Virus record (IMG/VR): IMGVR_UViG_3300044970_001685
Length of the DNA stretch: 64,000 bases
Source: a virus
Reading direction: 5' to 3' (one strand)
Shown: positions 1 through 64,000 of the stretch, piece after piece
Layout: every line of letters begins with the position of its first letter
How positions within the stretch are numbered: the first letter of the stretch is position 1
Translations under genes and position numbers: made by a program
The notes under the pieces: generated by a model
The model's input: the letters and a program-made list of their open reading frames with translations, nothing else
What the model was told of the DNA's origin: nothing
Databases searched by the model: none

Positions 1-176
1 ATACTATGAAGAAAGGTGGAGATGAAGAAGATGAAAAAAAAGCAGAACCTAAAAGGGAAGAGTTTGTAGAAACTCCACCAGAACCACCTGCTCCCGAAGC
101 AGCAGCTCCATCTCTTGAAGAAAGAGTTGAAGCTCTTGAAGAGGGTCAAGTTCAACCACGTACTCCAGGAGCATAA
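1..176 (+). CDS. C-terminal part of an acidic, Pro-rich hypothetical protein (truncated by window start)
   Basis: Open frame ...MKKGGDEEDEKKAEPKREEFVETPPEPPAPEAAAPSLEERVEALEEGQVQPRTPGA ending TAA 174-176; stop overlaps the next ATG. Confidence 0.6.
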   Translation, partial: TMKKGGDEEDEKKAEPKREEFVETPPEPPAPEAAAPSLEERVEALEEGQVQPRTPGA

Positions 177-289
177 TGTCTAAGTCACCAAACAAAGGTA
201 AGAAAGGTTCTGCTGGTGGAAAACAATCCAAGCAGAACCAGGGAAATGCTACTGCTAAGAAAGCGAAGAACGGTGGTAAGAAAAAGTAA
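176..289 (+). CDS. 37-aa Lys/Gly-rich basic microprotein
   Basis: MSKSPNKGKKGSAGGKQSKQNQGNATAKKAKNGGKKK; TAATG coupling; below ORF-track cutoff. Confidence 0.7.
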   Translation: MSKSPNKGKKGSAGGKQSKQNQGNATAKKAKNGGKKK

Positions 290-298
290 TGAGGTTTT

Positions 299-490
299 AT
301 GCCACGTGAATGGAATACTCCAATTCGGCAACCTTGGAATCCTGTAATTAAAAAATGCCTTGATGCTGTTGATGAACACGTCAAGGCATATATTAAAACA
401 GGAGATGACTGGCACTTATCACAAGCAGAAATATTAAGAAAATATGTAAAAGATCTGAAAGTTTGGATACATAAAGAGGAAGGATGGTAA
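299..490 (+). CDS. hypothetical cyanophage protein
   Basis: 63-aa ORF preceded by GAGGT SD. Confidence 0.75.
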   Translation: MPREWNTPIRQPWNPVIKKCLDAVDEHVKAYIKTGDDWHLSQAEILRKYVKDLKVWIHKEEGW

Positions 491-491
491 T

Positions 492-644
492 ATGGACGAA
501 TTTCCTTGGGGTGTTTTTATAATATTATCTTGTGGACTTACTTTTACTGCATACATCATTTACTACATATTAAAGTTAGCATCTGAGGAGATGAAAGATG
601 AAACATCTGAGTCTAATTCTATCAATCACAAGTCTAGGCATTAG
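492..644 (+). CDS. small single-TM membrane protein
   Basis: MDEFPWGVFIILSCGLTFTAYIIYYILKLA..., 50 aa, manually translated. Confidence 0.6.
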   Translation: MDEFPWGVFIILSCGLTFTAYIIYYILKLASEEMKDETSESNSINHKSRH

Positions 645-810
645 TGCTGCTATTGGCGTGGGTGCTTATATCACTTACCAGAAAGCACAAAAAATTCTAG
701 ATAATCCAGAAGCATTTGTTGGTGCTGTTGTAGAGAAGCAAGTCACCAAAGCATTTGAGAAACTACCTATCCCCAAACTAAATACTGGGAGTATTAAGTT
801 TCCTTTCTAA
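598..810 (+). CDS. small N-terminally anchored membrane protein
   Basis: hydrophobic N-terminus LSLILSITSLGISAAIGVGAYI; GAGGAG SD. Confidence 0.7.
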   Translation: MKHLSLILSITSLGISAAIGVGAYITYQKAQKILDNPEAFVGAVVEKQVTKAFEKLPIPKLNTGSIKFPF

Positions 811-1223
811 TGGACAATAAAGATCCCTATATCTACAGAATACGTCAAATTCATAAGGTTGTAGATGGTGACACTATTGACGCTGATATTGATTTGGGTT
901 TTGATATCTCCCTTACTAAGAGAATTCGTCTTGCTGGTGTCGATACCCCAGAAAGTCGCACAGCAGATGCGAACGAAAAAAAATACGGACTCGAATCAAA
1001 AGAATGGTTGAAGCATCGTTGCGAAGGTGCCAAAAACATTCTAATCAAGACGGAACTTCCTGACTCCACAGAAAAGTATGGAAGAATCATTGGTCATCTG
1101 TTTATCAATGATGAACCAACTTCACTCAATGATCAGATGATTTCCGAAGGATATGCTTGGAATTATGATGGTGGTACAAAGAAGAAGAACTTTGCCGAAC
1201 TTGATGCAAAGCGTAAGAAGTGA
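810..1223 (+). CDS. thermonuclease (SNase) family nuclease
   Basis: VVDGDT, RIRLAGVDTPE, KYGR and GYA motifs. Confidence 0.9.
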   Translation: MDNKDPYIYRIRQIHKVVDGDTIDADIDLGFDISLTKRIRLAGVDTPESRTADANEKKYGLESKEWLKHRCEGAKNILIKTELPDSTEKYGRIIGHLFINDEPTSLNDQMISEGYAWNYDGGTKKKNFAELDAKRKK

Positions 1224-1417
1224 TTTACTTTAATATTGTAAGACTATTCTTAATTATTTGGAGTGCCCTAATGATTTCTGCTGTGGAATCTGTTGCGATT
1301 CGTACAGAAGGTCAAGTAGAACTTGAAAGTACAAGTAGAGATGCATATGCAAAAGTACTTGTTCTTGCTGTTGGTTCTTTTCTTGGTGATGCTGCCTTTA
1401 AGTTGAAGAAAAAATGA
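1220..1417 (+). CDS. small membrane protein
   Basis: GTGA overlap with previous stop; two hydrophobic segments. Confidence 0.55.
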   Translation: MIYFNIVRLFLIIWSALMISAVESVAIRTEGQVELESTSRDAYAKVLVLAVGSFLGDAAFKLKKK

Positions 1418-1647
1418 AAAGAATATCTTTACATTTTTTAATTTTAGCAAGACTCCTAACTCACGATGGAATAATACTTGAAAATAGAAGACCTATTCCT
1501 AAAAAACAACCGCCAGAAGTTATTCGTTTTGTTAGGAGACCAGCACGAAGAGGGCGCAAAAAATCTTTACAATTTGATACTAGTTTGTTAAATAGTAAAG
1601 ATTTGTTTAAGGTGTTACAAAATGACCACGGCACCAGCAAAGGATAA
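1414..1647 (+). CDS. basic hypothetical protein
   Basis: ATGA coupling; Arg/Lys-rich. Confidence 0.45.
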   Translation: MKRISLHFLILARLLTHDGIILENRRPIPKKQPPEVIRFVRRPARRGRKKSLQFDTSLLNSKDLFKVLQNDHGTSKG

Positions 1648-1759
1648 ACGTAAAAAAGAGAAGAATAATATTTTTCTAGAAATTCTTTATAACGTTTTAG
1701 TTCAGTTACCAGTTCTAGTGATTGGATGGATTATCACACAATTTACATCAGAAAGATAA
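1622..1759 (+). CDS. 45-aa single-TM microprotein
   Basis: MTTAPAKDKRKKEKNNIFLEILYNVLVQLPVLVIGWIITQFTSER; basic patch then TM. Confidence 0.55.
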   Translation: MTTAPAKDKRKKEKNNIFLEILYNVLVQLPVLVIGWIITQFTSER

Positions 1760-2569
1760 TCTGGCAGATAATTTTTTAGCAATTTTTTTAGCAGGGGCAA
1801 AGAGAGGTTTAAATCTTTCTTTGCCTTCTTTTGTGAACTTATCTTTGATTACATCGTCAATAATGATTTTATTATCAATCTCATAGAGAGCATTGATTTC
1901 AACTTGGTCACGAATATATTGCTCTACATTAGTTACTTGTTCTATTAAACGAGTTCCTTCGGCAGAGTATTCAAAAACATCTACATGTCCACCTTCTGCT
2001 AGGACATAATGTAGTACTGGCTTTACTTGTTTGATTTTAATCTTAAACTTATTCTTTGTTGCTTCTTTGATGATTGGTTCTGCTGCATTCTTCAAAGCAT
2101 TCAGAACAGTTGTTGATGCTATTGTAGCAGCAGTCGTTACTACTGCGACAGCACCAGCCGTAGCAACAAGAGAAGGGTCAGGTAAATTAATATCGACTCC
2201 ATAAACACTAAAAGTTGTTGGTGTTGTTGTTGGTTTGTCTGCTGGTATTTCAGCAATGGGTGTTTGAGTAGGAGGGGTTTGAGCAATCTGTGGAAGTTCA
2301 GGAGGGGGAGTAGGATCTGGAAAACCTCTACTTTTTTCTTGTTGTTCTTGTTCTTGTTTTTGTTTTTCTGCTTTTACGGCAGCATCAAATTCTTCTTGTG
2401 TTGGAACATTGATGACTGGATAATTGATTGATGGATTTGTAATATTAATAACTGGTACTTCCAATCCACGAATAAGTGGTTGTTGTGTAGTTTGAGTAAC
2501 AGGAGGTTCTATTGTAGGTATGATTCGTGGAGAATCAATTTTTACTGATTTGATTGGTTGTATTTCCAT
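1748..2569 (-). CDS. Pro/Gln-rich membrane-anchored protein (4th gene of minus-strand operon)
   Basis: Pro-rich N-half, central TM VATAGAVAVVTTAATIASTTVL, soluble C-domain; start at 2569 or 2578. Confidence 0.8.
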   Translation of the reverse strand: MEIQPIKSVKIDSPRIIPTIEPPVTQTTQQPLIRGLEVPVINITNPSINYPVINVPTQEEFDAAVKAEKQKQEQEQQEKSRGFPDPTPPPELPQIAQTPPTQTPIAEIPADKPTTTPTTFSVYGVDINLPDPSLVATAGAVAVVTTAATIASTTVLNALKNAAEPIIKEATKNKFKIKIKQVKPVLHYVLAEGGHVDVFEYSAEGTRLIEQVTNVEQYIRDQVEINALYEIDNKIIIDDVIKDKFTKEGKERFKPLFAPAKKIAKKLSARLSF

Positions 2570-3149
2570 TGACGACATCCTGTACTCGTGGATACTTCAC
2601 AACAACATCAGCACAAATTTTAAAATATGGACTTTCTGGATGGAAACTAATTCCATTTTTAATCGCTTCACCACATTTTAATAATCTTACAAGTTCAAAA
2701 TCAAGTCTTGCTTTATCTGCTTCTGCTTGTTGTCTTGCAATTTCTACTTTAGCTCTTGATTTACAGATCTCAGTAAGACTTCCATCAAGTGGGAAGTTAA
2801 ATCCCATTGAAAATCCAGCATTTCCACTATGAGATTGATATTGTGATGGATCTGCTCCCCCATTTAGACTTCCTAAAATGAAAGGAGAGAGACTCATTGT
2901 TGGACCTTGACAACTAACTCCACTACCGAAAGTATTCATGGCGTAAGGACCTTGTAACACCTGAACTGCCTGGTTTGTAACATTACCAGTGGCAGATGCC
3001 GAAGGTCCTGCTATATTTGTATTGGATGGAGCTTGTTGTGCTTTACTTCTACTCGAACCTGCAAGTGTTAATAATAGTATAGTTGCTATTGCGTAAAGAC
3101 TGATACTGAGTTTGTTGTTGAATCTTGTGTAGTGGTTCTTTCTATCCAT
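2535..3149 (-). CDS. exported protein with predicted beta-hairpin plus long amphipathic helix
   Basis: signal peptide (YAIATILLLTLAGSSRSKA-Q), GFSMGFNFPLDG strand, helix RAKVEIARQQAEADKARLDFELVRL, four Cys. Confidence 0.8.
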   Translation of the reverse strand: MDRKNHYTRFNNKLSISLYAIATILLLTLAGSSRSKAQQAPSNTNIAGPSASATGNVTNQAVQVLQGPYAMNTFGSGVSCQGPTMSLSPFILGSLNGGADPSQYQSHSGNAGFSMGFNFPLDGSLTEICKSRAKVEIARQQAEADKARLDFELVRLLKCGEAIKNGISFHPESPYFKICADVVVKYPRVQDVVNGNTTNQISKN

Positions 3150-3451
3150 GTTTCCTTAGCCACCCCAGGCCCAAGTGTTGTTTCACTGAACTGGAACGGA
3201 GCACCTTGAGTCATAACGCTATAATTAGCACCAGGCGTAGGAGTACCAGGAATATTGATATTCGTGCCTGTGACTGTATAAGATGTCCCAGTGGTATATT
3301 CTATTTGTTTAATCGTCTCAACGATTTCTGTGCGTGTCTTAGTTTCTGCTGTGATTGTTCCTCTGGTAAAATTAGGTACAACACTTTCAGCATATGCAGG
3401 AGTACAAATGACTCCCGCTGCTAAAAGCAGAACGGGAGTTATGTATCTCAT
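3086..3451 (-). CDS. secreted Thr-rich beta protein
   Basis: Sec signal MRYITPVLLLAAGVICTPAYA-E; paralogous to 3448-3912. Confidence 0.85.
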   Translation of the reverse strand: MRYITPVLLLAAGVICTPAYAESVVPNFTRGTITAETKTRTEIVETIKQIEYTTGTSYTVTGTNINIPGTPTPGANYSVMTQGAPFQFSETTLGPGVAKETWIERTTTQDSTTNSVSVFTQ

Positions 3452-3912
3452 TTGAATACACTTAATTCGATTGTTCTTTGTGCTGTTGCAGTTGTACCAG
3501 GACCACCAGCAGTTACGCTAGGAACGCCAGTTCCACTTAGAGAACCTGCAAGAGAACCTTTATCTCCTGCTAACTGAGTAGTAGAATTCCCATAAAGGTT
3601 GGGAGAAGCAATAACTCCACCAGAGACCGACTGAGTGGTGACTGCTGTATCAGCAGCGCGTTGAGTTTCTGAGAAAGTAAATGCTTGACCGTTTGTATCA
3701 ATGCCATATGAACCTGCGCCACCAACTCCACCAAGAGTAGTAACGTCAATATTTGTACCTGAAACAGAATAGGAAGCACCTACTCTTTCGGTTTGAATCG
3801 CTGCACCCTGAACACCAAGTTGAACGGAATCAGTAATTTTTGATGTAATTTCAGCAGCACCAGCAGGATTAACTAAGAATAATGTAGAAAGGACTAAAAG
3901 AACTTTCTTCAT
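3448..3912 (-). CDS. secreted Gly/Thr/Ser-rich beta protein
   Basis: Sec signal MKKVLLVLSTLFLVNPAGA-A from ATG 3912; ATGA overlap with next gene. Confidence 0.85.
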   Translation of the reverse strand: MKKVLLVLSTLFLVNPAGAAEITSKITDSVQLGVQGAAIQTERVGASYSVSGTNIDVTTLGGVGGAGSYGIDTNGQAFTFSETQRAADTAVTTQSVSGGVIASPNLYGNSTTQLAGDKGSLAGSLSGTGVPSVTAGGPGTTATAQRTIELSVFK

Positions 3913-3938
3913 TTTTCTTGAGTAATAAACACTACAAG

Positions 3939-3945
3939 TATTTAG
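3939..3945 (-). promoter_or_regulatory. T4-type late promoter (CTAAATA) for the minus-strand operon
   Basis: TATTTAG on + strand, 27 bp upstream of ATG 3912. Confidence 0.55.
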
Positions 3946-4042
3946 CACAACCATTTTTAGAAGTGGTCTACTTGACAAATCCTAAATAAAAACTTAATAT
4001 GGAAAATCCCATATCAGGGATTTTATTATGAGTCTGTGATGT

Positions 4043-4114
4043 GACATTAGAGCCGTGGAAGGTGCCCTTCGAGAGAGGTGGTGTACCCCCCTTCTATACG
4101 GATGTAGAGTTCAA
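4043..4114 (+). ncRNA. structured 5' leader of the hydrolase gene (candidate cis-regulatory RNA)
   Basis: CCGTGGAAGG...CCTTCTATACGG outer stem enclosing a GAGA-tetraloop hairpin; GC-rich island in an AT-rich intergenic region. Confidence 0.55.
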
Positions 4115-4123
4115 TTAATTTTA

Positions 4124-4756
4124 ATGCAAAACATCTTTACTGTAGCCCTGCCCCTTCTGGCATCGGTTACAACCAATATGGCAACACTGCCTGTATTTCC
4201 TCCTTTGACGGCACCACCAGCGCCATTTTCTGTTGTTAAGGAGTTTGAAACTACGACAGCGATCCGAGAGGTTGCTCCCGAAAAGCCAAAAGAGAAAAGG
4301 CTAATTTGTAAAGGGTGTTCAGAACATGAACAACTTGCCTTGGATTATTTCCAAGATCAAGGAATTAAAGACAGAAACGCCCTTGCTACTATCATGGGCA
4401 ATATTAAGCAGGAATCTATGTTCGTGCCTAATATTTGTGAAGGTGGTAGCAGGACTCAGTACCATCACTGCGGTCGTGGTTATGGACTGATCCAATGGAC
4501 ATCTGCCGATCGTTATTATGGATTGGGTGATTTTGCTAAGAAGTTTGGTGGTTCTCCATCAACACTTCCAACGCAACTTCGTTATCTGACGAATGAAGTT
4601 CAATGGAAACGAATCGAAGACCGAATGAAAACTCCTGGTAAGTCTATCGATCGCTACATGAACTATGCGTACAGTTGGATTGGTTGGGGCATTCATGGTG
4701 CTCGTACATCTTATGCTCATGAATATGCTAACCGACTGATCACGGTAGAAGTTTGA
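4124..4756 (+). CDS. lysozyme-like cell-wall hydrolase (phage tail lysozyme / lytic transglycosylase fold) with N-terminal signal
   Basis: ATIMGNIKQES (catalytic Glu helix), GYGLIQWT motif; start reassigned to ATG 4124 (MQNIFTVALPLLA). Confidence 0.85.
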   Translation: MQNIFTVALPLLASVTTNMATLPVFPPLTAPPAPFSVVKEFETTTAIREVAPEKPKEKRLICKGCSEHEQLALDYFQDQGIKDRNALATIMGNIKQESMFVPNICEGGSRTQYHHCGRGYGLIQWTSADRYYGLGDFAKKFGGSPSTLPTQLRYLTNEVQWKRIEDRMKTPGKSIDRYMNYAYSWIGWGIHGARTSYAHEYANRLITVEV

Positions 4757-4770
4757 CAAACTGAATAGGT

Positions 4771-4808
4771 GAGGGGGGCTTGACAGATGCCCTCCTCCCA
4801 TCTATAAT
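4771..4808 (+). promoter_or_regulatory. sigma70 promoter for tRNA cluster, with -35 in a hairpin loop
   Basis: TTGACA 4780-4785, 17 bp, TATAAT 4803-4808; stem GAGGGGGGC/GCCCTCCTC. Confidence 0.85.
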
Positions 4809-4825
4809 AAACAAGTGATTCAATT

Positions 4826-4899
4826 GGACCAGTAACTCAGTGGACAAGAGTATCCGCCTTCTAAGCGGTTAGCCGTAGGTTCGAATCCTACCTGGTCCG
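4826..4899 (+). tRNA. tRNA-Arg(TCT)
   Basis: cloverleaf, anticodon arm CCGC-CTTCTAA-GCGG, GGTTCGAATCC; no encoded CCA. Confidence 0.95.
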
Positions 4900-4926
4900 T
4901 TGGAGATTTATTCTCCAAATTTATAA

Positions 4927-4998
4927 TCCACAATGGCGCAGCGGTAGCGCAGATGACTGTTAATCATTTGGTCCCTGGTTCGAATCCAGGTTGTGGAG
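4927..4998 (+). tRNA. tRNA-Asn(GTT)
   Basis: TCCACAA/TTGTGGA acceptor stem, loop CTGTTAA, TTCGAAT. Confidence 0.95.
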
Positions 4999-4999
4999 T

Positions 5000-5077
5000 A
5001 GGGAGAACTAGAAATGTCTGGGACTTCCTCTAAATCCTAAGTTTACTTAGGTCGGGGATTTGATCACCCCCGCTAGT
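5000..5077 (+). ncRNA. structured inter-tRNA RNA of unknown function
   Basis: three hairpins: AGGGAG-AA-CTAGA(AATG)TCTGG-GA-CTTCCT; CCTAAG(TTTA)CTTAGG; CGGGG(ATTTGATCAC)CCCCG; fills the Asn-Thr spacer. Confidence 0.55.
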
Positions 5078-5078
5078 T

Positions 5079-5150
5079 GCCCTTGTAGCTCAGTGGTAGA
5101 GCGCGGCTTTTGTAAAGCCGATGTCGCAAGTTCAAATCTTGTCGGGGGCT
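5079..5150 (+). tRNA. tRNA-Thr(TGT)
   Basis: anticodon arm CGGCT-TTTGTAA-AGCCG; GTTCAAATC T loop. Confidence 0.95.
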
Positions 5151-5178
5151 TGACATAATATTCATTATGTCTTATACT
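5150..5178 (+). promoter_or_regulatory. sigma70 promoter
   Basis: TTGACA 5150-5155, 17 bp, TATACT 5173-5178. Confidence 0.8.
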
Positions 5179-5204
5179 TTACAAGTCCGTGTGAAGTGAA
5201 GTGC

Positions 5205-5275
5205 TGAGAGTGAAGCCAAAAGTAAGGCACCCCGACAAGGGATACAGTAGAAGGATGCGAAACCTTCCACTCTCA
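5205..5275 (+). ncRNA. tRNA-like cloverleaf RNA without a canonical anticodon arm
   Basis: TGAGAGTG/CACTCTCA closing stem; GCC(AAAAGTAA)GGC; CCC(CGACAA)GGG; GAAGG(ATGCGAAA)CCTTC. Confidence 0.65.
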
Positions 5276-5279
5276 CATT

Positions 5280-5351
5280 GCGGAGTTAGTTCAGTGGTAG
5301 AACGCTATCCTTCCAAGTTAGATGTCGTCGGTTCGAATCCGATACTCCGCT
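5280..5351 (+). tRNA. tRNA-Gly(TCC)
   Basis: GCGGAGT/ACTCCGC acceptor stem, loop CTTCCAA. Confidence 0.95.
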
Positions 5352-5367
5352 TATAAAACCAAAAAGC

Positions 5368-5401
5368 TTGACTGATCCCAAAGAAAATGTTAAGATAAAT
5401 A
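5368..5401 (+). promoter_or_regulatory. overlapping sigma70 and late promoter for the porin
   Basis: TTGACT-N17-TAAGAT fused to ATAAATA 5395-5401. Confidence 0.6.
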
Positions 5402-5472
5402 CCGTGATCAATCGTGCCGCAACTACTTGCACGATTTTCACTATGTCGTTTAGTACTAAAAACAAATTTTTT

Positions 5473-6966
5473 ATGAAACTCAAACAACTGATGCTTGCAC
5501 CTGTTGCTCTGGGAATGGTTGCTCCTGTTGCTGCGAATGCCGCAGATCTGAATATGGCAGCAGTCAACCAATACTCTTCTGAGCAGGTTACAAGTGTCTC
5601 ACAACTGTCTGATGTTCAACCTTCGGATTGGGCATATCAGGCACTCAGCAACCTTGTAGAGCGTTATGGTTGCGTTGCTGGTTATCCTAACGGCACCTAT
5701 GGTGGTGGTAAGGCAATGACCCGATTTGAGGCAGCAGCACTTCTGAATGCTTGCCTTGACCGTGTAACCGAAGTTACTGATGAACTTCAACGTCTTGCAA
5801 AGGAGTTTGCTGATGAACTTGCAGTAATTCGTGGTCGTGTAGATAAACTGGAAGCAAAAGTGGGTGCTCTGGAAGCAACTCAATTCTCCACCACTACCAA
5901 ACTGAAAGGTGAAGCATCTTTCGTTCTTGGTGGTGTTGATAATGCTTGGGTTCCTGGTAAGGATGCCAGTACCAATGTAGGCAATACTGCTTTCAATTAC
6001 GATCTTCGTATCAATCTTGATACTTCTTTCACTGGAAAGGATCTTCTTCGCACTCGTCTGCGTTCTGGTAATTTCTCTTCTCAACCCTTTGGTTCCAGTT
6101 CTTCACTGTTCAAACTGGATAAGGCAGAGAGCACTGCTGATGTAGTTAAACTGGATCGTCTGTATTATAGTTTCCCTGCTCTTGCTAAGGGTGTAACTCT
6201 GACTGCTGGTGCTCTGGTTCGTAACACTGAGATGACCTGGATTCCTTCTGCTTATAAGTCGGATGTTCTGGACTTCTTCCAACTTGCTGGTGCTCCTGGT
6301 GTCTACAACAAGGCAACTGGTTCTGGTTTTGGTGCTCAATGGGTGCAAGGTAAGAAAGGTTTTGTTGCTGGTCTGAACTATGTTGCACAAGGTGGTTCTG
6401 ATTCCACCAAAGGTGAGTTTAACGAAAAAGGTGCTCTGAACACTCTTGCTCAGATTGGTTACCGTGCTCCTAATTATGGTGTTGCATTCGGTTATCGTTA
6501 TGGTACTGAAGGCACTCGTGTTCGCACCTTCAATGGTGTTCTGGGTTCTTCTGGTGCTCTTGCTCCTGGTCAAACCTCTAATGGTTATGCTCTGAGTGCT
6601 TACTGGCAACCTTCCAAGTCTGGCATCATTCCTTCTGTGAGTGGTGGTTATGGTTGGAATACTGTAAGTCTGAATGCCGAAGGTGAAGCAACTCCTAATG
6701 GCGCTACCGATTCGCAAACTTGGTACGCTGGTCTCCAGTGGTCTGATGTACTTGCTAAGGGTAATTCTGCTGGTTTTGCTATCGGTCAGCCTGGTAATGC
6801 AGAAGGACTTACTAAGGAAGCAACTATGTGGGAACTGTTCTATAAGTATCGTGTGAGCGACAACATCACTGTTACTCCTGCAGTGTTCTATGTTTCGAAC
6901 AATCAGGCACTTTCGGATACCTCTTCCAACTATGGTGGTGTAATTCAAACTACCTTCCGTTTCTGA
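5473..6966 (+). CDS. som: cyanobacterial outer-membrane porin (Som/OprB family with SLH domain)
   Basis: signal peptide, SLH motif SDVQPSDWAYQALSNLVERYGC, FSTTTKLKGE, C-terminal QTTFRF; start reassigned to 5473. Confidence 0.95.
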   Translation: MKLKQLMLAPVALGMVAPVAANAADLNMAAVNQYSSEQVTSVSQLSDVQPSDWAYQALSNLVERYGCVAGYPNGTYGGGKAMTRFEAAALLNACLDRVTEVTDELQRLAKEFADELAVIRGRVDKLEAKVGALEATQFSTTTKLKGEASFVLGGVDNAWVPGKDASTNVGNTAFNYDLRINLDTSFTGKDLLRTRLRSGNFSSQPFGSSSSLFKLDKAESTADVVKLDRLYYSFPALAKGVTLTAGALVRNTEMTWIPSAYKSDVLDFFQLAGAPGVYNKATGSGFGAQWVQGKKGFVAGLNYVAQGGSDSTKGEFNEKGALNTLAQIGYRAPNYGVAFGYRYGTEGTRVRTFNGVLGSSGALAPGQTSNGYALSAYWQPSKSGIIPSVSGGYGWNTVSLNAEGEATPNGATDSQTWYAGLQWSDVLAKGNSAGFAIGQPGNAEGLTKEATMWELFYKYRVSDNITVTPAVFYVSNNQALSDTSSNYGGVIQTTFRF

Positions 6967-6988
6967 TAAACCACTCATAAGTTGAGTG

Positions 6989-7016
6989 AAAGCACCCCAG
7001 AAAGGGGTGCTTTTTT
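6989..7016 (+). terminator. intrinsic terminator
   Basis: AAAGCACCCC-AGAAA-GGGGTGCTTTTTT. Confidence 0.9.
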
Positions 7017-7029
7017 ATGAAACCAGAAC

Positions 7030-7074
7030 CTTAACCAAATCTTAGTGGACTTTAAGGTTCTCTTCCAGTATTAT
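7030..7074 (+). promoter_or_regulatory. putative Pho box (SphR/PhoB) promoter of pstS
   Basis: CTTAACCA, CTTAGTGG, TTTAAGGT direct repeats at 10-11 bp spacing; -10 TATTAT 7069-7074; no -35. Confidence 0.65.
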
Positions 7075-7110
7075 TACTTACGAAGTCAATTCACTTCCAA
7101 AAAACTTTTT

Positions 7111-8073
7111 ATGAAACTCAAAAATCTTATTGCTATTGGTCTGGTTGCTGCTCCTGCTGCTGCTCTTGCTGGACCTGCTCTGAATGGTGCTGGAGCTACG
7201 TTTCCCGCCCCAATTTATCAACGATGGTTCCAGGATTTTGCTTCGTCTACTGGAAATCGTGTTAATTACCAATCTGTTGGTTCTGGTGCTGGTGTTCGTC
7301 AGTTCATCGCTGGGACCGTCGATTTTGGTGCGTCTGATGAACCGATCAAAGCATCGGAAGCAGCAAAGGTGAAGCGTGGTGTCGTTCAAATCCCTATGGT
7401 GGGTGGAACGATTGCTGTCGCTTATAACAAACCTGGATGCAAACTAAAACTGACCCAGAAGCAAACCGTTGATGTATTCTCTGGACGCATTAAGGATTGG
7501 AAAGCACTTGGTTGCTCCGCTGGTCCTATTCAAGTGGTGTATCGTTCTGATGGATCTGGAACTACCTTTGCATTCACCAACTCTCTGGATGCATTCGGTG
7601 GTTGGGCTCCTGGTGTTGGTAAGGCAGTCAAGTGGCCTACTGGTGTTGGTTCAAAAGGTAACGAAGGTGTTGCTGGAACCATCAAGAACACTGCTGGTGC
7701 GATTGGCTATGTGAATACTGGATTTGTTCGTGCTAACAAACTCCAAGCAGCAGTTCTTCAAAACAAGGCAGGTAAGTTTGTTGGACCTTCTGCTGCAACT
7801 GGTTCTGCTGCTCTGAATGGTATTACTCTGGATGCAAACCTTGCTGGCGAGAACCCCAATCCTGCTGGTGTAAATGCATATCCCATTTCTACTTTGACTT
7901 GGATTCTTGCTTATAAGAAAGGTAATGGTGCAAAGGCAGATGATATTCGTGCCGCTATTAACTATGCTCTAAGCACAAAGGCACAATCTATTGCTGATGA
8001 TCTTGGATATGTTCCTCTTTCTGGTAGCGTTCTGAACAAAGCACGTCTTGCTGTTGGTCGCATCGGTAACTGA
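7111..8073 (+). CDS. pstS: phosphate ABC transporter substrate-binding protein
   Basis: GAGATFP, YQSVGSGAG, DFGASD, RSDGSGTT, YPI motifs; start reassigned to 7111. Confidence 0.97.
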   Translation: MKLKNLIAIGLVAAPAAALAGPALNGAGATFPAPIYQRWFQDFASSTGNRVNYQSVGSGAGVRQFIAGTVDFGASDEPIKASEAAKVKRGVVQIPMVGGTIAVAYNKPGCKLKLTQKQTVDVFSGRIKDWKALGCSAGPIQVVYRSDGSGTTFAFTNSLDAFGGWAPGVGKAVKWPTGVGSKGNEGVAGTIKNTAGAIGYVNTGFVRANKLQAAVLQNKAGKFVGPSAATGSAALNGITLDANLAGENPNPAGVNAYPISTLTWILAYKKGNGAKADDIRAAINYALSTKAQSIADDLGYVPLSGSVLNKARLAVGRIGN

Positions 8074-8080
8074 CATACAT

Positions 8081-8116
8081 AGGGGGGTTGACAAAACCCC
8101 CTTTTTAATGTATTAT
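8081..8116 (+). terminator. intrinsic terminator with embedded sigma70 -35 for the next genes
   Basis: GGGGGTT-GACAA-AACCCCC-TTTTT; TTGACA 8088-8093, 17 bp, TATTAT 8111-8116. Confidence 0.85.
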
Positions 8117-8137
8117 AGATAACGAGTTAGGAGGTTT

Positions 8138-8296
8138 ATGTCTCTTATTTCCCAAACAGACCGTCAAATGGTCATTGAGGCGCTTGAATACTATATTCAT
8201 AAACTAAAAGAAGATAATTGTACAGAAGCATCAATTTATGCATATAATACACTTCTTCGTTGGATAGAACTGGAGTACTTTAAGAATGAAAATTAA
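8138..8296 (+). CDS. 52-aa hypothetical protein
   Basis: AGGAGGT SD; MSLISQTDRQMVIEALEYYIHKLK... Confidence 0.8.
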   Translation: MSLISQTDRQMVIEALEYYIHKLKEDNCTEASIYAYNTLLRWIELEYFKNEN

Positions 8297-8450
8297 TCTC
8301 TGGTTCTGCATTGAAATGAATCAATGGCGTTGGACTCTGACAGATGACCATCGTCCAATTATCAAACAAGAATCTGGGCAAAGGGAAAATCTCCGTGACG
8401 CTATGAATGATGTAGCAAATACAGTTGAATATCTTATGAGTCAATCTTGA
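8286..8450 (+). CDS. 54-aa hypothetical protein
   Basis: MKINLWFCIEMNQWRWTLTDD...; overlaps previous stop. Confidence 0.75.
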   Translation: MKINLWFCIEMNQWRWTLTDDHRPIIKQESGQRENLRDAMNDVANTVEYLMSQS

Positions 8451-8458
8451 CTTTTTAT

Positions 8459-8530
8459 GGGCGATTGGCGCAGCGGTAGCGCAGCTGCTTTACACGCAGA
8501 CGGTCATTGGTTCGAATCCGATATTGCCCA
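8459..8530 (+). tRNA. tRNA-Val(TAC)
   Basis: GGGCGAT/ATTGCCC stem, loop TTTACAC. Confidence 0.95.
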
Positions 8531-8575
8531 TTATAAATATTTAAAAAAATTGAAGAAGTATAACTGATTATACAA

Positions 8576-8833
8576 ATGGAAAATTTAAGAATCAGATGCC
8601 GCTCCTGTGGAAAGGAGTTAGAGGGGCATCCTACGAAAACTGTGTCTTGTGGTTGCTCTAATATGGCATCCATTCGTGGTGATAAGATTTCAGCAGTTGA
8701 CTTATCTGCTGTTATTATGTTAAACTCTTATGGTCATAAATCAAAACCTGGTGTTCTTACTAACGAAGATCTTGCCTTCCAAGAGGCAAGAAGACAACGT
8801 AAAGTAAGACGTTTAGATTTTGAAGTCCGTTGA
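8576..8833 (+). CDS. small Cys-containing hypothetical protein (possible Zn ribbon)
   Basis: CRSC...CGC; late promoter TATAAATA 8532-8539 upstream. Confidence 0.8.
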   Translation: MENLRIRCRSCGKELEGHPTKTVSCGCSNMASIRGDKISAVDLSAVIMLNSYGHKSKPGVLTNEDLAFQEARRQRKVRRLDFEVR

Positions 8834-8844
8834 GGACTTTTATT

Positions 8845-8931
8845 GGAAGCGTGGCAGAGTCCGGTTTATTGCGTTTGTCTTGAAAACAAATGAGGGTAAG
8901 ACCTCCACTGGTTCGAATCCAGTCGCTTCCG
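8845..8931 (+). tRNA. tRNA-Ser(TGA)
   Basis: long variable arm; anticodon arm TTTGT-CTTGAAA-ACAAA. Confidence 0.95.
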
Positions 8932-9043
8932 TTACAAATATTACAAAATTTTAGATTTTCTTAATCTATATTTTTGTATCAACACAAACTTGACATAGTA
9001 CAAATACCCACTAGCATAACTAGTAGTATTCAACCTAAACCCT

Positions 9044-9193
9044 ATGGATCAGCGCACCTACGATAATTGGGTGAAGATCAAGGAGACTTTTGAAGCCTCT
9101 GGGAACATGGATAATATGTTCTATAAGAGAGCAGTCGAAATAGTCAAAACCCGCAGAGATCCTCTTGCAAAGTTTCTTGGAGATGAGAAATGA
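9044..9193 (+). CDS. 49-aa hypothetical protein
   Basis: MDQRTYDNWVKIKETFEASGNMDNMFYKRA...; TTGACA 8990 upstream. Confidence 0.75.
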   Translation: MDQRTYDNWVKIKETFEASGNMDNMFYKRAVEIVKTRRDPLAKFLGDEK

Positions 9194-9396
9194 TGGAACC
9201 ATTTGATGATGATTATGTAACTCGCACAGAAGTGCAGGAGATGATCGATGCAGCAATACGACGACACAACCGTAATGCTTCTATCATTAGTATGTGCGTC
9301 GGTTGGGTGGTTCTTGCTTTATTTGCTGAGGGACTTTTAAGGTTGATAGGCGTCATTCCACCAGTTTTGCCATGGTTAAACATTACCCTGAAATAA
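9190..9396 (+). CDS. small membrane protein
   Basis: ATGA coupling; RRHNRNASIISMCVGWVVLALF TM. Confidence 0.8.
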   Translation: MMEPFDDDYVTRTEVQEMIDAAIRRHNRNASIISMCVGWVVLALFAEGLLRLIGVIPPVLPWLNITLK

Positions 9397-9551
9397 TAGG
9401 AATCTTTTTCCTTCTGGTGTTTGCTGCCACTATGTTCTATCAAGGAACTTGTATTATGAGAGGTCAAAGAGGATATTCACTCAGAGATTATATGAAACAA
9501 GAAAGTTCAAGTATGCGTAAACGAATAGAAGAACTTTTAAAGGACAAATGA
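9372..9551 (+). CDS. 59-aa single-TM protein
   Basis: MVKHYPEIIGIFFLLVFAATMFYQG... Confidence 0.6.
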   Translation: MVKHYPEIIGIFFLLVFAATMFYQGTCIMRGQRGYSLRDYMKQESSSMRKRIEELLKDK

Positions 9552-9661
9552 TAACTTTAACCGAAGAAGATTTGCAAGAGTTGCAAGAAAGAGTCATGCG
9601 GCAAAAAATGGAAGAGTTATTTGAAGAACCATCTACTTATGAGGATGAGAAAGATGATTAA
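9548..9661 (+). CDS. 37-aa acidic microprotein
   Basis: MITLTEEDLQELQERVMRQKMEELFEEPSTYEDEKDD; ATGA coupling. Confidence 0.6.
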   Translation: MITLTEEDLQELQERVMRQKMEELFEEPSTYEDEKDD

Positions 9662-9749
9662 AACTTTTATATCTTCACTTTTACTTTTTAGTTCTATTGC
9701 ATCGTTCATTTATTGGGGACTTACACACGCATATCCAGGAGTTGTATGA
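9654..9749 (+). CDS. 31-aa single-TM microprotein (WGLTHAYP motif)
   Basis: MIKTFISSLLLFSSIASFIYWGLTHAYPGVV; stop overlaps gnd ATG (ATGA). Confidence 0.6.
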   Translation: MIKTFISSLLLFSSIASFIYWGLTHAYPGVV

Positions 9750-10789
9750 AAGTAGGATTAATCGGACTAGGACGGATGGGAGAAGGAATGTCCCGTCGAA
9801 TGATGAAAGCAGGTATTGAGGTTTGGGGTTATAGGAGGAATTATGAGAAAGCACAAGAAGCATATGAAAACGGATATGTTAACGGTGTTACAACTTCTAT
9901 ACAAAGCCTTGCTCAGGTAGTAAAACATACTCAGAGTGGAGTATCAGACAAATATGGACCAGGCATCTTTATGATGGTTGTACCAGCAGAAACAGTAGAG
10001 GAGACAATCAATGAGTTACTACGATATTGTGACGAAGGAGATATTATTATTGATCATGGCAATAGCAATTTTAAAGACAGTAGGAAAAGAGCAGAACGTT
10101 TGGCAAAGTTGGGTATCCAATATATTGATTGTGGCACTAGCGGTGGTGTTTATGGTCTGGATCGTGGATACTGTCTTATGGTTGGAGGTGGAAATACTGC
10201 AGTCGCCACTTGTTCGCGCATTTTTGATGCCCTCTCACCAGGAATTGACGCTGCCCCCAGGACTCAATTTAACTCAGACGTAACCTCTGCTGAGTTTGGT
10301 TGGTTACATTGTGGCGGACCAGGGGCAGGACATTTTGTGAAGATGGTTCACAATGGAATCGAATACGGCATTATGCAGGCATATGCCGAAGGATTCAATA
10401 TTCTCAAGAACGCTAATGCAGGTGCTCAGTATGTCAGAGAAGGAGATGCAGAGGTTGCCCCAATGGCGGATCCAGAATCCTATTGTTATGATATTGATGT
10501 TGCTGAGGTTGCTGAGTTGTGGCGTCGTGGTAGCGTGGTTGGGTCTTGGTTACTTGATCTTACTGCTGATGTGTTACGCAGGGATGGTGAGCTTAAACAG
10601 TTCTCTGGAGGCGTATCCGACAGTGGTGAGGGTCGTTGGACTGTTTCTGCCGCTGTGGATTTGGGGGTTCCCGCTCCTGTCATTACTACTGCACTATTTG
10701 AAAGATTTAACTCACGCAATCTCGGATCGTTCGGAGCAAAGATCCTAAACGGAATGCGTTATATGTTCGGTGGACATCATGTTAGGTAA
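9746..10789 (+). CDS. gnd: 6-phosphogluconate dehydrogenase (short type)
   Basis: GLGRMG, DHGNS, GTSGG, GHFVKMVHNGIEY, SGEGRW; start reassigned to 9746. Confidence 0.97.
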   Translation: MKVGLIGLGRMGEGMSRRMMKAGIEVWGYRRNYEKAQEAYENGYVNGVTTSIQSLAQVVKHTQSGVSDKYGPGIFMMVVPAETVEETINELLRYCDEGDIIIDHGNSNFKDSRKRAERLAKLGIQYIDCGTSGGVYGLDRGYCLMVGGGNTAVATCSRIFDALSPGIDAAPRTQFNSDVTSAEFGWLHCGGPGAGHFVKMVHNGIEYGIMQAYAEGFNILKNANAGAQYVREGDAEVAPMADPESYCYDIDVAEVAELWRRGSVVGSWLLDLTADVLRRDGELKQFSGGVSDSGEGRWTVSAAVDLGVPAPVITTALFERFNSRNLGSFGAKILNGMRYMFGGHHVR

Positions 10790-10898
10790 AGTACTTTTAT
10801 TTGTTTCAGTTCCTTTCGTATTAACAACTCTTTATTTCGGAACAAAAGGAGGGTATTATGATACCGAAAAGTATAAAGGAAACGGAACCGCACATTAG
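10779..10898 (+). CDS. ndhP: NDH-1L small subunit NdhP homologue
   Basis: MLGKVLLFVSVPFVLTTLYFGTKGGYYDTEKYKGNGTAH; TM + FGTxxGxYD...YxGNGxAH signature; absent from ORF track. Confidence 0.85.
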   Translation: MLGKVLLFVSVPFVLTTLYFGTKGGYYDTEKYKGNGTAH

Positions 10899-11079
10899 GC
10901 AGCGGTATCACTTTGCAACATCAGCATTTGTAAGAATGTGGGGGCATAGTTCATTACACGATCGTCGTATCGTAGAATTCTGTGAGGTATGGGCGCATAG
11001 AACTGAAAACGCACCATTGGATGATAGAGTATTGGATCAATATTTCTATTATGAATTTAAAACTTGGAGAGGATACTGA
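10858..11079 (+). CDS. hypothetical protein
   Basis: 73-aa ORF; GGAGG SD upstream. Confidence 0.7.
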   Translation: MIPKSIKETEPHIRQRYHFATSAFVRMWGHSSLHDRRIVEFCEVWAHRTENAPLDDRVLDQYFYYEFKTWRGY

Positions 11080-11231
11080 TGGGACACTTTGCACGATGGG
11101 TATTGGAAAACCCATATACACTTGGATTTCTTGGATATATTTTGATTGTTCTTCCTATTATGGGTATATGGGCGATTCATAAATACGAATGGCAGCACTG
11201 GGCACCATTTGACAAAGGGCACAAGAAGTAA
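11079..11231 (+). CDS. 50-aa single-TM protein
   Basis: MGHFARWVLENPYTLGFLGYILIVLPIMGIWAIHKYEWQHWAPF; TGATG coupling. Confidence 0.7.
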   Translation: MGHFARWVLENPYTLGFLGYILIVLPIMGIWAIHKYEWQHWAPFDKGHKK

Positions 11232-11277
11232 AGGTTCAAAACATATAAATAGTTTTGAACTTACTTGATAAGTTTTT

Positions 11278-11604
11278 ATGCCGTATTCAAATCCAGAACA
11301 ACAAAAAGCCGCACAGAAGCAGTGGTATGAGAAAAACAAGTCTATTACCGCTCAAAGATCAAAAGAGGCTAGACAAAGGAAGAGAATGTGGTATAATAAT
11401 ATTATGGATGAAAAGTCCTGTGAGAGATGTGGAGAAAATGATAATGCCTGTTTAGACTGGCATCATCTCAATCCAAAAGAAAAAGAACACGATATTGCTT
11501 TTTTACTTTGTAATAGAAGTAAAGAATCAATTTTAGAAGAGATGGAAAAATGTATCTGTCTTTGTTCTAACTGTCACAGAAAACTTCATTACTACGGGGC
11601 GTAG
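11278..11604 (+). CDS. HNH endonuclease (putative free-standing homing endonuclease)
   Basis: CERCG...LDWHH...KCICLCSNCHRKLH; late promoter TATAAATA 11243-11250; stop codon lies inside tRNA-Pro. Confidence 0.85.
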   Translation: MPYSNPEQQKAAQKQWYEKNKSITAQRSKEARQRKRMWYNNIMDEKSCERCGENDNACLDWHHLNPKEKEHDIAFLLCNRSKESILEEMEKCICLCSNCHRKLHYYGA

Positions 11605-11665
11605 TATAGTGGTAGAATGCCGCTTTTGGGAAGCGGAGGTGCAAGTTCGATTCTTGCCGCCCCGA
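11595..11665 (+). tRNA. tRNA-Pro(TGG)
   Basis: CGGGGCG/CGCCCCG-A acceptor, CCGCT-TTTGGGA-AGCGG; weak D stem. Confidence 0.9.
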
Positions 11666-11689
11666 TCGCCAGTTACTTCACTGGCACAC

Positions 11690-11718
11690 TTGACACAAAA
11701 ACTCAAACACCTTATAAT
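11690..11718 (+). promoter_or_regulatory. sigma70 promoter
   Basis: TTGACA-N17-TATAAT, preceded by GCCAGT..ACTGGC inverted repeat. Confidence 0.85.
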
Positions 11719-11741
11719 ACTAGGGTAAACAAAACAAAACA

Positions 11742-11957
11742 ATGTCTCTGATTCAAAAATTCAAAAAGGATGTTAGCACTCTACGTTCTGCTGCTAACGG
11801 GGAAATCTACCTTGATGTAAAGAATCCGAAACTTTATAAAAAGGTTCGCCGCTTCTATGAAAATGAAGGGGTGGTATTTTCCGGTGATCCTCTTGATGAT
11901 TACGAAATTCTTATGGAGTATATTGATCAGGATCTTGAATCTGTTGAGGTTGCATGA
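11742..11957 (+). CDS. hypothetical cyanophage protein
   Basis: 71-aa ORF directly after promoter. Confidence 0.8.
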   Translation: MSLIQKFKKDVSTLRSAANGEIYLDVKNPKLYKKVRRFYENEGVVFSGDPLDDYEILMEYIDQDLESVEVA

Positions 11958-12190
11958 AAACCAAAGTTCTTCTGGAGCGTGAAGGATATCGTTTCGTAGA
12001 GGCAGGTATCCTTGAAATTAACGGTAAACCTGATTACCGTTTACAAAAACAAAACGAATACACCAAACGCTGGAATGACATTTATCTTTTTGATAATGGT
12101 CTACAATGTACTACTGCTATGGAAGACATTGACTATGCGCGTTGGTTAGATCCAGATAGAGTTCCTTGTTATGTAAGAGATGATGATTAA
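11954..12190 (+). CDS. hypothetical cyanophage protein
   Basis: 78-aa ORF, ATGA coupling. Confidence 0.8.
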   Translation: MKTKVLLEREGYRFVEAGILEINGKPDYRLQKQNEYTKRWNDIYLFDNGLQCTTAMEDIDYARWLDPDRVPCYVRDDD

Positions 12191-12237
12191 ATAGTCACGG
12201 ATGGACTTTAACAGCACTGGTCGGGAGCAAACCCCTA

Positions 12238-12462
12238 ATGTCAAAATCTGATTTACTTCGGTGGATTGGAAATATTCTTCTTATAATTGGTTATCAAACT
12301 ATGTTATGGGGAGAATTTAAATATGGTTTATTAATAAAGGTTATTGGAGGTTTACTCACAGTGCCTTTTGCTATTAAACTTAAACTTTGGGATGTACTAT
12401 TCTTATGTGCATTCTTTGGTATTACCGAGATATCAAAGTTAACCCAACTTTTCTTAGTTTAG
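12238..12462 (+). CDS. small multi-TM membrane protein
   Basis: three hydrophobic segments in 74 aa. Confidence 0.75.
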   Translation: MSKSDLLRWIGNILLIIGYQTMLWGEFKYGLLIKVIGGLLTVPFAIKLKLWDVLFLCAFFGITEISKLTQLFLV

Positions 12463-12590
12463 TAAAACTAAGTGGTGGAGTCAAATATGACCCTATTGTT
12501 TTCTTGCTTTTCTCAAGAGCAAGTGGTGCGGATGGGACTCTCTCCCGCCTGGTTTCCAATTTCCAGTTAAAGAATTGGTGGCGAGCCTGA
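12449..12590 (+). ncRNA. wcaG-type RNA motif (three hairpin-UGGYG units)
   Basis: CTTAGTTT/AAACTAAG-TGGTG; CTTGCT/AGCAAG-TGGTG; CCAATT/AATTGG-TGGCG; upstream of gmd/fcl as known for cyanophage wcaG RNAs. Confidence 0.75.
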
Positions 12591-12595
12591 GTTAC

Positions 12596-12633
12596 AGAGG
12601 TGGGTTGCATAAACCCATCTTTTTTAGTATAAT
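12596..12633 (+). terminator. intrinsic terminator with embedded sigma70 promoter for gmd
   Basis: GGTGGGTT-GCATA-AACCCATC-TTTTTT; TTGCAT 12605-12610, 17 bp, TATAAT 12628-12633. Confidence 0.75.
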
Positions 12634-12653
12634 GGTAAAAAGTATTCTTGTTT

Positions 12654-13655
12654 ATGAAGGTTGCATTAATCACTGGAATCACAGGTCAAGACGGTTCTTA
12701 TCTTGCCGAACTTCTTTTGGAGAAAGGATATGAAGTTCATGGTATTGTAAGACGTGCATCTTTGATTAATACGCATCGTATAGATCATTTGTATCAAAAT
12801 GTTAAGTTACATTACGGAGACTTAACAGACTCTACTAATATAGTAAGAGTCATACAGAAAGTCCAACCTGATGAAATTTATAATCTTGGTGCTCAAAGTC
12901 ATGTCAAAGTATCCTTTGAGATGCCTGAATACACTGCTGATGTGGATGGTGTGGGAACTCTTCGGGTTCTTGAAGCAGTGCGTCTTTTGGGTATGGAAGA
13001 CCGTGTACGCATCTATCAGGCATCTACCAGCGAACTTTACGGATTGGTTCAAGAAACTCCTCAAAGTGAAACTACTCCTTTTTATCCCCGTTCTCCTTAT
13101 GGGGTAGCAAAACTCTATGGATATTGGATAACCAAAAACTATCGTGAAGCATATGGGATGTATGCTTGTACTGGAATTCTGTTTAATCACGAATCACCAA
13201 GACGTGGAGAAACGTTTGTAACACGTAAGATTACTCGTGGTCTTTCAAAGATTTCTTGCGGACTTCAAGATGTTCTTGAACTTGGTAATCTAAATGCTAA
13301 ACGTGACTGGGGACACGCTAAGGACTTTGTAGAAGCAATGTGGTTGATGCTTCAACAAGATGAACCAGAAGATTATGTGATTGCAACTGGTGTTCAGTAC
13401 TCTGTAAAGGAGTTTGTGGAAGAATCGGCACCTTACTTTGGAATGAAGATTGAATGGGAAGGTGAGGGTCTTGATGAGGTTGGTATTGATAAACTTACTG
13501 GCAGAACGGTCATTAGAGTCAATCCTAAATATTTTCGACCTGCTGAAGTAGAGACTTTATTAGGTGATGCCTCTAAGGCAAAAGAAAAATTAGGTTGGGA
13601 ACCTAAGATTTCTTTCAAACAATTAGTTGAGGATATGTGCATTTATGGACAGTGA
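12654..13655 (+). CDS. gmd: GDP-mannose 4,6-dehydratase
   Basis: [46 protein letters not shown]. Confidence 0.97.
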
Positions 13656-14580
13656 TTCCAGAGTATTAGTTGCTGGTGCCAATGGGATGGTTGGATCTGC
13701 AATTGTTAGAAATCTTGAAAGTAAAGATTATAGTGATATTATTAGGGGAACTCGTCAGACTGTAGATTTTACAGATCAAGAAGCGACTGATACATTTTTT
13801 AGACTTAAAAAACCTGATTATGTTTTTGTTGCCGCTGCCAAGGTTGGTGGTATTATGGCAAACAATACATATAAGGCAGATTTCTTGACTGAGAATATCC
13901 GTATTCAGACGAATATTATTGATTCTGCATATCGTTGGGGTGTAAAGAAACTTTTGTTTCTTGGTTCATCCTGCATCTATCCCAAGTTTGCAACTCAACC
14001 AATCACCGAAGATCAGTTGATGACTGGTGCTCTGGAACCAACCAATGATGCCTATGCGATTGCAAAGATTGCTGGTATTATGATGTGTCAGGCATATCGC
14101 CAACAGCATGGGTTTAATGCCATCTCCTTGATGCCTACGAACCTTTATGGTCCTAACGATAACTTTGACCTGGAAACGTCTCACGTTCTTCCAGCAATGA
14201 TTGCTAAGTTTCATGCTGCTCTTGACCATAGTAAGTATTGGGAAGTCAAACTTTGGGGTGATGGTTCTGCGATGAGAGAGTTTCTGCACGTTGATGATCT
14301 TGCAGAAGCGTGTTATACCTGTATGCAGGTCTATAATGAAGCAGAACATATCAATGTTGGTACAGGTGAAGATGTGACGATTAAGGAACTTGCGGAAACT
14401 GTTGCTGATGTTGTTGGGTATGATCGTGATATTAATTGGGATACTACAAAACCAAATGGTACTCCACGTAAAGTCTTGAATGTAGATAAGATTAAATCGC
14501 TTGGTTGGGAACCAAAGATTGGTCTCCGTGAAGGTATTGGGTCAACTTATCAATGGTATAAAGAAAATGCTTGCAAATGA
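13645..14580 (+). CDS. fcl: GDP-L-fucose synthase
   Basis: [40 protein letters not shown]. Confidence 0.97.
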
Positions 14581-15367
14581 TGATCTAGGAAATCTGGGAA
14601 GACTTGGTAACCAGATGTTTCAATATACTGCTCTTCGTGGTCTTGCCCAAAGACACGGATATGAGTATTGCTTACCACCAAGAGCAGTTGTTGCAACAAG
14701 AGATATTAATTGTGTAAACTCAGATATTACAATGTTTGAGTGCTTTAAGATTCCTGAAGCACCAAAGCATGTGACTAATTTTCCAAAGGTAATGGAATCA
14801 AATTTTGGATTAGATCAAAATCTTTGGAACAACTGTCCAGATAATATTAGTCTTTATGGATATTTCCAAACAGAAAAATATTTCAAGCATATTGAAAAGC
14901 AAATTCGTGAGGCATTTACTTTTGCCGATGAAATTCGTGAACCAACAGAAGAAGCATTTAAATCAAATTTTGGTAATGAAGAAGTAATTGCAATTCATCT
15001 TCGTAGGGGAGATTATCTACAATATCCACATCACCCAGTACAAACGTTAGAGTATTATGCTCAGGGATTGTCTCATATGCCAGAAGACATTCCAGTTATG
15101 ATTTTTTCTGATGGAATTGAGTGGTGTAAGGAGCAAGAAGTTTTTCAGGGAGATCGTTTTATTTTTGCAGAAGGAAACAGCACTGGCGTAGATCTTTGTC
15201 TCCAATCCCTTTGCACATATCACATCATTGCCAATTCTTCATTCTCTTGGTGGGGTGCTTGGTTGGCAAAAAGTAAAAAAACAGTTGCCCCAAGTACTTG
15301 GTTTGCTGGACCAGATGCTTCTAAAGATCTCAGCGATTTATATTTACAAGGATGGATTATCATATGA
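14567..15367 (+). CDS. alpha-1,2-fucosyltransferase (GT11)
   Basis: GRLGNQMFQY, GYFQ, HLRRGDY, ANSSFSWWGAWL. Confidence 0.93.
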   Translation: MLANDDLGNLGRLGNQMFQYTALRGLAQRHGYEYCLPPRAVVATRDINCVNSDITMFECFKIPEAPKHVTNFPKVMESNFGLDQNLWNNCPDNISLYGYFQTEKYFKHIEKQIREAFTFADEIREPTEEAFKSNFGNEEVIAIHLRRGDYLQYPHHPVQTLEYYAQGLSHMPEDIPVMIFSDGIEWCKEQEVFQGDRFIFAEGNSTGVDLCLQSLCTYHIIANSSFSWWGAWLAKSKKTVAPSTWFAGPDASKDLSDLYLQGWIII

Positions 15368-16098
15368 GAGTTGCAGTTTTAATATCTGGAAGATTGAAGT
15401 GTTATGAAAGTTGTCTGATTCCTTTATTGGAGTCGTGTGACTATGATGTTGATTTGTTTATTTCAATTAATGCTGAGAGAGATGATTATCACAATCAAGC
15501 ATTGAATAATCTCTCAAAATGGTTGAAGGGTGAATATATTTGTCCTTATGTTATTCCCCAGCATTATAAAGATATTTTTATTAATATGGGAACGGGAACT
15601 AATGAACCATTGCCATATAATCAATTATCGATGTTTTTCAATGATATGAATGCTTTTAAATTAGCAACTCAATATGCTGATGATAATAACTTCGAATATG
15701 ATGCATATATGAAATATCGTTCTGATATTGTTACTAACAAATTACCAGATATTGAAAAATCTGATGAATATCAAATTTTTTCGGTAATTCCTTGGTGTAA
15801 TCACTATTCACCCATAATAGACAGACAAAATCCAACCATATACAATTCTCCTGGAGATTGGAGACTTCCAGATACAGTAAATGCTCCATGGGTTTCTGAT
15901 GCAATAGTATATGGAAACAGAAATTCAATGGAAGCATATATGCAGACATATAATTATTGTATTGAAATGAATGAATTGTGGAAGGGTTTATATCCAATTG
16001 CCTTTGAGCCATCTGTGACTCAGAACGCTTATGATAAGGGTTTAGAAGTTAAATATTTTTCTGCACCATATACTATTGATCCTTCCAGGCACCAATAA
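15364..16098 (+). CDS. putative glycosyltransferase-like protein
   Basis: MRVAVLISGRLK start, YDAYMKYRSD, SDAIVYG; glycan-cluster context. Confidence 0.65.
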   Translation: MRVAVLISGRLKCYESCLIPLLESCDYDVDLFISINAERDDYHNQALNNLSKWLKGEYICPYVIPQHYKDIFINMGTGTNEPLPYNQLSMFFNDMNAFKLATQYADDNNFEYDAYMKYRSDIVTNKLPDIEKSDEYQIFSVIPWCNHYSPIIDRQNPTIYNSPGDWRLPDTVNAPWVSDAIVYGNRNSMEAYMQTYNYCIEMNELWKGLYPIAFEPSVTQNAYDKGLEVKYFSAPYTIDPSRHQ

Positions 16099-16119
16099 AT
16101 ATTTAAAAATATTTTTCTT

Positions 16120-17673
16120 ATGAAAGTTATTATTCCAATGTCTGGTATGAGTAGTAGATTTGCTGCTGCTGGATATGACATTCCAAAATATCTTATTGAA
16201 GTTGATGGAAGAAAGGTTATAGAACATATCGTCGATCTTTATCCAGAAGATAGTAAATTTGTTTTTATTATCAACGATAAGCATAAAGAAGAAACTAATA
16301 TAGTTGAGGTATTGGATAAACTTGTAGAGAAAAAAGAAATAGTTAGTATTCCTAGACATAAAAATGGCCCAGTATTTTCTGTATTTGAGTTTGAGAATCT
16401 GATTGATGATGAAGAAGAAGTAATTGTCAATTATTGTGATTTCTCAATATATTGGGATTATCGTCATTTCAAAGGTTTTGTTGATGCAACGGAGTGTGAT
16501 GGATGTGTAATTTGTTATACTGGATTTCATCCCCATATGCTGGGTAGTGATAATTATGCATTCTGCCGCACTGATGAGGACAATAAGATTTTAGAAGTTC
16601 GTGAGAAGCAACCATTCACAGAAGATAAAATGTCTGAATTTGCTTCTGCTGGAAACTACTATTTCAGGAAAGGTAGTTATGTAAAGAAATACTTTAAACA
16701 GTTGATGGATGAAGATATTAACATCAACGGTGAGTATTATGTAAGCCTGATTTATAACCTACTTGTTCGTGATGAACTTATAAGTCTTGTTTATGAAGTT
16801 CCTTATATGCTTCAATGGGGAACTCCATTTGATCTTGATGTTTATAATAGTTGGTCAAATTATTATCGTAAAGCACTAGAAGGTCAGAAAGAAGTTAGAC
16901 TTGAAAACTGTATTCTTGCTCTTCCAATGGCAGGTGCTGGGAGTCGCTTCTCAAAAGAAGGATATACCGAACCAAAACCATTCATTCAAGTCAATGGTAA
17001 AGATATGGTAGATCAGGCAGTTCGCTGCTTACCAAAAACTGATGATGTCATTTATGCCTGTCTGAAAGGTCATCAATCACCTGGTCAAAATACAGTCTGG
17101 ATTGATGAAGTTCTTGAAGGTCAGGCTTGCACAACAGAAAGAATTGTCAATGTGATTGATCCAGATTCTTCTATTTTAATTTCAGCTTGTGATAATGGTG
17201 TATTCTATGATGCCGATAAGTTTTTAGATTTGGTAAATGATGAAGAAAATGATATAATAGTTTGGACTTATAGAAATAACTATACGAGTCATTTGCAACC
17301 AGAGGCATATTCTTGGGTTAAATGTGATGAGGATGGGAATGTAAGTCGTGTCGATGTTAAAAAATTTACTGGAACTGATCCTGTAAAAGAGTTTGCCATT
17401 ACTGGAACTATGTTTTTCCGTTCAAGGGAAATCTTTTTCCGTTCTTTAAAATCTTTATATGATAATGATAATAGAACTAATGGCGAATTCTATGTTGATA
17501 GTATGCTTAATGAAGCAATAGAATTGGGATATAAAGTTAAAAACTTTGAGATTGATAATTATATTTGTTGGGGAACTCCAAATGATTTAAAGACTTACCA
17601 ATACTGGCAAAGATTTTTTAATAAAGTTGATTGGCACTCTTACGAATACGAAAATGACTACTTTACCATCTAA
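16120..17673 (+). CDS. tandem two-domain sugar nucleotidyltransferase (BcbE/KfoE-like)
   Basis: IPMSGMSSRF..PKYLI and LPMAGAGSRF..PKPFI; two NGE(F/Y)YV and WGTP motifs; late promoter AATAAATA 16094-16101. Confidence 0.85.
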   Translation: MKVIIPMSGMSSRFAAAGYDIPKYLIEVDGRKVIEHIVDLYPEDSKFVFIINDKHKEETNIVEVLDKLVEKKEIVSIPRHKNGPVFSVFEFENLIDDEEEVIVNYCDFSIYWDYRHFKGFVDATECDGCVICYTGFHPHMLGSDNYAFCRTDEDNKILEVREKQPFTEDKMSEFASAGNYYFRKGSYVKKYFKQLMDEDININGEYYVSLIYNLLVRDELISLVYEVPYMLQWGTPFDLDVYNSWSNYYRKALEGQKEVRLENCILALPMAGAGSRFSKEGYTEPKPFIQVNGKDMVDQAVRCLPKTDDVIYACLKGHQSPGQNTVWIDEVLEGQACTTERIVNVIDPDSSILISACDNGVFYDADKFLDLVNDEENDIIVWTYRNNYTSHLQPEAYSWVKCDEDGNVSRVDVKKFTGTDPVKEFAITGTMFFRSREIFFRSLKSLYDNDNRTNGEFYVDSMLNEAIELGYKVKNFEIDNYICWGTPNDLKTYQYWQRFFNKVDWHSYEYENDYFTI

Positions 17674-18529
17674 AAAAGATATAAATGCAGTTTTAATGTT
17701 GTATTGGGGTTGGACTGATCTTATTCAACTTGTTGGTATGGTTAGGTATTATCAAACTCAATATAAATCTGTAAGTTTAATATGTCTTCCCCATCAAAAA
17801 GAATTTTTGGAAGCATTGTATCCAGACTTTAATTTAATTTTCGTTTCTTGTCCAGATGGAACAGCGAGTAATGATATTGATAAGTTGGCTAAAAAACTTT
17901 TTGATGAGGATTATCTATTTTTGAATGAAGGAAAACCTGGAGAACATGGGCATCAAAATTGTTGGAATTTTGAACAAGCTTGCCTGAGAATGAATATTCA
18001 AAATGAAATTCCTAAAACTAATATTCAATATAAAAATTGTCAAATATTAAAAAAATTTAACTTGCAAGAAAAATTACAAATTAATGAAAGAGATGCAAGT
18101 GATCCAACATTTGACCAAAGAATAGGATTCTATACGCTTTCAAATCTTGATTATTCTATTGCATTTGATTATTTTAAAATTATAAGGAATGAGGATGATG
18201 AACAAAGAAAATATTCTGAGTTAGTTAAATTTAATGAATATTCTGTTGTTCATCATGTTGATGGTATGGATCTTTCTAATATTGAGTATAATTTGGTTTA
18301 TTTAAATAATAATTCAACTAAAATTATTGATACGATAAAGATTATTGAAAATGCAAAAGAAGTTCATTTTTATGACAGTCTTTATGGAATACTTTGTTAT
18401 TTTTTATATTTTTCAAATCAGTTGAGGGGTCCAAAGTTCTACCTACACAAGTATGCCAGAATGAAAATACCCAAATTTTTTGATTATAAAAAAATGGAGG
18501 AGAGTGGTGATTGGATTGTTATTGCATAA
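17654..18529 (+). CDS. putative GT-B glycosyltransferase-like protein
   Basis: GWTDLIQLVGMVRY, IENAKEVHFYDS, LHKYAR; paralog of 22517-23299. Confidence 0.6.
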   Translation: MTTLPSKKDINAVLMLYWGWTDLIQLVGMVRYYQTQYKSVSLICLPHQKEFLEALYPDFNLIFVSCPDGTASNDIDKLAKKLFDEDYLFLNEGKPGEHGHQNCWNFEQACLRMNIQNEIPKTNIQYKNCQILKKFNLQEKLQINERDASDPTFDQRIGFYTLSNLDYSIAFDYFKIIRNEDDEQRKYSELVKFNEYSVVHHVDGMDLSNIEYNLVYLNNNSTKIIDTIKIIENAKEVHFYDSLYGILCYFLYFSNQLRGPKFYLHKYARMKIPKFFDYKKMEESGDWIVIA

Positions 18530-18568
18530 TTTATGTGGTATAATCGTAGTATATAATATTTTTAATGT

Positions 18569-19210
18569 ATGGATCCTATTCTAATATCGGAAGTTAATTT
18601 TTTTAACAAAATTACTGATAAGGTGGAAGTAATTTTTGATGTTGGGGCATATAATGATTCTCCATATGTCCAAACGGGAGGTGAAGTTCATTATTTTGAA
18701 CCTTTTCCGAAATATCTAGAACAACTAAAGCAGTTGTCGAATAATAATGAAAAATCATTTTTTAATGCTTTTGGTTTGAGTGATGAAAATACATCTTTTG
18801 ATTTTTGGGTAAGTACATATTCTTTTATTGAACGACCAAATTCTACTGGTGATCCAATAAAATGCGAATTACGTAGAGCAGATGAATATTGCAGATCTAA
18901 TAATATTAAGGAGATTGACTTTTTAAAAATTGACGTTGAATGCATGGAAACCAAAGTTTTTCGTGGATTTGGAGACTATTTGAACAACGTAAAAATTATT
19001 CAATTTGAATATGGACCCGGGCAAAAAGAAGTTGGTGATAATCTAGATATTATGCTTTCTTACCTAGAACCATATGGATTCACTGGATTTAGTTATATGT
19101 TTTTTGAAGACCATGGTGGATTAACTCCAATTTCTGATAGGGAAGATCTGTGGAGATGGTGTAATATTGTCGCATATAATAAAAATTATTTTAATTCTGA
19201 ACCTTGGTAA
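18569..19210 (+). CDS. FkbM-family methyltransferase
   Basis: IFDVGA, FEP, IDFLKIDVE, IQFEYG. Confidence 0.9.
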   Translation: MDPILISEVNFFNKITDKVEVIFDVGAYNDSPYVQTGGEVHYFEPFPKYLEQLKQLSNNNEKSFFNAFGLSDENTSFDFWVSTYSFIERPNSTGDPIKCELRRADEYCRSNNIKEIDFLKIDVECMETKVFRGFGDYLNNVKIIQFEYGPGQKEVGDNLDIMLSYLEPYGFTGFSYMFFEDHGGLTPISDREDLWRWCNIVAYNKNYFNSEPW

Positions 19211-19235
19211 TTTTAAAAAATAATATTAGTAGAGT

Positions 19236-20318
19236 ATGAATATTGAACATTGGAATTCTAGAAAAACTAGAGTTATTAAAGAAAAAGATGAGAATGGTAG
19301 GGACATTGAAGTTTCATATTTCTTCACTTGTCAATTTACTGGTCTTTCTAAGCATTATCCTCAACCACTAATCTATTCGCATCAAACTCAGAGACTGACT
19401 CTTCCAACCAAAGAAATGTTTATGTCTTTGGGTAGAGGAACTGTCTATGAAGAAACGATGGAGTATCAAGTAGAACTTCCTTTTCATTTTAAGAATTTCT
19501 GCTCAGTTCCTGTATTTTACTTTGTGTATAATATGGCGAACTACTATCATTTTATCTACGATACGTTGCCTTATCTCTACTCTTACTTCAATGAGAAAGA
19601 GATTCATCCAGATCTTAAACTTCTTGTGAGTCCGCCAGAAGGTAAAGATGATCTTTATCCTTTTGTTTGGGAATCGCTAGAACTTCTTGGTATTAGAAGA
19701 AAAGATGTTGTATTTCTAAACCCAGACACTCTTTATAATACTGTTGTAGTGGGGTCGTCATTGACCCATAACGGTCTTTCAAATACTCCACCACATTCTG
19801 GTGTATTTGATATTATCAACCGTATGAAAGGTGAATATCAGGGTCCAGAGAAGATTTATATCTCACGGCGCACTTGGTTGCATAATAACTTCGATAATAT
19901 TGGAACCAACTATACTGAGCGCCGTCGTTGTGTGAATGAGGATGAAGTAGCAGAACTTTTCAAGTCTCATGGATATGAAGAAGTCTTCTGTGAAAATATG
20001 ACGATGAAAGAGAAGATTGGTTTATTCAACTCTGCTAAGTATGTTGCTGGACCAATTGGTGGTGGTATGTGTAATGTAATCTTCTCACCACCAGAAACAA
20101 AAGTTATTTCTATCAATAGTCCTTTGTTTTTTGATGTCAATACTCGCTTTGAGTATTCAATGTCTCATACAGAATTACATCATTTTAATGATACTGAGTT
20201 TGTGGAGAAAGTAGAGGAAAGTGTGGAAAGTGATGGTGCTCTTTCTATCTCTGGTGGTCTAAACTCTCCTTGGAAGGTAAATCTAAATAAACTAGCATTA
20301 TTCCTTAAAGATGTCTGA
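19236..20318 (+). CDS. glycosyltransferase family 61 (DUF563)
   Basis: NYYHFIYDTLP, KIYISR, RxxxNEDEV, GPIGGGMCN. Confidence 0.85.
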   Translation: MNIEHWNSRKTRVIKEKDENGRDIEVSYFFTCQFTGLSKHYPQPLIYSHQTQRLTLPTKEMFMSLGRGTVYEETMEYQVELPFHFKNFCSVPVFYFVYNMANYYHFIYDTLPYLYSYFNEKEIHPDLKLLVSPPEGKDDLYPFVWESLELLGIRRKDVVFLNPDTLYNTVVVGSSLTHNGLSNTPPHSGVFDIINRMKGEYQGPEKIYISRRTWLHNNFDNIGTNYTERRRCVNEDEVAELFKSHGYEEVFCENMTMKEKIGLFNSAKYVAGPIGGGMCNVIFSPPETKVISINSPLFFDVNTRFEYSMSHTELHHFNDTEFVEKVEESVESDGALSISGGLNSPWKVNLNKLALFLKDV

Positions 20319-20976
20319 AATACTAGAACTAGCAAGAGAAATTAGTGACTACACTATTTGTGGTGAAGGTAATGTATCAGTAAGAGTAGATGAAAATACA
20401 TTCCTCATTAAAGCAAGTGGAACAAGTCTTCATACACTATCAGAAGAAGACTTGACATTATGCAATACAAATGGTGCTCAGATAGAACTTCTCCATAAGA
20501 AACCAAGTATTGAAACTTCATTTCATGCTTGGATTATGAAGACATTTCCTGATATTAATTTTATTGCACATACTCACCCTCCACATACAACTAAGATTCT
20601 TTGTTCAGAAGCAATTTATGATTTTGCAGACCACAGATGGTTTCCAGATCAAATTGTGAGGAATGGAATTAAGTCCTGTGTTGTTCCTTATGCTCCTCCT
20701 GGCGAATCAATTTTAAAGTTAGTTGATAAGCATGTGTCAAAGTTTGTGGATGATGAAGGTTATTTTCCTAAGTTGATTCTTCTACAAAATCATGGTATAA
20801 TCTCAGCATCGACATCTAAGAAAGATTGTGCAGCTTCCACTTTAATGTGTGAAAAGTCTGCCGATATTTTTATTGGAGCAAAACTTTTGGGTGGAGTTAA
20901 GTTCTTAACAAAACAAGAAGTTGCCGATGTTGATACTTGCCCAAATGAAAATTATAGGAGAAATATGTATCAATGA
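20311..20976 (+). CDS. class II aldolase/adducin family protein (sugar-phosphate aldolase/epimerase)
   Basis: GNVSVR, IKASG, KPSIETSFH, HTHP, LQNHG. Confidence 0.9.
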   Translation: MSEILELAREISDYTICGEGNVSVRVDENTFLIKASGTSLHTLSEEDLTLCNTNGAQIELLHKKPSIETSFHAWIMKTFPDINFIAHTHPPHTTKILCSEAIYDFADHRWFPDQIVRNGIKSCVVPYAPPGESILKLVDKHVSKFVDDEGYFPKLILLQNHGIISASTSKKDCAASTLMCEKSADIFIGAKLLGGVKFLTKQEVADVDTCPNENYRRNMYQ

Positions 20977-21770
20977 ATAAATTTTTGTTTGTTCCTATGG
21001 GAGAAACTTTTAGGTATCTATTTGATGGAGATCCTAGAGGAAGAGGTGGAATTGAATCTTATAATTTACAGATGGAGGTATCTAATTCCCATCTTAAATT
21101 ATTAAATCAAATTAATAACGACTGTGAAACTGATATATTTTACCATTTTTATGGTATGAATTCGCAGTATGATGAAGATTTAGTAAATTTATACTCCTCA
21201 AAAAATTATAATGTAGATGGCGCTTTTACGGATGGATTGATTGGTGAGGTTAATTTCTATAATAAGACATATGACTTATTAAGAAGTAAGGATTTATCTG
21301 AGTATAAGAGCATACTTTTTGTTAGAGCAGATTTCTTCCTCAAACCTTATTTTAAAAATGTATATGATCATAATGATCAGAGAATTTTATTTACTCATGT
21401 GAATGAAATTTGTAGAGGATATCATCTTGACCCAGATGGTGTTAATCCATTTGTTAATTATATGATCTTTCATGTTCCAAATAGATTTTTTGATAAACTA
21501 TTGAATGGTCAAATAATGAACTATCATAGTTCTTATGCACATTGTTTGCGTAATGGTTTATCTCATGACGATATTTGGTTTATTTTAGATACTTATCACT
21601 CATCAAACACTGAATATGTTTGGAATCCTATTTTTCATCAAGTAGGTAGACCTGAAAATAAAGAATGGATTGATAGAGGATATAGAGTTAATCCAGAAAC
21701 AAGGCAACCATATTTTATTGAAAATGATAATATCTATTCCAACTTAAAAAACAATGACTTCTATAATTAA
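20973..21770 (+). CDS. putative glycosyltransferase-like protein
   Basis: GETFR...RAD motifs; paralog of 25153-26001. Confidence 0.6.
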   Translation: MNKFLFVPMGETFRYLFDGDPRGRGGIESYNLQMEVSNSHLKLLNQINNDCETDIFYHFYGMNSQYDEDLVNLYSSKNYNVDGAFTDGLIGEVNFYNKTYDLLRSKDLSEYKSILFVRADFFLKPYFKNVYDHNDQRILFTHVNEICRGYHLDPDGVNPFVNYMIFHVPNRFFDKLLNGQIMNYHSSYAHCLRNGLSHDDIWFILDTYHSSNTEYVWNPIFHQVGRPENKEWIDRGYRVNPETRQPYFIENDNIYSNLKNNDFYN

Positions 21771-21771
21771 A

Positions 21772-22083
21772 ATGAAAGTAATATATGTTGACATTGATGA
21801 AACAATTTGTCATAGAGAGACCTCTGTTGATTTTGGAACCACTCATGATTATTCGAAGGCAAAACCAATACCAGAAAACATAGAAAAAATTAATAAACTT
21901 TATGATGAAGGTCATACAATAGTTTATTGGACTGCTCGTGGTAGTAGAAAGCAAATAGATTGGTTTGACCTTACTGCAAAGCAACTTTCCGAATGGGGTG
22001 CCAAGTATCACGAATTGAAAACAGACAAACCATTTTATGATTTGTTTATTGAAGATAAATCGCTAAGGATTGAAGAACTGTGA
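21772..22083 (+). CDS. small HAD-family phosphatase (BcbF-like)
   Basis: VDIDETIC, WTARG, KPxYDLFIEDK. Confidence 0.85.
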   Translation: MKVIYVDIDETICHRETSVDFGTTHDYSKAKPIPENIEKINKLYDEGHTIVYWTARGSRKQIDWFDLTAKQLSEWGAKYHELKTDKPFYDLFIEDKSLRIEEL

Positions 22084-22520
22084 TTATTATTTCTCATCGC
22101 GGCAATATTCGGGGACCAGTTCCTGATAAAGAAAATCGTCCAAGTTACATTGACTGTGCGATTGGAAATGGATATCATGTAGAAATTGATGTTCGTTCAA
22201 TTGATGGTGAGTTGTGGTTGGGTCATGATGAACCACAATATAAAATTGACCATAACTGGTTAGATAAGCGTAGGCATTATCTGTGGTTGCATTGCAAAAA
22301 TCTTGAAGCGGCAAAAGAGTGTTGGGTATATCATTCTTTTTGCCATACAGGAGATCCATTTACTTACACTTCAACTGGAAAGATTTGGTTACATGATCTT
22401 TCAATGAAGATTGATGGAAATGTAATTATTCCTCTCATTGATTGTGATGATGTTGAGTGCTTTATACCTATCGGTGAAAAACCTTTTGGTATATGCACTG
22501 ATTATCCTGCCTTTGTATGA
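22080..22520 (+). CDS. PLC-like/GDPD-fold phosphodiesterase
   Basis: ISHRGN, EN, VEIDV, LGHD, HCKN, GICTD; GTG start. Confidence 0.85.
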   Translation: MIIISHRGNIRGPVPDKENRPSYIDCAIGNGYHVEIDVRSIDGELWLGHDEPQYKIDHNWLDKRRHYLWLHCKNLEAAKECWVYHSFCHTGDPFTYTSTGKIWLHDLSMKIDGNVIIPLIDCDDVECFIPIGEKPFGICTDYPAFV

Positions 22521-23299
22521 AAACAATATTTGTAAGGCATTATGATGCCTTTGGTGATTGGGTAAGTATCAATGGTCTTGTGCGATATTTAATTCAACAA
22601 TATCATTATAAACAAGTCTATCTTGTTTTAGAACATAATGAAACTCGTAAAAACTTTGTAGAGTTATTGTATGGGGATGAACCAAAAATATCCACAATAA
22701 TGGATCGTGAGTTTGAGAGAGTATGTACTAATGAGGATGTAATTGATACTAGGGTTAATGAGTATTATCCTAGAATTGGTAGTGGTAATTATTGGAGTAA
22801 TCAGAATCCCTTAGAAGATTATAACCATATTGGACCAACATCAAATTCTGATAATTTCTATATTAAACTTGGCATAAATCCAGAAGTTAAAAATAAACAT
22901 TTCTTTTTTTCTAGAAAAGTAGATCTTGAAGAAAAACTTTTCGACAGTTTAGACTTAACTGAACCATATTCAGTCGTATGTGACTATGGTGAAAACCTTA
23001 TAGATAGAAAGTATTTAAAACATTCTAAGGTTGTCAATCTTCATAATATTTCACCAAATTTGGTGGATGTGTTAAAGATACTAGAAAATTCTGATGATAT
23101 TCATCTTATCGAGAACACAGTATCTTTATTTGTTTATCATATGCAATCAGCATTTTTATTGAGCGATTTTAAAGTTCATTTACATGCCTATGCAAGAAAA
23201 GAATCACATCGTAGGTGTGATAGTCCTGAATGTAACAATCAATTTTTAAATATGTTACTTTTACCTAAACTTGAAAATTGGGAAATTTTCTGGAATTAA
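22517..23299 (+). CDS. putative GT-B glycosyltransferase-like protein
   Basis: AFGDWVSINGLVRY, LENSDDIHLIEN, LHAYAR. Confidence 0.6.
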   Translation: MKTIFVRHYDAFGDWVSINGLVRYLIQQYHYKQVYLVLEHNETRKNFVELLYGDEPKISTIMDREFERVCTNEDVIDTRVNEYYPRIGSGNYWSNQNPLEDYNHIGPTSNSDNFYIKLGINPEVKNKHFFFSRKVDLEEKLFDSLDLTEPYSVVCDYGENLIDRKYLKHSKVVNLHNISPNLVDVLKILENSDDIHLIENTVSLFVYHMQSAFLLSDFKVHLHAYARKESHRRCDSPECNNQFLNMLLLPKLENWEIFWN

Positions 23300-23333
23300 A
23301 ATCTTTAAAAAATTTTTGTGAGGTCTTAAAAAG

Positions 23334-24059
23334 ATGAACGTTCTTGTGCCTATGGCTGGATCTGGCAGTCGATTTGCTAAGGTAGGATATACTCTTCCGA
23401 AACCATTAATTGAAGTTCGTGGTAAACCAATGATTCAAGTAGTCATTGAGGGACTAAATGTAGATGCCAAATATACTTATGTTGTCCAGAAAGAACATTA
23501 TGAAAAGTACAATCTTCAATATCTTTTAAATTCAATTACCCCTAATTGTAATATCGTTCAAGTTGATGGTATTACCGAAGGTGCTGCTTGTACAACTCTA
23601 TTGGCACGAGAGTTTATTGATAATCAAGAACCTTTAATTATCACCAATTCAGATCAATTGATTTTATGGAATAGTGAAGAGACTCTTTATGCCTTTAATA
23701 GGGATAATGTTGATGGTGGTATAGTTACTTTCTCCGCAACTCATCCCAAATGGTCTTTTGCTAAACTTGGTGATGATGGTTATGTTTGTGAAGTTGCTGA
23801 AAAAAATCCTATTTCGGAACATGCAACTGCTGGAATTTACTATTGGAAGAATGGTTCTGATTATGTAAAGTATGCCGAACAAATGATTGCTAAGGATATT
23901 CGTGTAAATAATGAATTTTATGTTTGTCCTGTATATAATGAAGCAATTGGAGATGGTAAAAAAATCTGTATCAAAGAAATTGGTGTTGATGATATGTGGG
24001 GTTTAGGAACACCAGAAGATCTCGGATATTTCTTAGAGAACTATGAAGGAAAAATCTAA
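23334..24059 (+). CDS. sugar nucleotidyltransferase (BcbE-like GT-A fold)
   Basis: VPMAGSGSRF, PKPLI, TEGAACT, NSDQ, NNEFYV, GLGTPEDL. Confidence 0.88.
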   Translation: MNVLVPMAGSGSRFAKVGYTLPKPLIEVRGKPMIQVVIEGLNVDAKYTYVVQKEHYEKYNLQYLLNSITPNCNIVQVDGITEGAACTTLLAREFIDNQEPLIITNSDQLILWNSEETLYAFNRDNVDGGIVTFSATHPKWSFAKLGDDGYVCEVAEKNPISEHATAGIYYWKNGSDYVKYAEQMIAKDIRVNNEFYVCPVYNEAIGDGKKICIKEIGVDDMWGLGTPEDLGYFLENYEGKI

Positions 24060-24705
24060 TCAATTTTTCATTAAAATAAATCTTAATCAAATTAAACTTT
24101 GCATATTTGATGTAGATGGAGTTTTAGTTGATAGTAGATCTCTTCATTATCCTGCAACCATGCTTGCCTTAAAGGATTATGGATATTTTTATTCCCGAGA
24201 AGAAGATGAAAATTTTGGCACTATACCTACTAGGCAAAAATTAAATCTTCTAGCAGAACATGGTAAGATTGAAAAAGATTCTGTTGATTGTATTTGGGAT
24301 CTTAAAGATAATTATGCATGTGAATTGTTTGAAAATAATATTGTAATCAATACTCAAATTAAACCTCTATTTAAAATACTAAAATCTAATAAAATTAAAA
24401 TATCATTAGCATCAAATGCTAGATATAGTTTTTTAAATAAAGTTGTAGACAAGTTAGATATTGGAGAATATGTTGATTTGATTCTTAGTGCTCAATCTGT
24501 AATACCAAAACCAGATCCTGCAATTTATATAAATGCTATGAATTACTTTGATATATCTCCAGATCATACTTTAATATTTGAAGATAGTGAGGTTGGGAAA
24601 CAATCTGCTTATGCAAGTAAAGCTAATGTTTATGAAATTTCAAGATTTGATCAATTAACACCTTTTATATTTGAAAATAATGAAACTTATTGCACATCGC
24701 GGTAA
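24043..24705 (+). CDS. HAD-IA phosphatase
   Basis: FDVDGVLVDS, ASN, KPDP, FEDS. Confidence 0.9.
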   Translation: MKEKSNQFFIKINLNQIKLCIFDVDGVLVDSRSLHYPATMLALKDYGYFYSREEDENFGTIPTRQKLNLLAEHGKIEKDSVDCIWDLKDNYACELFENNIVINTQIKPLFKILKSNKIKISLASNARYSFLNKVVDKLDIGEYVDLILSAQSVIPKPDPAIYINAMNYFDISPDHTLIFEDSEVGKQSAYASKANVYEISRFDQLTPFIFENNETYCTSR

Positions 24706-25126
24706 TATCAATGGTCCCAATCACGAGTTGGAAAATAATCCAGAGTATATTGATATTGCAATATCAAATGGATTTGATGTTGAGATTGATGTAAGAAATG
24801 TAGATGGCGATTTTTATCTTGGACACGACAACCCTCAATATCTAGTTTCTATATCCTGGTTGGAGGAAAGAAAGGACAATCTTTGGATACACTGTAAAGA
24901 TTTAAAATCTCTTGAAATTTTTTCCAATAGTTCTGAAGATTTTAACTATTTTTGGCATCAAGAGGATGATTTTACATTAACTAGTAAAAATTACATCTGG
25001 ACTTATCCTGGAAAGCCATATACAATGAAATCAATTATTGTTATGCCAGAATTGATTGATGACTTAGAATATAAAAATTTTAAATCATTGAATTGTTATG
25101 GTGTTTGTAGTGATTACGTTTCTTGA
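24680..25126 (+). CDS. PLC-like/GDPD-fold phosphodiesterase (second copy)
   Basis: LIAHRGN, VEIDV, LGHD, HCK, GVCSD. Confidence 0.85.
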   Translation: MKLIAHRGNINGPNHELENNPEYIDIAISNGFDVEIDVRNVDGDFYLGHDNPQYLVSISWLEERKDNLWIHCKDLKSLEIFSNSSEDFNYFWHQEDDFTLTSKNYIWTYPGKPYTMKSIIVMPELIDDLEYKNFKSLNCYGVCSDYVS

Positions 25127-25152
25127 ACTATAATGTATATTAAAAGGTAATT

Positions 25153-26001
25153 ATGAAAGATAAATGTTTATTTGTTATTAATGGTGACACCTTTCGTTTG
25201 GGTGGTCAAGGATCCGTTGGTAAGGGTGGAGAAGAATCCATCAACAGACAAAAGTTGGCAACCGATTCTCATAATAATTTTTTTGAATCTATTGAAAAAA
25301 AGTTAGGAGTTAAATGTGAAATTTATTTAAACATTTATACTTGTAACGATGAATATGATCAAAAATTATTGGAATGGTATGGTGAAAGAGTTGTAAATGT
25401 TGCTATACATCCAAAAAGATTTGAAAATGAACTTGGTTTGGTCTATGATACAACAAGATCTCTAAAAGAATTTGGTCTTGATGATTATAGATTTGTAATG
25501 ATGATTCGCCCAGATTGCTACATTAAAAAGTATTTCGCAGAAATATTTAAAGTTGATGATAATAGAGTTTTATATGCACACTTAGATGCAGGTTATAAAA
25601 TGATTGATAGTGGTGGATCAATATCATTTTTAGATGCACTTGGTTCTAAACTGGATGTTCCTCACGTATGTCATAATATTACTTATTGTCCTCATAAGCA
25701 TTTTAATTTATTTTTAGACAATCAAGTTTGGCATTGGCACGATTCTTTGCTTAGATTAAGAAATCATATATCAAGGAATGAAATTGGTTTTTTTGTTGAT
25801 ACATTTCATTGGTGTTGTAGTAGTTTGGACTGGAATCCATTATACTCTTTAGTTGGGAGAGGAGAATGCCTTGAGTATAAAGTTCCAAATATGACTTATG
25901 ATTTTGAAACAAATACAGTTCAATATATTGATACGATTGAAAAATACAAACATTTAATGTATACTGATACAATAGAGGAAAATTTAAAAAACTATGAATG
26001 A
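25153..26001 (+). CDS. putative glycosyltransferase-like protein
   Basis: GDTFR...RPD; paralog of 20973-21770. Confidence 0.6.
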   Translation: MKDKCLFVINGDTFRLGGQGSVGKGGEESINRQKLATDSHNNFFESIEKKLGVKCEIYLNIYTCNDEYDQKLLEWYGERVVNVAIHPKRFENELGLVYDTTRSLKEFGLDDYRFVMMIRPDCYIKKYFAEIFKVDDNRVLYAHLDAGYKMIDSGGSISFLDALGSKLDVPHVCHNITYCPHKHFNLFLDNQVWHWHDSLLRLRNHISRNEIGFFVDTFHWCCSSLDWNPLYSLVGRGECLEYKVPNMTYDFETNTVQYIDTIEKYKHLMYTDTIEENLKNYE

Positions 26002-26737
26002 AATGACATTAGCAATACCATTTTATAATACATCTCAGTATTTTAAAGAGGCAGTAGAGTTTGCATTAAATAATGATTTTGTAAAAGAAATTGTCGTTAA
26101 TGATGATGGATCCTATGAAGAAGAATGGGATAATTTAAATTCAATTGTAGGTACTTTGAATAGTAATAAAATAAAAGTATTCAGAAATGAAGTAAATCTT
26201 GGTGGATTCCGAAACAAATATAATTCTGTTCAAAACTCAACGTGTGAGTGGGTTTATCTGTTAGATAGTGATAATCATCCAGCAGAAACAACCTTAGATA
26301 TTATCAAAAACATAAAAGATCCAGATCCAGACATCTGTTATATTCCACAGAAATTGCTTCTTTATAAAGATGATGGTTATCGTAATGAAGTCTTTTATGA
26401 TTTTAAATATGAGAAAATTGGCATTGATGAAGCGCAAGATGCACTTTTGAAAAAAACAAAATGGTTTGATTGGTTTCTGAATACTGGAAACTTTGTATTC
26501 AATCGTGAAAAATATCTTGAAAGATTAAGATCTGGTTATGAAGATTTAGAGGAACCAGTTTATGCTTGTAGTATTGCTTTTTCTTATCACTGGATGAGTA
26601 AAGGTGGATATTATAAGGTGACACCAGAAATGGAGTATTACCATAGACTTCGTAATGATAGTTATTGGAATGCTTGTGGTGGAAATTCTGATCTATCTGC
26701 AAAATATTATCATCAACGTATTATTGACTTAGTATGA
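25994..26737 (+). CDS. glycosyltransferase family 2
   Basis: AIPFYN, NDDGS, NLG, LLDSDN. Confidence 0.9.
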   Translation: MNEMTLAIPFYNTSQYFKEAVEFALNNDFVKEIVVNDDGSYEEEWDNLNSIVGTLNSNKIKVFRNEVNLGGFRNKYNSVQNSTCEWVYLLDSDNHPAETTLDIIKNIKDPDPDICYIPQKLLLYKDDGYRNEVFYDFKYEKIGIDEAQDALLKKTKWFDWFLNTGNFVFNREKYLERLRSGYEDLEEPVYACSIAFSYHWMSKGGYYKVTPEMEYYHRLRNDSYWNACGGNSDLSAKYYHQRIIDLV

Positions 26738-27447
26738 TTACCGTAGCAATACCTTACTATAATAGTGAAAAATATTTAGAACAGGCATTGGAATTGCCAC
26801 TGAGTTCTGATTTTGTATCTGAGATTATCATTCACGATGATTGTTCTGAAAATGAAATAGAATCAACACATCCAAAAATTAAGATTTATAGAAATCAAAC
26901 AAATCTAGGTGCATTTAAAAATAAGTATCTGGCGGTTTCAAAAGCATCTAATGATTGGGTGTATCTTCTTGATAGTGATAATTATTTTTTTGAAAATTCT
27001 TTGGAAGTTGTAAAAAATATTAAACCTCAAAGAGGTAGGTATTATTCTCCATCACAACTTCATTTAGTTGACGATGGATTGGATCAAAGTCTTAATGGTA
27101 AAATTGTAAAATATGATTTTGGTCAAGTTGACGGATCTAGGGCGAGAGATATATTAAAATCTGGTAGTGGTGAGTTTGAATGGTTGATCAATACTGGAAA
27201 CTTTTTTATAAATCGTGATGACTATGTATCGTCAATGCAGTCCATAATTGATGATCAAACATATCCTTATTTTGAAGCAGACGCAATAGTGTTTACTTAC
27301 AATTGGTTAAAGAAAGGAAATATTATTGAAGTTGTAGATGATCTATGGTATAATCATAGACTACGGAGTAATAGTTATTCGCATTCTGTTGGAAATAAAA
27401 ATTCAGACTCCTTAAACTATCATAAAAATTTAATTAGAGAATTATGA
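26734..27447 (+). CDS. glycosyltransferase family 2 (tandem paralog)
   Basis: AIPYYN, HDDCS, LLDSDN; shares NTGNF and HRLR with previous gene. Confidence 0.9.
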   Translation: MITVAIPYYNSEKYLEQALELPLSSDFVSEIIIHDDCSENEIESTHPKIKIYRNQTNLGAFKNKYLAVSKASNDWVYLLDSDNYFFENSLEVVKNIKPQRGRYYSPSQLHLVDDGLDQSLNGKIVKYDFGQVDGSRARDILKSGSGEFEWLINTGNFFINRDDYVSSMQSIIDDQTYPYFEADAIVFTYNWLKKGNIIEVVDDLWYNHRLRSNSYSHSVGNKNSDSLNYHKNLIREL

Positions 27448-28319
27448 TTCGTATTGCCGATGTGCCTCAGGAATTTCTTCCAGAAATGCCCGTTCAATAT
27501 CCTCCTCATCAAGGATATAGTCCCATGATTGAGGAGCGAGCATATTCATTCTTTAAATCAAAGCAGGAACTAGAATCGGATTATATTTACATTCCTATTC
27601 AATGGACTTCGTGGCACATTAATCCTGGTGGTGAGTATGGACAAAATACTCAACCACTTATTGATTTTTGCAATCAACTAACTGAAAAGCATCCTAATGA
27701 AAAGTTTTTTACAGTTGTTCAATATGATGGTGGAACATTAGTCCCAATTGATAATTGTAAAATCTTTGCTTCTTCTGGTGATTTTAGTTCACCTCTTGGA
27801 AAAAATTCTTCTTATGAACCAATTCCACTTTTATGTGATCCTCATGGTGGAATTCCCAAAGAAGTAAGGCAATATAAAGTTGGATATGCTGGTAGAGATA
27901 CTCATCCACTTAGAGTTAAAATGAATCAAGTTTTGTCACATTTACCTGGTTATAAGTTTGCTGTTAATCTTGATCATAATAGAACTGAGGTCTTTCGTGA
28001 CATTCTATATAATTCAGTATTTGCACTCTCCCCAAGAGGATTTGGACCTGCTTCATTTAGAATGTATGAAGCAATTCAAATGCAATGCGTACCCATTTAC
28101 ATTAGTGATGAGTTTTGGTTGCCCTTTACGGAATATATTGAATGGGATAAAATGTGTCTATTGATTAACAATGATGAAATTGAAACGATTCCTGAACGAG
28201 TAGATGCTCTATTGGAAAGTGGAGAATATCAAAATATGATTAATTATGGACAAGAAATGTATGAAAAACATTTAACCTGGGATGGTTGCCTAAACACAAT
28301 TGCAAAAATAGTATGCTGA
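27444..28319 (+). CDS. exostosin-like glycosyltransferase (GT47)
   Basis: SVFALSPRGFGPASFRMYEAIQMQCVPIYISD, WLPF. Confidence 0.88.
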   Translation: MIRIADVPQEFLPEMPVQYPPHQGYSPMIEERAYSFFKSKQELESDYIYIPIQWTSWHINPGGEYGQNTQPLIDFCNQLTEKHPNEKFFTVVQYDGGTLVPIDNCKIFASSGDFSSPLGKNSSYEPIPLLCDPHGGIPKEVRQYKVGYAGRDTHPLRVKMNQVLSHLPGYKFAVNLDHNRTEVFRDILYNSVFALSPRGFGPASFRMYEAIQMQCVPIYISDEFWLPFTEYIEWDKMCLLINNDEIETIPERVDALLESGEYQNMINYGQEMYEKHLTWDGCLNTIAKIVC

Positions 28320-29521
28320 TTAATTTTACAAACTTGTATAAAAAATACAATATGAACATCAAAGGTATTGTTCATATTGGAGCTCACTATGGTGAGGAAA
28401 TTCAAGAATATGTTGATAATGGAATTCAAAACATTACTGTTTTTGAACCATTGTCTAAAAATTTTGATGTTCTTGCTAAAAGACTTCAAAATGTAAATGC
28501 GGATATTCAAGGATATCAAACCGCTCTTGGCAGCGAGAAAGGAACTGCTAAGATGTATTTGAGTAGCAATGAAGCACAAAGTAGTTCAATTCTAAAACCA
28601 AAAGATCATCTAGAACATCACCCTGATGTTACATTTGATGGTGATGAAGAAGTAGAAGTTGATCTTCTCGACAATTTTGATCTTCGTTCTGCTAACTTTA
28701 TGAATGTTGATGTTCAGGGTTATGAACTTGAAGTTTTTAAAGGTGCAGTTGAAACTCTAAAAAACATTGATTATGTTTATTGTGAAGTCAATCGTGGGGA
28801 AATGTATGAAGGAAATCCTCTAATTGAAGATATTGATGAGTTCTTAGGTGAGTATGGATTTGAAAGAGTTGAAACTCATTGGCCAGAAACTTGGTATAAG
28901 TGGGGGGATGCTCTTTACGTAAAAAAGTCTAAAAGGGCGGATCTTGTAGATACGTCCAAAAATGGTAAGCAACTCTATTGGAATGCAACTTATGAGTTTA
29001 CCCATAAGTTTTTCAATGAGCACCCAGAACTAAAAGTTGGTGCTGAAATCGGAATTGCTGGTGGGCAACACATCAAACGTCTTTTGGAAAAAACAAACTT
29101 GGAAAAAGTTTATGGAGTTGATCCATTAACTTCTGAGATGTGGACTATTTCAAATATGGATTGTGTGAATGTAGATTCTGACTATGGTGGATTTGATAAT
29201 CTTTATGATCAAATTGTCGGAATGTTAGAACCATATGGTGATAGATCTGAGATTATTCGTAAGACATCTCTGGATGCAGTAGATAATTTTGAAGATGAAT
29301 CATTAGATTTTGTGTTTGTTGATGCAATTCACACTTATGAAAATTGCTTAGAAGATTTGACTGCATGGGAACCAAAAGTAAAACCTGGTGGATATATTAT
29401 GGGTCATGATTGGGAACACCCTTCATATCCTGGTGTGCAAAAAGCAGTAGAAGAATTTTTTGAAGATAAAGAAATAACAGGTGTGTTAAGTCCAGTTCAC
29501 GTTTGGTATGTTCAAAAATGA
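28313..29521 (+). CDS. double methyltransferase (FkbM domain fused to a class I SAM MTase)
   Basis: HIGAHYGEE...DVQGYELEV, then AEIG...DFVFVDAIHTYE...KPGGYIMGHD. Confidence 0.88.
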   Translation: MLINFTNLYKKYNMNIKGIVHIGAHYGEEIQEYVDNGIQNITVFEPLSKNFDVLAKRLQNVNADIQGYQTALGSEKGTAKMYLSSNEAQSSSILKPKDHLEHHPDVTFDGDEEVEVDLLDNFDLRSANFMNVDVQGYELEVFKGAVETLKNIDYVYCEVNRGEMYEGNPLIEDIDEFLGEYGFERVETHWPETWYKWGDALYVKKSKRADLVDTSKNGKQLYWNATYEFTHKFFNEHPELKVGAEIGIAGGQHIKRLLEKTNLEKVYGVDPLTSEMWTISNMDCVNVDSDYGGFDNLYDQIVGMLEPYGDRSEIIRKTSLDAVDNFEDESLDFVFVDAIHTYENCLEDLTAWEPKVKPGGYIMGHDWEHPSYPGVQKAVEEFFEDKEITGVLSPVHVWYVQK

Positions 29522-30213
29522 AAATCTGTATTTTAACTATCGCAACAAACAAGTATATTCAGTTTGTTGAAAGACTTCTTGATAATATTGAGGAGAACTT
29601 TCTAAATGGGCATGATATTGAGTGCTTACTTTTTACCGATCATGAAGTAGAAGCGTCTGATAATGTAAGAGTTTGCCAGATTGACCACGAACCTTGGCCA
29701 ATGCCTACTCTGAAAAGATACAACTACTTTGTAAAAGAAAAGGAGTTTATCTCTCAGTTTGATTATTGTTTCTACTTTGATGTAGATATGGGTCTGGTGA
29801 ATAAGGTTGGTGATGAGGTTCTAAGCGATCTAGTTGCTACCCAGCACCCCTACCAGTCCTTCTATCCTAAGGAACAGAGGTCGTATGATAGAAACCCACA
29901 ATCGCTGGCATACGTGCCTGTGGGTGAGGAAGGTGAGCACTATTATGCTGGTGGATTTAATGGTGGATCTACAAAGAGGTTTCTTGAAATGGCAGAAGTT
30001 CTTGCTGATCGTGTAACCAAGGATCTTGAAAATGGTGTGATTGCTTTATGGCACGATGAATCTCAGATGAATCGTTACCTGATTGATAATTCACCAACTT
30101 TGAGTCTGTCTCCATCATATTGTTTTGCCGAAGAACAAATGGGCAATTCGGATTATCCTTATGAACCTAAAATTATCGCATTGAAGAAGAATCACAATGA
30201 ACTTAGATCTTAG
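29518..30213 (+). CDS. glycosyltransferase family 6 (ABO-transferase-like alpha-1,3-GalNAc/Gal transferase)
   Basis: IATNKY, FTD, WPMPTLKR, DVD, YYAGGFNGG, WHDES. Confidence 0.93.
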   Translation: MKICILTIATNKYIQFVERLLDNIEENFLNGHDIECLLFTDHEVEASDNVRVCQIDHEPWPMPTLKRYNYFVKEKEFISQFDYCFYFDVDMGLVNKVGDEVLSDLVATQHPYQSFYPKEQRSYDRNPQSLAYVPVGEEGEHYYAGGFNGGSTKRFLEMAEVLADRVTKDLENGVIALWHDESQMNRYLIDNSPTLSLSPSYCFAEEQMGNSDYPYEPKIIALKKNHNELRS

Positions 30214-30841
30214 AGAAATTCCTGCTGTTTATATGAATCTTGAACAGCACACTGAAAAGAATGAAAATATGCAAAAAATTCTCAAAGAATGTGGATTCAA
30301 AACAATCATCCGTATAGAAGGAGTTCCTCGTCCAGATTGTCCTGTTGCAGGATGTTCTTCTGCTCATTATAAGGGTTTGTGTGAAATCGATCCACCTTTT
30401 ATTTTGTTTGAAGATGATTGTATGATTAAGAACTTCCGTCCAGAGATTGAAATTCCTGATGATGCTGACGCAGTTTATCTTGGAATTTCTTCTTGGGGAA
30501 GAATGAATGGGCATTCTGGACCTTATGTTCAGTATAATCATGTAAAGGATGATTTATACAGGACTTATAATATGTTAGGTGGACATTCTATCTTGTATCT
30601 AACTGATGAATATGTTAGAATGTGTAAGAGAGTTGCATATCATGCTGGATATGTAATTGAAGGTTATCAAGACATTGGATTTGCTGAGATTCAGCGTTGG
30701 TTTAATGTTTATACTTTTGATGATCCATTTTTCTTCCAAACAAGTGGATATCATGGAACTGTCAATCCATTGACAAGTTATCCCACCGAAGAATGTTTTA
30801 ACTTTAATAAAAACTATTTTTTACCTGAGAGAGTTGTATGA
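30197..30841 (+). CDS. GT25-like glycosyltransferase
   Basis: YMNL, GCSSAH, LFEDD, VYLG. Confidence 0.75.
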   Translation: MNLDLREIPAVYMNLEQHTEKNENMQKILKECGFKTIIRIEGVPRPDCPVAGCSSAHYKGLCEIDPPFILFEDDCMIKNFRPEIEIPDDADAVYLGISSWGRMNGHSGPYVQYNHVKDDLYRTYNMLGGHSILYLTDEYVRMCKRVAYHAGYVIEGYQDIGFAEIQRWFNVYTFDDPFFFQTSGYHGTVNPLTSYPTEECFNFNKNYFLPERVV

Positions 30842-31737
30842 CTAAATCACTAGTTACTGGTGGTGCTGGATTTATTGGTTCTAATCTTGTAGACCGCCTT
30901 CTTGAAATGGGTCATGAAGTTGTGGTGATTGATAATGAGTATTCTGATGCTCATGATCATTTCTATTGGAACGATAAAGCACAAAATTATAAGTATGATA
31001 TTCGTGACTATGTAAACACACGCCCACTTTATGATGGGGTAGACTATGTGTTTCATATTGCAGCAGAAGCACGTATTCAACCAGCTATCGAAAATCCTAT
31101 TGAAGCAGTAAGTATTAATTCTGTTGGAACAGTTACTGTTCTTCAATGTGCTCGTGAGGCTGGTGTAAAACGAGTAATGTATTCTTCTACTTCTTCTGGA
31201 TATGGAATGAATCAGACTCCTAATGTGGAAACTCAACCTGATGATTGTTTAAATCCTTACTCAGTTTCAAAAGTTAATGGAGAAAAACTGTGTAAGATGT
31301 ACACAAATCTCTATGGACTTCAAACTGTTTGCTTCCGATATTTCAATGTATATGGAGAACGTCAACCTCTTCGTGGACAGTATGCTCCCGTAATTGGAAT
31401 TTTCCTTCGTCAACGTTCTGCGGGAGAACCCTTAACAATTGTTGGTGATGGAAATCAACGCCGTGATTTTACATATGTTGGGGATGTTGTAAAAGCAAAT
31501 ATTATGGCGGCAATTTCTAATCCAGATCCAGAAGCATTTGGGCAGGTTTATAATGTTGGAACTGGAAATAATTATTCTATCAACCAGATTGCTAGAATGT
31601 TTGATCATGAGACTGTAAATATTGCTCCTCGTCCAGGTGAGGCACGTATAAGTCTTGCTAATAATCAAAAACTCCGTAAGACTTTTGGTTGGGAACCCAC
31701 AATGAAACTTGAAGATTGGCTTTCCGCACAACTATGA
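30838..31737 (+). CDS. NAD-dependent nucleotide-sugar epimerase (extended SDR, UDP-Glc/GlcNAc 4-epimerase-like)
   Basis: TGGAGFIGSN, YSVSK, RYFNVYG, RDFTYV. Confidence 0.9.
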   Translation: MTKSLVTGGAGFIGSNLVDRLLEMGHEVVVIDNEYSDAHDHFYWNDKAQNYKYDIRDYVNTRPLYDGVDYVFHIAAEARIQPAIENPIEAVSINSVGTVTVLQCAREAGVKRVMYSSTSSGYGMNQTPNVETQPDDCLNPYSVSKVNGEKLCKMYTNLYGLQTVCFRYFNVYGERQPLRGQYAPVIGIFLRQRSAGEPLTIVGDGNQRRDFTYVGDVVKANIMAAISNPDPEAFGQVYNVGTGNNYSINQIARMFDHETVNIAPRPGEARISLANNQKLRKTFGWEPTMKLEDWLSAQL

Positions 31738-32486
31738 TTCACATTTTCACTTCGGTTGTTAATCGTCCTGATTTTGTAACTTTGCAAAATCAACTTTTTA
31801 AAAAGTTTTTAAAGGATGACTATAAATTTCATATTGTTGATGATTCTATTGAATCAACCATAACAGAACAATTTAAATCAATTTGTTCTGAGAATGGGTT
31901 TTCTTATTATAAAAAACCAGAAAGAACAGTATCATTAAATCCTGCACAAGCTTGTGCCGATACTGTTCAATGGACCTATGATACTATTATTAAAGCCAAT
32001 CACCAAAATGACATCGTGTTCTTTTGTGATTCTGATTTATTCTTAATTGATAATTTTAGCATAACTGAATATATGGAAGATGCCATAATTTCAGGTTTGC
32101 CACAATATAGAGGATCTATCACTTATATGTGGAATGGTATTATGTTCTTTAATATGCCAAAGATGGAAGATCTTGATATTGATTTTTCCGATGGTGTGGT
32201 AAATGGAGAACTTACTGATGTTGGTGGAAACACTTATTATTATTTCAAAAAGAATAATTTTTGGATGAAAGAAACCGATGTTCAATATCCAACCAATTAT
32301 AATGAAATTGATTTGCAAAACGAAGAGGTAACCAAGGGATATAATTTTGAGTTACATTTGGATGGTAAGTTTCTTCATTATCGTGCTGCTACTAATTGGC
32401 ATTCTAATTGGAGAGGGTCTGAAGATCCTCTTACCAATAAAACAAAAGTCTTCAATCAAATTATTGAAAGTATTCTTTCCGAATGA
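31734..32486 (+). CDS. putative GT-A glycosyltransferase
   Basis: IVDDS, FCDSDLF, DVGG, LHYR. Confidence 0.65.
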   Translation: MIHIFTSVVNRPDFVTLQNQLFKKFLKDDYKFHIVDDSIESTITEQFKSICSENGFSYYKKPERTVSLNPAQACADTVQWTYDTIIKANHQNDIVFFCDSDLFLIDNFSITEYMEDAIISGLPQYRGSITYMWNGIMFFNMPKMEDLDIDFSDGVVNGELTDVGGNTYYYFKKNNFWMKETDVQYPTNYNEIDLQNEEVTKGYNFELHLDGKFLHYRAATNWHSNWRGSEDPLTNKTKVFNQIIESILSE

Positions 32487-33280
32487 TGGATAAAAATAAA
32501 TCGGTACATAAACTCAAAGGTCTTCCCCCCATTTACTACATCAATCTGGGTGAAAAACCAGAGAGAGCACAGTTTATGGAAGATCAGTTTAAATACTGGG
32601 AAGTTGAAAATTATACTCGTATCTCTGCCTATGATGGTCGGGGAGATAGAGATCTTGGAGATATTCTTAAAGGTCGTTATCCTGATATGATGTCTTCTGG
32701 TGAAGTTGGATGTGTAACTTCACATCTCAAAGCAATGAAGCATTGGTTGGAAACTTCTGATTCCCCTTGTGCTTTAATGATGGAGGATGATTGTGACATA
32801 AGCACTGTCACTCATTGGGGATTTTCTTGGAAAGATTTCTATGCAAAAATTCCTTATGATTATGATGTGATACAACTTGCTATTATTAATCCTGCACAGG
32901 TTCACGTCCAGTTGCATCGTCGTTTTGTAAATGACTTTTCAACTGCTTGTTATATGATCACTCGCCATCACGCACAGAAACTTATCAATCTTCATTGTCG
33001 TGGTGATAAGTATAAACTTGATCAGGGTGTTAAACCAAGAGCAGTTGCTGATGACTTGATTTATAACTCTGGTAATACTTTTTCTATTCCTTTGTTCTTG
33101 TATAAGATTGATCTAGGATCTGACATTCACGATATTCATATTGATGTTTTCCATCGTAGTAGTCACGATGGATTGTGGCAGTTTTGGAGAAATCAATCTG
33201 CTGATGTGTCTGATTGGAATCCGTTCTTTGACTATGATCCATATCTTGGTAGACTTCCTCCTGGTTGGGAAGGAAAATAG
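32483..33280 (+). CDS. glycosyltransferase family 25
   Basis: YYINL..ER, RISAYDG, GEVGCVTSH, MEDD. Confidence 0.9.
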   Translation: MMDKNKSVHKLKGLPPIYYINLGEKPERAQFMEDQFKYWEVENYTRISAYDGRGDRDLGDILKGRYPDMMSSGEVGCVTSHLKAMKHWLETSDSPCALMMEDDCDISTVTHWGFSWKDFYAKIPYDYDVIQLAIINPAQVHVQLHRRFVNDFSTACYMITRHHAQKLINLHCRGDKYKLDQGVKPRAVADDLIYNSGNTFSIPLFLYKIDLGSDIHDIHIDVFHRSSHDGLWQFWRNQSADVSDWNPFFDYDPYLGRLPPGWEGK

Positions 33281-33317
33281 TAAGCATTTATACTTATTTT
33301 GTTAGGACATCCGAACA

Positions 33318-33376
33318 AAGAGGGGCTTGACCCCTCTTTATTTTTGCTATATAATCTTGTAACAGTTCTTTACAAT
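33318..33376 (+). promoter_or_regulatory. terminator-embedded sigma70 promoter plus HLR1-like (RpaB) repeat for hli
   Basis: AAAGAGGGG-CTTGA-CCCCTCTTT; TTGACC-N17-TATAAT (33350-33355); GTAACAGT-TC-TTTACAAT 33359-33376. Confidence 0.75.
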
Positions 33377-33382
33377 ACTACA

Positions 33383-33592
33383 ATGACTGTAACGACTAAT
33401 GATCGAGGACAAATGAATATGTGGGCAATTGAACCACCTGTTTATATTTCTGATGAAGATGCAAAGAAGTATGGAATGAAGAGTTATGCTGAACGAGCCG
33501 AATCTGCTAATGGTCGCTGGGCTATGCTTGGGATCGTGGCTGGTTTTATCTCTTATGCCCTGACAGGCCATCTGTTTTTTGGTGTAATCTGA
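33383..33592 (+). CDS. hli: high-light-inducible protein (long type)
   Basis: AESANGRWAMLG chlorophyll-binding motif; start reassigned to 33383. Confidence 0.93.
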   Translation: MTVTTNDRGQMNMWAIEPPVYISDEDAKKYGMKSYAERAESANGRWAMLGIVAGFISYALTGHLFFGVI

Positions 33593-33601
33593 GACTTGAC
33601 A

Positions 33602-33688
33602 ATGACTTCACTTTTGTTTACAATAACATCCGTTGCCTTCTTTGTTTTGTTGGCACATTCAATAAATCAACTTTCAGAAACTTACTAA
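33602..33688 (+). CDS. 28-aa single-TM microprotein
   Basis: MTSLLFTITSVAFFVLLAHSINQLSETY fills the hli-petF gap. Confidence 0.55.
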   Translation: MTSLLFTITSVAFFVLLAHSINQLSETY

Positions 33689-34250
<562 letters not shown>

Positions 34251-34254
<4 letters not shown>

Positions 34255-34358
34255 ACGAAAGAGCAGAACGTATTAATGGTTGGGCAGCGATGATTGGTGT
34301 CGTTGCTGCAATGGGTTCGTATGCATTTACGGGCCAAATTATTCCTGGTATTTGGTGA
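34251..34358 (+). CDS. hli: high-light-inducible protein (short type)
   Basis: MNERAERINGWAAMIGVVAAMGSYAFTGQIIPGIW; TGQIIPG C-terminus; not in ORF track. Confidence 0.95.
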
Positions 34359-34371
34359 AATGGAGGTTAAA

Positions 34372-34899
34372 ATGCGTAGTGAAGGTTATACTATTCCCGA
34401 AGTCCAATTTCAATTTCGTGAAAATGGAGAATTTGTAACTCGTACATCTTCGGAACTCTTCAATGGAAAGCGTGTGGTCATTTTTAGTCTGCCTGGTGCT
34501 TTCACTCCTACTTGCAGTGCCTATCAGCTTCCTGGATTCGAAGAGAAATATGACGACTTTATTGGTCTTGGCATCGACGATATTTACTGCATCTCTGTTA
34601 ATGATGGGTTTGTGATGAATGCCTGGGCACAAGACCAGAATATCAAGAACGTCACTCTTATCCCTGACGGCAATGCTTACTTCACACGTTCTATGGGTAT
34701 GCTCGTCAATAAGTCTAACCTTGGTTTCGGTGATCGCTCTTGGCGTTATGCTGCTGTCGTGGATAACGGAATCATCGAGAAACTATTCGTTGAAGTGGGG
34801 CAACGGGACAACGCTGACACCGACCCTTATGAGCAGACTACTCCAGAAAATGTTCTAGAATATGTTTCGGCAAATGTAAAAGTGGGTGCTACTGTTTGA
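34372..34899 (+). CDS. type II (Prx5-like) peroxiredoxin
   Basis: LPGAFTPTCS, SVND.FVM.AW, DGN, RSWRY; GGAGGT SD before ATG 34372. Confidence 0.93.
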   Translation: MRSEGYTIPEVQFQFRENGEFVTRTSSELFNGKRVVIFSLPGAFTPTCSAYQLPGFEEKYDDFIGLGIDDIYCISVNDGFVMNAWAQDQNIKNVTLIPDGNAYFTRSMGMLVNKSNLGFGDRSWRYAAVVDNGIIEKLFVEVGQRDNADTDPYEQTTPENVLEYVSANVKVGATV

Positions 34900-34919
34900 T
34901 ATAACACTTAATACTACTC

Positions 34920-34953
34920 AACTCTGTTGCTAAATAGGCAGCAGAGTTTTTTT
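34920..34953 (+). terminator. intrinsic terminator with late promoter in its loop
   Basis: ACTCTGTTGC-TAAATAG-GCAGCAGAGT followed by a T run. Confidence 0.8.
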
Positions 34954-34957
34954 GTAT

Positions 34958-35122
34958 ATGCCACGCGGACACTTGACCAAAGATATTATTAAGTGTGAAG
35001 TACTTAAATTAAAAAAAGATTTAGATAATGAGTGGATGAATAAATCTGGATATGATCCAAAGTGGTTAGCGCATCATTATTTGAACAAAGTATTGGACAA
35101 GATTGATGAGTATAGGGTATAA
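34958..35122 (+). CDS. 54-aa hypothetical protein
   Basis: MPRGHLTKDIIKCEVLKLK...LNKVLDKIDEYRV. Confidence 0.7.
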   Translation: MPRGHLTKDIIKCEVLKLKKDLDNEWMNKSGYDPKWLAHHYLNKVLDKIDEYRV

Positions 35123-35155
35123 TAAATATTATAAGAGCAAAATTGATATTAGTTA

Positions 35156-37156
35156 ATGGGCATTTTTAAGAAGACTGTAAAGTATTCTAAGGCTTCTAAG
35201 GATCTAGATAGTAAAATAAAAAGTCTTGATGAAGGTCTGAAGAAAACAGGTGTCATTCCCGAGCAGAATGATGCTAAGACTTTTTGTGTTGAAGAAAAGA
35301 AAGAGGAAAATATTCCTAAAATTATTGATGAAATTGAAGTAGTAAAGGAGGAAGAAAAGTTATATAATTGGAGAGAGACTCTTCTAGAAGAAAATATTGA
35401 AGAAGAAATTTTAGAAGATAATTATGAAACTCCAAGTTTAACTAGAGTTGAAAATTATATTTCAGAGAGTAATAAAGATTTAATTTTAATTAGAGATCAG
35501 ATATTCAAAGAAATATCAGAACAAACTTTATTAGATCTTCCTGAAATTAAAAATAAAATTTCCAAAGTTTTAGAAATATATGAACAACTTCAAGAAGGTT
35601 TATTGAATGAACCTCCTGAGACAAAGAATGAAGATCCTCTTACACCACTCAATCAAAACTTTGTAACTACCGAAGATTTAAATAAGCACTACACATTATT
35701 CATTAATCGTGTTCAAGAACAACTTTCAACAATTGGTGGTGGTGGAGAAACTAGATTAAAATATCTTGATGATATTGTAGGTATTGCCACAAATGCGAGT
35801 CTTTATGATGGTAAGTTTTTAAAATATGACCACACTATTGGTAAGTTTGTTTTTGAAGCAGCTTCTGGAAGTGGTGGTAGTGGAGAATATGCTAATATTG
35901 CTGGTATAGCAACTTATGCTTCCACTGCTGGGGTTTCAACATATTCTTCAATTTCTGGAGTATCTACTTATGCTTCAACAGCAGGAATAAGCACTTATGC
36001 ATCTTTAAGTGGTATTGCTACTTATGCTTTAACTTCTGGTATCTCCACATATGCACAAACAGCAGGAATAGCAACATCGGCAGGAACAGCAACGACTGCA
36101 ACAAATCTTTCTGATGCCGCCAATATTCTTACTGGCATCATTAATAAGGACAGAATCTCAACAACGAATGCATTAACTGTTCTTGGTGACTTATATGTAA
36201 GCAATAATATTTCTTTTGGTGGCACAGTAACTCAACTGAATACTGAACAACTTAATATTGTTGATGCTGATATTGTATTAGGTATTGGTACAACTTTTAG
36301 TCCATCGGATAATACTGCAAATCACGGTGGTATTGCGATTGCATCAACAGAAGGATCTCCACTTGTAGATCTAAATATTGTTCCTGGTGAAACCAATCCA
36401 ACCACATATAAGAAAATGATGTGGTTTAAGGGTGATACAATTGGTGCTGGTATTACCGATGCTTGGTTGTTTAACTATGCTGTTGGTATTGGATCTACAC
36501 AAGTTCCTAACGGAGTTCGCCTGGCAGTTGGTAATATTAGACTTACTGATAATACTGTAACTGCAACAACATTTAGTGGATCTTTAAGTGGAAATGCAAC
36601 AAGTGCCACAACTTCAACTTATGCTTCCACTGCTGGTTTAAGTACCTATGCGTCTACTGCTGGTATTGCTACTGTTGCACAAGGACTGACAGGAACTCCC
36701 AATATTAATGTTGGAATCTTTACTTCTACAATTTCTATTCCTACACAGTTAAGAACAAGATCTGTTGCAGAAAAGACTACACTTGTCAGTGGAAATACTG
36801 TTGGACTTGCTTTTAGCACTGGTGGTGGAAACGTTGCCATTTGTACTAACCCATCGGCAGATATCACTCTTAATGTAACTGAGATTCCAACAGATAGTTC
36901 TTTTGATAATCACAGCATTTCATTCTCTGTAATTGTAACTCAAACAGGAACTGCCAGAAGTTGTACTGCAGTAAACTTAAATGGAGTTTCTAGAACTATT
37001 CGTTGGTCTGGGGGATCTCTTGCAAATGCAGTTTCAGGAATCTCAACAAATAACGGATTTGATATTTTTACATTCACAGGAATTAATACAGTAGGTTCTG
37101 CAAGTACTACAGCAAATTACGTTGTTTTGGGAAGTTTGAATGGGGGATTTAATTAA
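35156..37156 (+). CDS. virion fibre-like protein (acidic N-region plus Gly/Ser/Thr-rich fibre)
   Basis: late promoter AATAAATA 35121; nonapeptide repeats; blocks shared with 44329 and 54512 proteins. Confidence 0.75.
   Translation: MGIFKKTVKYSKASKDLDSKIKSLDEGLKKTGVIPEQNDAKTFCVEEKKEENIPKIIDEIEVVKEEEKLYNWRETLLEENIEEEILEDNYETPSLTRVENYISESNKDLILIRDQIFKEISEQTLLDLPEIKNKISKVLEIYEQLQEGLLNEPPETKNEDPLTPLNQNFVTTEDLNKHYTLFINRVQEQLSTIGGGGETRLKYLDDIVGIATNASLYDGKFLKYDHTIGKFVFEAASGSGGSGEYANIAGIATYASTAGVSTYSSISGVSTYASTAGISTYASLSGIATYALTSGISTYAQTAGIATSAGTATTATNLSDAANILTGIINKDRISTTNALTVLGDLYVSNNISFGGTVTQLNTEQLNIVDADIVLGIGTTFSPSDNTANHGGIAIASTEGSPLVDLNIVPGETNPTTYKKMMWFKGDTIGAGITDAWLFNYAVGIGSTQVPNGVRLAVGNIRLTDNTVTATTFSGSLSGNATSATTSTYASTAGLSTYASTAGIATVAQGLTGTPNINVGIFTSTISIPTQLRTRSVAEKTTLVSGNTVGLAFSTGGGNVAICTNPSADITLNVTEIPTDSSFDNHSISFSVIVTQTGTARSCTAVNLNGVSRTIRWSGGSLANAVSGISTNNGFDIFTFTGINTVGSASTTANYVVLGSLNGGFN
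35888..36076 (+). repeat. 7 x 27-bp coding repeat (YAxxAG[IV][AS]T)
   Basis: YANIAGIAT-YASTAGVST-YSSISGVST-YASTAGIST-YASLSGIAT-YALTSGIST-YAQTAGIAT. Confidence 0.9.
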
Positions 37157-38031
37157 TGTCTTTTATTTCCAGAGTTAGCACTGGTCGTCAAGGACGTTCA
37201 CAACAAACTAAAAGAAGAACTCCTGTAACGCCACCAGTTTTTTCAGAAACTGGTTGGAACATTCTGATGATGTACACTGGAAAGAAAATAGCAAGTACAA
37301 CTTGGACTGCTACTGGTACACCATCTGTTAATACTTTAAGAACTAGTATGGGTTCTCCTGGCACGTCAACGTTTATGACGATGACTGCTGTTTCAACAGG
37401 CGCGAATGGAAGAACTGCTCTGGGTCAAGGTCAAGGTTTATATAATGCTTTCTTTACTCAAACTGGTATCACAAAAATTGCTTTGGTTGATGGAAGTGGA
37501 AGTAGTCTAGACCCAACTTCTCATACAAACTATCTCGTTTATGATTTGGTAGAAAGTACAGGAAGTGAATCTATTGATGCGATTTTAAAAAGACTGGATA
37601 TTTACCAGAGAGACGCAGCACAGTTTCAGGCAAATGATAGTGTCTGGCCAAACGCAAGTGTTTTAAACCATACTGCTGGAACAAATGGATATTCTGGTTT
37701 ACTATCCGCAAGTGGTGGAACAGCATTTAAAGCATTTTCAAGAGCTGGCGCCGATCAAGGCATTCCAGGTCGTTTCTGTGTAATGGGAATCAATAGAGAC
37801 TCTGATAATGACATTCAGGCATTATGTGCTTTCAGTGGGAACTTACAGTCTGGAAAAGGTGATGCTTGGAGAGGTCAAAACCCAGAACAAACTTTTTGGA
37901 GTTACTGGGGAGATGACTTCCATACAGACAGTCGCTTGCGTAGAATCGGAAACCAGTTACAGTCTGCTCCTGGCGTTGCGACACAGTGTATTCATACTGG
38001 GGACGTATATTTGCTTGCTTATACCCCTTGA
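37156..38031 (+). CDS. putative fibre-tip / structural protein
   Basis: TAATG coupling to fibre gene; N-terminus MSFISRVS resembles MAPIISRLS of 55269. Confidence 0.6.
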   Translation: MSFISRVSTGRQGRSQQTKRRTPVTPPVFSETGWNILMMYTGKKIASTTWTATGTPSVNTLRTSMGSPGTSTFMTMTAVSTGANGRTALGQGQGLYNAFFTQTGITKIALVDGSGSSLDPTSHTNYLVYDLVESTGSESIDAILKRLDIYQRDAAQFQANDSVWPNASVLNHTAGTNGYSGLLSASGGTAFKAFSRAGADQGIPGRFCVMGINRDSDNDIQALCAFSGNLQSGKGDAWRGQNPEQTFWSYWGDDFHTDSRLRRIGNQLQSAPGVATQCIHTGDVYLLAYTP

Positions 38032-38080
38032 CACCAGAAGCAGATGGTGCTATGATAAATAGGTAAACAAATGTTACGGA
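38028..38080 (+). promoter_or_regulatory. psbA promoter: sigma70 + late + HLR1-like repeat
   Basis: TTGACA-N17-TATGAT, ATAAATA 38055-38061, GTAAACAA-AT-GTTACGGA 38063-38080. Confidence 0.8.
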
Positions 38081-38112
38081 ATTCTCATAATTCTTAACAT
38101 TGCTCACACCCG

Positions 38113-38212
38113 CTAACCGAGACCTATGGGTGTATAAATTACGTCTCTCATACCCAGTCTGAGGGTGACTGGGGAATAGTATCACCACCATTTCCCTGAT
38201 GGTCTTACTACT
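38113..38212 (+). ncRNA. PhotoRC-II-type psbA leader RNA
   Basis: GAGAC..GTCTC, CCCAGTC..GACTGGG, ACCAT..ATGGT stems; TATGGG/CTCATA pseudoknot potential; directly 5' of psbA. Confidence 0.75.
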
Positions 38213-38223
38213 CTTTTAAACAA

Positions 38224-39306
38224 ATGACTGCTTCAATTGCTTCACGTCAACAACAATCGAATACTTGGGAACAGTTCTGCAACTGGGTTACTTCAACCGA
38301 TAATCGTCTTTATGTCGGTTGGTTCGGAGTTCTGATGATTCCTTGCCTGCTTGCTGCTACGACTTGTTTCATCATCGCATTCATCGGTGCTCCCCCTGTG
38401 GACATTGATGGTATCCGTGAACCCGTTGCTGGTTCACTCATGTACGGAAACAACATCATCTCTGGTGCTGTGATTCCTTCGTCCAATGCTATTGGACTGC
38501 ACTTTTACCCCATCTGGGAAGCTGCTTCCCTAGATGAGTGGCTTTACAACGGTGGGCCTTTCCAACTGGTTGTGTTCCACTTCCTGATTGGTATCTACGC
38601 CTATATGGGTCGTGAGTGGGAACTTTCTTATCGTCTGGGTATGCGTCCTTGGATCTGTGTTGCTTACAGCGCACCCGTTGCTGCTGCTAGCGCAGTGTTT
38701 CTGGTCTATCCCTTCGGTCAAGGTTCTTTCTCTGATGCGATGCCCCTGGGTATCTCTGGTACTTTCAACTACATGCTTGTGTTCCAGGCAGAGCACAACA
38801 TCCTGATGCACCCCTTCCACATGCTTGGAGTTGCTGGTGTCTTCGGTGGTTCTCTGTTCAGTGCAATGCACGGTTCGCTGGTAACTTCTTCTCTGGTTCG
38901 TGAAACCACTGAGAACGAGTCACAGAACTATGGTTACAAGTTCGGTCAAGAAGAAGAGACTTATAACATCGTTGCTGCTCACGGTTATTTCGGACGCCTT
39001 ATTTTCCAATATGCTTCCTTCAATAACTCCCGTTCGCTGCACTTCTTCCTTGCTGCCTGGCCCGTGGTTGGCATCTGGTTCACCGCTCTTGGTGTTTCCA
39101 CGATGGCTTTTAACCTTAACGGTTTTAATTTCAATCAGTCCATCATTGACTCTCAGGGTCGTGTATTGAACACCTGGGCTGATGTTCTTAACCGTGCTGG
39201 ACTGGGCATGGAAGTGATGCATGAACGTAATGCTCACAATTTCCCATTGGATCTTGCTGCTGCCGAAAGCACACCTGTTGCTCTCACTGCTCCTGCCATT
39301 GGTTGA
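38224..39306 (+). CDS. psbA: photosystem II D1 protein (intronless; Glu130 type)
   Basis: [14 protein letters not shown]...[16 protein letters not shown]...[14 protein letters not shown]. Confidence 0.99.
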
Positions 39307-39330
39307 TAAAATAAAAACAGAATAATATCA

Positions 39331-39368
39331 AAAGGGGACTTGCAAAAGTCCCTTTTTTACTATATAAT
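39331..39368 (+). terminator. psbA terminator with embedded sigma70 promoter for the endonuclease
   Basis: GGGACTT-GCAA-AAGTCCC-TTTTTT; TTGCAA 39340-39345, 17 bp, TATAAT 39363-39368. Confidence 0.85.
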
Positions 39369-39395
39369 AATGAATGAGAATAAAGCACGAGTAAA

Positions 39396-39833
39396 ATGGC
39401 AAGAGCAATTCAGGTAGAAGGAATTAAGTATTGTAAGAGTTGTGATACTACTAAACCAATTGATGATTTTTATTTGAGAAATAAAACCAGTATGGTTAGA
39501 CATTCAACTTGTAAAGAATGCGATAGAAAAAGAGTTAAAGAAAATCACGATCCCATTAAGTATCGGGAACAACACCTTAAAAGAACGTATGGCATTACTC
39601 AAAAAGATTATGAATTAATGCTTGCAGAACAAAATAACCAGTGTGCTATTTGTAATACCACAGAACCTGGTGGAAGGCACAATACTGATTATTTTGTTGT
39701 AGATCATTGCCATACAACTGGTAAGAATAGAAAACTTCTTTGCCATAATTGCAACACAGCAATGGGACTTCTTGGAGATAATGTGAGTGTGATTGAAAGT
39801 ATGATTAAGTATTTGGAGGAGCATAAGCACTAA
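39396..39833 (+). CDS. F-CphI-like free-standing homing endonuclease (endonuclease VII family)
   Basis: CKSC..FYLRNK..VRHSTCKECD, YGIT, CAIC, VDHCH, LLCHNCN; lies between psbA and psbD like S-PM2 F-CphI. Confidence 0.9.
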   Translation: MARAIQVEGIKYCKSCDTTKPIDDFYLRNKTSMVRHSTCKECDRKRVKENHDPIKYREQHLKRTYGITQKDYELMLAEQNNQCAICNTTEPGGRHNTDYFVVDHCHTTGKNRKLLCHNCNTAMGLLGDNVSVIESMIKYLEEHKH

Positions 39834-39839
39834 TACTCA

Positions 39840-39873
39840 TTGACCCCTTTGTTAACTTATGTTAAGATAAATA
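39840..39873 (+). promoter_or_regulatory. psbD promoter (sigma70 + late + HLR1-like repeat)
   Basis: TTGACC-N17-TAAGAT, ATAAATA, GTTAACTT-AT-GTTAAGAT. Confidence 0.7.
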
Positions 39874-39894
39874 TGAGAAATCACTAGGGAGGCT

Positions 39895-40956
39895 ATGACT
39901 TCTTCAACACTTTCACGACCTATTCAACAAAGGGGGTGGTTCGATGTCCTGGATGACTGGCTTAAACGAGATCGCTTTGTATTTGTGGGTTGGTCTGGAC
40001 TATTACTTTTTCCCACTGCTTATCTTGCCCTTGGTGGCTGGCTTACTGGCACAACGTTTGTTACAAGCTGGTACACCCACGGGTTGGCGTCTAGTTACCT
40101 TGAAGGCGCTAATTTTCTTACGGCAGCTGTGTCAACGCCTGCAGATTCTATGGGTCATTCTCTTCTTCTACTTTGGGGTCCTGAGTCTCAGGGGGATTTC
40201 GTCAGGTGGTGCCAACTTGGGGGACTCTGGACTTTTGTGGCGCTTCACGGAGCCTTCGCTCTTATAGGTTTCATGTTGCGTCAGTTTGAGATTGCTAGAT
40301 TGGTCGGTATCCGTCCTTACAACGCAATCGCATTCTCTGGTCCTATTGCTGTATTCGTTTCAGTCTTTCTAATGTATCCTTTGGGACAATCCAGTTGGTT
40401 CTTTGCACCTTCATTTGGTGTTGCAGCAATCTTCCGCTTCCTTCTGTTCCTACAAGGATTCCACAACTGGACCCTCAACCCCTTCCACATGATGGGAGTT
40501 GCTGGTATACTGGGTGGAGCACTACTCTGTGCGATTCACGGAGCAACAGTAGAAAACACTCTATTTGAAGATAGTGATCAAGCAAACACTTTCAAAGCAT
40601 TTGAACCTACACAGGAAGAAGAAACGTATTCAATGGTTACTGCAAACAGATTCTGGTCACAGATATTTGGTATTGCTTTTAGTAACAAGCGTTGGTTGCA
40701 TTTCTTCATGCTATTTGTTCCTGTCATGGGTCTTTGGACTTCCAGTATTGGTATCATTGGTCTTGCCCTTAATCTTCGTGCTTACGACTTTGTAAGTCAG
40801 GAGATTCGTGCCGCTGAGGATCCTGAGTTTGAAACCTTCTATACAAAGAACATTCTTCTGAATGAAGGTCTTCGTGCTTGGATGGCACCAGTAGATCAAC
40901 CTCATGAGCAGTTTGTATTTCCAGAGGAAGTTCTTCCGAGAGGCAACGCACTCTAA
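39895..40956 (+). CDS. psbD: photosystem II D2 protein
   Basis: [23 protein letters not shown]...[10 protein letters not shown]; GGAGG SD. Confidence 0.99.
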
Positions 40957-40963
40957 AATAAAT

Positions 40964-40991
40964 AAGGGAGTTCCAAAGAACTCCTTTTTTT
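40964..40991 (+). terminator. intrinsic terminator after psbD
   Basis: GGAGTTC-CAAA-GAACTCC-TTTTTTT. Confidence 0.9.
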
Positions 40992-41059
40992 ATGGCATTT
41001 CTTTTAATGCTTTTTCTATTCCAACTATTTGGATTCTTTATGTTCTTTATGTCTCTATT

Positions 41060-41182
41060 ATGATTACTTCTGAAACCCCATACAAATTTGCAGAGATCAT
41101 TCGTGATACTTGGCCAGGTCTTTACAGAAAACCAGAACCATCTTATAATGAAAAAAAGAAATCAGAAAATGAAAAAGTATAA
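41060..41182 (+). CDS. 40-aa hypothetical protein
   Basis: MITSETPYKFAEIIRDTWPGLYRK...; start reassigned. Confidence 0.6.
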   Translation: MITSETPYKFAEIIRDTWPGLYRKPEPSYNEKKKSENEKV

Positions 41183-41474
41183 CGAAGAATATTTTTCAGT
41201 CATTGAGACCAAGACTGGAAGGAAGATTGTTGATTGTGGCGATGAACAAGATGCACTGGCAATGGTTGCATTTGATCCTCAGAATAGAACAATTACAAGA
41301 AATAAGTTTCTAATGGGTCCTGTTGTAGACATTGAGATTCCAAAAGCACTTCCAACTTCAAATGTTGTTGTTTCAAACGTAAAAGAAAATGGTTGTGCTC
41401 CCCGTCGTGAACAACTAGAAGATGTCGGTCCAATTCAACTTCCACAAGGTCAAGGAGAACCTGTGGTCGTATGA
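41169..41474 (+). CDS. hypothetical protein
   Basis: MKKYNEEYFSVIETKTGRKIVDCG... Confidence 0.75.
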   Translation: MKKYNEEYFSVIETKTGRKIVDCGDEQDALAMVAFDPQNRTITRNKFLMGPVVDIEIPKALPTSNVVVSNVKENGCAPRREQLEDVGPIQLPQGQGEPVVV

Positions 41475-41671
41475 ATCACCGAAAGCATAAACAAACAGAG
41501 AATCTTAAAAAGAAAAAGATGTATACCCCTGAGGGTTATTTGAAAGATCCTCCAGATGCAGAATGTCCTTACTGTGGTAAAAAGCAAAAAGCGTGCTCAT
41601 ATGTCAATAGTCTTGCACGCTCTTGGGCACGTGCTGCCTGCAAAAAGATAAATACAGATAAGTCGCAGTAA
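41471..41671 (+). CDS. small Cys-containing hypothetical protein
   Basis: CPYCG...C...C; ATGA coupling. Confidence 0.7.
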   Translation: MNHRKHKQTENLKKKKMYTPEGYLKDPPDAECPYCGKKQKACSYVNSLARSWARAACKKINTDKSQ

Positions 41672-41674
41672 CTT

Positions 41675-42046
41675 ATGGGACCTCTACATTCTCCAAAAGA
41701 ATACTTGTTTAACTTACACGTAACAAGTTCTGGGGAGGCAAAACGAATGTGGAGGCAAAACATAAAAGAAGAATGGGGAAATCAATGTGCTTATTGTGGG
41801 TCAGAAGAGAAACTCACAATTGATCACATTGTTCCTCAATCTAAAGGTGGAGCAGACTTTACAAAAAATGTAGTCTGCTGCTGCCACGATTGTAATCAGT
41901 CAAAGGGGCACGAGCACTGGAAGTTGTGGTATGTGCAACAAGACTTTTACGATGAAGAAAGATTCAACAAAATAGAAGAGTGGATGAAACCAGATCCTCC
42001 AACAAACTTGTTTGCTTATCGCCCTAGAAGGAATAACGCATCTTGA
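41675..42046 (+). CDS. HNH endonuclease
   Basis: CAYCG, LTIDHIVPQSKGG, NVVCCCHDCNQSKG. Confidence 0.92.
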   Translation: MGPLHSPKEYLFNLHVTSSGEAKRMWRQNIKEEWGNQCAYCGSEEKLTIDHIVPQSKGGADFTKNVVCCCHDCNQSKGHEHWKLWYVQQDFYDEERFNKIEEWMKPDPPTNLFAYRPRRNNAS

Positions 42047-42103
42047 ATAAATAAAAGAAAGCAGTATATACTGCTTCTTCTGGTAAATACCGAATGCGAA
42101 TAG

Positions 42104-43975
42104 ATGGCGACTCCATTTAGAATTAAACGATCTGCTGTACCAGGAAAGGTTCCTGCCGTAACAGATCTTCAACTAGGCGAATTAGCTCTTAACACGTTTG
42201 ATGCAGATCTTTTTACGTTAAGATCACGTCCTGGCATTGGAACAGATGTCGTCAGAGTCGGTTCGGGTGTAAGCGTTACAAATATTTTATACGTCACAAA
42301 AGACGGAAAGGATACTAATACTGGACTGAAACTTGGAGATGCAAAGGCAACAATTAAAGCGGCAGTTGCCATCGCTTCAACAATACCAGGATCAGTTGTT
42401 AAAGTTTCTGCTGGAACTTATGTAGAAGATAATCCAATTAAACTTGGACCCCAGATCAGTGTGATTGGAGACAGTTTAAGAGAAGTTTCAGTTGTTCCAA
42501 ATAATATAAATCAAGATTTATTCCACGTTGCACCAGGTAACTATGTTGCCGAAATGTCTTATACTGGATCATTGAATGCTGGCAAAGCAATCTTTGCGTT
42601 TGATCCAGATACGATTAGATATTTTTCACAATCACCATACATTCAAAACTGCACAAACTTCATTCCAAATAGTATTGGATTGAAGATTGATGGATCGAAG
42701 GCAATCGGACCATTAAAATCAATGGTTCTTGATTCATATACTCAATACAATCAAAGTGGTGTTGGTGCTTCAATCACTAATGAAGGTTATGCTCAGTTAG
42801 TTTCTCTGTTTACGATTTGTGATGATGTTGCAGTTTTTTGTGGATCTGGCGGTGCTTGCGATCTTACAAACTCTAACTCATCGTTTGGTAACTATGGACT
42901 CGTTGCTGATGGTGTAGGACCTCACAAATACACGGGTATTGTTTCTACTACTGCTGATGCTGGATCAGATACTTTTGTCTTATCTTTTAATTCTTCGTCT
43001 GTTGGTGTTCAGACAGCATCTTATGACAATGTAACTGGAATTTTAACAGTTACAACTTCTTCCAATCACAATTTTAGTGTTGGAATGGGAGTTACTATTT
43101 CTGGACTTGAATTTACTTGTCCATCTGGACCAGGTATTGTAACTTATCCAAGTGGTAATAATGGTTATATTTTTGAAATCAGTTCGGTAGGTGCCGCTAA
43201 TAGTTTTACTACAAATGTTGGACCATCAACTTTATCGCATAGTTATCAAAGTGGTGGTACAGTTGCATTGAATATTATAAGACCTTTTGATGGTCAGGTA
43301 GTTTATTTTGAAGACTTATATTATACAGTTAATAAAATTAATATTACTAATCCTGGAAGTGGATACAATACTCCACCAACAATTACGATTGATGACCCAA
43401 GCACTGTAAGTGATTGGGGAGTTGGTGCTACTGCAGTTGCTGAAATGGTAGGAGGATCTGTTGCTAATATTGAAATGGTCTCAAATGGTAGAGGATACAC
43501 ATCAACTCCAACAGTCACATTCTCCTCTCCTGATGTGGGGATAAATATAGCAACAGGGGCAGCAGAACTACTTCCAACTTATTATTCAATCACTCGTTCA
43601 ACACCAATATCATCGGGAATTTGTACGATTACACTTAATGAGAACGTTCCTTATGCCGTTGGAGTAGGCACAACAGTTCCGTTCTTTAAACAAAGTCGTG
43701 TTCTTGCCTCTGGTCATTCATTTGAGTATATTGGATCAGGAACAAATATTAATGGTGCTCTTCCAGCACAAGGTGGAGTACCTATTCAAGAGAATGAAAC
43801 AGATTCAAGAAATGGAGGACTTGTTGTTTATACAAGCACAGATCAGGCAGGTAACTTCCGAATCGGTGATGGTGTTCAAATTAATCAGGTTACAGGAACT
43901 ATTTCTGGTACATTTTATTCCAAGAGTTTGTTTGCCACAATGACACCATTTATTCTAGCATTAGGAGGAGATTAA
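42104..43975 (+). CDS. virion structural/tail-associated protein (Mtd-like N-terminus, beta-helix region, ITNPGSGY repeats)
   Basis: FRIKRSAVPGKVP..LQLGELALNT, LYVTKDG.D.N.G, ITNPGSGY/SNGRGY; late promoter 42046-42053. Confidence 0.75.
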   Translation: MATPFRIKRSAVPGKVPAVTDLQLGELALNTFDADLFTLRSRPGIGTDVVRVGSGVSVTNILYVTKDGKDTNTGLKLGDAKATIKAAVAIASTIPGSVVKVSAGTYVEDNPIKLGPQISVIGDSLREVSVVPNNINQDLFHVAPGNYVAEMSYTGSLNAGKAIFAFDPDTIRYFSQSPYIQNCTNFIPNSIGLKIDGSKAIGPLKSMVLDSYTQYNQSGVGASITNEGYAQLVSLFTICDDVAVFCGSGGACDLTNSNSSFGNYGLVADGVGPHKYTGIVSTTADAGSDTFVLSFNSSSVGVQTASYDNVTGILTVTTSSNHNFSVGMGVTISGLEFTCPSGPGIVTYPSGNNGYIFEISSVGAANSFTTNVGPSTLSHSYQSGGTVALNIIRPFDGQVVYFEDLYYTVNKINITNPGSGYNTPPTITIDDPSTVSDWGVGATAVAEMVGGSVANIEMVSNGRGYTSTPTVTFSSPDVGINIATGAAELLPTYYSITRSTPISSGICTITLNENVPYAVGVGTTVPFFKQSRVLASGHSFEYIGSGTNINGALPAQGGVPIQENETDSRNGGLVVYTSTDQAGNFRIGDGVQINQVTGTISGTFYSKSLFATMTPFILALGGD

Positions 43976-43978
43976 AAA

Positions 43979-44320
43979 ATGCCATTACCATTAAACGTAT
44001 ATCAAACAGTTACAAGAGTTGTTGATACCAATACAGTCGGAATTTATACTGCACCAGTAGGATATAGTGGAATTATTCTATTGGCACAGGCTGCAAATAT
44101 TGGTAGTCAGACTCATACTGTTTCATTCTCACATAAGAGAACAGTTGCTGGTATTGCAGTGACTACTGAAATTGTAAAAGATTTGCCTATACCTGCAAAT
44201 GATTCTACAAATCTTTTGTTTGGTAAATTAATTCTTGAAACAGGTGACTCTATTCAGATTAGTTCTGATAGTGCCACCAATGTAAAATTCATCGGAAGCA
44301 TCCTAGAAACACTTAACTAA
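43979..44320 (+). CDS. small tail-associated protein
   Basis: IYTAP..KLILETGD..GSILET; paralog of 48252 and 58751. Confidence 0.7.
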   Translation: MPLPLNVYQTVTRVVDTNTVGIYTAPVGYSGIILLAQAANIGSQTHTVSFSHKRTVAGIAVTTEIVKDLPIPANDSTNLLFGKLILETGDSIQISSDSATNVKFIGSILETLN

Positions 44321-44328
44321 TATCAGAA

Positions 44329-47300
44329 ATGTCCCAACCATATAAGAGCGGTAGACAACAGAATCTCAATCTTGGTATTACCTCAGTTACCGAGAATCGC
44401 ACAGTCTTACAGACAATCGGTAAGGTTGGGATTGGAACAACAAACGCACAAAACCACTCTTTGTTTGTTGTTGGGTCAACAAATATTGCTGGTGACATTA
44501 ATGTAGGTGGAGCATCTACATTTGTTGGTGTTGGAACATTCAGAGATAGTCTATATGTTCAAAATCAACTTTATGTTGGTGGTGTAAGTATTACTGGTGG
44601 GGCTTCAATTGGTGAAGACATCACTACAAGAAATCTTTTAGCATCTGGTATATCAACATTCAATGGTTCAATTGATGCAAATGCTGGTCTTGATGTTGTC
44701 AATGGGACTACATTAGACAATTTAAATGTAACTGGTATTGCCACAATTCAAAACCTGAACGTTCAGAGTGGTTTTGATGTTTATGATACTCAGGCAGTAT
44801 TCCATAGCAATGTTCGTATTGATGGAAATCTGAGTATTGGTGGAACTACAACAGTTATTAGTGCTCAAGACTTAAAGATCTTTGATAAAGAAATCACTCT
44901 TGGTATCACAACTGATGCTTTTGGTAATGATGTTTCAACTGATGTAACTGCAAACCATGGCGGTATTGCGATTGCCTCCACTGAAGGTTCTCCACTTGTA
45001 GATTTAACTCTTGCAGGATTTAGTAGTTTACCAACAACTTATAAGCAGTTGATGTGGGTTGCTGCAAACTCTTATGGGTTTGGAACAACTGATGCTTGGA
45101 TGTTTAACTATGCAGTTGGTATCGGATCAACTCTGATTCCAAATGGAGTTCGTTTTGCAGTTAAGGAAATTCAGTTTACTGATAATGCAATCAGTGCTCC
45201 TAATCTGAATCTTTCAAATAATCTAAATGTTTCTGGTATTACCACTCTCGCTTCAAATGGTGGTATTACTACAACTGGTGGTGATCTCTATGTTGGTGGA
45301 GATCTTTATGTAAAGGATGATATTTTCTTTGATGAGTTTAATGCTCGTAATGCGGTCCTCTCTGGAAATCTAAGTGTTGCGGGTGTTTCCACATTCACTG
45401 GATTAATTGATTCGAATGGTGGTTTAGATGTAACAGGTCATACTGAACTTGATAATGTTAATATTTCTGGTGTTTCTACATTTGCTGGACTTATAGATGC
45501 AAATGGTGGAGCAACAATTGATAATATTAGAATCGGTATTGCAGATGATAATGAAATTGATACTTCTACTGGAAACTTAACACTTGACTCTGCTGGTGGA
45601 ACAGTTACCATTGATGACCAATTAACTGTCACTGGCACTTCTAGATTTGAAAGTAGTGTATATCTTCTTGATAGTGTTAATCTTTATATTGGTAATGGTA
45701 ATGATTTAAGACTTTATCACGATGGAGTTGATAGTTACATTATTGATCAGGGAACTGGAAACCTTAACATTTATGGTGATAATGATGTTTCTATTAAGAA
45801 CACTGCTGGAACTGAATTTAAGGCAAGATTTATTACAAACGGAGCAGTAGAACTCTACTACGACAATTCTAAGAAATTTGAAACACTTGGAGTTGGCGCT
45901 ACTGTAACTGGAACTACCTTTACAAATCAGTTAAGTGTCTCTGGTGTTTCTACATTCCAGAATGATGTAAAACTTGTTGATAATGCAGATTTATATTTCG
46001 GTGATGGAAATGATTTAAGAATTTTCCATAATGGTTTTGATAGTTTCATTCAAGATATTGGAACTGGAAATCTCTTTATTGATGCATCTAACACTTATTA
46101 TAGAGCTGGCACACACTTTATCCAAAATTCTAGTTCATCAGAAAATCTTGCAGTTTTCACTTCAAATGGTTCAGTAGCACTTTATTATGATAATGTAAAA
46201 ACATTTGAAACTTCTGGTATTGGTGCAACCGTCTATGGGACACTTAATACAACTCAACTGAATGCGACTGGAATTGTAACTGGATCTTCCTTCCGTCCAA
46301 GCACAGGATATTATCAGTCTGCAAACGGAACCAATGCATTCTATGTTTATGACGGAACTGGTAATGTAGCATTCCAAGGTACTATTGGTGTTGGTCAGAT
46401 TAATAGTGGTCAGGGATATCAGGCAATTAACTTATCTTCTGACACTAAACCAACAGTAACCTTCATTGATAATGGTATCTTTAATGGTGTAGTCACTGCT
46501 CGTCAATTTGTTGGTGATATTAGTGCTGGTGTTGCAACTATTACCAACGCCAATATTACTAATCTTAGTGGTACGAACCTTAATTATACTGGTATTGGTA
46601 CTATTGATGGAGTTACAATTTCAAGTGGTATTGTAACTTCTTCTCAACCAGGAGTAACCACAGTTAAGTATTATGGTGATGGTTCGAACCTGATTGGTGT
46701 TAATGCATTTAATGTTGTCAATCAAATTCTGAGTGCATCACCTGTTTATCCAACCTTTGCTAACAGTATTGGCGTTACTTCAATTGGTATTGCCGATACT
46801 GAGATGGGATTTATTCCTACGTCAGGAAATCTTGGTATTGGTTCAACAAATCCAACAGCAAAATTACAAGTTGTTGGTGATGTTTTAGTTTCTGGTGTTG
46901 CCACTGCAAGACAGTTTGTTGGTGATGTAAATGCTGGAATTGCAACAATTAACAAACTTGATGTAAATCAAATTTCACCTGATGGAATTGATTTTGGTGG
47001 TGCCCAATATATTCTAAGAGCAACTGGTACTGGCACTTGGGAATGGGCATCTATTCCTGGTATTTTCTCTGTTAATAATATCCTGAATGGATTTAATGTA
47101 TATGATGAAGGTAGTGTAGTAGGAACTGCTGGAAGCATTACGACTCTTGATTTCAGAGGCAATAACATCATTGCTTCTGCTGATCCTGCTCCTAATGGTA
47201 TTGCTACCGTTAGAGTTTCTGATACACCAACTTTTGATAGTCTAGTAGTCACTGGTATTACAACATTAGGAGTTACGACTTCTACTTCGTTATTTGGAAC

Positions 47301-48246
47301 TCAGGCTAGTTTTACTGGGAATGTAACTTCACCACAATTTATTGGTACTGCATCGACAGCATCATTTGCAACAACTGCATTTACATTGAATGGTATTGTT
47401 GAAAGTAGTTTGAATGTTGCATATGCTAGAAATGCTGGCATTGCCACTTATGCTTCTCTGGCAGGTATATCGACTTATAGTGAAAGTGCAGGTTATGCAA
47501 CTACTGCTGGTATTGCAACAGTTGCACAAAACCTGACAGGAAATCCAAGCATTACTGTAACGAATCTTACTGCATTAGGAAATGTAAGTATTGCAGGAAC
47601 ATTAACTTATGAAGATGTAACTAATGTTGATTCTATTGGAGTCATTACTGCTAGAAGTGATGTTAGAGTTGGTGGTAATCTATCAGTTGTTGGAATCACT
47701 ACACTTGCTTCTGCTGGTGGGATCACAACAACTGGTGGTGATCTTTATGTTGGTAATGATTTATACTTTAACGGAAGTTTTTATCAGAATGGTCAGTTAT
47801 TTACCTCTGGCATTGGTATTGGATCTACTTCTGTAAATCCTGGTTCTGGACTTATTAACCAAAGAATTGGTATTGGATTCACCGATATTAATATTGTTGG
47901 TACTGGCATTAGTGTTACTGGTTATGGCAGCACCGTTGTTATTGATTTTGGTAATATTGCTGCTGCAAGTGGTGGTGCTTTAAGTATTTCCACTGTCACA
48001 AGTCCACGTATTCAGGACGTTTCTTTTGTTGGTGGAGCATCAACTTCAATCATTGGTATTTCTACATTTACGGATCGTTTTGTTTATGATACTCAAACTG
48101 GAAGTGTTGGTATTGGAACTTCTGGATCTTCGATTCCATCATACAAACTGGATGTAAATGGAGATATAAATAGTTCAACATCAGTGAAGATTAAGGGTGT
48201 AGATGTACTTGAAGAAGCAGTCAGACTGGCAATTGCATTCGGATGA
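44329..48246 (+). CDS. long tail-fibre-like protein (1305 aa)
   Basis: VGIGT and G[IV][AS]T repeats; GNDLRLYHDG..G.GNL..ELYYDN.KKFET modules. Confidence 0.85.
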   Translation: MSQPYKSGRQQNLNLGITSVTENRTVLQTIGKVGIGTTNAQNHSLFVVGSTNIAGDINVGGASTFVGVGTFRDSLYVQNQLYVGGVSITGGASIGEDITTRNLLASGISTFNGSIDANAGLDVVNGTTLDNLNVTGIATIQNLNVQSGFDVYDTQAVFHSNVRIDGNLSIGGTTTVISAQDLKIFDKEITLGITTDAFGNDVSTDVTANHGGIAIASTEGSPLVDLTLAGFSSLPTTYKQLMWVAANSYGFGTTDAWMFNYAVGIGSTLIPNGVRFAVKEIQFTDNAISAPNLNLSNNLNVSGITTLASNGGITTTGGDLYVGGDLYVKDDIFFDEFNARNAVLSGNLSVAGVSTFTGLIDSNGGLDVTGHTELDNVNISGVSTFAGLIDANGGATIDNIRIGIADDNEIDTSTGNLTLDSAGGTVTIDDQLTVTGTSRFESSVYLLDSVNLYIGNGNDLRLYHDGVDSYIIDQGTGNLNIYGDNDVSIKNTAGTEFKARFITNGAVELYYDNSKKFETLGVGATVTGTTFTNQLSVSGVSTFQNDVKLVDNADLYFGDGNDLRIFHNGFDSFIQDIGTGNLFIDASNTYYRAGTHFIQNSSSSENLAVFTSNGSVALYYDNVKTFETSGIGATVYGTLNTTQLNATGIVTGSSFRPSTGYYQSANGTNAFYVYDGTGNVAFQGTIGVGQINSGQGYQAINLSSDTKPTVTFIDNGIFNGVVTARQFVGDISAGVATITNANITNLSGTNLNYTGIGTIDGVTISSGIVTSSQPGVTTVKYYGDGSNLIGVNAFNVVNQILSASPVYPTFANSIGVTSIGIADTEMGFIPTSGNLGIGSTNPTAKLQVVGDVLVSGVATARQFVGDVNAGIATINKLDVNQISPDGIDFGGAQYILRATGTGTWEWASIPGIFSVNNILNGFNVYDEGSVVGTAGSITTLDFRGNNIIASADPAPNGIATVRVSDTPTFDSLVVTGITTLGVTTSTSLFGTQASFTGNVTSPQFIGTASTASFATTAFTLNGIVESSLNVAYARNAGIATYASLAGISTYSESAGYATTAGIATVAQNLTGNPSITVTNLTALGNVSIAGTLTYEDVTNVDSIGVITARSDVRVGGNLSVVGITTLASAGGITTTGGDLYVGNDLYFNGSFYQNGQLFTSGIGIGSTSVNPGSGLINQRIGIGFTDINIVGTGISVTGYGSTVVIDFGNIAAASGGALSISTVTSPRIQDVSFVGGASTSIIGISTFTDRFVYDTQTGSVGIGTSGSSIPSYKLDVNGDINSSTSVKIKGVDVLEEAVRLAIAFG

Positions 48247-48251
48247 TATAA

Positions 48252-48578
48252 ATGGCTAATACTTTTAAACTTAAAACAAAAGCAAATGTAGGAGTTGCAA
48301 CGGTTGCTGTCTATACCGTTCCCGCAGCAACTACAACCACTGTGATTGGTATCACTCTTGCCAATATTTCTGGTTCTGGTATCAATGTTGGTGTTGGTGT
48401 GAGTAGAGTTGGTGCAGATAGTATCAAACTTTTGAAAAATGCACCTGTTCCTCAGGGATCAACTTTGGAATTTATGCAAGGAAATAAGATTATATTAGAA
48501 GCAACTGATACGCTCACAGTACAAAGTGATACAAATAGTAGTTTAGATGTAAGTGTCAATATCTTGGAGATGACATAA
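48252..48578 (+). CDS. small tail-associated protein
   Basis: VYTVP..TTVIG..NKIILEATD..ILEMT. Confidence 0.75.
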   Translation: MANTFKLKTKANVGVATVAVYTVPAATTTTVIGITLANISGSGINVGVGVSRVGADSIKLLKNAPVPQGSTLEFMQGNKIILEATDTLTVQSDTNSSLDVSVNILEMT

Positions 48579-48579
48579 A

Positions 48580-49047
48580 ATGCCACTTACCAGGGTACAA
48601 TCTGGAATAATTACAAGTACATTAAATTTTGCTGCTACAAGTCTGAATGCGACAGGAATTGGTACTATTGGTATTGCTTCTGCCACAAGTATTAATGCGA
48701 CAGGTGTTGTAACGGCATCCTCATTTGTTGGTAATGTATCTGCTACAAGTATTAATGCAACAGGCGTTGTAACGGCATCCTCATTTGTTGGTGATGGATC
48801 TCAACTTACGGGTGTAAGTGGATTTGCAACAGCACTTTCTCCAATTCAATCATCACCACTTTTTCAAGTTTTTAAAACTTCAAAAGAACTTAGAATTGGT
48901 GCAGGAACTTCTGTGAGTATTGAAGTTGGATCTGATGAAGGTAATGTTGCATTCACCAGAGCGGGTGATATTGTTGTTGCCTCTGGTGCGACTTTTAGAA
49001 TCGCGTCGGGAACTACTTTACAAACTAATGTTCTTGGACTCTTTTAG
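48580..49047 (+). CDS. short fibre-like protein
   Basis: TASSFVGDGSQLTG motif. Confidence 0.7.
   Translation: MPLTRVQSGIITSTLNFAATSLNATGIGTIGIASATSINATGVVTASSFVGNVSATSINATGVVTASSFVGDGSQLTGVSGFATALSPIQSSPLFQVFKTSKELRIGAGTSVSIEVGSDEGNVAFTRAGDIVVASGATFRIASGTTLQTNVLGLF
48679..48796 (+). repeat. 60-bp tandem duplication
   Basis: SATSINATGVVTASSFVG twice; four mismatches in 58 aligned nt. Confidence 0.9.
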
Positions 49048-49055
49048 GTAGAACT

Positions 49056-49397
49056 ATGGCACTTTCAAGAATTACAAAAGTTGGTGGTAACTCTCTTGAA
49101 GATCCGTTGAACTTTGCAGGCGGTATTCAAGGAACCGAAGCGACTTTTAGTGGTATTGTTACCGCTGCATCATTTGTTGGTTCTGGTGCAGGACTGACTG
49201 GAATCACGGGAGGTGCTTCACAGGTTTATGACAGCACCGTATTTGCTTATCAGAATGTTGTAGAATCTAATATTACTGTTGCGCTACCTTATAAGACAGC
49301 AACGATTTATACTGATCCAGATGTGACTGTTGATATTGAGTCTGGTGTCCAGTTAAGTATTGATAATGGTTGTGTTCTGAATATTATAGACATATGA
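49056..49397 (+). CDS. short fibre-like protein
   Basis: TAASFVGSGAGLTG; C-domain duplicated in next ORF. Confidence 0.7.
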   Translation: MALSRITKVGGNSLEDPLNFAGGIQGTEATFSGIVTAASFVGSGAGLTGITGGASQVYDSTVFAYQNVVESNITVALPYKTATIYTDPDVTVDIESGVQLSIDNGCVLNIIDI

Positions 49398-49591
49398 CAC
49401 TTCCGATTTATTTTACTGATAATACTTATAGAACCGTACAAAAGAATGTGGTAGAAACTAATATCACATTAGAATTGCCTTATAAGACTGGTTTTATTCA
49501 GGCAGACTCTGAAAATAATACCGTTGACATTGAACCTGGTATTGAGTTAAGTATTAATGATGGTTGTATTTTAATCATAACAGAAAACTAA
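49394..49591 (+). CDS. stand-alone copy of preceding C-terminal domain
   Basis: NVVETNITLELPYKT vs NVVESNITVALPYKT; ATGA coupling. Confidence 0.7.
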   Translation: MTLPIYFTDNTYRTVQKNVVETNITLELPYKTGFIQADSENNTVDIEPGIELSINDGCILIITEN

Positions 49592-49618
49592 TCTAAATAA
49601 CTAAAAAGTAAGTTCAAG

Positions 49619-50503
49619 ATGTCAACATTAAGAGTAGACAATATTAAATCAAGAACTGGAAGTACAGTTACGATTCCAGAATCTAATACTCTTGCAGTGA
49701 CTGGTATTGCTTCTATTTCTGGAAATACTAATGTTTCTGGATCTTTGAATGTTACTGGTGCTCTGAATGTAACTGGAAGTGGAACTGTTAATACCAGTGG
49801 TATTATGACCTGTGGTGGTCTTACTGTTAATGGCAATATGACAGTAGATGGGACCACTACCACTATTAGTTCTGTAAATCTGGTTGTAGAAGATAAGAAT
49901 ATTGGTATTGGAACTACTACTTCACCATCAAATACCACAGCAGATGGTGGTGGTATTACAATCTTTGGTGGTTCTGATGGAGATAAGACTTTAACTTGGA
50001 ATAGCAACTCTGATGCATTTGCTTTCAGCAATGGTGTTGACATTAGAGGTGCTGTTGAAACTGTAAGCACGGCATCAACTTATGCAATCAGTGGATCAAC
50101 AAATGTTATCTTAGAGTGTGATGCTCATAACGGAACGGTATTTACTCATAGTCTTGCAAATGGGCAGGTTGGTATTGTTTCACTCAGAGACTTCGCAGTT
50201 ACAAAGAACTCTCTGACGACTTATACTATTATCTTTACTCAAAATGCAACTGGAACTGGAAACACGACAGGATCCACTGGTATTGGAACAAATATTTTCT
50301 TAAAACCTTATAATGTTGCTGGATTCTCAACTTCGGCAAGAGTTTCTAGTGGAAGCACTGTAACTATTTCATCAACTGCAAATGATGTTGATATTGTCAG
50401 TCTTGCAGTTCATTATAATGGTGGGTCAACAGGAACTGTTGGAAACTATATTGTATATGCTACTGACAATGGCAACTTCAGATACGGTGGTGTAAGACCA
50501 TAA
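49619..50503 (+). CDS. fibre protein
   Basis: MSTLRVDNI start, VEDKNIGIG..TADGGGI; late promoter CTAAATA 49593. Confidence 0.8.
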   Translation: MSTLRVDNIKSRTGSTVTIPESNTLAVTGIASISGNTNVSGSLNVTGALNVTGSGTVNTSGIMTCGGLTVNGNMTVDGTTTTISSVNLVVEDKNIGIGTTTSPSNTTADGGGITIFGGSDGDKTLTWNSNSDAFAFSNGVDIRGAVETVSTASTYAISGSTNVILECDAHNGTVFTHSLANGQVGIVSLRDFAVTKNSLTTYTIIFTQNATGTGNTTGSTGIGTNIFLKPYNVAGFSTSARVSSGSTVTISSTANDVDIVSLAVHYNGGSTGTVGNYIVYATDNGNFRYGGVRP

Positions 50504-50518
50504 TAGGAGGACTGGATC

Positions 50519-51598
50519 ATGTTTGAATGGCATAAGAAAGAAAAACCAGTCTTTACTGGTATTGCAAGAGGTGTTGGTGGATTTGGGTTTGGTGGAGCTG
50601 CTGCTGCAGTAGGTATTTCTGCTCCTTCTGTATTTTCTGCGTCAGGTGGAACAAATACTATAGCAGGGATAACTCCGGGAAATGGTTATAGATATCATGT
50701 TTTTCTTTCACCAGGAAATTTTGTTGTAGATGGAGGATCTAAAAATATTGATGTTTTAATTGTTGCTGGTGGTGGTGGTGCTGCTAATCCACTTGCTGCT
50801 GGTGGTGGTGCAGGAGGTATTGTTAGGCATAGTTCATATGTAGTGACAGCAGGAACATATCCTATTGGAGTAGGAAATTCTGGACAGGGTGCTGCTCAAA
50901 CTACTCCTGCTGGTGGTCCAACAGGAAGAAAGGGATCACCTTCTACTGCTTTTGGAATGGTTGCAGATGGTGGAGGTGGTGGTGGTCCGTATGATGGTGT
51001 CGTGCCAAATATGCCGGAACATTCTGGTGGATCTGGTGGTGGAGGCAGAACATATACCGGAGAACCAACATACACCCCAGGATTTATAGGAGGAACAGGA
51101 ACACAACCAACGCTCAATGTTCCATTTACACCAAGTCCATTCTTTTCTCAATACGGAAATCCTGGTGGTACCGGTGGATCTGATCCAAAAGGTGCTGGTG
51201 GCGGTGGTGCTGGATCTGCTGGCAGTCCAGCTGCTGGGCAATCTGGGAATGGACCTGGTGGAGCAGGACAACCATTTCCAGCATTTGCTGCTCCATTAAT
51301 TTCTCCAGAAATTCCTGTTCCTGTGCAACCACTTTGGATTCCTGCTGTTGGGCCAACTGGTCTGTATGGCGGTGGTGGTGGTGGAGGAGGAAGAAACGAG
51401 ACCGACCCAAATGGAGGTATTGGAGGACCTGGAGGCGGTGGAAATGGATCTCCTTCTCCTGTAAATATAAATGGATGTGGAACACCTGGAATTAAATATA
51501 CCGGAGGAGGTGGAGGATCTGGATCTTATACTGGTTGTGGAAATGTGCCAGCAGCATCAGGTGGAGATGGTATAGTTATTATTAGATATCAAATTTGA
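50519..51598 (+). CDS. Gly/Pro-rich (polyglycine) putative fibre-tip adhesin
   Basis: VLIVAGGGG, AGGGGAGG, GGSGGG, GGDGIVIIRY. Confidence 0.8.
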   Translation: MFEWHKKEKPVFTGIARGVGGFGFGGAAAAVGISAPSVFSASGGTNTIAGITPGNGYRYHVFLSPGNFVVDGGSKNIDVLIVAGGGGAANPLAAGGGAGGIVRHSSYVVTAGTYPIGVGNSGQGAAQTTPAGGPTGRKGSPSTAFGMVADGGGGGGPYDGVVPNMPEHSGGSGGGGRTYTGEPTYTPGFIGGTGTQPTLNVPFTPSPFFSQYGNPGGTGGSDPKGAGGGGAGSAGSPAAGQSGNGPGGAGQPFPAFAAPLISPEIPVPVQPLWIPAVGPTGLYGGGGGGGGRNETDPNGGIGGPGGGGNGSPSPVNINGCGTPGIKYTGGGGGSGSYTGCGNVPAASGGDGIVIIRYQI

Positions 51599-51623
51599 CA
51601 CTTTCCATAATCTCATATATAAT
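51595..51623 (+). promoter_or_regulatory. consensus sigma70 promoter for the oxygenase block
   Basis: TTGACA 51595-51600, 17 bp, TATAAT 51618-51623. Confidence 0.85.
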
Positions 51624-51646
51624 GAAAATGAATACATTATTCAAAT

Positions 51647-52267
51647 ATGGCATTTCAATCAATTTGGTATTTTTCTGATCTACCAGAAGATGTAGTAGAT
51701 CTCATCGAACGAGACCTTTCAGAAAAGTTCGAAGAGCAAATGGCAGACTCCCGACTTCATGGAGATGCCCTAAACAAAGATAAACGAAACTCACAAAACG
51801 CTTGGATTCCAACCACACATTGGGTTGGTGGATTTGTATGGCACTATATTGAACGCGCAAACCGCGAGAACTTCCTCTATGACCTTCGTTGTATTGATGG
51901 TGAATCAATGCAGTTTACGAAGTATAGTGAAGGGCAATTCTATGGTTGGCATAATGACGCAGGACTTGCAACTCAATACAAACCAGTAAGCGTCGGTAAT
52001 CGTCAAGATGGACTGGCACAAGATTTCTTGAATGAGAATATTGAACTTGTGCGTAAACTTTCATTTGTGGTTCAACTGTCAGACCCCGATGATTATGAAG
52101 GTGGAAACTTGCAACTGCTTGATGAGTCAGGTAATAGTTATATTGCTCCTCGTAAGCGTGGCACTGTCATTCTATTTGATTCTCGCACACAACATAGAGT
52201 TCTAAAAGTTACAAAAGGAACCCGTAAATCCCTTGTTGGATGGACGGTTGGACCCCGCTGGAAGTGA
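51647..52267 (+). CDS. 2OG-Fe(II) oxygenase (prolyl-4-hydroxylase-like)
   Basis: WHND, RKLS, YEGG, HRV, R.SLVGW. Confidence 0.92.
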   Translation: MAFQSIWYFSDLPEDVVDLIERDLSEKFEEQMADSRLHGDALNKDKRNSQNAWIPTTHWVGGFVWHYIERANRENFLYDLRCIDGESMQFTKYSEGQFYGWHNDAGLATQYKPVSVGNRQDGLAQDFLNENIELVRKLSFVVQLSDPDDYEGGNLQLLDESGNSYIAPRKRGTVILFDSRTQHRVLKVTKGTRKSLVGWTVGPRWK

Positions 52268-52275
52268 GGTAAATT

Positions 52276-52998
52276 ATGGCAGAACAAATGAGCGAACTAG
52301 ATCTAATGATGCAGGAACGTAGAAATACGGGAACTGCTTGGACTCGTAATGAGTCTTTTGAGAAGAATGGATATTTAGTGATTAAAAATTTATGGGATCA
52401 AGAAGAACTTTATCACCCCGTACCAGAAGAGCGTGGACAGATGAACTGGTGGGGTAAAAAGATGGACCAGTTTACCTATACACCAGTAGAGCAACAGGTT
52501 GAAGGTTCACTTGCACGTTATTGGCATCCACAATACCGTCAGATTCACTGTGGTGTTCGTATGAAACTTGAAGAAGCACTGGGTCGAAAACTTTATAATA
52601 CTTATTATTATGATAGATACTACTTCCCAGGGCAGGAACTTACCCGTCACGCAGACCGTGATGCTTGTGAGATTTCTGTGACGGTTCATATCAGTACCAA
52701 CCTGGAAGGAAAGGATGCTGATTGGCCCATCTGGATCAAAACTCCTGATACTTATGCAGATAAGAAGAGGACACAAGTATTAGTTCCTGGTGAAAATCGT
52801 TCTGTAATTCTCAAAGCAGGTGATGGGATGGTTTATAAAGGTTGTGAACGCCCACATTGGAGAGACCCAATGCCTGGTGCAAAGAAGAGTAAGAAACTGT
52901 TTGGTAAGAGTGCTGACCTTTATTATCATCAAATCTTCTTCCATTATGTCCTACAAGATGGACAACGTGCTCACTGTGCTTGGGATAGGGCACGATGA
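52276..52998 (+). CDS. 2OG-Fe(II) oxygenase
   Basis: HADRDACEIS, GDGMVYKG, HWR, QIFFHY. Confidence 0.85.
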   Translation: MAEQMSELDLMMQERRNTGTAWTRNESFEKNGYLVIKNLWDQEELYHPVPEERGQMNWWGKKMDQFTYTPVEQQVEGSLARYWHPQYRQIHCGVRMKLEEALGRKLYNTYYYDRYYFPGQELTRHADRDACEISVTVHISTNLEGKDADWPIWIKTPDTYADKKRTQVLVPGENRSVILKAGDGMVYKGCERPHWRDPMPGAKKSKKLFGKSADLYYHQIFFHYVLQDGQRAHCAWDRAR

Positions 52999-53660
52999 AT
53001 TTTAAAAGGTTTGTAAGTGCTTCACCTCAAACCCCCTATGCTCCAACTTGGGATTTTAGAGTTGGAACTTCTTTATGTGAAAATATTGATACTAACTCTC
53101 TTTCCCAGTTCTTATTAAGTAAAGAAAAAGAAGTAAAAAAACTACCAATATCTACCAGTTATATTGGTAAAAATGTTGATGGATACACTGGATTAGGAAA
53201 AAATAGTACAACATCTAAATTTCAATATTATAATATTCTTACTTGGAATCATCCTGAAATAAAAAAATTAAAACAACAAATTGTTAAAAATTTAATAATT
53301 TATAATAATGAGTGTGGAAATCAAACTCCAAATGAGTTATGGGTTCAATGTTGGTATAATGTATTGAGATTTGGTCAAAAAATTAAACCGCATTCGCATT
53401 CAACCAGCAGTGTTTCCTATTTAAGTGGTCACTTTAATCTTCAAGTAGAAAATACTTCAACTGTTTATATGTCACCAATCAATCAAATAAATGATCCAGA
53501 AATCATTGAGATTAAAAATAAAAATGGAGATATGACTTTGTTTCCATCATATATTTTTCATTATACAACCCCACACTATTCACTTAAACCAAGAATAACA
53601 ATCGCATTTGATATTTGTCCATATAACCATGCACTATATAATAATGCTATACGATTATGA
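52995..53660 (+). CDS. putative 2OG-Fe(II) oxygenase (TIGR02466-like)
   Basis: WYN, PHSH, LSG, LFPSYIFH, RITIAFD. Confidence 0.85.
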   Translation: MNFKRFVSASPQTPYAPTWDFRVGTSLCENIDTNSLSQFLLSKEKEVKKLPISTSYIGKNVDGYTGLGKNSTTSKFQYYNILTWNHPEIKKLKQQIVKNLIIYNNECGNQTPNELWVQCWYNVLRFGQKIKPHSHSTSSVSYLSGHFNLQVENTSTVYMSPINQINDPEIIEIKNKNGDMTLFPSYIFHYTTPHYSLKPRITIAFDICPYNHALYNNAIRL

Positions 53661-54211
53661 AAACTCAACTTTTTGAATACCCTTCTTATCAGTATCAGAT
53701 TGATGATTGGGATTTTAAAAAGAAGGGACTTCTCAATCGTATCAACTCTCAAAAGTTTGTAAGAACTACACTGCAAACTTTTGAGACTGATCGTCAAACA
53801 AATCGCAAAAATTATATTCATTACTTCCAAGACCTCATCAAACCTCAACTGTTTGAATTCTGTCAGGAAGCACAAGTCACTTGTAGTATGACTGATGCCT
53901 GGTCTGTGAGATATAAACAAGGAGACCACCAGACGATTCACAACCATCGCAGTTGGGGATTCTCTGGTGTTCTTTATGTTGAGTTTGATTCAAAGCATCA
54001 TACTCCTACTTGTTTTGTTGCTCCCTGGCAAGACCCAAGAACTGATACAACAACTCTGGCATATCCTCAAGATGTCAAAGAGGGAACATTAGTCATCGTT
54101 CCTTCTTATACATTACACTTTGTTCATCCTAATCAATCAAGAAAGCAGAGAACAATTATTGCTTTTGATTTACTTCCTAAACTTCCAGATCATCAAGCAA
54201 TAAATACTTAA
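53657..54211 (+). CDS. putative 2OG-Fe(II) oxygenase (TIGR02466-like)
   Basis: HNH, SGVLY, EG..PSY.LH, RTIIAFD. Confidence 0.85.
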   Translation: MKTQLFEYPSYQYQIDDWDFKKKGLLNRINSQKFVRTTLQTFETDRQTNRKNYIHYFQDLIKPQLFEFCQEAQVTCSMTDAWSVRYKQGDHQTIHNHRSWGFSGVLYVEFDSKHHTPTCFVAPWQDPRTDTTTLAYPQDVKEGTLVIVPSYTLHFVHPNQSRKQRTIIAFDLLPKLPDHQAINT

Positions 54212-54224
54212 AAAAGTATTTAAA

Positions 54225-54479
54225 ATGTCTTACTTTATTAAGAAAGTACAAACTATTCAAAGACAAACTAAATCAATTTATTATCAGGGAAATTATAATT
54301 GGTCAACTAATTTTGATGATCGTAAATTATACGCTTCTCAGGAAGAAGCAACCACTGAACTTTATGCGTTTGGTGGTTTTGTTGTAAATAATGATGGATA
54401 TAATCCAAACGCGATAGACGGTGATGGTGATGGAATTGTTCAGGAAGGAACTGAGTTTGAAAGACCAACAGGTACTTGA
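54225..54479 (+). CDS. small late protein with DGDGDG Ca-binding-like motif
   Basis: late promoter AATAAATA 54199; NAIDGDGDGIVQEGT. Confidence 0.7.
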   Translation: MSYFIKKVQTIQRQTKSIYYQGNYNWSTNFDDRKLYASQEEATTELYAFGGFVVNNDGYNPNAIDGDGDGIVQEGTEFERPTGT

Positions 54480-54511
54480 TAAGCATAAATAACTGAAAAG
54501 TATAACTCAAA

Positions 54512-55267
54512 ATGTCTGAAATAAGAGTTAATAATATTAAAAATGAGGCAGGAACTGGTGCTCCTACATTTCCAAATGGAGCAACAGTTCTTGGTACATT
54601 AACATCATCACAAGATGTTCAGGTTGGTGGTGCTCTGACTGTAACTGGTAATCTAACAGTTAATGGTACTCAGACAATTATTAATACAACTAATTTAGAA
54701 ATAACAGATCCTCTTGTTGGTATTGGATCTGGAAATACCACAGATGCACAAGCAGATGGTGATGGTATTCGGATTTATGGAACAACCAATAAGACTTTTA
54801 CATATAACGATACTAAGAAATCTTTTGAAGCAAATATTCCAATCGCTCCAAATGAAAGTAGATTTATTACTGGTGCGGAAAAGACTGCATTGATTTCGGG
54901 AAATACTGCAACATTAACATATAATTCTTCAAGTGCTAACGTTGCAATCTGCACAAATGCAACTGGCAATATTACGTTAAATGTTGTTGGTATTCCGACA
55001 TCCAGTGATTTTGATAATCACGCTGTAACCTTTACTGTGATTGCAACTTCAACGAGTGGTATTGCAAGAACTTGTACTGCTGTTAATATGAATGGAGTTT
55101 CTAAGACAATTAAGTGGGCAGGTGGTTCTCTTGCCAATGCTGTTTCCGGAATGACTACAACTGCTGGTTATACGATCTACGGATTTACTGGAATCAATAC
55201 CATTGGTTCTGCAAGCACGACTGATAACTATGAAGTATTTGGTGTAGCAAGCGGAGGATTCTATTGA
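54512..55267 (+). CDS. fibre protein
   Basis: MSEIRVNNI start; C-domain homologous to that of the 35156 protein. Confidence 0.8.
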   Translation: MSEIRVNNIKNEAGTGAPTFPNGATVLGTLTSSQDVQVGGALTVTGNLTVNGTQTIINTTNLEITDPLVGIGSGNTTDAQADGDGIRIYGTTNKTFTYNDTKKSFEANIPIAPNESRFITGAEKTALISGNTATLTYNSSSANVAICTNATGNITLNVVGIPTSSDFDNHAVTFTVIATSTSGIARTCTAVNMNGVSKTIKWAGGSLANAVSGMTTTAGYTIYGFTGINTIGSASTTDNYEVFGVASGGFY

Positions 55268-55268
55268 T

Positions 55269-56291
55269 ATGGCACCTATTATAAGCAGACTTTCTTCTCT
55301 TGGCGGAGGGGGAACTGGTGGATTTAGTTTTGGAAAAAGAAAAGTCCCTCTTGCTGCTGTCGGTGGTGTTAAAGCAAGTGGAGGTACTATAATTCCAAGT
55401 GCCGAATCTGGAAATGGATATACTTATCACGTATTTTTATACCCAAATGCAGATAATCTTATAGTAAACACTGCAATTACTGCGGATGTTTTAATTGTTG
55501 CTGGTGGTGGTGCTGGTGGTGGACATTTTTATGCAGGTGGTGGAGGAGCAGGTGGTGTTGTCTATGGACCCAATGTTCCACTTTCTGCCGCTTCACACAC
55601 CATTTCTGTTGGTAAAGGTGGAGATAAGGCACCAGGCGCACAAGGTGGTTCTGGAAGTAATTCTTTAATTTCTGGTCCTATAATAGGAACAATCACAGCA
55701 GTAGGTGGTGGAGCAGGAGGTCCAGTAGCTGCATTACCTGGTGGTTCTGGTGGTGGAAGTGGTCAATATTCAAATACAACTACACCAGCGGCACCTCAAC
55801 CAGTTCCTGGATTATTTACTGCTTATGGAAATGCTTCTACTACTACCACTGGATATGGTGATGGTGGCGGCGGAGCTGGTGGAGGAAATCTTGCTGCTCC
55901 TGCACCAACACGAGGAGGACACGGTGGTGCTGGACAACCATTCCCTGGATTCCCATCAACCATACTTGCTCCTGCGATACCTGCACCAATAAGACCACGA
56001 TGGTCTCCTACTGTAGGACCAACAGGATATTTTGGCGGTGGCGGCGGCGGAGCAAATTATTATACTACTACAGTTCGACCTTTAGGTGGTGTTGGTGGCG
56101 GCGGAGAAGGTGGTGGTGGTATAAATCGAGGTCCAGTTGGTGAGTATGATAACGGAGATCCTGGTGTTAATTTCACCGGTGGTGGAGGAGGTGGTGCAAA
56201 TTATGTTACTAGTACTACTAATCCACTCAACCCAACTCCTGGTGCTGGTGGAGATGGTGGACACGGTATTGTGATTGTCAGATATCAATAA
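55269..56291 (+). CDS. Gly/Pro-rich putative fibre-tip adhesin
   Basis: paralog of 50519 (GNGY.YHVFL, GGAGQPFP, VGPTG, GIVIVRYQ). Confidence 0.8.
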   Translation: MAPIISRLSSLGGGGTGGFSFGKRKVPLAAVGGVKASGGTIIPSAESGNGYTYHVFLYPNADNLIVNTAITADVLIVAGGGAGGGHFYAGGGGAGGVVYGPNVPLSAASHTISVGKGGDKAPGAQGGSGSNSLISGPIIGTITAVGGGAGGPVAALPGGSGGGSGQYSNTTTPAAPQPVPGLFTAYGNASTTTTGYGDGGGGAGGGNLAAPAPTRGGHGGAGQPFPGFPSTILAPAIPAPIRPRWSPTVGPTGYFGGGGGGANYYTTTVRPLGGVGGGGEGGGGINRGPVGEYDNGDPGVNFTGGGGGGANYVTSTTNPLNPTPGAGGDGGHGIVIVRYQ

Positions 56292-56327
56292 ATTGGTGTA
56301 TAATAAATGTAAGTAAAGTATTTTATT

Positions 56328-57131
56328 ATGATCTTTGGTGGAAAAAAATATTATTTTCTTTCTGGATTACCTAGATCTGGAAATACTTTACTTGGATCTA
56401 TTCTCAACCAAAATAAAAACATATGTGTAACTGCTAATAGTCCAGTTGCAGATGTTTTTTATGAGATAGAAAATTTAAAAAACACTGATCCAAAATTTGT
56501 AAACTTTCCAGATACAAAATCAATAGATAATATAAGTAAAAAAATATTCTGTAATTATTATCGTGACTGGAAGTTTAAGTATATTATCGATAGGTCTTGT
56601 TGGGGAACTCCTGATAATTTAGAACTACTCAAAAAGTATTGTCCTAATGAAATAAAAGTAGTTGTATTAATTAGAGATTTAAACGAGATATTAGCATCTT
56701 TCCTTTATTGGTCTGAAAATAATAAAGGTAATTTTTTAGAAGAATTCAATACAACTGAAAAAAAGTGTGAAGTTTTAATGGACAGCAACGGACAGATTAT
56801 GAAATCTTTACACTCTTTATATAATTTAAATAAAAGCGAAAATAAAAGACACGCACTTTTCGTAAAGTATGAAGATCTTGTTTCTGATACTGAAAATAAG
56901 ATAAATCAAATTTATAAGTTTTTAGGAATAAAAAAATATCATCATCAACTAGAAAATATTTCTAATTTTAAATCTAATGAAATTGAATATAATGATATTG
57001 TTTTTGGACGTAATTTACACCGAGTAAAAAGTAAAATAAAAAAAACCGAATATAACTATCAAGATTATGTTCCAAAATCAATCATTGAAAAGTATAAAAA
57101 TTATAACTCATTGTATCTTTCATTAAAATGA
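56328..57131 (+). CDS. sulfotransferase family protein
   Basis: PAPS-binding GLPRSGNTLL, IRD..E.LAS, VKYEDLV. Confidence 0.9.
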   Translation: MIFGGKKYYFLSGLPRSGNTLLGSILNQNKNICVTANSPVADVFYEIENLKNTDPKFVNFPDTKSIDNISKKIFCNYYRDWKFKYIIDRSCWGTPDNLELLKKYCPNEIKVVVLIRDLNEILASFLYWSENNKGNFLEEFNTTEKKCEVLMDSNGQIMKSLHSLYNLNKSENKRHALFVKYEDLVSDTENKINQIYKFLGIKKYHHQLENISNFKSNEIEYNDIVFGRNLHRVKSKIKKTEYNYQDYVPKSIIEKYKNYNSLYLSLK

Positions 57132-57655
57132 ACTTTAACTATCAGTTTGTTGGAAAATTAAATTTCTTTCAGAGAATAAAAATAATCAGAAAGGTTAAAA
57201 AAATTTCAAAGTTAGAGTGGGGAGAATTTGATTTTAGACAAAAAACATTTGAAGCTCATAAGTTTACTCAAACTGTTCCTGTTATCTTTGATAAAAATTT
57301 TCAAAGTACAAAAACAAAATGGTATGATTTATTTCAAAAAGAACTAAAAGATATTGAAAATATCTGTGTGAGACACTATGGGCAAGGAAAAATTGTTCGT
57401 GTTATTTTGACAAAACTGTATTCGCAAAAATCAATACCACCACATATAGATTCTGGTCATTTACTTGAAGGAATTCGAAGAATACATATTCCGTTAATAT
57501 CAAATAAAAAAGTTTTATTTGTAGTTGATGATGAAGTTAAAAATATGAAAGTTGGTGAAATGTGGGAAATTAATAATACAAATAAAATACACTCTGTAAA
57601 TAACAACAGTGATATTGATAGGGTGCATTTTATAGTTGATTTTATAAATACCTAA
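57128..57655 (+). CDS. aspartyl/asparaginyl beta-hydroxylase-like 2OG oxygenase
   Basis: IPPHID, RIHIPL, GEMWEINN, HSV.N, RVHFIVD. Confidence 0.88.
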   Translation: MNFNYQFVGKLNFFQRIKIIRKVKKISKLEWGEFDFRQKTFEAHKFTQTVPVIFDKNFQSTKTKWYDLFQKELKDIENICVRHYGQGKIVRVILTKLYSQKSIPPHIDSGHLLEGIRRIHIPLISNKKVLFVVDDEVKNMKVGEMWEINNTNKIHSVNNNSDIDRVHFIVDFINT

Positions 57656-57664
57656 AAACCTCCA

Positions 57665-58066
57665 ATGGCATACATCGGAAGACCACAACAAACTGGTCCA
57701 TACATTAAACTTGATGATATTTCAGATCAGTTTGACGGAACTAAAACCACTTTTAATTTGACACTTGGTGGTCAACCATACTTTACATCAAATCCTTATA
57801 CATTACTTTTATCACTTGATGGTGTCATTCAAGAACCCGTCGTTTCTTATGTCATTAGTGAGAATCAAATCACCTTTGCTGCTGCTCCTACATCAACAGG
57901 AAGATTTTACTGTATTGTGTTTGGAACTACTCTAAACACCGCTGCACTAACAAGTCTGACAATAGGAACCAGAACAACTGCTGCAACACTACCATTAAAT
58001 GGCGAACAACTTGGAGTTTTACAAAGAGATGGAACCAAAGGATTCATTGCATTTAATGTGGCATAA
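57665..58066 (+). CDS. structural protein
   Basis: LDDIS..FDG..TFNLT, LDGVIQEP; late promoter TATAAATA upstream. Confidence 0.75.
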   Translation: MAYIGRPQQTGPYIKLDDISDQFDGTKTTFNLTLGGQPYFTSNPYTLLLSLDGVIQEPVVSYVISENQITFAAAPTSTGRFYCIVFGTTLNTAALTSLTIGTRTTAATLPLNGEQLGVLQRDGTKGFIAFNVA

Positions 58067-58091
58067 ATAATCAAAAGACTATTCAGATATA

Positions 58092-58727
58092 ATGGCGAAT
58101 AGATATCCGCTGATTTATAACTCCAATGCGAATCAACTTCAAGAACTCCAAGCAGGAGATAATCTTGATTTAGGTGGTTCGGGGATTAGTAGCGTAGGTA
58201 ATATTAGTAATGTAGGTAATATAAACTCAACGGGTATTATCACTGCAACTTCTTTCAGTGGGACTTTTAGTGGCACTTCAACACTTGCATCGGGACTAAC
58301 TGGTTCTCCAAGTATTGTTGTAAATAATCTTTATACATCTGGCATAAGCACTTTCACCCAAAACATAAATCTTCGTGATAATGTTAAGGCAAACTTTGGT
58401 GATGGTGATGATCTCAGAATCTATCACGATGGAACAAACAGTTATGTAGAAGATACGGGAACTGGAAACTTATATCTTTCTGGTTCAACTGATGTCATCA
58501 TTCAGCATCACAGCACTGGTGAAACGATGGCAAAGTTCACTGGCAATGGTGCCTCTGAACTTTATTATGATAATAGTAAAAAGTTTGAAACCGTTAGTGC
58601 TGGTGCTACGGTCACTGGAACTTTATATGCTACAAATTTTGTTGGTAATGGTTCACAACTAACTGGTATTGCTGCTGGTGGTGGTGAAGGTTCTTACAAT
58701 GAACTTGATGGTATGCTTTTTGGATAA
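58092..58727 (+). CDS. fibre-like protein
   Basis: DLRIYHDG..ELYYDNSKKFET module shared with 44329 protein. Confidence 0.75.
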   Translation: MANRYPLIYNSNANQLQELQAGDNLDLGGSGISSVGNISNVGNINSTGIITATSFSGTFSGTSTLASGLTGSPSIVVNNLYTSGISTFTQNINLRDNVKANFGDGDDLRIYHDGTNSYVEDTGTGNLYLSGSTDVIIQHHSTGETMAKFTGNGASELYYDNSKKFETVSAGATVTGTLYATNFVGNGSQLTGIAAGGGEGSYNELDGMLFG

Positions 58728-58750
58728 ATAACTTAAAAAAGAACAATACG

Positions 58751-59158
58751 ATGTCACTCAAAAGAACTAAACTACTGGGAATACAATCAGTCACTGGTAT
58801 TGCAACAGTAGGTATTTTGACAGTTGGAACAACTCAAACTGCTGGTGGAGTTGGAATTGCATCAACCACTTATGTTCGTGGTGTGATAATGCACAATACT
58901 GGATTTGCAACTTGCACTTCATCTCTTTATGTGTATCCAAGTAGTGTCGCTTCTCCTGTGACAGGTGTTGGACAAACTGCTTATCGTTTAGCAAGAGTAG
59001 ACTTATCGCAGAATGAAACTTTTTTCTTTGAAATGAATTATCCTTTGGTTCTTACAAATCAAGAAAAGATCGTTGTGGAAGTTATACCACCAGGGTCGGG
59101 AGGAGCAGGTATTGGTAGTGTCGTGAACTATCAAATTCTTGGTGATACTGATATCTGA
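58751..59158 (+). CDS. small tail-associated protein
   Basis: late promoter GATAAATA; beta-rich, YPLVL. Confidence 0.7.
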   Translation: MSLKRTKLLGIQSVTGIATVGILTVGTTQTAGGVGIASTTYVRGVIMHNTGFATCTSSLYVYPSSVASPVTGVGQTAYRLARVDLSQNETFFFEMNYPLVLTNQEKIVVEVIPPGSGGAGIGSVVNYQILGDTDI

Positions 59159-59173
59159 TAAGAGGTAAATAGA

Positions 59174-60304
59174 ATGGGTGCAAAAAGTTCAGACAAAGGA
59201 CCTAAAGGTGTTGGTAATAATAAAAGGTTAGATCAACATCTTGTTGAATATTTCAGTACAAAAAGAACGAGTGGAATATCGACAAATTATGTTCCTCCAT
59301 TACCAAGTATAAATGCTACTGGAGGAACAATTACCACTTGGAATGATTACACAATACATTCTTTTCCTGGTGGATCACTTGATAGTTCAAATCCATACAC
59401 GTTTACTATTCCTGCAAATGCAACACCAATAATACCGTCAACTAATTTTGACATTATTCTAGTCGCTGGTGGTGGTACTGGTGGAGATGATCAACCGGGT
59501 TCATATGGAGGAGGTGGTGGTGGAGCTGGTGGAGTAAGATTTATTCCACAAATATCATTACCTGTTGGGTCATATCCAATTGGTGTTGGTGGCGGTGCTG
59601 CAGCTGCTGCGGACGGCGCACAGGGACAACCAACAGTTTTTAATGCCCCAAACGGTAATGGTGTTCCATCAATTACAGTTCATGGTGGAGGATATGGTGG
59701 AGCAGGTGGAGGAGGTGGTGGTGGAAACGGCGGTTGTGGTGGAGGAAAAGATTATCCCGGTCCAACAGCTCAATTTGGTGCAGGAAATAATGGAGCAGGA
59801 AATAGTCCAGAACCAAGAGCAAGTGGACCAACATCACCCATTGGCGATACTAGATTCCAAGGAAGTCCTGGAAACGCAACTGCCTCTGATACATCTTACT
59901 CTGGTGGTGGCGGTGGTGGAGCAAGATATAGTCCACCAACATATTACTCTTCACCAATACCAGGACCTGGTATCACTGTTCCTGCTCCCGCAGCTTCTTT
60001 TAGAGCGCAAGGTGGTGATGGAATTGATTTTAGTCCTATAATTGGACCAAGAGCAACTAATGGATTTGGTGATAGTAATTATCCAACAGAAGCTTGGTTT
60101 GGTGGTGGAGGTCATGGAGGTCAATACCCAGGAGGAACTGGTGCTCCTGGCACGGGAGGAAAAGGTGGTGGAGGTGGAGCTCCTCAACCATCAAAAAATG
60201 GACAACCAAATACTGGTGGAGGTGGAGCAGTTTATCAGGGAAATGGTGGTCCAGGAATTGTATTAATCAGATACAAAAATACTGGAGGATCTACTGGATC
60301 TTAA
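59174..60304 (+). CDS. Gly/Pro-rich putative fibre-tip adhesin
   Basis: ATGG..YTIHSF, ILVAGGG, GGGGAGG, NTGGGG, GIVLIRY. Confidence 0.8.
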   Translation: MGAKSSDKGPKGVGNNKRLDQHLVEYFSTKRTSGISTNYVPPLPSINATGGTITTWNDYTIHSFPGGSLDSSNPYTFTIPANATPIIPSTNFDIILVAGGGTGGDDQPGSYGGGGGGAGGVRFIPQISLPVGSYPIGVGGGAAAAADGAQGQPTVFNAPNGNGVPSITVHGGGYGGAGGGGGGGNGGCGGGKDYPGPTAQFGAGNNGAGNSPEPRASGPTSPIGDTRFQGSPGNATASDTSYSGGGGGGARYSPPTYYSSPIPGPGITVPAPAASFRAQGGDGIDFSPIIGPRATNGFGDSNYPTEAWFGGGGHGGQYPGGTGAPGTGGKGGGGGAPQPSKNGQPNTGGGGAVYQGNGGPGIVLIRYKNTGGSTGS

Positions 60305-60330
60305 ATATAAAACTTTTGCTTTAAAATATC

Positions 60331-60906
60331 ATGAGAGAATTTTTTGTGCTGGATAATTTTTTTGAAGATCCAGATGAGGTTAGAAAAAGAGCTTTAAATT
60401 ATTTTAGATTTTATAATTCAACAGATCATCCAGATCCTCAACATCTATTGCAGTTTCCTGGATTGAGAACCAATTATATTAATCTTCAAGATACTGAATT
60501 ATCTAAAATGATTATTGAAAAACAAGCGGCAATAACAAACTTTATTACAAATAATTGCGTAGATTGGTCGCATGAAGACAATAGAGTGTGGAATACTTTT
60601 TCACTTACTTTTAAAAATATAAACAAGCAGTTACCTCAATGGCATCAAGATTTTATTGGAGAAAATGATAATAAGTGTGAGTATTATTATGCTGGTGTTG
60701 TTTATTTAAATAAAAATGTAAGAAAAGGGAGAGGAACAAAAATAAAACTTTCTTCTGGTGAAATTGTAAATATTGAGAATAAGTATAATCGTTTTGTAAT
60801 ATACAATTCAAAACTTCCACATACGATTGCAAAATCTTTTGGATGGAATAAAGATAATGGTAGACTTGTAATGTCTCAATTTTTTTCTTTCAATCTAAAA
60901 AAATAA
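60331..60906 (+). CDS. 2OG-Fe(II) oxygenase-like protein
   Basis: LDNFFEDPD, FPGLR, WHQD, AGVVYL, NRFVIY..H, RL. Confidence 0.82.
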   Translation: MREFFVLDNFFEDPDEVRKRALNYFRFYNSTDHPDPQHLLQFPGLRTNYINLQDTELSKMIIEKQAAITNFITNNCVDWSHEDNRVWNTFSLTFKNINKQLPQWHQDFIGENDNKCEYYYAGVVYLNKNVRKGRGTKIKLSSGEIVNIENKYNRFVIYNSKLPHTIAKSFGWNKDNGRLVMSQFFSFNLKK

Positions 60907-60930
60907 ATAGATAAAACAAGAAGGGCAACG

Positions 60931-61317
60931 ATGTTTAATTTTGCGAGAGTTAATTCCAATAACAAAGTTGTAGATGTTGTCTTTGTATTTGATGATATTG
61001 TAACAGATGATGATGGCAATTTATATGAACATTGGGCATACACTTACTTGTATGAAAAATATCCAGATTCAAAAAAAGATTATTGGGTAATGATTGATAA
61101 TAAAAAAAATTGGGGATACATAGGTAATACCTTTGATAAGTTTAAAGATGGATTTATTTCTGAAAAACCATATCCATCGTGGACATTGGATGAAAACACT
61201 TTGAAGTGGACTCCACCTGTACCAGAACCAATTTTAACTGATGAAGAAAAAGAAGTTTCAACTAATTTAAACTGGAATGAAGAACTTCAAGTATGGGAAA
61301 AATATACCTTAATATGA
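60931..61317 (+). CDS. tail-associated hypothetical protein
   Basis: FARV..N.V, KPYPSWTLDE..W.PP; paralog of 61363. Confidence 0.7.
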   Translation: MFNFARVNSNNKVVDVVFVFDDIVTDDDGNLYEHWAYTYLYEKYPDSKKDYWVMIDNKKNWGYIGNTFDKFKDGFISEKPYPSWTLDENTLKWTPPVPEPILTDEEKEVSTNLNWNEELQVWEKYTLI

Positions 61318-61362
61318 TATAATAAATATTTTAAAATAACATCAATTAATATAAAGAAAACA

Positions 61363-61785
61363 ATGGCACACTTTGCACAACTAGATGAAAACAACGTGGT
61401 AACTCAGGTCATTGTAGTTGCCAATGAAGATACTTCGGATGTAAACGGAAACGAAGTAGAAGAAATCGGTGTAGCATTCTGTAAGAAACTTCTGGGTGCT
61501 GATACCAACTGGAAGCAGACTTCATACAACAATACTTTCCGTGTGAGATATGCAGGTATCGGTTACTCCTACAATGCAGAACTGGATGCTTTCATTGCAC
61601 CAAAGACCTTTGAGTCTTGGGTTCTCAACACAGAAACCGCTGACTGGGAATCGCCAGTTGGTCCTGCTCCTGCATTGACCGAAGCAGAGATTGAAGCACG
61701 TTCATTCTATCGCTGGGACGAAGAAGCAGGTGCTTGGGAACTCTTTACTCCCGAACCACCAGCAGAAGAAACACCTGCCGAATGA
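61363..61785 (+). CDS. tail-associated hypothetical protein
   Basis: MAHFAQLDENNVV, WKQTSYN, YAGIG; late promoter AATAAATA 61321. Confidence 0.75.
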   Translation: MAHFAQLDENNVVTQVIVVANEDTSDVNGNEVEEIGVAFCKKLLGADTNWKQTSYNNTFRVRYAGIGYSYNAELDAFIAPKTFESWVLNTETADWESPVGPAPALTEAEIEARSFYRWDEEAGAWELFTPEPPAEETPAE

Positions 61786-61790
61786 TACGC

Positions 61791-61814
61791 AAGGAGGGGC
61801 AACCCTCTTTTTTT
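61791..61814 (+). terminator. intrinsic terminator
   Basis: GAGGG-GCAA-CCCTC-TTTTTTT. Confidence 0.8.
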
Positions 61815-61852
61815 ATAACTAAATAATAGCAACGCAGATCATCTATAAATCA

Positions 61853-63475
61853 ATGCCCCTTATCGGCAATCCTTATGTCGTTGGAGATACGACAGGAAAC
61901 TTTAAGAAACTTGATAATCTTTCGTCATACACTTTGACGTTTGATCCGTCAGTTAAAGTATCTCTCACAAACGACACAATCACTGAAATAGATCATAGGT
62001 TCGTTACAGGACAGAGAGTCACCTATACGCACGGCGGTGGAAGTGCAATCGGTGGTCTGACTTCTGGAAGTGCTTATTATATTGTAAAAGAAGATGTAAA
62101 TACGGTTAAACTTGCTTCAACATATGCAGATGCGCTTGCAAGCAATACAATCAATCTGACTTCTGTTGGATCGGGAACTGCTCATACACTAAATCTTGCT
62201 TTTGATGGGATTAACACAAGATTTAGAGCGACTTATAATAATGGAACAGGAGCAAGAATCACAAATGCTTCTCAACTGACCATTTCAATCAATGGTGTTC
62301 TACAACAACCATTTGAGACTGCAACACCTTCAGAAGGTTATGGTATTGAGCATCCTGGTGTTATTGTTTTTTCAGTTGCTCCTGGTAGTGGCGATGTCTT
62401 CTGGGGAAACATTATTGCCAATAATTTCCCAACTTATGATATTAGTGATAATAAGGTTGATACTTTCACCGCAAATGGTGTAGATACTGATTTTACACTC
62501 TCCCAAGTAGCACCAAATAATGAAAGCGTTCTTGTAACGATTGATGGTGTTACACAATATCCAAGTGATAATGATACTGCAAGATCATATTCAATCTATG
62601 GTAGTGTTCTAAGTTTTACTGAGGCACCATCTCCTGGGGCATATATTCAGGCAAGACACATTGGTTTTGCTGGTGCCACAAGTAGTGCAGTCACTGGATT
62701 TAATGGAAGAACTGGTAATGTTGGACTAAGAACTGGTGATCCATTAGTCGGTGTTGGTATTCAATCTGGTGGACTCGTAGTTGGAACTGGTGTTACCATT
62801 CTAAACTTTGTAGGAACTGGAAATACTTTTGCCGTTGTCGGTGATCGTGTCGACATCAGCATTCAAGGTGGTGGAGGTAGTGGTTCACTTGTTGCCAAAC
62901 AATCATTTACGATCACATCTACTCAGTCAGTTTTCACATTAACTGAGGAATATGATGCTGGAATGGTTGATGTTTATGTGAATGGTGTACGTCTACCTTC
63001 TGGTGATTTTACAGAAACTATTCCAAATATAGTCACACTTGGAACAGCAGCAGAGGCAGGGGACATAGTTGAATTTATTTCATATAGTCAAAGAATTGAG
63101 AACACAGTTTTACAGTCAACACTTACAAATCTTCGTGTAACTGGCATTAGTTCTGTTGGCACTGGTATTACAATGACTGCTTCTTCTGGAAGCATAAGCG
63201 CAACAACATATTATGGTGATGGATCAAATCTAACAAATCTAAAAGCGGGTGTAGGGACAAATGTTTCTACTGTAGATGGATTTACTTATATTGATCAAAG
63301 TGGAAAATTAATCACATCAAATATAGTATTTGATACAACAAACTCTGGAACTTCTGACTCTTATGTTCTATTGAAAGATCAAAAAATGACTATAAACACT
63401 GGTGTTGGAGTTACTATTGGTGATGGAAAACTTTTAATAATCAATGCTTTTGACTTACCAAATCCACTCACATAA
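61853..63475 (+). CDS. virion structural protein (baseplate/fibre-associated)
   Basis: H.F.TG..VTY, INGVLQ.P, IDGVTQ.P, VYVNGVRL modules; late promoter CTAAATA 61819. Confidence 0.75.
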   Translation: MPLIGNPYVVGDTTGNFKKLDNLSSYTLTFDPSVKVSLTNDTITEIDHRFVTGQRVTYTHGGGSAIGGLTSGSAYYIVKEDVNTVKLASTYADALASNTINLTSVGSGTAHTLNLAFDGINTRFRATYNNGTGARITNASQLTISINGVLQQPFETATPSEGYGIEHPGVIVFSVAPGSGDVFWGNIIANNFPTYDISDNKVDTFTANGVDTDFTLSQVAPNNESVLVTIDGVTQYPSDNDTARSYSIYGSVLSFTEAPSPGAYIQARHIGFAGATSSAVTGFNGRTGNVGLRTGDPLVGVGIQSGGLVVGTGVTILNFVGTGNTFAVVGDRVDISIQGGGGSGSLVAKQSFTITSTQSVFTLTEEYDAGMVDVYVNGVRLPSGDFTETIPNIVTLGTAAEAGDIVEFISYSQRIENTVLQSTLTNLRVTGISSVGTGITMTASSGSISATTYYGDGSNLTNLKAGVGTNVSTVDGFTYIDQSGKLITSNIVFDTTNSGTSDSYVLLKDQKMTINTGVGVTIGDGKLLIINAFDLPNPLT

Positions 63476-63498
63476 ATAACTAAAAAAGAAGCGTAAAG

Positions 63499-64000
63499 AT
63501 GTCGCAGTTAAATGTTGATACTATAAAAAATAAAGCAGGTACTGGCGGACCTACTTTACAAGCATTGACAGTAACAACTGATGCAACGGTTACTGGTGTT
63601 GTAACTGCTTCTAGTTTTGTTGGACCAGTAACTGGAAATGTAACTGGAAATATTAACTCTTCAGGTGTTTCTACGCTAACAACTCTAAACGGAACATCAG
63701 GTCTTGTAAGTCTTGGATCAACAATCAAGACCAAAGGATTTGTAGAAACTCAAACTTCTGCAACGACGACATCAAATGTTCTTTCCCTCGATGCATCAAA
63801 CGGGACAGTATTTACTCATACGACAACTTCACAGATTGGTATTGTTTCATTCAGAGGTATAAGAACAGAAACAGCAGGAACTCAAACATTCTCAGTTCTT
63901 GTAACACAAGGTGCATCACCAACCAATACAACAGGTGCGACAGGAATTGGAACTCAACTTGCAACTGTTGTAACAACTGGTGGAGTTGGATATAGCACTC
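63499..64000 (+). CDS. fibre protein, paralog of 49619 (truncated by window end)
   Basis: MSQLNVDTIKNKAGTGGPT...DASNGTVFTH..GIVS; open to window end; late promoter CATAAATA 63471. Confidence 0.8.
   Translation, partial: MSQLNVDTIKNKAGTGGPTLQALTVTTDATVTGVVTASSFVGPVTGNVTGNINSSGVSTLTTLNGTSGLVSLGSTIKTKGFVETQTSATTTSNVLSLDASNGTVFTHTTTSQIGIVSFRGIRTETAGTQTFSVLVTQGASPTNTTGATGIGTQLATVVTTGGVGYST

Follow-up and report, generated by a model that had tools for sequence, protein, structure and literature searches.

The window, by which we mean the whole 64,000-nucleotide stretch of viral DNA analysed here (IMG/VR record IMGVR_UViG_3300044970_001685), carries four overlapping minus-strand genes at 1748–3912, numbered g1 to g4 in the direction of transcription (Table 1). 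An earlier note on this DNA had read them as an operon, and all of the sequence features it listed are present: g1 and g2 join through a shared ATGA, g2 and g3 overlap by 64 nt with AAGGAA preceding the g3 ATG, and g3 and g4 overlap by 44 nt. The true start of g1 is the ATG at 3912 rather than the TTG at 3978; g4 may instead begin at M4 (2569), where an AGGA is better spaced. Among open reading frames of at least 110 aa in the window, all other convincing genes lie on the plus strand, in agreement with the claim that these four are the only convincing ones on the minus strand; a 150-aa minus-strand frame at 33674–34126, considered as a second such gene, was rejected as the shadow of petF.

Each of the four families has hundreds of homologues, far above chance, and g1–g4 form a genuine late operon whose products are exported or sit in a membrane. 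The phage is a freshwater T4-like cyanophage, and the operon is the version found in freshwater cyanomyoviruses of an envelope module that is mobile and made up of four families.

Table 1. Features of the module and its surroundings (positions in the window)
Feature	Coordinates	Strand	Description
g1	3448–3912	minus	154 aa; Sec-signal protein rich in Gly/Thr/Ser/Ala, C-terminus ...ELSVFK
g2	3086–3451	minus	121 aa; Sec-signal protein, 22% Thr, Pfam DUF6322, C-terminus ...SVSVFTQ
g3	2535–3149	minus	204 aa; exported, four invariant Cys
g4	1748–2578	minus	276 aa (273 from M4); single-pass membrane protein
Late-type promoter box CTAAATA	3939–3945	minus	26 nt upstream of g1 ATG; read directly
DUF6450 two-transmembrane gene, 3' end	3–176	plus	C-terminal tails of full-length relatives match
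Lysozyme-like gene (Phage_lysozyme2 domain)	4055–4756	plus	PF18013, E 1e-15; divergent; hydrophobic N-terminus
SLH-OprB porin gene	5368–6966		Pfam; 1.4 kb from module

The late promoter proposed by the earlier note is borne out by conservation: an (A/C)TAAATA box lies at −52 to −13 in 63 of 69 related phage loci, as against 2/69 in a control stretch, and is missing from all three host loci (described below). The same CTAAATA-type box also stands upstream of tail-fibre-like genes in the window. Late use of the g1–g4 box, which we infer from this pattern, is backed by RNA-seq of P-HM2, where the homologue of g1 (PHM2_197) falls in late cluster E, that of g2 in late cluster D in the light, that of g3 in mid cluster C and the g4-like gene in late cluster D (Thompson 2016, Table S2, PMC5082946); transcription of these homologues is thus mostly late, with g3 mid.

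Relatives in cyanophages and in their hosts

The families themselves are already known but uncharacterised: they are T4-GC 237/236/235/234 of the cyanomyovirus gene catalogue, corresponding to gp167–165 plus gp164 of Syn9 and to PHM2_197–194 of P-HM2, whose genes are annotated as T4-GC 234–237. PHROG matches for three of the genes have E-values of 3e-28, 1e-27 and 2e-54, the first being that of g1 to phrog_564 (T4-GC 237; Syn9 gp167), a family with homologues in 285 phage records, some of them named 'OMP1 protein'. The product of g2 matches PF19847 (DUF6322; E 9.5e-13, 49 bits against a gathering threshold of 30.6) and belongs to phrog_650 (T4-GC 236; Syn9 gp166; P-SSP7 gp44), with homologues in 360 phage records. 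The most widely sampled member, g3 (phrog_848/1755; T4-GC 235; Syn9 gp165; P-SSP7 gp45), is found in 456 isolate phage records, T7-like cyanophages included, and forms 311 clusters at 50% identity among 1.84 billion proteins. Finally, g4 corresponds to T4-GC 234 and to the core of P-SSP7 gp42 (hhalign 97.5%, E 6e-12); its match to CYOG_00027 of 9515-10a stands at 93.5%, that to Syn9 gp164 is weak (54%), and its family alignment takes in a protein from the host island.

Profile searches with g2/g3-type alignments matched Syn9, P-SSM2, P-HM2 and P-SSP7 (E 1e-32 to 5e-78), and the same families recur in 9515-10a; S-PM2 and Syn5 lack both g2 and g3. In every locus that holds them, g1, g2 and g3 are collinear. 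Here, as in the cyanophage cassette, the trio is read against the direction of the genes around it and has a late-type box upstream. The catalogued relatives are alike in order, overlaps, box and strand, and the four families occur together in cyanophages of both the T4-like and the T7-like kind as well as in host islands. The entries for T4-GC and P-SSP7 are, though, catalogue entries, and the window departs from them in two respects: the module lies beside lysozyme and porin genes, not between regA and hsp20, and g4 shares the strand of the operon. Among relatives g4 is variable, being linked to g1–g3 in approximately 76 of 106 loci and lying on the opposite strand in some 18 of those 76, as well as in Syn9, P-HM2 and the host island; the view of g4 as a fixed member of the operon does not survive this comparison.

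With approximately 1,300 protein clusters at 90% identity, and presence in most of 16 cyanomyovirus genomes (Sullivan 2010, PMC3037559), the module genes belong to the commonest of the uncharacterised genes in cyanophages of both sea and fresh water. Matches in metagenome-assembled genomes assigned to Flavobacteria, Euryarchaeota and SAR406, considered as a sign of wide host range, were rejected as mis-binned cyanophage contigs, because they carry the full phage gene order. Pfam, NCBIfam, PADLOC (no match at E up to 0.01) and PHROGs offer no functional name for any of g1–g4; for g3 and g4 the ESM Atlas yielded viral clusters labelled 'hypothetical' and nothing else, with no structures, and we found no paper on the module genes by name.

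What is new here is that freshwater picocyanobacterial chromosomes carry g1–g3 in a low-GC island. Three chromosomal contigs hold the trio, with ndhA/ndhG, hrcA and trpB as neighbours; a convergent g4 follows in two of the three, the third contig ending at g3. GC content in the island is 0.55 against a background of 0.65–0.70, and the host copies of g2 and g3 are under strong purifying selection (dN/dS 0.02–0.07, dS >1). No DUF6450 gene turned up in the genomes of these hosts, nor is there a lysozyme gene beside the island. Genes resembling g3 occur in 16 of 301 genomes of the host family, at least one of them (G001) being a host island and another (G076) looking like phage DNA, and those on deeper branches belong to cell-surface islands of marine Synechococcus. 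In two inspected clusters the g3-like genes sit in low-GC islands amid secreted Ser/Thr/Gly-rich proteins, and in one of the two they adjoin giant surface proteins; the link to the cell surface drawn by the earlier note is kept to this extent, through the company of host relatives of g3. In two of these genomes a whole-genome profile search gave a weak DUF6322-like match, at distances of 2.5 kb and 12 kb from the gene resembling g3. For the divergent neighbours in the marine host clusters, homology to g1/g2 was undetectable in two single-sequence profile comparisons.

In the tree, freshwater host copies fall beside freshwater myovirus copies with support of 42/53, and a single host clade is not rejected by the AU test (p 0.39); on these values we name no donor for what would be a transfer between phage and host. 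A module common to two unrelated phage families and their hosts points to gene flow, and phage and host versions may by divergence differ in function.

Predicted shapes of the exported proteins

The products of g1, g2 and g3 each begin with a basic stretch, which is followed by a hydrophobic core and then by an AxA-type site (AGA/AE, AYA/ES and SKA/QQ, respectively, with cleavage predicted at the slash) that homologues share. This agrees with the Sec signals claimed for g1 and g2 and with the claimed export of g3. The two smaller proteins are, as proposed, paralogues (BLASTP E 5e-7; profile–profile 97.2%, E 4e-11), g1 being related to g2 at the profile level while falling below Pfam detection for DUF6322. 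In g4 we find the Pro-rich linker, single transmembrane segment and soluble domain that had been described: the protein is 10% Pro, its N-terminal arm carries the motif YPVINVPTQEEF, a hydrophobic helix spans residues ~136–160, and a tail of ~115 aa follows, the Lys-rich C-terminal side being probably cytoplasmic by the positive-inside rule.

Late transcription alongside the structural genes would also suit components or assembly factors of the virion whose export signals are deceptive. We consider this very improbable. T4-GC 234–237 carry no 'structural' flag in a gene-cluster file that compiles the virion proteomes of S-SM1, Syn9 and S-PM2, and T4-GC 235/236 are missing from the proteomics table of the same study (Sullivan 2010, PMC3037559); published proteomes do not name module homologues as virion proteins. 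Conserved and apparently cleavable signals, invariant cysteines of a periplasmic type and the host chromosomal copies also tell against it. Solved phage structures include no relatives either, the family alignments of g1–g4 having found nothing meaningful as sequence profiles against the PDB.

AlphaFold2 models were made of g2 and g3 as monomers (pTM 0.35–0.45), a form of model that cannot show oligomers. That of g2 (pLDDT 79.6) is a very long, two-stranded beta-hairpin of 24 residues (strands 30–53 and 96–120), polar on both faces. For g3 the model has strands at 84–96 and 106–118 followed by a 42-residue helix (123–164), in accord with the hairpin and long helix foreseen from the letters. 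The protein has four invariant cysteines (C80, C129, C159 and C179) and a conserved motif, TGNVTNQAVQ; within its hairpin, hydrophobic and polar residues alternate for ~11 residues in each strand, a pattern kept across 58 homologues, and insertions of 0–80 aa among homologues fall at the hairpin tip. Fold searches of both models with Foldseek and VIA-align gave matches at the level of noise only (Z ≤4.3). The matches of g2 are weak (Foldseek E ≥0.006) and are all to hairpins that build oligomeric barrels, whilst for g3 neither program returned a significant fold match (Foldseek E ≥0.18), the top Foldseek hits being TolC-family chains (E 0.18–1.2; TM 0.1–0.25); that family is not among the VIA-align results, and Pfam shows no OEP match for g3.

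These shapes invite comparison with an outer-membrane pore or trans-envelope conduit, in which g3 would oligomerise by its amphipathic hairpin into an outer-membrane barrel with a helical collar in the periplasm (a 'half-TolC') and the g1/g2 hairpins would extend it through the thick peptidoglycan, allowing uptake or release of solutes or proteins as an auxiliary function akin to that of the SLH-OprB porin, a gene for which this phage also carries. The alternating pattern in both strands of g3, the variable hairpin tip, the TolC-family hits, non-significant as they are, and the weak hits of g2 to the stems of pore-forming barrels speak for such a conduit. Long hairpins likewise build the barrel stems or rings of the anthrax PA, aerolysin and lysenin pores, the tail knob loops of phi29 and P68, and FliF/SpoIIIAG, which with TolC are the top, though weak, matches of the two models. 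But the module proteins are much smaller than these or TolC, share no homologous domains with them and score below significance throughout, and their oligomerisation is putative. No C-terminal beta-signal is present, and the g2 hairpin is polar on both faces. The outer-membrane channel assigned to g3 by the earlier note is reduced to a possibility, since the hydrophobic face of the amphipathic hairpin may just as well lie against the helix of the same protein, and we judge the conduit improbable as a whole.

The layout, in which a pair of small, secreted paralogues precedes an accessory protein that is also exported, resembles that of curli (CsgA/CsgB/CsgG/CsgE/CsgF) and Fap, which had led to the proposal of a functional amyloid with g1 and g2 as major and minor fibre subunits, passed through g3 and nucleated on the surface. 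In the model, the Thr/Ser/Gly/Asn/Gln-rich hairpin could stack in register, and homologues of both subunits have conserved terminal strand motifs. Searched at E up to 0.1, Pfam matches none of the four proteins to Curlin_rpt, CsgG, CsgE/F or the Fap families (none of any kind for g1, g3 and g4; only DUF6322 for g2), there are no internal imperfect repeats, and no lipobox Cys follows the g3 signal. At 204 aa with one predicted hairpin, g3 resembles neither CsgG nor the ~400-aa beta-barrel of FapF in size and predicted fold; CsgG is not among its Foldseek or VIA-align results, which carries little weight as to the fold. We find the curli/Fap layout unsupported, and regard such an amyloid as more improbable still. 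By Pfam, PDB or fold match, no link was found between g1–g4 and curli, Fap, TolC or spanins.

Possible roles in lysis or assembly at the envelope

Being late, exported and not packaged, the module acts, we argue, on the envelope; the earlier note's suggestion of envelope remodelling or non-canonical lysis stands as the best class of explanation. To our knowledge, cyanophages have no recognised spanin. The module could be the substitute, supplying the missing outer-membrane or envelope-disruption step of lysis: g4, the long helix of Cys-rich g3 and g1/g2 would bridge the periplasm, and the outer membrane would be breached after the DUF6450 protein and the endolysin. Spanins also use periplasmic helices and disulfides, and two-component spanins (lambda Rz/Rz1, T7 gp18.5/18.7, T4 PseT.3/PseT.2) are, like the module products, late non-virion envelope proteins of overlapping genes with a single inner-membrane partner.

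Gene position adds to this. In T7-like cyanophages the module genes lie exactly at the T7 lysis-gene position, which in P-SSP7 and 9515-10a means between the tail-fibre genes and terS and beside a two-transmembrane, holin-like DUF6450 gene. In both phage families, myoviruses included, that gene is consistently found near the module; the copy here, of which the window has the 3' end, is of the family of P-SSP7 gp43 (relatives match PF20048 at E 1e-35 to 8e-17). In topology and size gp43 would suit a holin, and the gene is holin-like in these two respects only, Pfam giving DUF6450 and PHROGs an unknown function. In this clade the module is also back-to-back with the lysozyme-like gene, which keeps the same divergent position in approximately 15 related loci, all of the freshwater clade, and is not adjacent to the module in Syn9, P-HM2 or P-SSP7. 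P-SSP7, P-SSM2, Syn9 and 17 other picocyanophages are, moreover, listed as spanin-less (Kongari 2018, PMC6139136).

Against a spanin substitute stand both the proteins and their hosts. None of g1–g4 has the L-x-x-C of an o-spanin lipobox at its signal cleavage site (g2 homologues lack the Cys), so no outer-membrane lipoprotein is seen; nor is there the N-in/C-out, type-II topology of an i-spanin, g3 having an AxA site and thus a signal that is predicted to be cleaved rather than to serve as an anchor, and g4 carrying its transmembrane helix mid-protein with the basic side C-terminal. The two long beta-hairpin subunits have no counterpart in spanins, and S-PM2 and Syn5 do without g2 and g3. Host chromosomes, furthermore, maintain g2 and g3 under purifying selection with no linked lysis cassette, and deep host clades of g3 reside in cell-surface islands. 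We hold this reading to be unlikely, if the strongest of the rivals.

We favour a constructive envelope or surface assembly over the spanin substitute, and give it a probability of roughly 0.4. The activity would be constructive because host cells keep g2 and g3 under such strong selection, and because these genomes, as far as we found, have neither DUF6450 nor a lysozyme beside the island; the T7 lysis-gene position with its holin-like neighbour in T7-like cyanophages, and the adjoining lysozyme in this clade, count against it. As to assembly, the modelled protomers of g2 and g3 have oligomer-type shapes, which suggests a built structure. In mid or late infection, the operon would be transcribed from its T4-type late promoter, as the conserved motif and the P-HM2 data indicate; g1, g2 and g3 would leave the cytoplasm via Sec with loss of their signal peptides, and g4 would insert in the inner membrane with its Pro-rich arm in the periplasm, to judge from charge distribution. 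There g1 and g2 might build a barrel, ring or fibre, by polymerisation or by co-assembly, the long polar hairpin of g2 being a shape known only inside oligomers and g1 being assumed alike from paralogy. Disulfide-bonded g3 would act as an outer-membrane or periplasmic assembly/anchoring factor and g4 as an inner-membrane 'tether', the product forming no part of the virion.

What the phage would gain is speculation. If the cell surface is altered through the long late period, this might block further adsorption/superinfection or the loss of progeny on debris, which is our lead guess, or the structure might tether the envelope; known genes for superinfection exclusion in lytic phages, however, mostly belong to the early class, and PADLOC's models of defence and exclusion systems give no match. 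We put forward, tentatively and with the odds somewhat against it, an undescribed envelope machine common to picocyanobacteria and their T4-like and T7-like phages, in which Sec-exported long beta-hairpin subunits (DUF6322 family), a disulfide-bonded hairpin–helix protein and a Pro-rich inner-membrane tether would form a trans-envelope or surface structure. On an equally tentative view, phages would put this machine to use late in infection, to shield the surface of the infected cell or, alternatively, to open the outer membrane with no need of spanins. If true, the envelope of cells that perform a large share of ocean photosynthesis is being targeted, and two questions become testable: what happens to the outer membrane at lysis in spanin-less picocyanophages, and whether lytic cyanophages remodel the host surface.

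The host-island copies, for their part, suggest that picocyanobacteria have a surface structure as yet absent from the literature. Within it g1 may be the outermost component; it is the fastest-evolving member of the module, as expected in a phage–host arms race: host copies of g1 are 48% identical, as against 84–88% for g2 and g3.

Gene layout and the late box

The source virus is a T4-like cyanomyovirus, closest by nucleotide similarity to three Synechococcus phages of fresh and estuarine water, DSL-LC02, DSL-LC03 and S-H38. Genes of at least 110 codons run along the plus strand of the window nearly throughout, the exception being four overlapping minus-strand genes, g1 to g4, listed below with their neighbours. 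Tail-fibre-like genes of the window are preceded by the same CTAAATA-type box as g1, and we see an (A/C)TAAATA box at the equivalent position in 63 of the 69 related phage loci (control stretch: 2 of 69). The one remaining long minus-strand ORF (33674-34126, 150 aa) was rejected as an antisense shadow of the petF ferredoxin gene; petF itself (33692-33982, plus strand) is flanked by small hli-like ORFs. Gene calls, strand bias, exclusion of this shadow and conservation of the box thus confirm, in all particulars, the overlapping minus-strand operon behind a late promoter that the earlier note had described: g1 to g4 form a genuine operon that is conserved and carries a late box.

Features of the module and its surroundings (window positions)
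Feature	Position	Strand	Remarks
DUF6450 (PF20048) gene, 3' end / C-terminal tail	3-176	+	two-TM family of P-SSP7 gp43; gene continues past window edge
Staphylococcal-nuclease-like gene	810-1223	+	PF00565, phrog_452; CTAAATA box upstream; between DUF6450 gene and module
g4	1748-2578	-	276 aa
g3	2535-3149	-	204 aa
g2	3086-3451	-	121 aa
g1	3448-3912	-	154 aa
CTAAATA box	3939-3945	-	26 nt upstream of g1
Phage_lysozyme2-domain protein	4055-4756	+	hydrophobic N-terminus; adjoins module
SLH + OprB porin, host-type	5368-6966	+	phage-borne, near module

Predicted secreted and membrane-anchored products

Working through the operon from its promoter-proximal end, g1 and g2 each open with a classical Sec signal that has an AxA site at its end, are abundant in Thr, Ser and Gly, and are closed by a conserved C-terminal strand, ...SVF(K/TQ); that the two are paralogues, as previously proposed, is borne out by both BLASTP (E 5e-7) and profile-profile comparison (probability 97.2%, E 4e-11). 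Within this pair a structure model (AlphaFold2; pLDDT 79.6) was made for g2 only, a member of Pfam family DUF6322; it shows a sheet of two strands, each of ~24 residues, together with a short inner hairpin, and both faces are polar. The model has only weak fold matches (Foldseek E of 0.006 or higher, Z no greater than 4.3), every one of them to a long hairpin that occurs solely as part of an oligomeric barrel or ring. They comprise pore stems (anthrax PA, CDTb, aerolysin, lysenin), the tail knob of phi29/P68, and the rings of FliF and SpoIIIAG. We infer that the proteins of the module assemble into oligomers.

In g3 the AxA site of the signal peptide is retained across 58 diverse homologues; the protein also has four cysteines that are invariant and a conserved TG(N/S)VTNQAVQ motif. 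The model (pLDDT 75.7) places a 13+13-residue hairpin ahead of a 42-residue helix, so that the exported protein with a beta-hairpin and long helix foreseen in the earlier note is upheld in sequence and predicted structure alike. Alternation of hydrophobic and polar residues along the hairpin is conserved, and insertions of up to ~80 residues in homologues fall exactly at its tip. Sec export with signal cleavage would apply to all three of g1, g2 and g3, with the cysteines of g3 presumably forming disulfides in the periplasm. Fold searches with the g3 model returned no significant structural relative, the top Foldseek rows being TolC chains at a non-significant E of 0.18 and above; that the module acts as a pore or conduit we regard as distinctly unlikely.

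The remaining protein, g4, has a Pro-rich N-terminal arm bearing a conserved YP-x-I-x-VPT-x-EEF motif, followed by a single hydrophobic helix, matching the Pro-rich linker and one TM ascribed to it beforehand; because the C-terminal flank of this helix is strongly basic, the sequence suggests an N-out, C-in topology.

Save for DUF6322 (g2), comparison with Pfam, NCBIfam and PADLOC places none of the four proteins in a named family, and the PDB contains no sequence related to any of them. The sequence features that define curli are lacking, as are those of Fap; the curli/Fap-like layout originally put forward is therefore not supported, and a curli-like amyloid is very improbable. The module is instead a member of the catalogued, functionally uncharacterised T4-GC 234-237 / DUF6322 set: a real, abundant envelope module matching no known system.

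Distribution in phages and picocyanobacteria

Homologues occur widely among phage records (g3 in 456, g2 in 360 and g1 in 285). In Syn9, gp165, gp166 and gp167 correspond to g3, g2 and g1 and lie on the opposite strand to their neighbours, as in the window; in P-HM2 the same three are annotated T4-GC 235, 236 and 237, with a convergent g4-like neighbour, T4-GC 234. Sullivan et al. 2010 (PMC3037559) provide a gene-cluster file in which most genome columns have coordinates for T4-GC 234-237, and T4-GC 234 is found there on either strand. Synteny was examined over 106 related loci: wherever g1, g2 and g3 are present they are collinear; g4 follows g3 on the same strand in ~58 and is within 3 kb on the opposite strand in ~18. 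At most myovirus loci a gene of the holin-like, two-TM family DUF6450 is linked to the module.

The module is also present in T7-like cyanopodoviruses, where it has the tail-fibre genes on one side and the small terminase subunit on the other. In P-SSP7 the core of g4 is matched by gp42 (hhalign 97.5%), gp44 is g2-like and gp45 g3-like, the run being interrupted by gp43, the two-TM DUF6450 protein; the four families and DUF6450 thus co-occur across two phage families. Neither g2 nor g3 was found in S-PM2 or Syn5, and the module is therefore widespread rather than universal. Cyanophage 9515-10a (NC_016657) carries its DUF6322 gene without annotation, as a 123-aa ORF with a signal peptide (3109-3480 of the inspected locus); the record instead annotates a 313-aa 'gp165' (CYOG_00025), the 5' third of which overlaps this ORF in a different frame, and the true g3-like start is probably further downstream.

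Scanning one genome per prokaryotic species, we find the module in three freshwater picocyanobacterial MAGs, on plainly chromosomal contigs (neighbours ndhA/ndhG, hrcA and trpB). All three carry g1, g2 and g3, and two a convergent g4, the third contig stopping at g3. The island has a GC content of 0.55 against a background of 0.65-0.70 (~0.39 in the phage cassette region), its junction is identical in each MAG, and the (A/C)TAAATA box is absent from the equivalent position at all three copies. Host g2 and g3 are under purifying selection (dN/dS 0.02-0.07 between these species, with dS saturated); g1 has diverged, down to 48% identity.

A profile search recovered g3-like genes in 16 of 301 genomes of the same family, one being a freshwater island already described. 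Another match, in a picocyanobacterial genome of 1.2 Mb, is arranged as in podoviruses and resembles phage DNA: g4-like, g2 and g3 genes lie on one strand at ~71.8-73.3 kb of a contig (G076:C5) that exceeds a T7-like cyanophage genome in size and may represent an inserted or co-assembled T7-like cyanophage. Two matches, at 1.9 and 2.6 Mb, each sit on a single large contig. In the two clusters inspected, both from marine Synechococcus (G170:C1 2556000-2575000 and G113:C1 50000-68000), the g3-like gene retains all four cysteines and lies in a low-GC island, accompanied by 6-10 proteins that have signal peptides and are rich in Ser, Thr, Gly and Asn. Some of these are small and Cys-rich, and others are 392-aa proteins duplicated in tandem; none of the island proteins has a Pfam family. 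Giant surface-type proteins of more than 1,200 aa flank the G170 island. Weak DUF6322-like matches lie 2.5 kb (G303) and 12 kb (G147) from the g3-like gene in two genomes. In the g3 tree the divergent host genes form deep clades outside every phage sequence, and the freshwater host copies fall beside freshwater myovirus copies with low support (42/53); since a single host clade is also compatible with an AU test (p 0.39), we claim no direction of transfer.

Candidate roles: surface assembly or lysis

Transcription of the module is mostly late in the relative P-HM2: under light, on Prochlorococcus MED4, the g1 homologue groups with baseplate genes in late cluster E, the g2 homologue and g4-like gene in late cluster D, and the g3 homologue in middle cluster C (Thompson et al. 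2016, PMC5082946, Table S2). The published compilation of Sullivan et al. 2010 (PMC3037559) gives no 'structural' flag to T4-GC 234-237, and T4-GC 235 and 236 do not appear in its proteomics summary for S-SM1, Syn9 and S-PM2; we give a virion role hardly any credence.

Two readings are serious. The one we prefer, at a probability of 0.4, is constructive: an exported polymer or complex that would alter the envelope or surface, the likeliest payoff for the phage being exclusion or masking. Its competitor, a spanin-like lysis device standing in for the missing spanin, draws on the timing of expression, the holin-like gene beside the module in T7-like genomes, the adjoining lysozyme-like gene in the window, and the lack of identifiable spanins in P-SSP7, P-SSM2, Syn9 and other picocyanophages (Kongari et al. 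2018, PMC6139136). We nevertheless think it unlikely: g1 to g4 lack the defining sequence features of spanins, with neither a lipoprotein nor i-spanin topology among them, and S-PM2 and Syn5 do without g2 and g3. The chief objection comes from the hosts, which keep g2 and g3 strongly constrained in genomes where DUF6450 was not found and with no lysozyme beside the island, and must therefore gain something non-lethal; the older host relatives in cell-surface islands, and the fast evolution of g1, like that of an exposed component, likewise argue against lysis. The function of the module, which matters both for lysis by cyanophages and for the cell surface of cyanobacteria, is directly testable with existing cyanophage genetic systems.

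Beside the module, the porin and lysozyme-like genes make up a local cluster of envelope-directed genes, the latter with a sigma70-like TTGACA-17-TAATAT at 3972-4000, then a conserved hairpin (AAAATCCC..GGGATTTT).

Follow-up and report, generated by a model that had tools for sequence, protein, structure and literature searches.

A conserved, non-decoding tRNA-shaped RNA gene in the tRNA arrays of freshwater cyanomyovirus-like phages

The stable RNAs species 1 and 2 of phage T4 (rnaC and rnaD), small non-tRNA RNAs situated among the tRNA genes of a T4-like myovirus, are among the closest known systems to the element described here. Both are co-transcribed, are released by tRNA-processing enzymes and exceed 100 nt in length; to our knowledge, their function is still not known, and no sequence relation to our element is expected. 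The latter is by comparison a compact 70-nt cloverleaf, has its own promoter and occurs in cyanophages. YrlA (RF02553), a bacterial and phage Y RNA found in some phages near tRNA genes, likewise contains a tRNA-like, non-decoding domain, but its ends form a Ro60-binding stem and its gene lies beside rsr, whereas the ends of our element form an ordinary acceptor stem. Similar in architecture are mascRNA and menRNA, derived from MALAT1 and MEN-beta: they are also ~60–70 nt long and non-decoding, keep an acceptor stem and T arm, and have a reduced D arm and no usable anticodon loop (PMC11693755). They are, however, eukaryotic and come from the 3′ end of a long non-coding RNA, and their mimicry of the tRNA elbow and acceptor half is what recruits RNase P and RNase Z; mascRNA has two D-loop guanines, a 7-nt T loop and a long anticodon-equivalent stem, where our element has one D-loop G, an 8-nt T-like loop and a 3-bp middle arm (PMC11693755). 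Finally, the promoter of the element, as distinct from the tRNA-shaped RNA, is similar to the PeSL motifs of T4-like phages (PMC2839356, PMC4122927) in that a near-consensus sigma70 promoter is joined to a conserved stem-loop and its surroundings are plastic, the insertions here including HNH genes. Non-decoding tRNA-like RNAs are thus already known as a class, to which the present core is an addition.

The element was located in a 64,000-nt stretch of viral DNA (IMG/VR record IMGVR_UViG_3300044970_001685), referred to below as the window. A wcaG RNA at 12495–12592 (102 bits) and a PhotoRC-II RNA at 38095–38187 (83 bits) mark it as cyanophage DNA, and its nearest isolate is the freshwater Synechococcus myovirus S-SRM01. 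The plus strand carries an array of tRNA genes starting at 4825 (Arg), 4927 (Asn), 5079 (Thr), 5280 (Gly), 8458 (Val), 8844 (Ser) and 11595 (Pro), and the neighbouring protein genes encode a tail lysozyme (4055–4756), an OprB/SLH porin (5476–6966) and a PstS-like phosphate-binding protein (7045–8073). The ~70-nt core (5206–5275, plus strand) lies between tRNA-Thr(UGU) (5079–5150), the 3′ end of which touches the promoter, and tRNA-Gly(UCC) (5280–5351; 68.9 bits in Rfam), the next gene of the same predicted transcription unit; both tRNAs were recognized by ARAGORN and Rfam. Elsewhere in the array, a GC-rich hairpin followed by a perfect TTGACA-N17-TATAAT promoter just 5′ of tRNA-Arg (4765–4808) probably marks where the first tRNA sub-operon begins, and the tRNA-Asn/tRNA-Thr spacer (5000–5077), with a short block GAAATGTCTGGG common to S-SRM01, may host another structured RNA.

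A preliminary description, made from the letters of the window, had proposed a tRNA-shaped RNA with no functional anticodon arm behind its own promoter, and our analysis supports this; promoter, GTGAA-type leader and cloverleaf are all present where it placed them. Minimum-energy folding yields the cloverleaf both from the 129-nt spacer (z −6.0; no shuffle out of 200 did as well) and from the isolated 70-nt core, where it accounts for 62% of the ensemble (z −5.06), and RNAalifold gave the same structure on the variants. The closing stem had been described as a perfect 8-bp helix, and in the window it can indeed be drawn so, TGAGAGTG (5205–5212) pairing with CACTCTCA (5268–5275), but its eighth pair is not conserved. 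This pair, U5205:A5275, becomes C.A or U.U in several relatives, and position 5275 is A in most loci and shows no conserved pairing with 5205; the conserved stem is therefore one of 7 bp (5206–5212 with 5268–5274, paired in all 20 distinct variants) followed by an unpaired discriminator, A5275, as in tRNA. The remaining arms were found in the fold essentially as first described: a D-like arm GCC/GGC (5215–5217 with 5226–5228) with the loop AAAAGTAA; a stunted arm CCC/GGG (5231–5233 with 5239–5241) with the 5-nt loop GACAA, also given by RNAalifold; an 8-nt linker ATACAGTA (5242–5249); and a T-like arm GAAGG/CCTTC (5250–5254 with 5263–5267), the 8-nt loop of which is ATGCGAAA. The 3′ end of the core reads ...CCTTCCACTCTCA, and in the genome CAT rather than CCA follows; the 4-nt spacer CATT (5276–5279) between discriminator and tRNA-Gly thus encodes no CCA. 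Overall, the 7-bp acceptor stem and unpaired discriminator of a tRNA are present, and its 5-bp anticodon stem with a 7-nt anticodon loop is absent.

The loops depart from tRNA as well. The invariant GG had been reported as lost, and the D-like loop AAAAGUAA does hold a single G versus the GG of tRNA; the T-like loop reads AUGCRAAA over 8 nt, compared with the 7-nt T loop (T-Psi-C-R-A) of tRNA, and one lineage has C where U54 would stand. [quoted passage not shown] Linked changes do suggest an elbow-like contact that would join the D-like loop, at U5223, to the final base of the T-like loop, A5262: every core variant with C at the first position has G at the second, and no variant is changed at one of them only. 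However, U5256 within the T-like loop is an alternative partner for A5262 (seen as U:A, U.G and C:G), making the assignment of the contact ambiguous. As a side observation, some bona fide tRNA-Thr genes of these phages (in L003, L017 and L091) have the T loop TGCAAAT, which carries G at the expected U55 and resembles the TGCRAA in the T-like loop of the core.

The promoter matches the sigma70 consensus at 11 of 12 positions (TTGACA at 5150–5155, a 17-nt spacer and TATACT at 5173–5178) and is presumably of the early type; its first base, 5150, is at the same time the discriminator base of tRNA-Thr. By a strict pattern, such a promoter lies no more than 75 nt from the core in 57 of 70 contexts, and the others have TTGACA-N17-TATTCT, another near-consensus promoter, or an HNH insert with the promoter farther upstream. 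Folding of the 129-nt spacer places a hairpin inside the promoter spacer (5152–5171: GACATAAT, loop ATTC, ATTATGTC), for which compensating changes (GACGAAA/TTTCGTC) were found in five loci (L006, L013, L015, L016 and L046) and a U.G wobble (ACTCGTTATGTC) in many. Promoter and hairpin together look like a PeSL-like composite; a near-consensus sigma70 promoter, a conserved stem-loop, and HNH genes and other inserts nearby are all present, and the stem-loop lies within the promoter spacer itself. The exact motif occurs once in the 64-kb window. A second composite terminator/promoter of PeSL type is found at 8081–8116, where the loop of a terminator-like hairpin (AGGGGGG..CCCCCTT) holds the −35 box of a TTGACA-N17-TATTAT promoter.

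Judged by the spacing from the −10 box, transcription would start at ~5184–5186. The 5′ leader (5185–5205) contains GTGTGAAGTGAAGTG, the usual form among relatives being GTGTGAAGGAAGT, and the GTGAAG leader repeat GTGAAGTGAAGTG is at 5191–5203. No complementary site for the leader as an antisense seed was found above chance level in the window. One leader motif, GTGTGAAGG (window 5189–5203; GGAAG in most relatives), is complementary to CCTTCCAC (5263–5270), which comprises the 3′ strand of the T-like stem and the beginning of the acceptor 3′ strand; by this complementarity, the precursor could adopt an alternative fold. The leader is almost missing in L016, L030 and the L053 lineage, and in the first two the promoter passes nearly directly into the stem.

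Searches against known RNAs were negative for the element. ARAGORN, which had been expected to fail, found no tRNA in the core at its default, 80% or 60% thresholds, and its mitochondrial and tmRNA modes left the plus strand empty. Rfam 15, including the tRNA (RF00005) and YrlA (RF02553) models, gave no match to the element at the gathering threshold or at E ≤ 10, on either 801 nt or the 80 nt of 5200–5279; the single YrlA match in the region (5050–5102; 15.7 bits, E 3.3) is at chance level and outside the element. A tRNA parent was sought among 398 distinct array tRNAs, and only the tRNA-Cys D arm was alike. The preliminary description had compared the D-like arm with a Gln/His-type D arm, GCCAAGTGGTAAGGCA; that sequence does occur literally, in tRNA-Cys genes of related contigs. 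A copy of a host tRNA was also rejected, as no picocyanobacterial tRNA with the acceptor stem of the core was found in a pattern scan that demanded a GTTCNANNC T loop; tRNAs that combine this acceptor stem with A73 are mostly tRNA-Lys of Planctomycetes and tRNA-Val of Saprospiraceae. Two further candidates were discarded. An open frame (5201–5356) crosses the core, but its start is not conserved (ATG, AAG or ACG at 5213–5215), and on inspection third codon positions are not favoured among the variable sites; a terminator-like match on the minus strand (5245–5227) is simply the stunted arm read backwards, and no minus-strand gene ends there. No account of the element was found in the literature on cyanophage tRNA-like RNAs, a search that covered sources other than the supplement of a catalogue of 10,006 candidate viral RNAs (PMC10690425).

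The complete core was found in 108 viral or metagenome loci, representing 75 distinct contexts, by four pattern scans of IMG/VR and one of the JGI and ENA metagenomes. It has ~30 sequence variants of constant length (a 69-nt core), and it is single-copy both in the window and in a 100%-complete viral relative of 233,886 bp; with model R1, neither the window nor any of five related genomes or records was found to hold extra or diverged copies. Its pattern had no match in 185,579 prokaryote species genomes, and when the spacer was compared by BLAST with 50,697 phage records, no isolate phage had the core, only the promoter and leader of S-SRM01 being matched. In every locus the core is within a phage tRNA array; its carriers are freshwater cyanomyovirus-like phages, and it is confined to their arrays. 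The slot contains a normal tRNA in no relative; the preliminary description had named such a tRNA as its refutation and therefore stands on this count. The upstream neighbour is tRNA-Thr(UGU) in 51 of 70 contexts. Of 69 contexts, 65 have tRNA-Gly(UCC) directly downstream and the other four have tRNA-Lys(UUU); this tRNA starts 3–7 nt past the last stem base in 53 of the 69 and, beyond inserts of 65–130 nt, 69–130 nt past it in the other 16. One of these inserts is a conserved 65–70-nt module (CAAACATTAGGTAAG...) between core and tRNA-Gly, seen at L017:1334–1402 (minus strand) and in ~12 other contexts, and it has no notable structure (z −0.06).

Over the 46 distinct loci with tRNA-Thr, core and tRNA-Gly, the core has a mean pairwise identity of 97%, compared with 85% for promoter and leader, 71% for tRNA-Thr and 73% for tRNA-Gly, so that the core is held more tightly than the bona fide tRNAs flanking it. 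For loci chosen by the leader only, i.e., with no selection on the core sequence during the search, the corresponding values are 97%, 92%, 83% and 79%. None of the seven acceptor pairs varies, nor do most of the loop bases. The intact stems had been taken as an argument against random decay, and the comparison bears this out, the changes in stems being mostly compensatory or wobble. Pairing holds in 99.5% of cells across 20 distinct variants. Pairs changed on both sides were seen in the stunted arm (C5233:G5239 to U:A), in the T-like stem (G5254:C5263 to A:U) and between the loops (U5223/A5262 to C/G); none of 500 shuffles reached either the observed pairing or the observed covariation score, though in so uniform a family the covariation comes from few events, perhaps no more than one or two for each pair. 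Most single stem changes produce G:U (L043, L062, L020, L081, L097 and L115). Because G:U pairs would be mismatches on the opposite strand, and because model R1 scores the core at 104.7 bits on the plus strand versus 11.6 bits on the minus strand, the RNA is assigned to the plus strand. There are weak points: the D-like stem, of only three pairs, lacks compensatory changes and cannot form its outer pair in L043, and the T-like stem of L072 contains an A.C mismatch.

The contexts are also informative where they differ. In the most divergent lineage (L053, L056, L060 and L097), the core heads the array and is preceded at 8 nt by another promoter (TTGACA-N17-TATTCT), without the GTGTGAAGG leader; the discriminator is U in L056 and L097 and A in L053, and tRNA-Lys starts 3 nt past the stem in L056 and L097. 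The second promoter, the near-absent leaders, the tRNA-Lys neighbour and the inserts together indicate that the core is tied to no single tRNA, leader or promoter. The arrays of L053, L056 and L097 were also seen to contain promoter cassettes that are nearly identical to one another (TTGACA..GGATCC..TATGAT/TATGGT, then TGTCTTAT). These precede tRNA-Arg, in L053 also tRNA-Lys and in L097, in part, tRNA-Gly, and single tRNAs in these arrays seem to own their promoters. S-SRM01 and five viral contigs have a short form, in which the same promoter and leader are followed by a 6–7-bp hairpin in place of the cloverleaf. This hairpin carries compensating changes of its own, and alignment to the long form matches its loop to the T-like loop and its 3′ strand to the 3′ strand there, from which we read it as an internal deletion of ~45 nt. 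Since S-SRM01 is cultured and infective without the RNA body, the latter is dispensable in at least one host, and the loss is consistent with an accessory, host-dependent role for the core.

These data establish a conserved, structured, plus-strand, single-copy and non-decoding RNA gene that resides in tRNA arrays independently of its neighbours, and that is maintained by selection under a constraint stronger than that on the adjacent tRNAs. As ~100 related contigs keep it more faithfully than they keep real tRNAs, it is judged to be a working RNA and not a dead tRNA. Our preferred reading goes one step further and holds that it is an autonomous, processed, tRNA-like RNA gene; we assign this a rough probability of 0.55. 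Contigs from two of four RNA libraries span the core, which is a weak hint because such contigs could derive from DNA or from precursors; one of them (depth 65) begins at 5203, i.e., 3 nt before G1 (5206), and extends across the core, a 65-nt insert and tRNA-Gly as far as the porin gene.

The core might instead be a cis-acting 5′ leader, which would direct or protect processing of the transcript that contains the downstream tRNA and would serve no purpose after its release. The constant presence of a tRNA directly downstream, in most contexts within a few nucleotides, fits this idea, as does the short form, where a stem alone may suffice. A processing or stability signal, however, has no need of 97% identity across all stems and loops while the tRNA it serves drifts to 73%; moreover, the core tolerates the inserts mentioned above, and an HNH gene between it and its promoter, and it would have to serve two different tRNAs behind two different promoters. 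We therefore consider a purely cis-acting leader possible, if unlikely.

A less probable alternative places the conservation at the level of DNA: promoter, leader and core would form a cassette that is mobile or homogenized, through HNH gene conversion or through recombination at composite motifs, and that may be an endonuclease target too. There is some substance to this. In L019 and L045, an HNH endonuclease ORF (Pfam HNH, 24.5 bits; L019:3973–4401 on the minus strand in the former) is inserted exactly at the leader/core junction, its stop codon overlapping either the first base of the stem or the stunted-arm loop, and four more loci (L057, L076, L080 and L101) have the tail of an HNH-type ORF in this region. 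The HNH gene was observed to lie apparently between leader and core in L057, L076 and L080, where its stop overlaps the core, and between tRNA-Thr and the promoter in L101. These free-standing genes are reminiscent of SegB-type homing in the tRNA clusters of T4. In addition, neither flanking tRNA is as uniform as the cassette taken as a whole, and PeSL-type composite motifs have been reported to mediate shuffling in T4-like phages (PMC4122927). Against it, the changes mostly respect pairing in the plus-strand RNA (compensatory or G:U), which a DNA target would not need; most loci lack an HNH gene; and identity falls sharply at the 3′ edge of the core, 4 nt before tRNA-Gly, whereas a co-conversion tract would fade gradually. 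Homing enzymes usually choose sites that are already constrained, so this explanation is in any case compatible with an autonomous RNA gene.

A decaying tRNA pseudogene that has lost its anticodon arm would account for the location in a tRNA array and for the D arm shared with phage tRNA-Cys, but beyond that arm none of the array tRNAs is alike, and a sequence almost unchanged in 108 loci, with pairing-preserving changes, its own conserved promoter and a conservation exceeding that of functional tRNAs, makes this highly improbable. Equally improbable is a Y-RNA-like partner of the Ro60 ring protein, which had been put forward earlier by way of YrlA, likewise the bearer of a non-decoding tRNA-like module: the YrlA model did not match, the two ends pair into an acceptor stem of tRNA type and not into a long Ro-binding stem, and TROVE/Ro60 (PF05731) is absent from the complete carrier genome (G001) and from three other related genomes or records (G003, G002 and S-SRM01; one of the three also carries the core), positive controls having been detected.

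If the core is an autonomous, processed RNA, its life may be pictured as follows. An early transcript, started at its own sigma70-type promoter, would contain both the core and the next tRNA; cuts by host RNase P at G5206 and by RNase Z or RNase E after A5275 would release the core, and the host CCA-adding enzyme may then tail it. Neither a PolyA_pol/CCA-adding family protein nor RtcB nor an RNA ligase was found in G001, G003, G002 or S-SRM01. The stable RNA would act in trans and occupy a factor that recognizes tRNAs by their acceptor stem, T arm and 3′ end. Given the invariance of the seven acceptor pairs and most of the loop bases, this partner would have to read sequence and not shape alone. 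One may speculate that the RNA is a phage decoy or competitor for a host enzyme directed at tRNA ends or for a defence nuclease. Of the targets named in the preliminary description (anticodon nucleases, RelA and synthetases), anticodon nucleases are unlikely because the anticodon loop is precisely the missing part; if the RNA is a decoy, it would be aimed at factors that recognize the acceptor and T half of a tRNA. The more specific form of this proposal, a top-half decoy (acceptor stem, T arm and added CCA) for a host toxin or defence system attacking tRNA 3′ ends or acceptor stems, is doubtful. Its targets could, speculatively, be exemplified by HEPN-type tRNases, MenT-type nucleotidyltransferases and Cas12a3-like tail nucleases, and immune nucleases that grip the T arm, acceptor stem and CCA tail do exist (PMC12851939).

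The tRNA arrays of phages are usually seen as aids to codon usage or as spares against anticodon nucleases. A non-decoding core that is kept more tightly than its neighbouring real tRNAs suggests that phages put the tRNA shape to a second use, outside translation. The family is uncatalogued, being absent from Rfam 15 and missed by tRNA finders, and S-SRM01, as a natural deletion form, is a ready comparison for it. The hosts concerned are the ecologically dominant picocyanobacteria; were the top-half decoy true, their translating tRNA pool would be spared during infection, and the core would be the first dedicated RNA counter-defence of its type.

Follow-up and report, generated by a model that had tools for sequence, protein, structure and literature searches.

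What do the 2OG-Fe(II) oxygenases and the sulfotransferase that a T4-like cyanophage encodes directly behind its tail-fibre tips act on? The question is raised by a window of 64,000 nucleotides, in which three cassettes on the + strand each run from one or more small fibre or adaptor genes through a glycine-rich tip (starts 50519, 55269, and 59174) to one or more enzyme genes. The first-pass annotation, made from the letters of the window, had described this repeated module and proposed that the enzymes modify the neighbouring adhesin; the threefold repeat was borne out, with every ORF present where it had been placed and the tip and enzyme families assigned using Pfam. Four oxygenase-type genes lie downstream of tip 1, a sulfotransferase and an Asp/Asn-hydroxylase-like gene downstream of tip 2, and one weak oxygenase-like gene downstream of tip 3. 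All 8 enzyme ORFs fall within the 23 ORFs of the 48.2–63.5 kb region, and the 49 ORFs upstream of it contain none (hypergeometric p = 4e-5).

The cyanophage oxygenase expansions (T4-GC 412, 615, 155, 180; PMC3037559, PMC9602691) are of the same gene families, which these papers regard as auxiliary genes of scattered location with roles in 2OG, nitrogen, or DNA repair; PMC3037559 proposes either DNA repair or a part in 2OG and nitrogen signalling. In line with the earlier remark that the expansions lack known substrates, neither paper gives a function for them, and neither describes a systematic placement behind tips or a conserved promoter.

Fibre Modules and Glycine-rich Tips

Module 1 opens with fibre adaptor 1 (49619..50503, 294 amino acids; phrog_36132, 1.5e-51), which is 43% identical to Bellamy gp50, and module 2 with its paralogue, fibre adaptor 2 (54512..55267, 251 amino acids; phrog_36132; 29% identity, E 3e-12). 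The late-promoter-like motif CTAAATA is found upstream of adaptor 1 and the late motif CATAAATA upstream of adaptor 2; late motifs also precede 28 of 30 adaptor 1 homologues and 11 of 11 adaptor 2 homologues. The first-pass annotation had a fibre or adaptor gene before every tip; modules 1 and 2 have an adaptor, and module 3 has three small fibre genes instead (57665..59158; starts 57665, 58092, and 58751; 133, 211, and 135 amino acids), which match tail-fibre and virion PHROGs and are each preceded by a NATAAATA motif (late motifs at 57643, 58063, and 58724). Between the oxygenase genes of module 1 and module 2 lies an 84-amino acid protein of unassigned function (54225..54479; phrog_24339) with a late motif upstream, ATAAATA being present before its homologues in 4 of 4 cases. 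Module 3 continues past its enzyme gene with two paralogous small proteins of 128 and 140 amino acids (60931..61785; phrog_7759), homologues of which lie immediately 3′ of Gly-rich genes in Bellamy and in loci L006, L022, L027, L038, L045, and L101. An intrinsic-terminator-like hairpin (61791..61810, + strand; 8-bp stem with 4 GC pairs, then a T-run) closes the module, enzyme gene included.

All three tips match Gly_rich_2 (PF21722; Pfam cut-off 24.3 bits): tip 1 (50519..51598, 359 amino acids) with 53 bits and 5e-14, tip 2 (55269..56291, 340 amino acids, starting 1 nt past adaptor 2) with 74 bits and 2e-20, and tip 3 (59174..60304, 376 amino acids) with 51 bits and 3e-13. They are paralogues, the other two being 48% and 37% identical to tip 1. 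Their composition is 27–29% Gly and 9–10% Pro (29% and 10% in tip 1) against 1–3% Pro in the adjoining fibre proteins, in agreement with the earlier description of the tips as Pro-rich.

An AF2 model of tip 2 (pLDDT 89) was matched to the glycine-rich tail tip of mycobacteriophage Bxb1 (PDB 9D93; Z 16.1) and the tail fibre gp24 of cyanophage Pam3 (PDB 7YPX/7YFW; PMC9608196; Z 15.3), with 26–29% identity over ~190 residues, and to the glycine-rich ligand-binding domain of ALK/LTK (PF12810; Z 8–9.6). This model identifies the Gly/Pro-rich proteins, as the first-pass annotation had supposed, as fibre tips of receptor-binding type; they have the TNF-like sandwich and polyglycine lattice of Pam3 gp24, and their distal fibre position is consistent with the solved Pam3 and Bxb1 examples. 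Some tips of relatives match PF12810 directly; the ALK/LTK domain is of the same fold class but belongs to an animal receptor ectodomain, and the likeness is one of fold only. Pam3 relies on a single fibre protein that carries its own docking helix, and a chaperone gene adjoins it; the tips here, by contrast, are separate short proteins behind adaptors, in several paralogues, with enzyme genes downstream. In the T2/S16-type gp37–gp38 system (PDB 6F45; PMC9608196), a separate polyglycine-rich adhesin is likewise encoded right behind the fibre it caps, but S16 gp38 has a β-helix rather than a TNF-like middle domain, lacks linked tailoring enzymes, and was absent from the fold matches. Family and fold thus show the cassettes to be receptor-binding fibre modules, each an adaptor or small fibre protein plus a tip.

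Enzymes Encoded behind the Tips

The oxygenase genes of module 1 are preceded by a sigma-70-type promoter (51595..51623, + strand; TTGACA-17-TATAAT) that matches the consensus at 12/12 positions. The first-pass annotation had raised this promoter as a caveat, and the comparison strengthened it: across 15 loci, a 12/12 promoter precedes the oxyA start by a nearly constant interval in 10 and an 11/12 promoter is present in one more (11/15), and homology between phages begins precisely at the −35 box. The first gene, oxyA (51647..52267; T4-GC 412), encodes a 2OG-Fe(II) oxygenase of PKHD/P4H type (2OG-FeII_Oxy_3, PF13640, 57 bits, 3e-15) whose nearest solved relatives are PiuC/YbiX-type hydroxylases. 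Four 2OG-Fe(II) oxygenases had been claimed here, and three have Pfam matches; the remaining gene, oxyB (52276..52998; T4-GC 615, phrog_2954, database label “ferrochelatase”), matches no Pfam or NCBIfam family. None of the 120 best listed of its 2241 homologues carries a Pfam family either, and its structure model reached a pLDDT of 35. An HxD...H pattern (H125-x-D127, H194) is invariant across nine oxyB orthologues, and from its sequence oxyB is probably an oxygenase. The last two genes, oxyC (52995..53660; 1.4e-12, with a weak TIGR02466 match) and oxyD (53657..54211; 8e-13), both belong to 2OG-FeII_Oxy_5 (PF13759, 48–49 bits), and oxyD matches an S-SM2 gene annotated GC155.

With its own perfect promoter, the core block oxyA-oxyB(-C)-oxyD forms a self-contained unit. 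It is kept at 77–90% identity (in Bellamy and S-SM2, 86–90% for oxyA and 78% for oxyD) while the tips drift to 30–45% or are swapped for non-Gly-rich proteins, namely a 919-amino acid protein in S-SM2, a 325-amino acid protein in L009, and four proteins of 103–183 amino acids in L022. The whole S-SM2 genome contains no PF21722 match, and the block is nonetheless present there at 77–90% identity; its substrate cannot be specific to Gly_rich_2 tips.

In module 2, a PAPS-type sulfotransferase (56328..57131; Sulfotransfer_1, PF00685, 58 bits, 1.3e-15; PF13469, 4.5e-14) overlaps by 4 nt an Asp/Asn-hydroxylase-family oxygenase gene (57128..57655; Asp_Arg_Hydrox, PF05118, 49 bits, 6.7e-13), whose product also weakly matches free-proline hydroxylase and TIGR04531. 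The sigma-70-like promoter ahead of the pair (56275..56304, + strand; TTGTCA-18-TATAAT, 11/12 matches) is weak evidence, because it has so far been found kept only in a 97–99% identical relative. Sulfotransferases behind tips (one in the window, two in L006, and one in L045) share 41–48% identity with each other and 23–35% with copies elsewhere, whereas the tips preceding them are only 35–39% alike.

The oxygenase reported after tip 3 is less secure. This gene, oxyE (60331..60906), is 2OG-oxygenase/DUF6445-like, scoring just under the Pfam cut-offs (PF13640, 23.5 bits; PF20043, 23.6 bits), and shows an HxD...H pattern. Its start lies 26 nt past tip 3, and it lacks a sigma-70 site.

Placement of Enzyme Genes in Related Phages

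Enzyme placement in relatives, which the first-pass annotation had named as one check of its proposal, proved non-random. In 27 non-redundant loci containing 26 enzyme blocks and 41 Gly-rich tips, 18 of the 26 blocks lie directly behind a Gly-rich tip, compared with 3.4 ± 1.6 when gene order was shuffled (18 was reached in 0 of 10,000 shuffles), in a test that ignores the shared ancestry of the loci. When only late-promoter-bearing junctions were compared, enzymes occurred in 10/27 after tips versus 6/112 elsewhere (p = 6e-5, odds ratio 10, likewise uncorrected for kinship). At least seven enzyme sub-families without mutual BLAST matches occupy the tip-adjacent position, many of the genes with a gap of 5–37 nt to the tip and no promoter motif. 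The GC412 and GC615 pair ends the fibre block in five genera (Bellamyvirus, Nilusvirus, Namakavirus, Neritesvirus, and Thaumasvirus), and in S-CAM8 and P-RSM4 a Nol-like carbamoyltransferase stands between tip and oxygenases. These counts show that tailoring-type enzymes recur behind the tips of cyanomyoviruses: 2OG oxygenases from several sub-families, one clade of sulfotransferases, and, in certain genera, a carbamoyltransferase as well. Of the 27 oxygenase hits in five genomes, 16 were in the fibre-gene portion (~12% of the genome) and 11 outside it. An enzyme neighbour is lacking for 23 of the 41 tips. Comparison of enzyme-linked tips with the rest showed no difference in the content of Pro, Asn, Asp, Ser, Thr, Tyr, or Lys, nor was X-Pro-Gly, the collagen prolyl-hydroxylase motif, enriched in the tips.

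Possible Functions of the Tip-linked Enzymes

Candidate substrates of the enzymes are the tip protein, a glycan, and a host target. We tentatively favour, at a probability of roughly 0.35, a reading in which these are fibre-linked tailoring enzymes that modify the receptor-binding apparatus during infection, inside the cell. The tip proteins would be hydroxylated and then O-sulfated by the overlapping hydroxylase/sulfotransferase pair; alternatively, a glycan attached to the tips would be the target. The enzyme genes fall into two expression classes. Promoterless genes 5–37 nt behind a tip are probably late and co-transcribed with the fibre genes. The core block and, in the window phage, the sulfotransferase pair carry their own sigma-70-type promoters and, with no terminator ahead of them, are probably expressed early and once more through late read-through.

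Tailoring is suggested by the fold and family of the tips, the behind-tip placement and its persistence among late-promoter junctions, the promoterless gaps, and the single terminator that oxyE shares with module 3. Further support comes from the seven or more unrelated sub-families at this position, the sulfotransferases that are more alike than their tips, and the crowding of oxygenases into the fibre portion, including all 8 window enzymes in the fibre region. There is also precedent in Mimivirus L230, a collagen lysyl hydroxylase/glycosyltransferase whose 2OG oxygenase activity hydroxylates a virion fibre protein of repetitive sequence as a prelude to glycosylation (PMC5802723, PMC9546862). 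The likeness is at the level of mechanism, which is the one first proposed for this locus; the L230 substrates are collagen-like Gly-X-Y repeats, whereas the tips lack X-Pro-Gly enrichment. The chlorovirus prolyl 4-hydroxylase is another virus-encoded enzyme of this kind. Counted against tailoring are the core block's own promoter and its persistence behind diverged or non-Gly-rich tips, the tips without enzymes, the equal tip composition, the oxygenases elsewhere, and the kinship-uncorrected statistics. So are the location of sulfotransferase homologues of other phages in glycan or replication clusters and the enzymes' closest characterised relatives, whose substrates are not known or are small molecules.

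Several of these points would suit autonomous cargo, morons or auxiliary metabolic genes whose targets would be host proteins, nucleic acids, small molecules, or the 2-oxoglutarate pool and which merely collect at the 3′ end of a fibre cassette, a site of tolerated insertion and frequent recombination; we regard this as possible but doubtful. The perfect oxyA promoter with homology starting at its −35 box fits an autonomous early unit, and the core block is far more conserved than the fibre genes, independent of the type of tip upstream. Oxygenases occur at other genome sites too: 64 of 67 oxyE-family members are in non-fibre contexts, in one of which (L087) the neighbours resemble gp55, gp47, and gp46 on a by-eye reading of N-termini. 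Roles in DNA repair or signalling have been proposed (PMC3037559), and the S-SCSM1 virion proteome names three non-structural proteins, none of them an oxygenase. However, enzymes favour after-tip sites even among junctions with late-promoter motifs, the fibre-region cargo is nearly all of one functional kind, and the many promoterless genes 5–37 nt behind a late structural gene would be late for host reprogramming. The sulfotransferase clade, moreover, has held its position behind tips through 41–48% divergence.

It is unlikely, though worth weighing, that the enzymes tailor carbohydrate or lipid rather than protein, the target being a host surface receptor or LPS, or a sugar precursor from the phage glycan island. 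Action on a host receptor or LPS would mean less superinfection or less progeny loss on debris and would account for the link with the matching tip; an early-type promoter suits such host-directed action. The large glycan island, which the first-pass annotation listed and proposed would extend the tip modification, does exist, with GT11, GT61, two GT2, GT47, GT6, and GT25 plus a GDP-mannose dehydratase and epimerases. A sulfotransferase homologue in S-SRM01 lies inside a glycosyltransferase/epimerase island adjoining fibre genes. In L110–L113, a sulfotransferase stands two genes upstream of a homologue of the 57128 hydroxylase, linked as in the window, beside a putative carbamoyltransferase and a GT9-like protein (read from N-termini). 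The Nol-like carbamoyltransferase of S-CAM8 and P-RSM4 and a weak match of the window sulfotransferase to the Nod-factor enzyme NoeE point the same way. Against this, the island is 20–35 kb upstream of the fibre/enzyme modules, membrane or export signals are absent, and among known members of these 2OG-oxygenase families no sugar-tailoring enzyme could be matched.

It is very unlikely that the adjacency is a single ancestral order, an oxygenase pair at the fibre end copied with cassette duplications and without present function, as the GC412 and GC615 pair in five genera, the strong synteny of T4-like genomes, and placement tests blind to relatedness might suggest, because at least seven sub-families without detectable mutual similarity, plus sulfotransferases, in different cassettes require repeated independent insertions.

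For cyanomyoviruses, the tip-adjacent placement of these genes provides a testable lead on the role of phage enzymes that have long been unexplained.

Layout of the fibre region

The phage of the window is a T4-like cyanomyovirus (Kyanoviridae). In a megablast search, none of the named phages proved close to the whole region at the DNA level. By protein comparison, Synechococcus phages S-SM2 and Bellamy share 77-90% identity with the window in the products of the oxygenase block, and an IMG/VR contig of 45.9 kb is 96-99% identical. ORF order on the + strand, together with Pfam assignments, bore out the repeated module described in the first-pass annotation. All genes in this part lie on the + strand, beginning with adaptor 1 (49619), tip 1 (50519, Gly-rich, Pfam Gly_rich_2), four enzyme-type genes (51647, 52276, 52995, and 53657; oxyA to oxyD) and an 84-aa ORF (54225). 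These are followed by adaptor 2 (54512, a paralogue of adaptor 1), tip 2 (55269, Gly_rich_2), a sulfotransferase assigned by Pfam (56328) and a gene of the Asp/Asn hydroxylase family (57128, PF05118), which overlaps the sulfotransferase gene by 4 nt. Three small fibre genes (57665, 58092, and 58751) then precede tip 3 (59174, Gly_rich_2), an oxygenase-like gene scoring just under the Pfam cut-offs (60331, oxyE), two genes for phrog_7759 proteins (60931 and 61363) and a terminator-like hairpin (61791-61810, +). The start of a fourth adaptor-like gene could be seen at the window's edge (63499-64000); in the 96-99% identical contig, the fourth adaptor-like gene precedes a 441-aa Gly-rich tip, after which comes a reverse-strand gene, so no enzyme stands immediately behind the fourth cassette.

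The block behind tip 1 had been described as four 2OG-Fe(II) oxygenases. Three of these were confirmed by Pfam, with 2OG-oxygenase scores of 57.4 bits (51647), 48.3 bits (52995), and 49.1 bits (53657), all above the gathering score, while the fourth, oxyB, has no domain match. OxyB (52276-52998; T4-GC 615, phrog_2954) gave no hit in Pfam or NCBIfam, and alignment against oxyA by hhalign was negative, both alignments being shallow. It carries an invariant HxD...H pattern; its AF2 model reached a pLDDT of 35, and its Atlas leads stood at 0.90. The database label "ferrochelatase" for this gene cluster was discarded, as it is backed by no domain match of any kind. With more than 2,200 homologues in the searched protein collection, the best 120 of them 72-90% identical, oxyB is a very abundant and strongly conserved cyanophage protein.

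Gly-rich tips

The three tips are mutual paralogues, matching PF21722 at 53.3, 74.1, and 50.7 bits (cut-off 24.3), and 228 Gly-rich homologues were found by searching. A tblastn search of phages with a Gly-rich tip gave no match, and a search for related loci with the tip alignment confirmed none; both outcomes are probably due to low-complexity filtering and are no sign that tips are absent. Their richness in Gly (27-29%) and Pro (9-10%), remarked on previously, was confirmed, and the values are typical for the family; Lys and Arg are few. The AF2 model of tip 2 (pLDDT 89) shows a TNF-like β-sandwich with a lattice of extended polyglycine segments, preceded by ∼35 N-terminal residues without order. 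A search of PDB sequences with the tip profile gave no match, and relatives were recovered by fold search only: the Bxb1 tail-tip protein (9d93_Qa, Z 16.1), the Pam3 fibre protein gp24 (7ypx_A, Z 15.3) and the glycine-rich domain of ALK/LTK (Z 8-9.6; ALK 9.6), with the best unrelated fold at Z 3.4. The tips thus belong to the Pam3 gp24/Bxb1 type of glycine-rich fibre tip. In Pam3, the TNF-like sandwich bearing the polyglycine lattice, with its variable distal loops, is the receptor-recognizing end of the fibre (PMC9608196). From gene order and these solved homologues, we infer that the tips would likewise be the distal fibre ends of the virion that bind the receptor. The N terminus is common to tips behind the same type of adaptor, which fits docking onto the adaptor.

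Two tips linked to adaptor 1 homologues (L008:11085-11987 and L013:6214-7617) match ALK_LTK_GRD (PF12810) rather than Gly_rich_2, and the 325-aa tip of locus L009 joins the N-terminal docking motif to a body not rich in Gly. The docking end is thus kept and the body of the tip exchanged. The X-Pro-Gly logic of collagen-type prolyl 4-hydroxylases could be rejected for the tips of the window, where Pro-Gly counts were 7, 6, and 9 versus 10.8, 8.8, and 10.4 expected from shuffling. Nor did composition differ between tips with and without an enzyme neighbour.

The small phrog_7759 proteins (60931-61317 and 61363-61785) are paralogues, and their homologues very often stand directly after Gly-rich tip genes (Bellamy gp34 and loci L006, L022, L027, L038, L045, and L101). 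None, including the 140-aa protein encoded at 61363, had a sequence match to any solved protein. Because the Pam3 fibre gene is followed by a chaperone gene, these proteins may by analogy be tip chaperones.

Placement of enzyme genes behind tips

Gene order was compared across 35 IMG/VR loci, anchored on the adaptor and not on any enzyme, and five named phages. An enzyme block was counted as following a tip if nothing stood between them but a phrog_7759 gene or a gene on the reverse strand. By this rule, 18 of 26 enzyme blocks in 27 non-redundant loci, shared ancestry being ignored, stand behind a Gly-rich tip gene. Shuffling of gene order gave 3.4 ± 1.6, and 18 was reached in none of 10,000 shuffles, so that the co-occurrence check proposed in the first-pass annotation shows a placement that is not random. 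Among junctions carrying the late-promoter motif, an enzyme gene followed in 10 of 27 after tips versus 6 of 112 elsewhere (p = 6e-5, again ignoring shared ancestry). Within the window, the 8 enzyme ORFs are all found in the fibre region, which has 23 ORFs, and the 49 ORFs upstream include none (p = 4e-5, with a domain listing that leaves aside seven low-ranking families). Of 27 oxygenase matches in five complete or near-complete genomes, 16 lie in the ∼12% of the genome given over to fibre genes. The enzymes behind tips belong to seven or more sub-families that do not match one another by BLAST. Shared ancestry is ignored in all of these tests, and independent placement events are nearer 8-10 in number than 26.

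Against a simple scheme in which each enzyme modifies the neighbouring tip, Gly-rich genes without an enzyme behind them account for 23 of 41, and in Bellamy one of six Gly-rich genes is followed by a confirmed oxygenase and a second by a 180-aa protein without a domain match. In S-CAM8 (L004:4813-6423, -) and P-RSM4 (L005:4725-6389, -), a Nol-like carbamoyltransferase gene on the opposite strand separates the Gly-rich tip gene from an oxygenase pair, lying exactly between them; it encodes another tailoring-type enzyme in the post-tip slot. The layout recurs in the cultured phages Bellamy, S-CAM8, P-RSM4, and S-MbCM6. The module does repeat, and the rule for enzyme placement stands as a genuine result of the comparison. 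It is not described in two papers in which these genes are treated as scattered auxiliary genes (PMC3037559, PMC9602691).

Transcription of the oxyA block and of other tip-adjacent enzymes

The sigma-70 promoter previously assigned to the first block held up, with a perfect TTGACA-17-TATAAT in front of oxyA. Of 15 non-redundant loci, 10 have this promoter with 12 of 12 consensus positions and one more has it with 11 of 12; its distance to the oxyA start codon is near-fixed across them. In a ten-locus alignment, similarity starts exactly at the -35 box, with none upstream. The late motif of cyanomyoviruses carried by fibre genes, NATAAATA (PMC2984593), was found upstream of 28 of 30 adaptor 1 homologues, 11 of 11 adaptor 2 homologues and 0 of 15 oxyA genes. 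Given the sigma-70 promoter, the homology from the -35 box and the lack of a late motif, the block is therefore a self-contained, early-type unit. In the fibre-gene intergenic regions (49590-63500), this late motif includes the stop TAA of the preceding gene, an overlap that is very regular between cassette genes (e.g. 54485, 58063, 58724, and 63472).

The interval from tip 1 to oxyA holds no terminator-like site, so late read-through into the block is likely. The sole terminator candidate after the block falls within the 84-aa ORF; set beside a moron-type element, the block thus has its own promoter and homology from that promoter onwards, and lacks an insulating terminator of its own. Infection-time transcriptome literature offered nothing usable to class GC412 (oxyA) or GC615 (oxyB) as early or late.

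The block is also found with other partners. Its proteins are 77-90% identical between phages with tips only 30-45% identical, and in S-SM2, whose whole genome has no PF21722 match, it stands behind a 919-aa fibre protein that is not Gly-rich. It likewise follows the 325-aa tip of L009 and, in L022, four proteins of 103-183 aa, none of them Gly-rich. Specificity of the core block for Gly_rich_2 tips is ruled out by these cases: the four genes behave as an independent sigma-70 operon, the substrate of which is not specific to such tips. In L009, a 263-aa ORF between oxyB and oxyD (12923-13714) gave a weak I-HmuI NUMOD-like match (E 0.006, under the Pfam cut-off); a homing endonuclease may have inserted there into the operon.

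This behaviour is what would be expected were the enzymes autonomous cargo acting on other targets, a reading that we hold to be a serious possibility, if still an unlikely one. A different pattern, which speaks for a link to the fibres, was seen for many tip-adjacent enzyme genes in relatives (L008, L014, L022, L025, L029, L045, and L101). These begin 5-37 nt downstream of the gene before them, lack both the sigma-70 and the late motif, and so would be transcribed with the late fibre genes. Such timing would be unusual for a gene that reprograms the host and is what one expects of a morphogenesis factor. OxyE (60331-60906; 23.5 and 23.6 bits against cut-offs of 27 and 24) similarly lies inside a late unit that spans 57665 to the terminator at 61791. 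Most of its relatives occur outside fibre contexts; the neighbours of one, in L087, look by eye like gp55, gp47, and gp46.

Sulfotransferase, hydroxylase, and glycan genes

The sulfotransferase behind tip 2 matches Sulfotransfer_1 at 57.9 bits (cut-off 22) and Sulfotransfer_3 at 53.7 bits (cut-off 27), and the product of 57128 matches PF05118 at 49.2 bits (cut-off 22.6). In loci L110-L113, too, a sulfotransferase is found two genes upstream of the hydroxylase homologue. This order and the 4-nt overlap in the window suggest two steps on one substrate, in which the hydroxylase would make a hydroxyl group and the sulfotransferase would then sulfate the same substrate. The sulfotransferases that follow tips form a group of their own, at 41-48% identity, behind tips only 35-39% alike; homologues in S-SRM01, S-SCSM1, and L110-L113 occur in glycan or replication contexts or in those read as carbamoyltransferase. 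The closest characterized relatives of the enzymes (PiuC/YbiX-type hydroxylases, a free-proline hydroxylase, TIGR02466, and the Nod-factor enzyme NoeE) do not point to a protein substrate.

The glycan island, proposed in the first-pass annotation to extend the modification, is present in the window, and its family matches were confirmed. It covers ∼20 kb of low GC (29-36%) at 12648-33280 and encodes a GDP-mannose dehydratase, epimerases, GT11, GT61, two GT2, GT47, GT6, FkbM methyltransferases, nucleotidyltransferases, an aldolase, and a HAD phosphatase; a GT25 match was among the scanned ORFs, its position within the window not pinpointed. Tailoring of glycans or of the host surface by the enzymes is a reading that we consider unlikely.

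Discussion

Tailoring of the receptor-binding apparatus by the enzymes encoded behind the tips is the best single hypothesis for this arrangement, with a probability of about 0.35. Inherited synteny without present function, which would draw on the shared ancestry of the loci and has to accommodate separate placements of several sub-families, is highly improbable. A fuller form of the tailoring hypothesis, in which cyanomyoviruses modify their tips post-translationally with phage enzymes, one hydroxylase or hydroxylase/sulfotransferase set per cassette, and host range is set by the marks too, is at present a rather doubtful proposition. On that model, marks on the polyglycine adhesin, or a glycan built on them, would set host range besides sequence. 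No published data were found on a modified virion residue that depends on such an enzyme. As a process, the proposed modification recalls that of Mimivirus, whose collagen-like fibre proteins are hydroxylated and glycosylated (PMC5802723, PMC9546862). What is reported here is a recurrent arrangement of known enzyme and tip families, which we did not find described in PMC3037559 or PMC9602691.

The rule linking many oxygenase genes, together with a clade of sulfotransferases, to the 3' ends of receptor-binding cassettes yields a concrete, testable hypothesis. Few phage gene families without a known function are as abundant in the ocean as the 2OG-Fe(II) oxygenases of cyanophages, of which up to 24 occur in a single genome. 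Published ideas on their role are indirect, involving the 2OG pool or DNA repair (PMC3037559). The large expansions of oxygenase genes in cyanophages would be accounted for as well if cyanomyoviruses did modify their tips with phage enzymes. Should the tips prove to be unmodified, the conserved sigma-70 operon within the late fibre region would still mark a widely shared early function worth study. Hydroxylation or sulfation of the tips, if true, would to our knowledge be a new layer of phage host-range determination.
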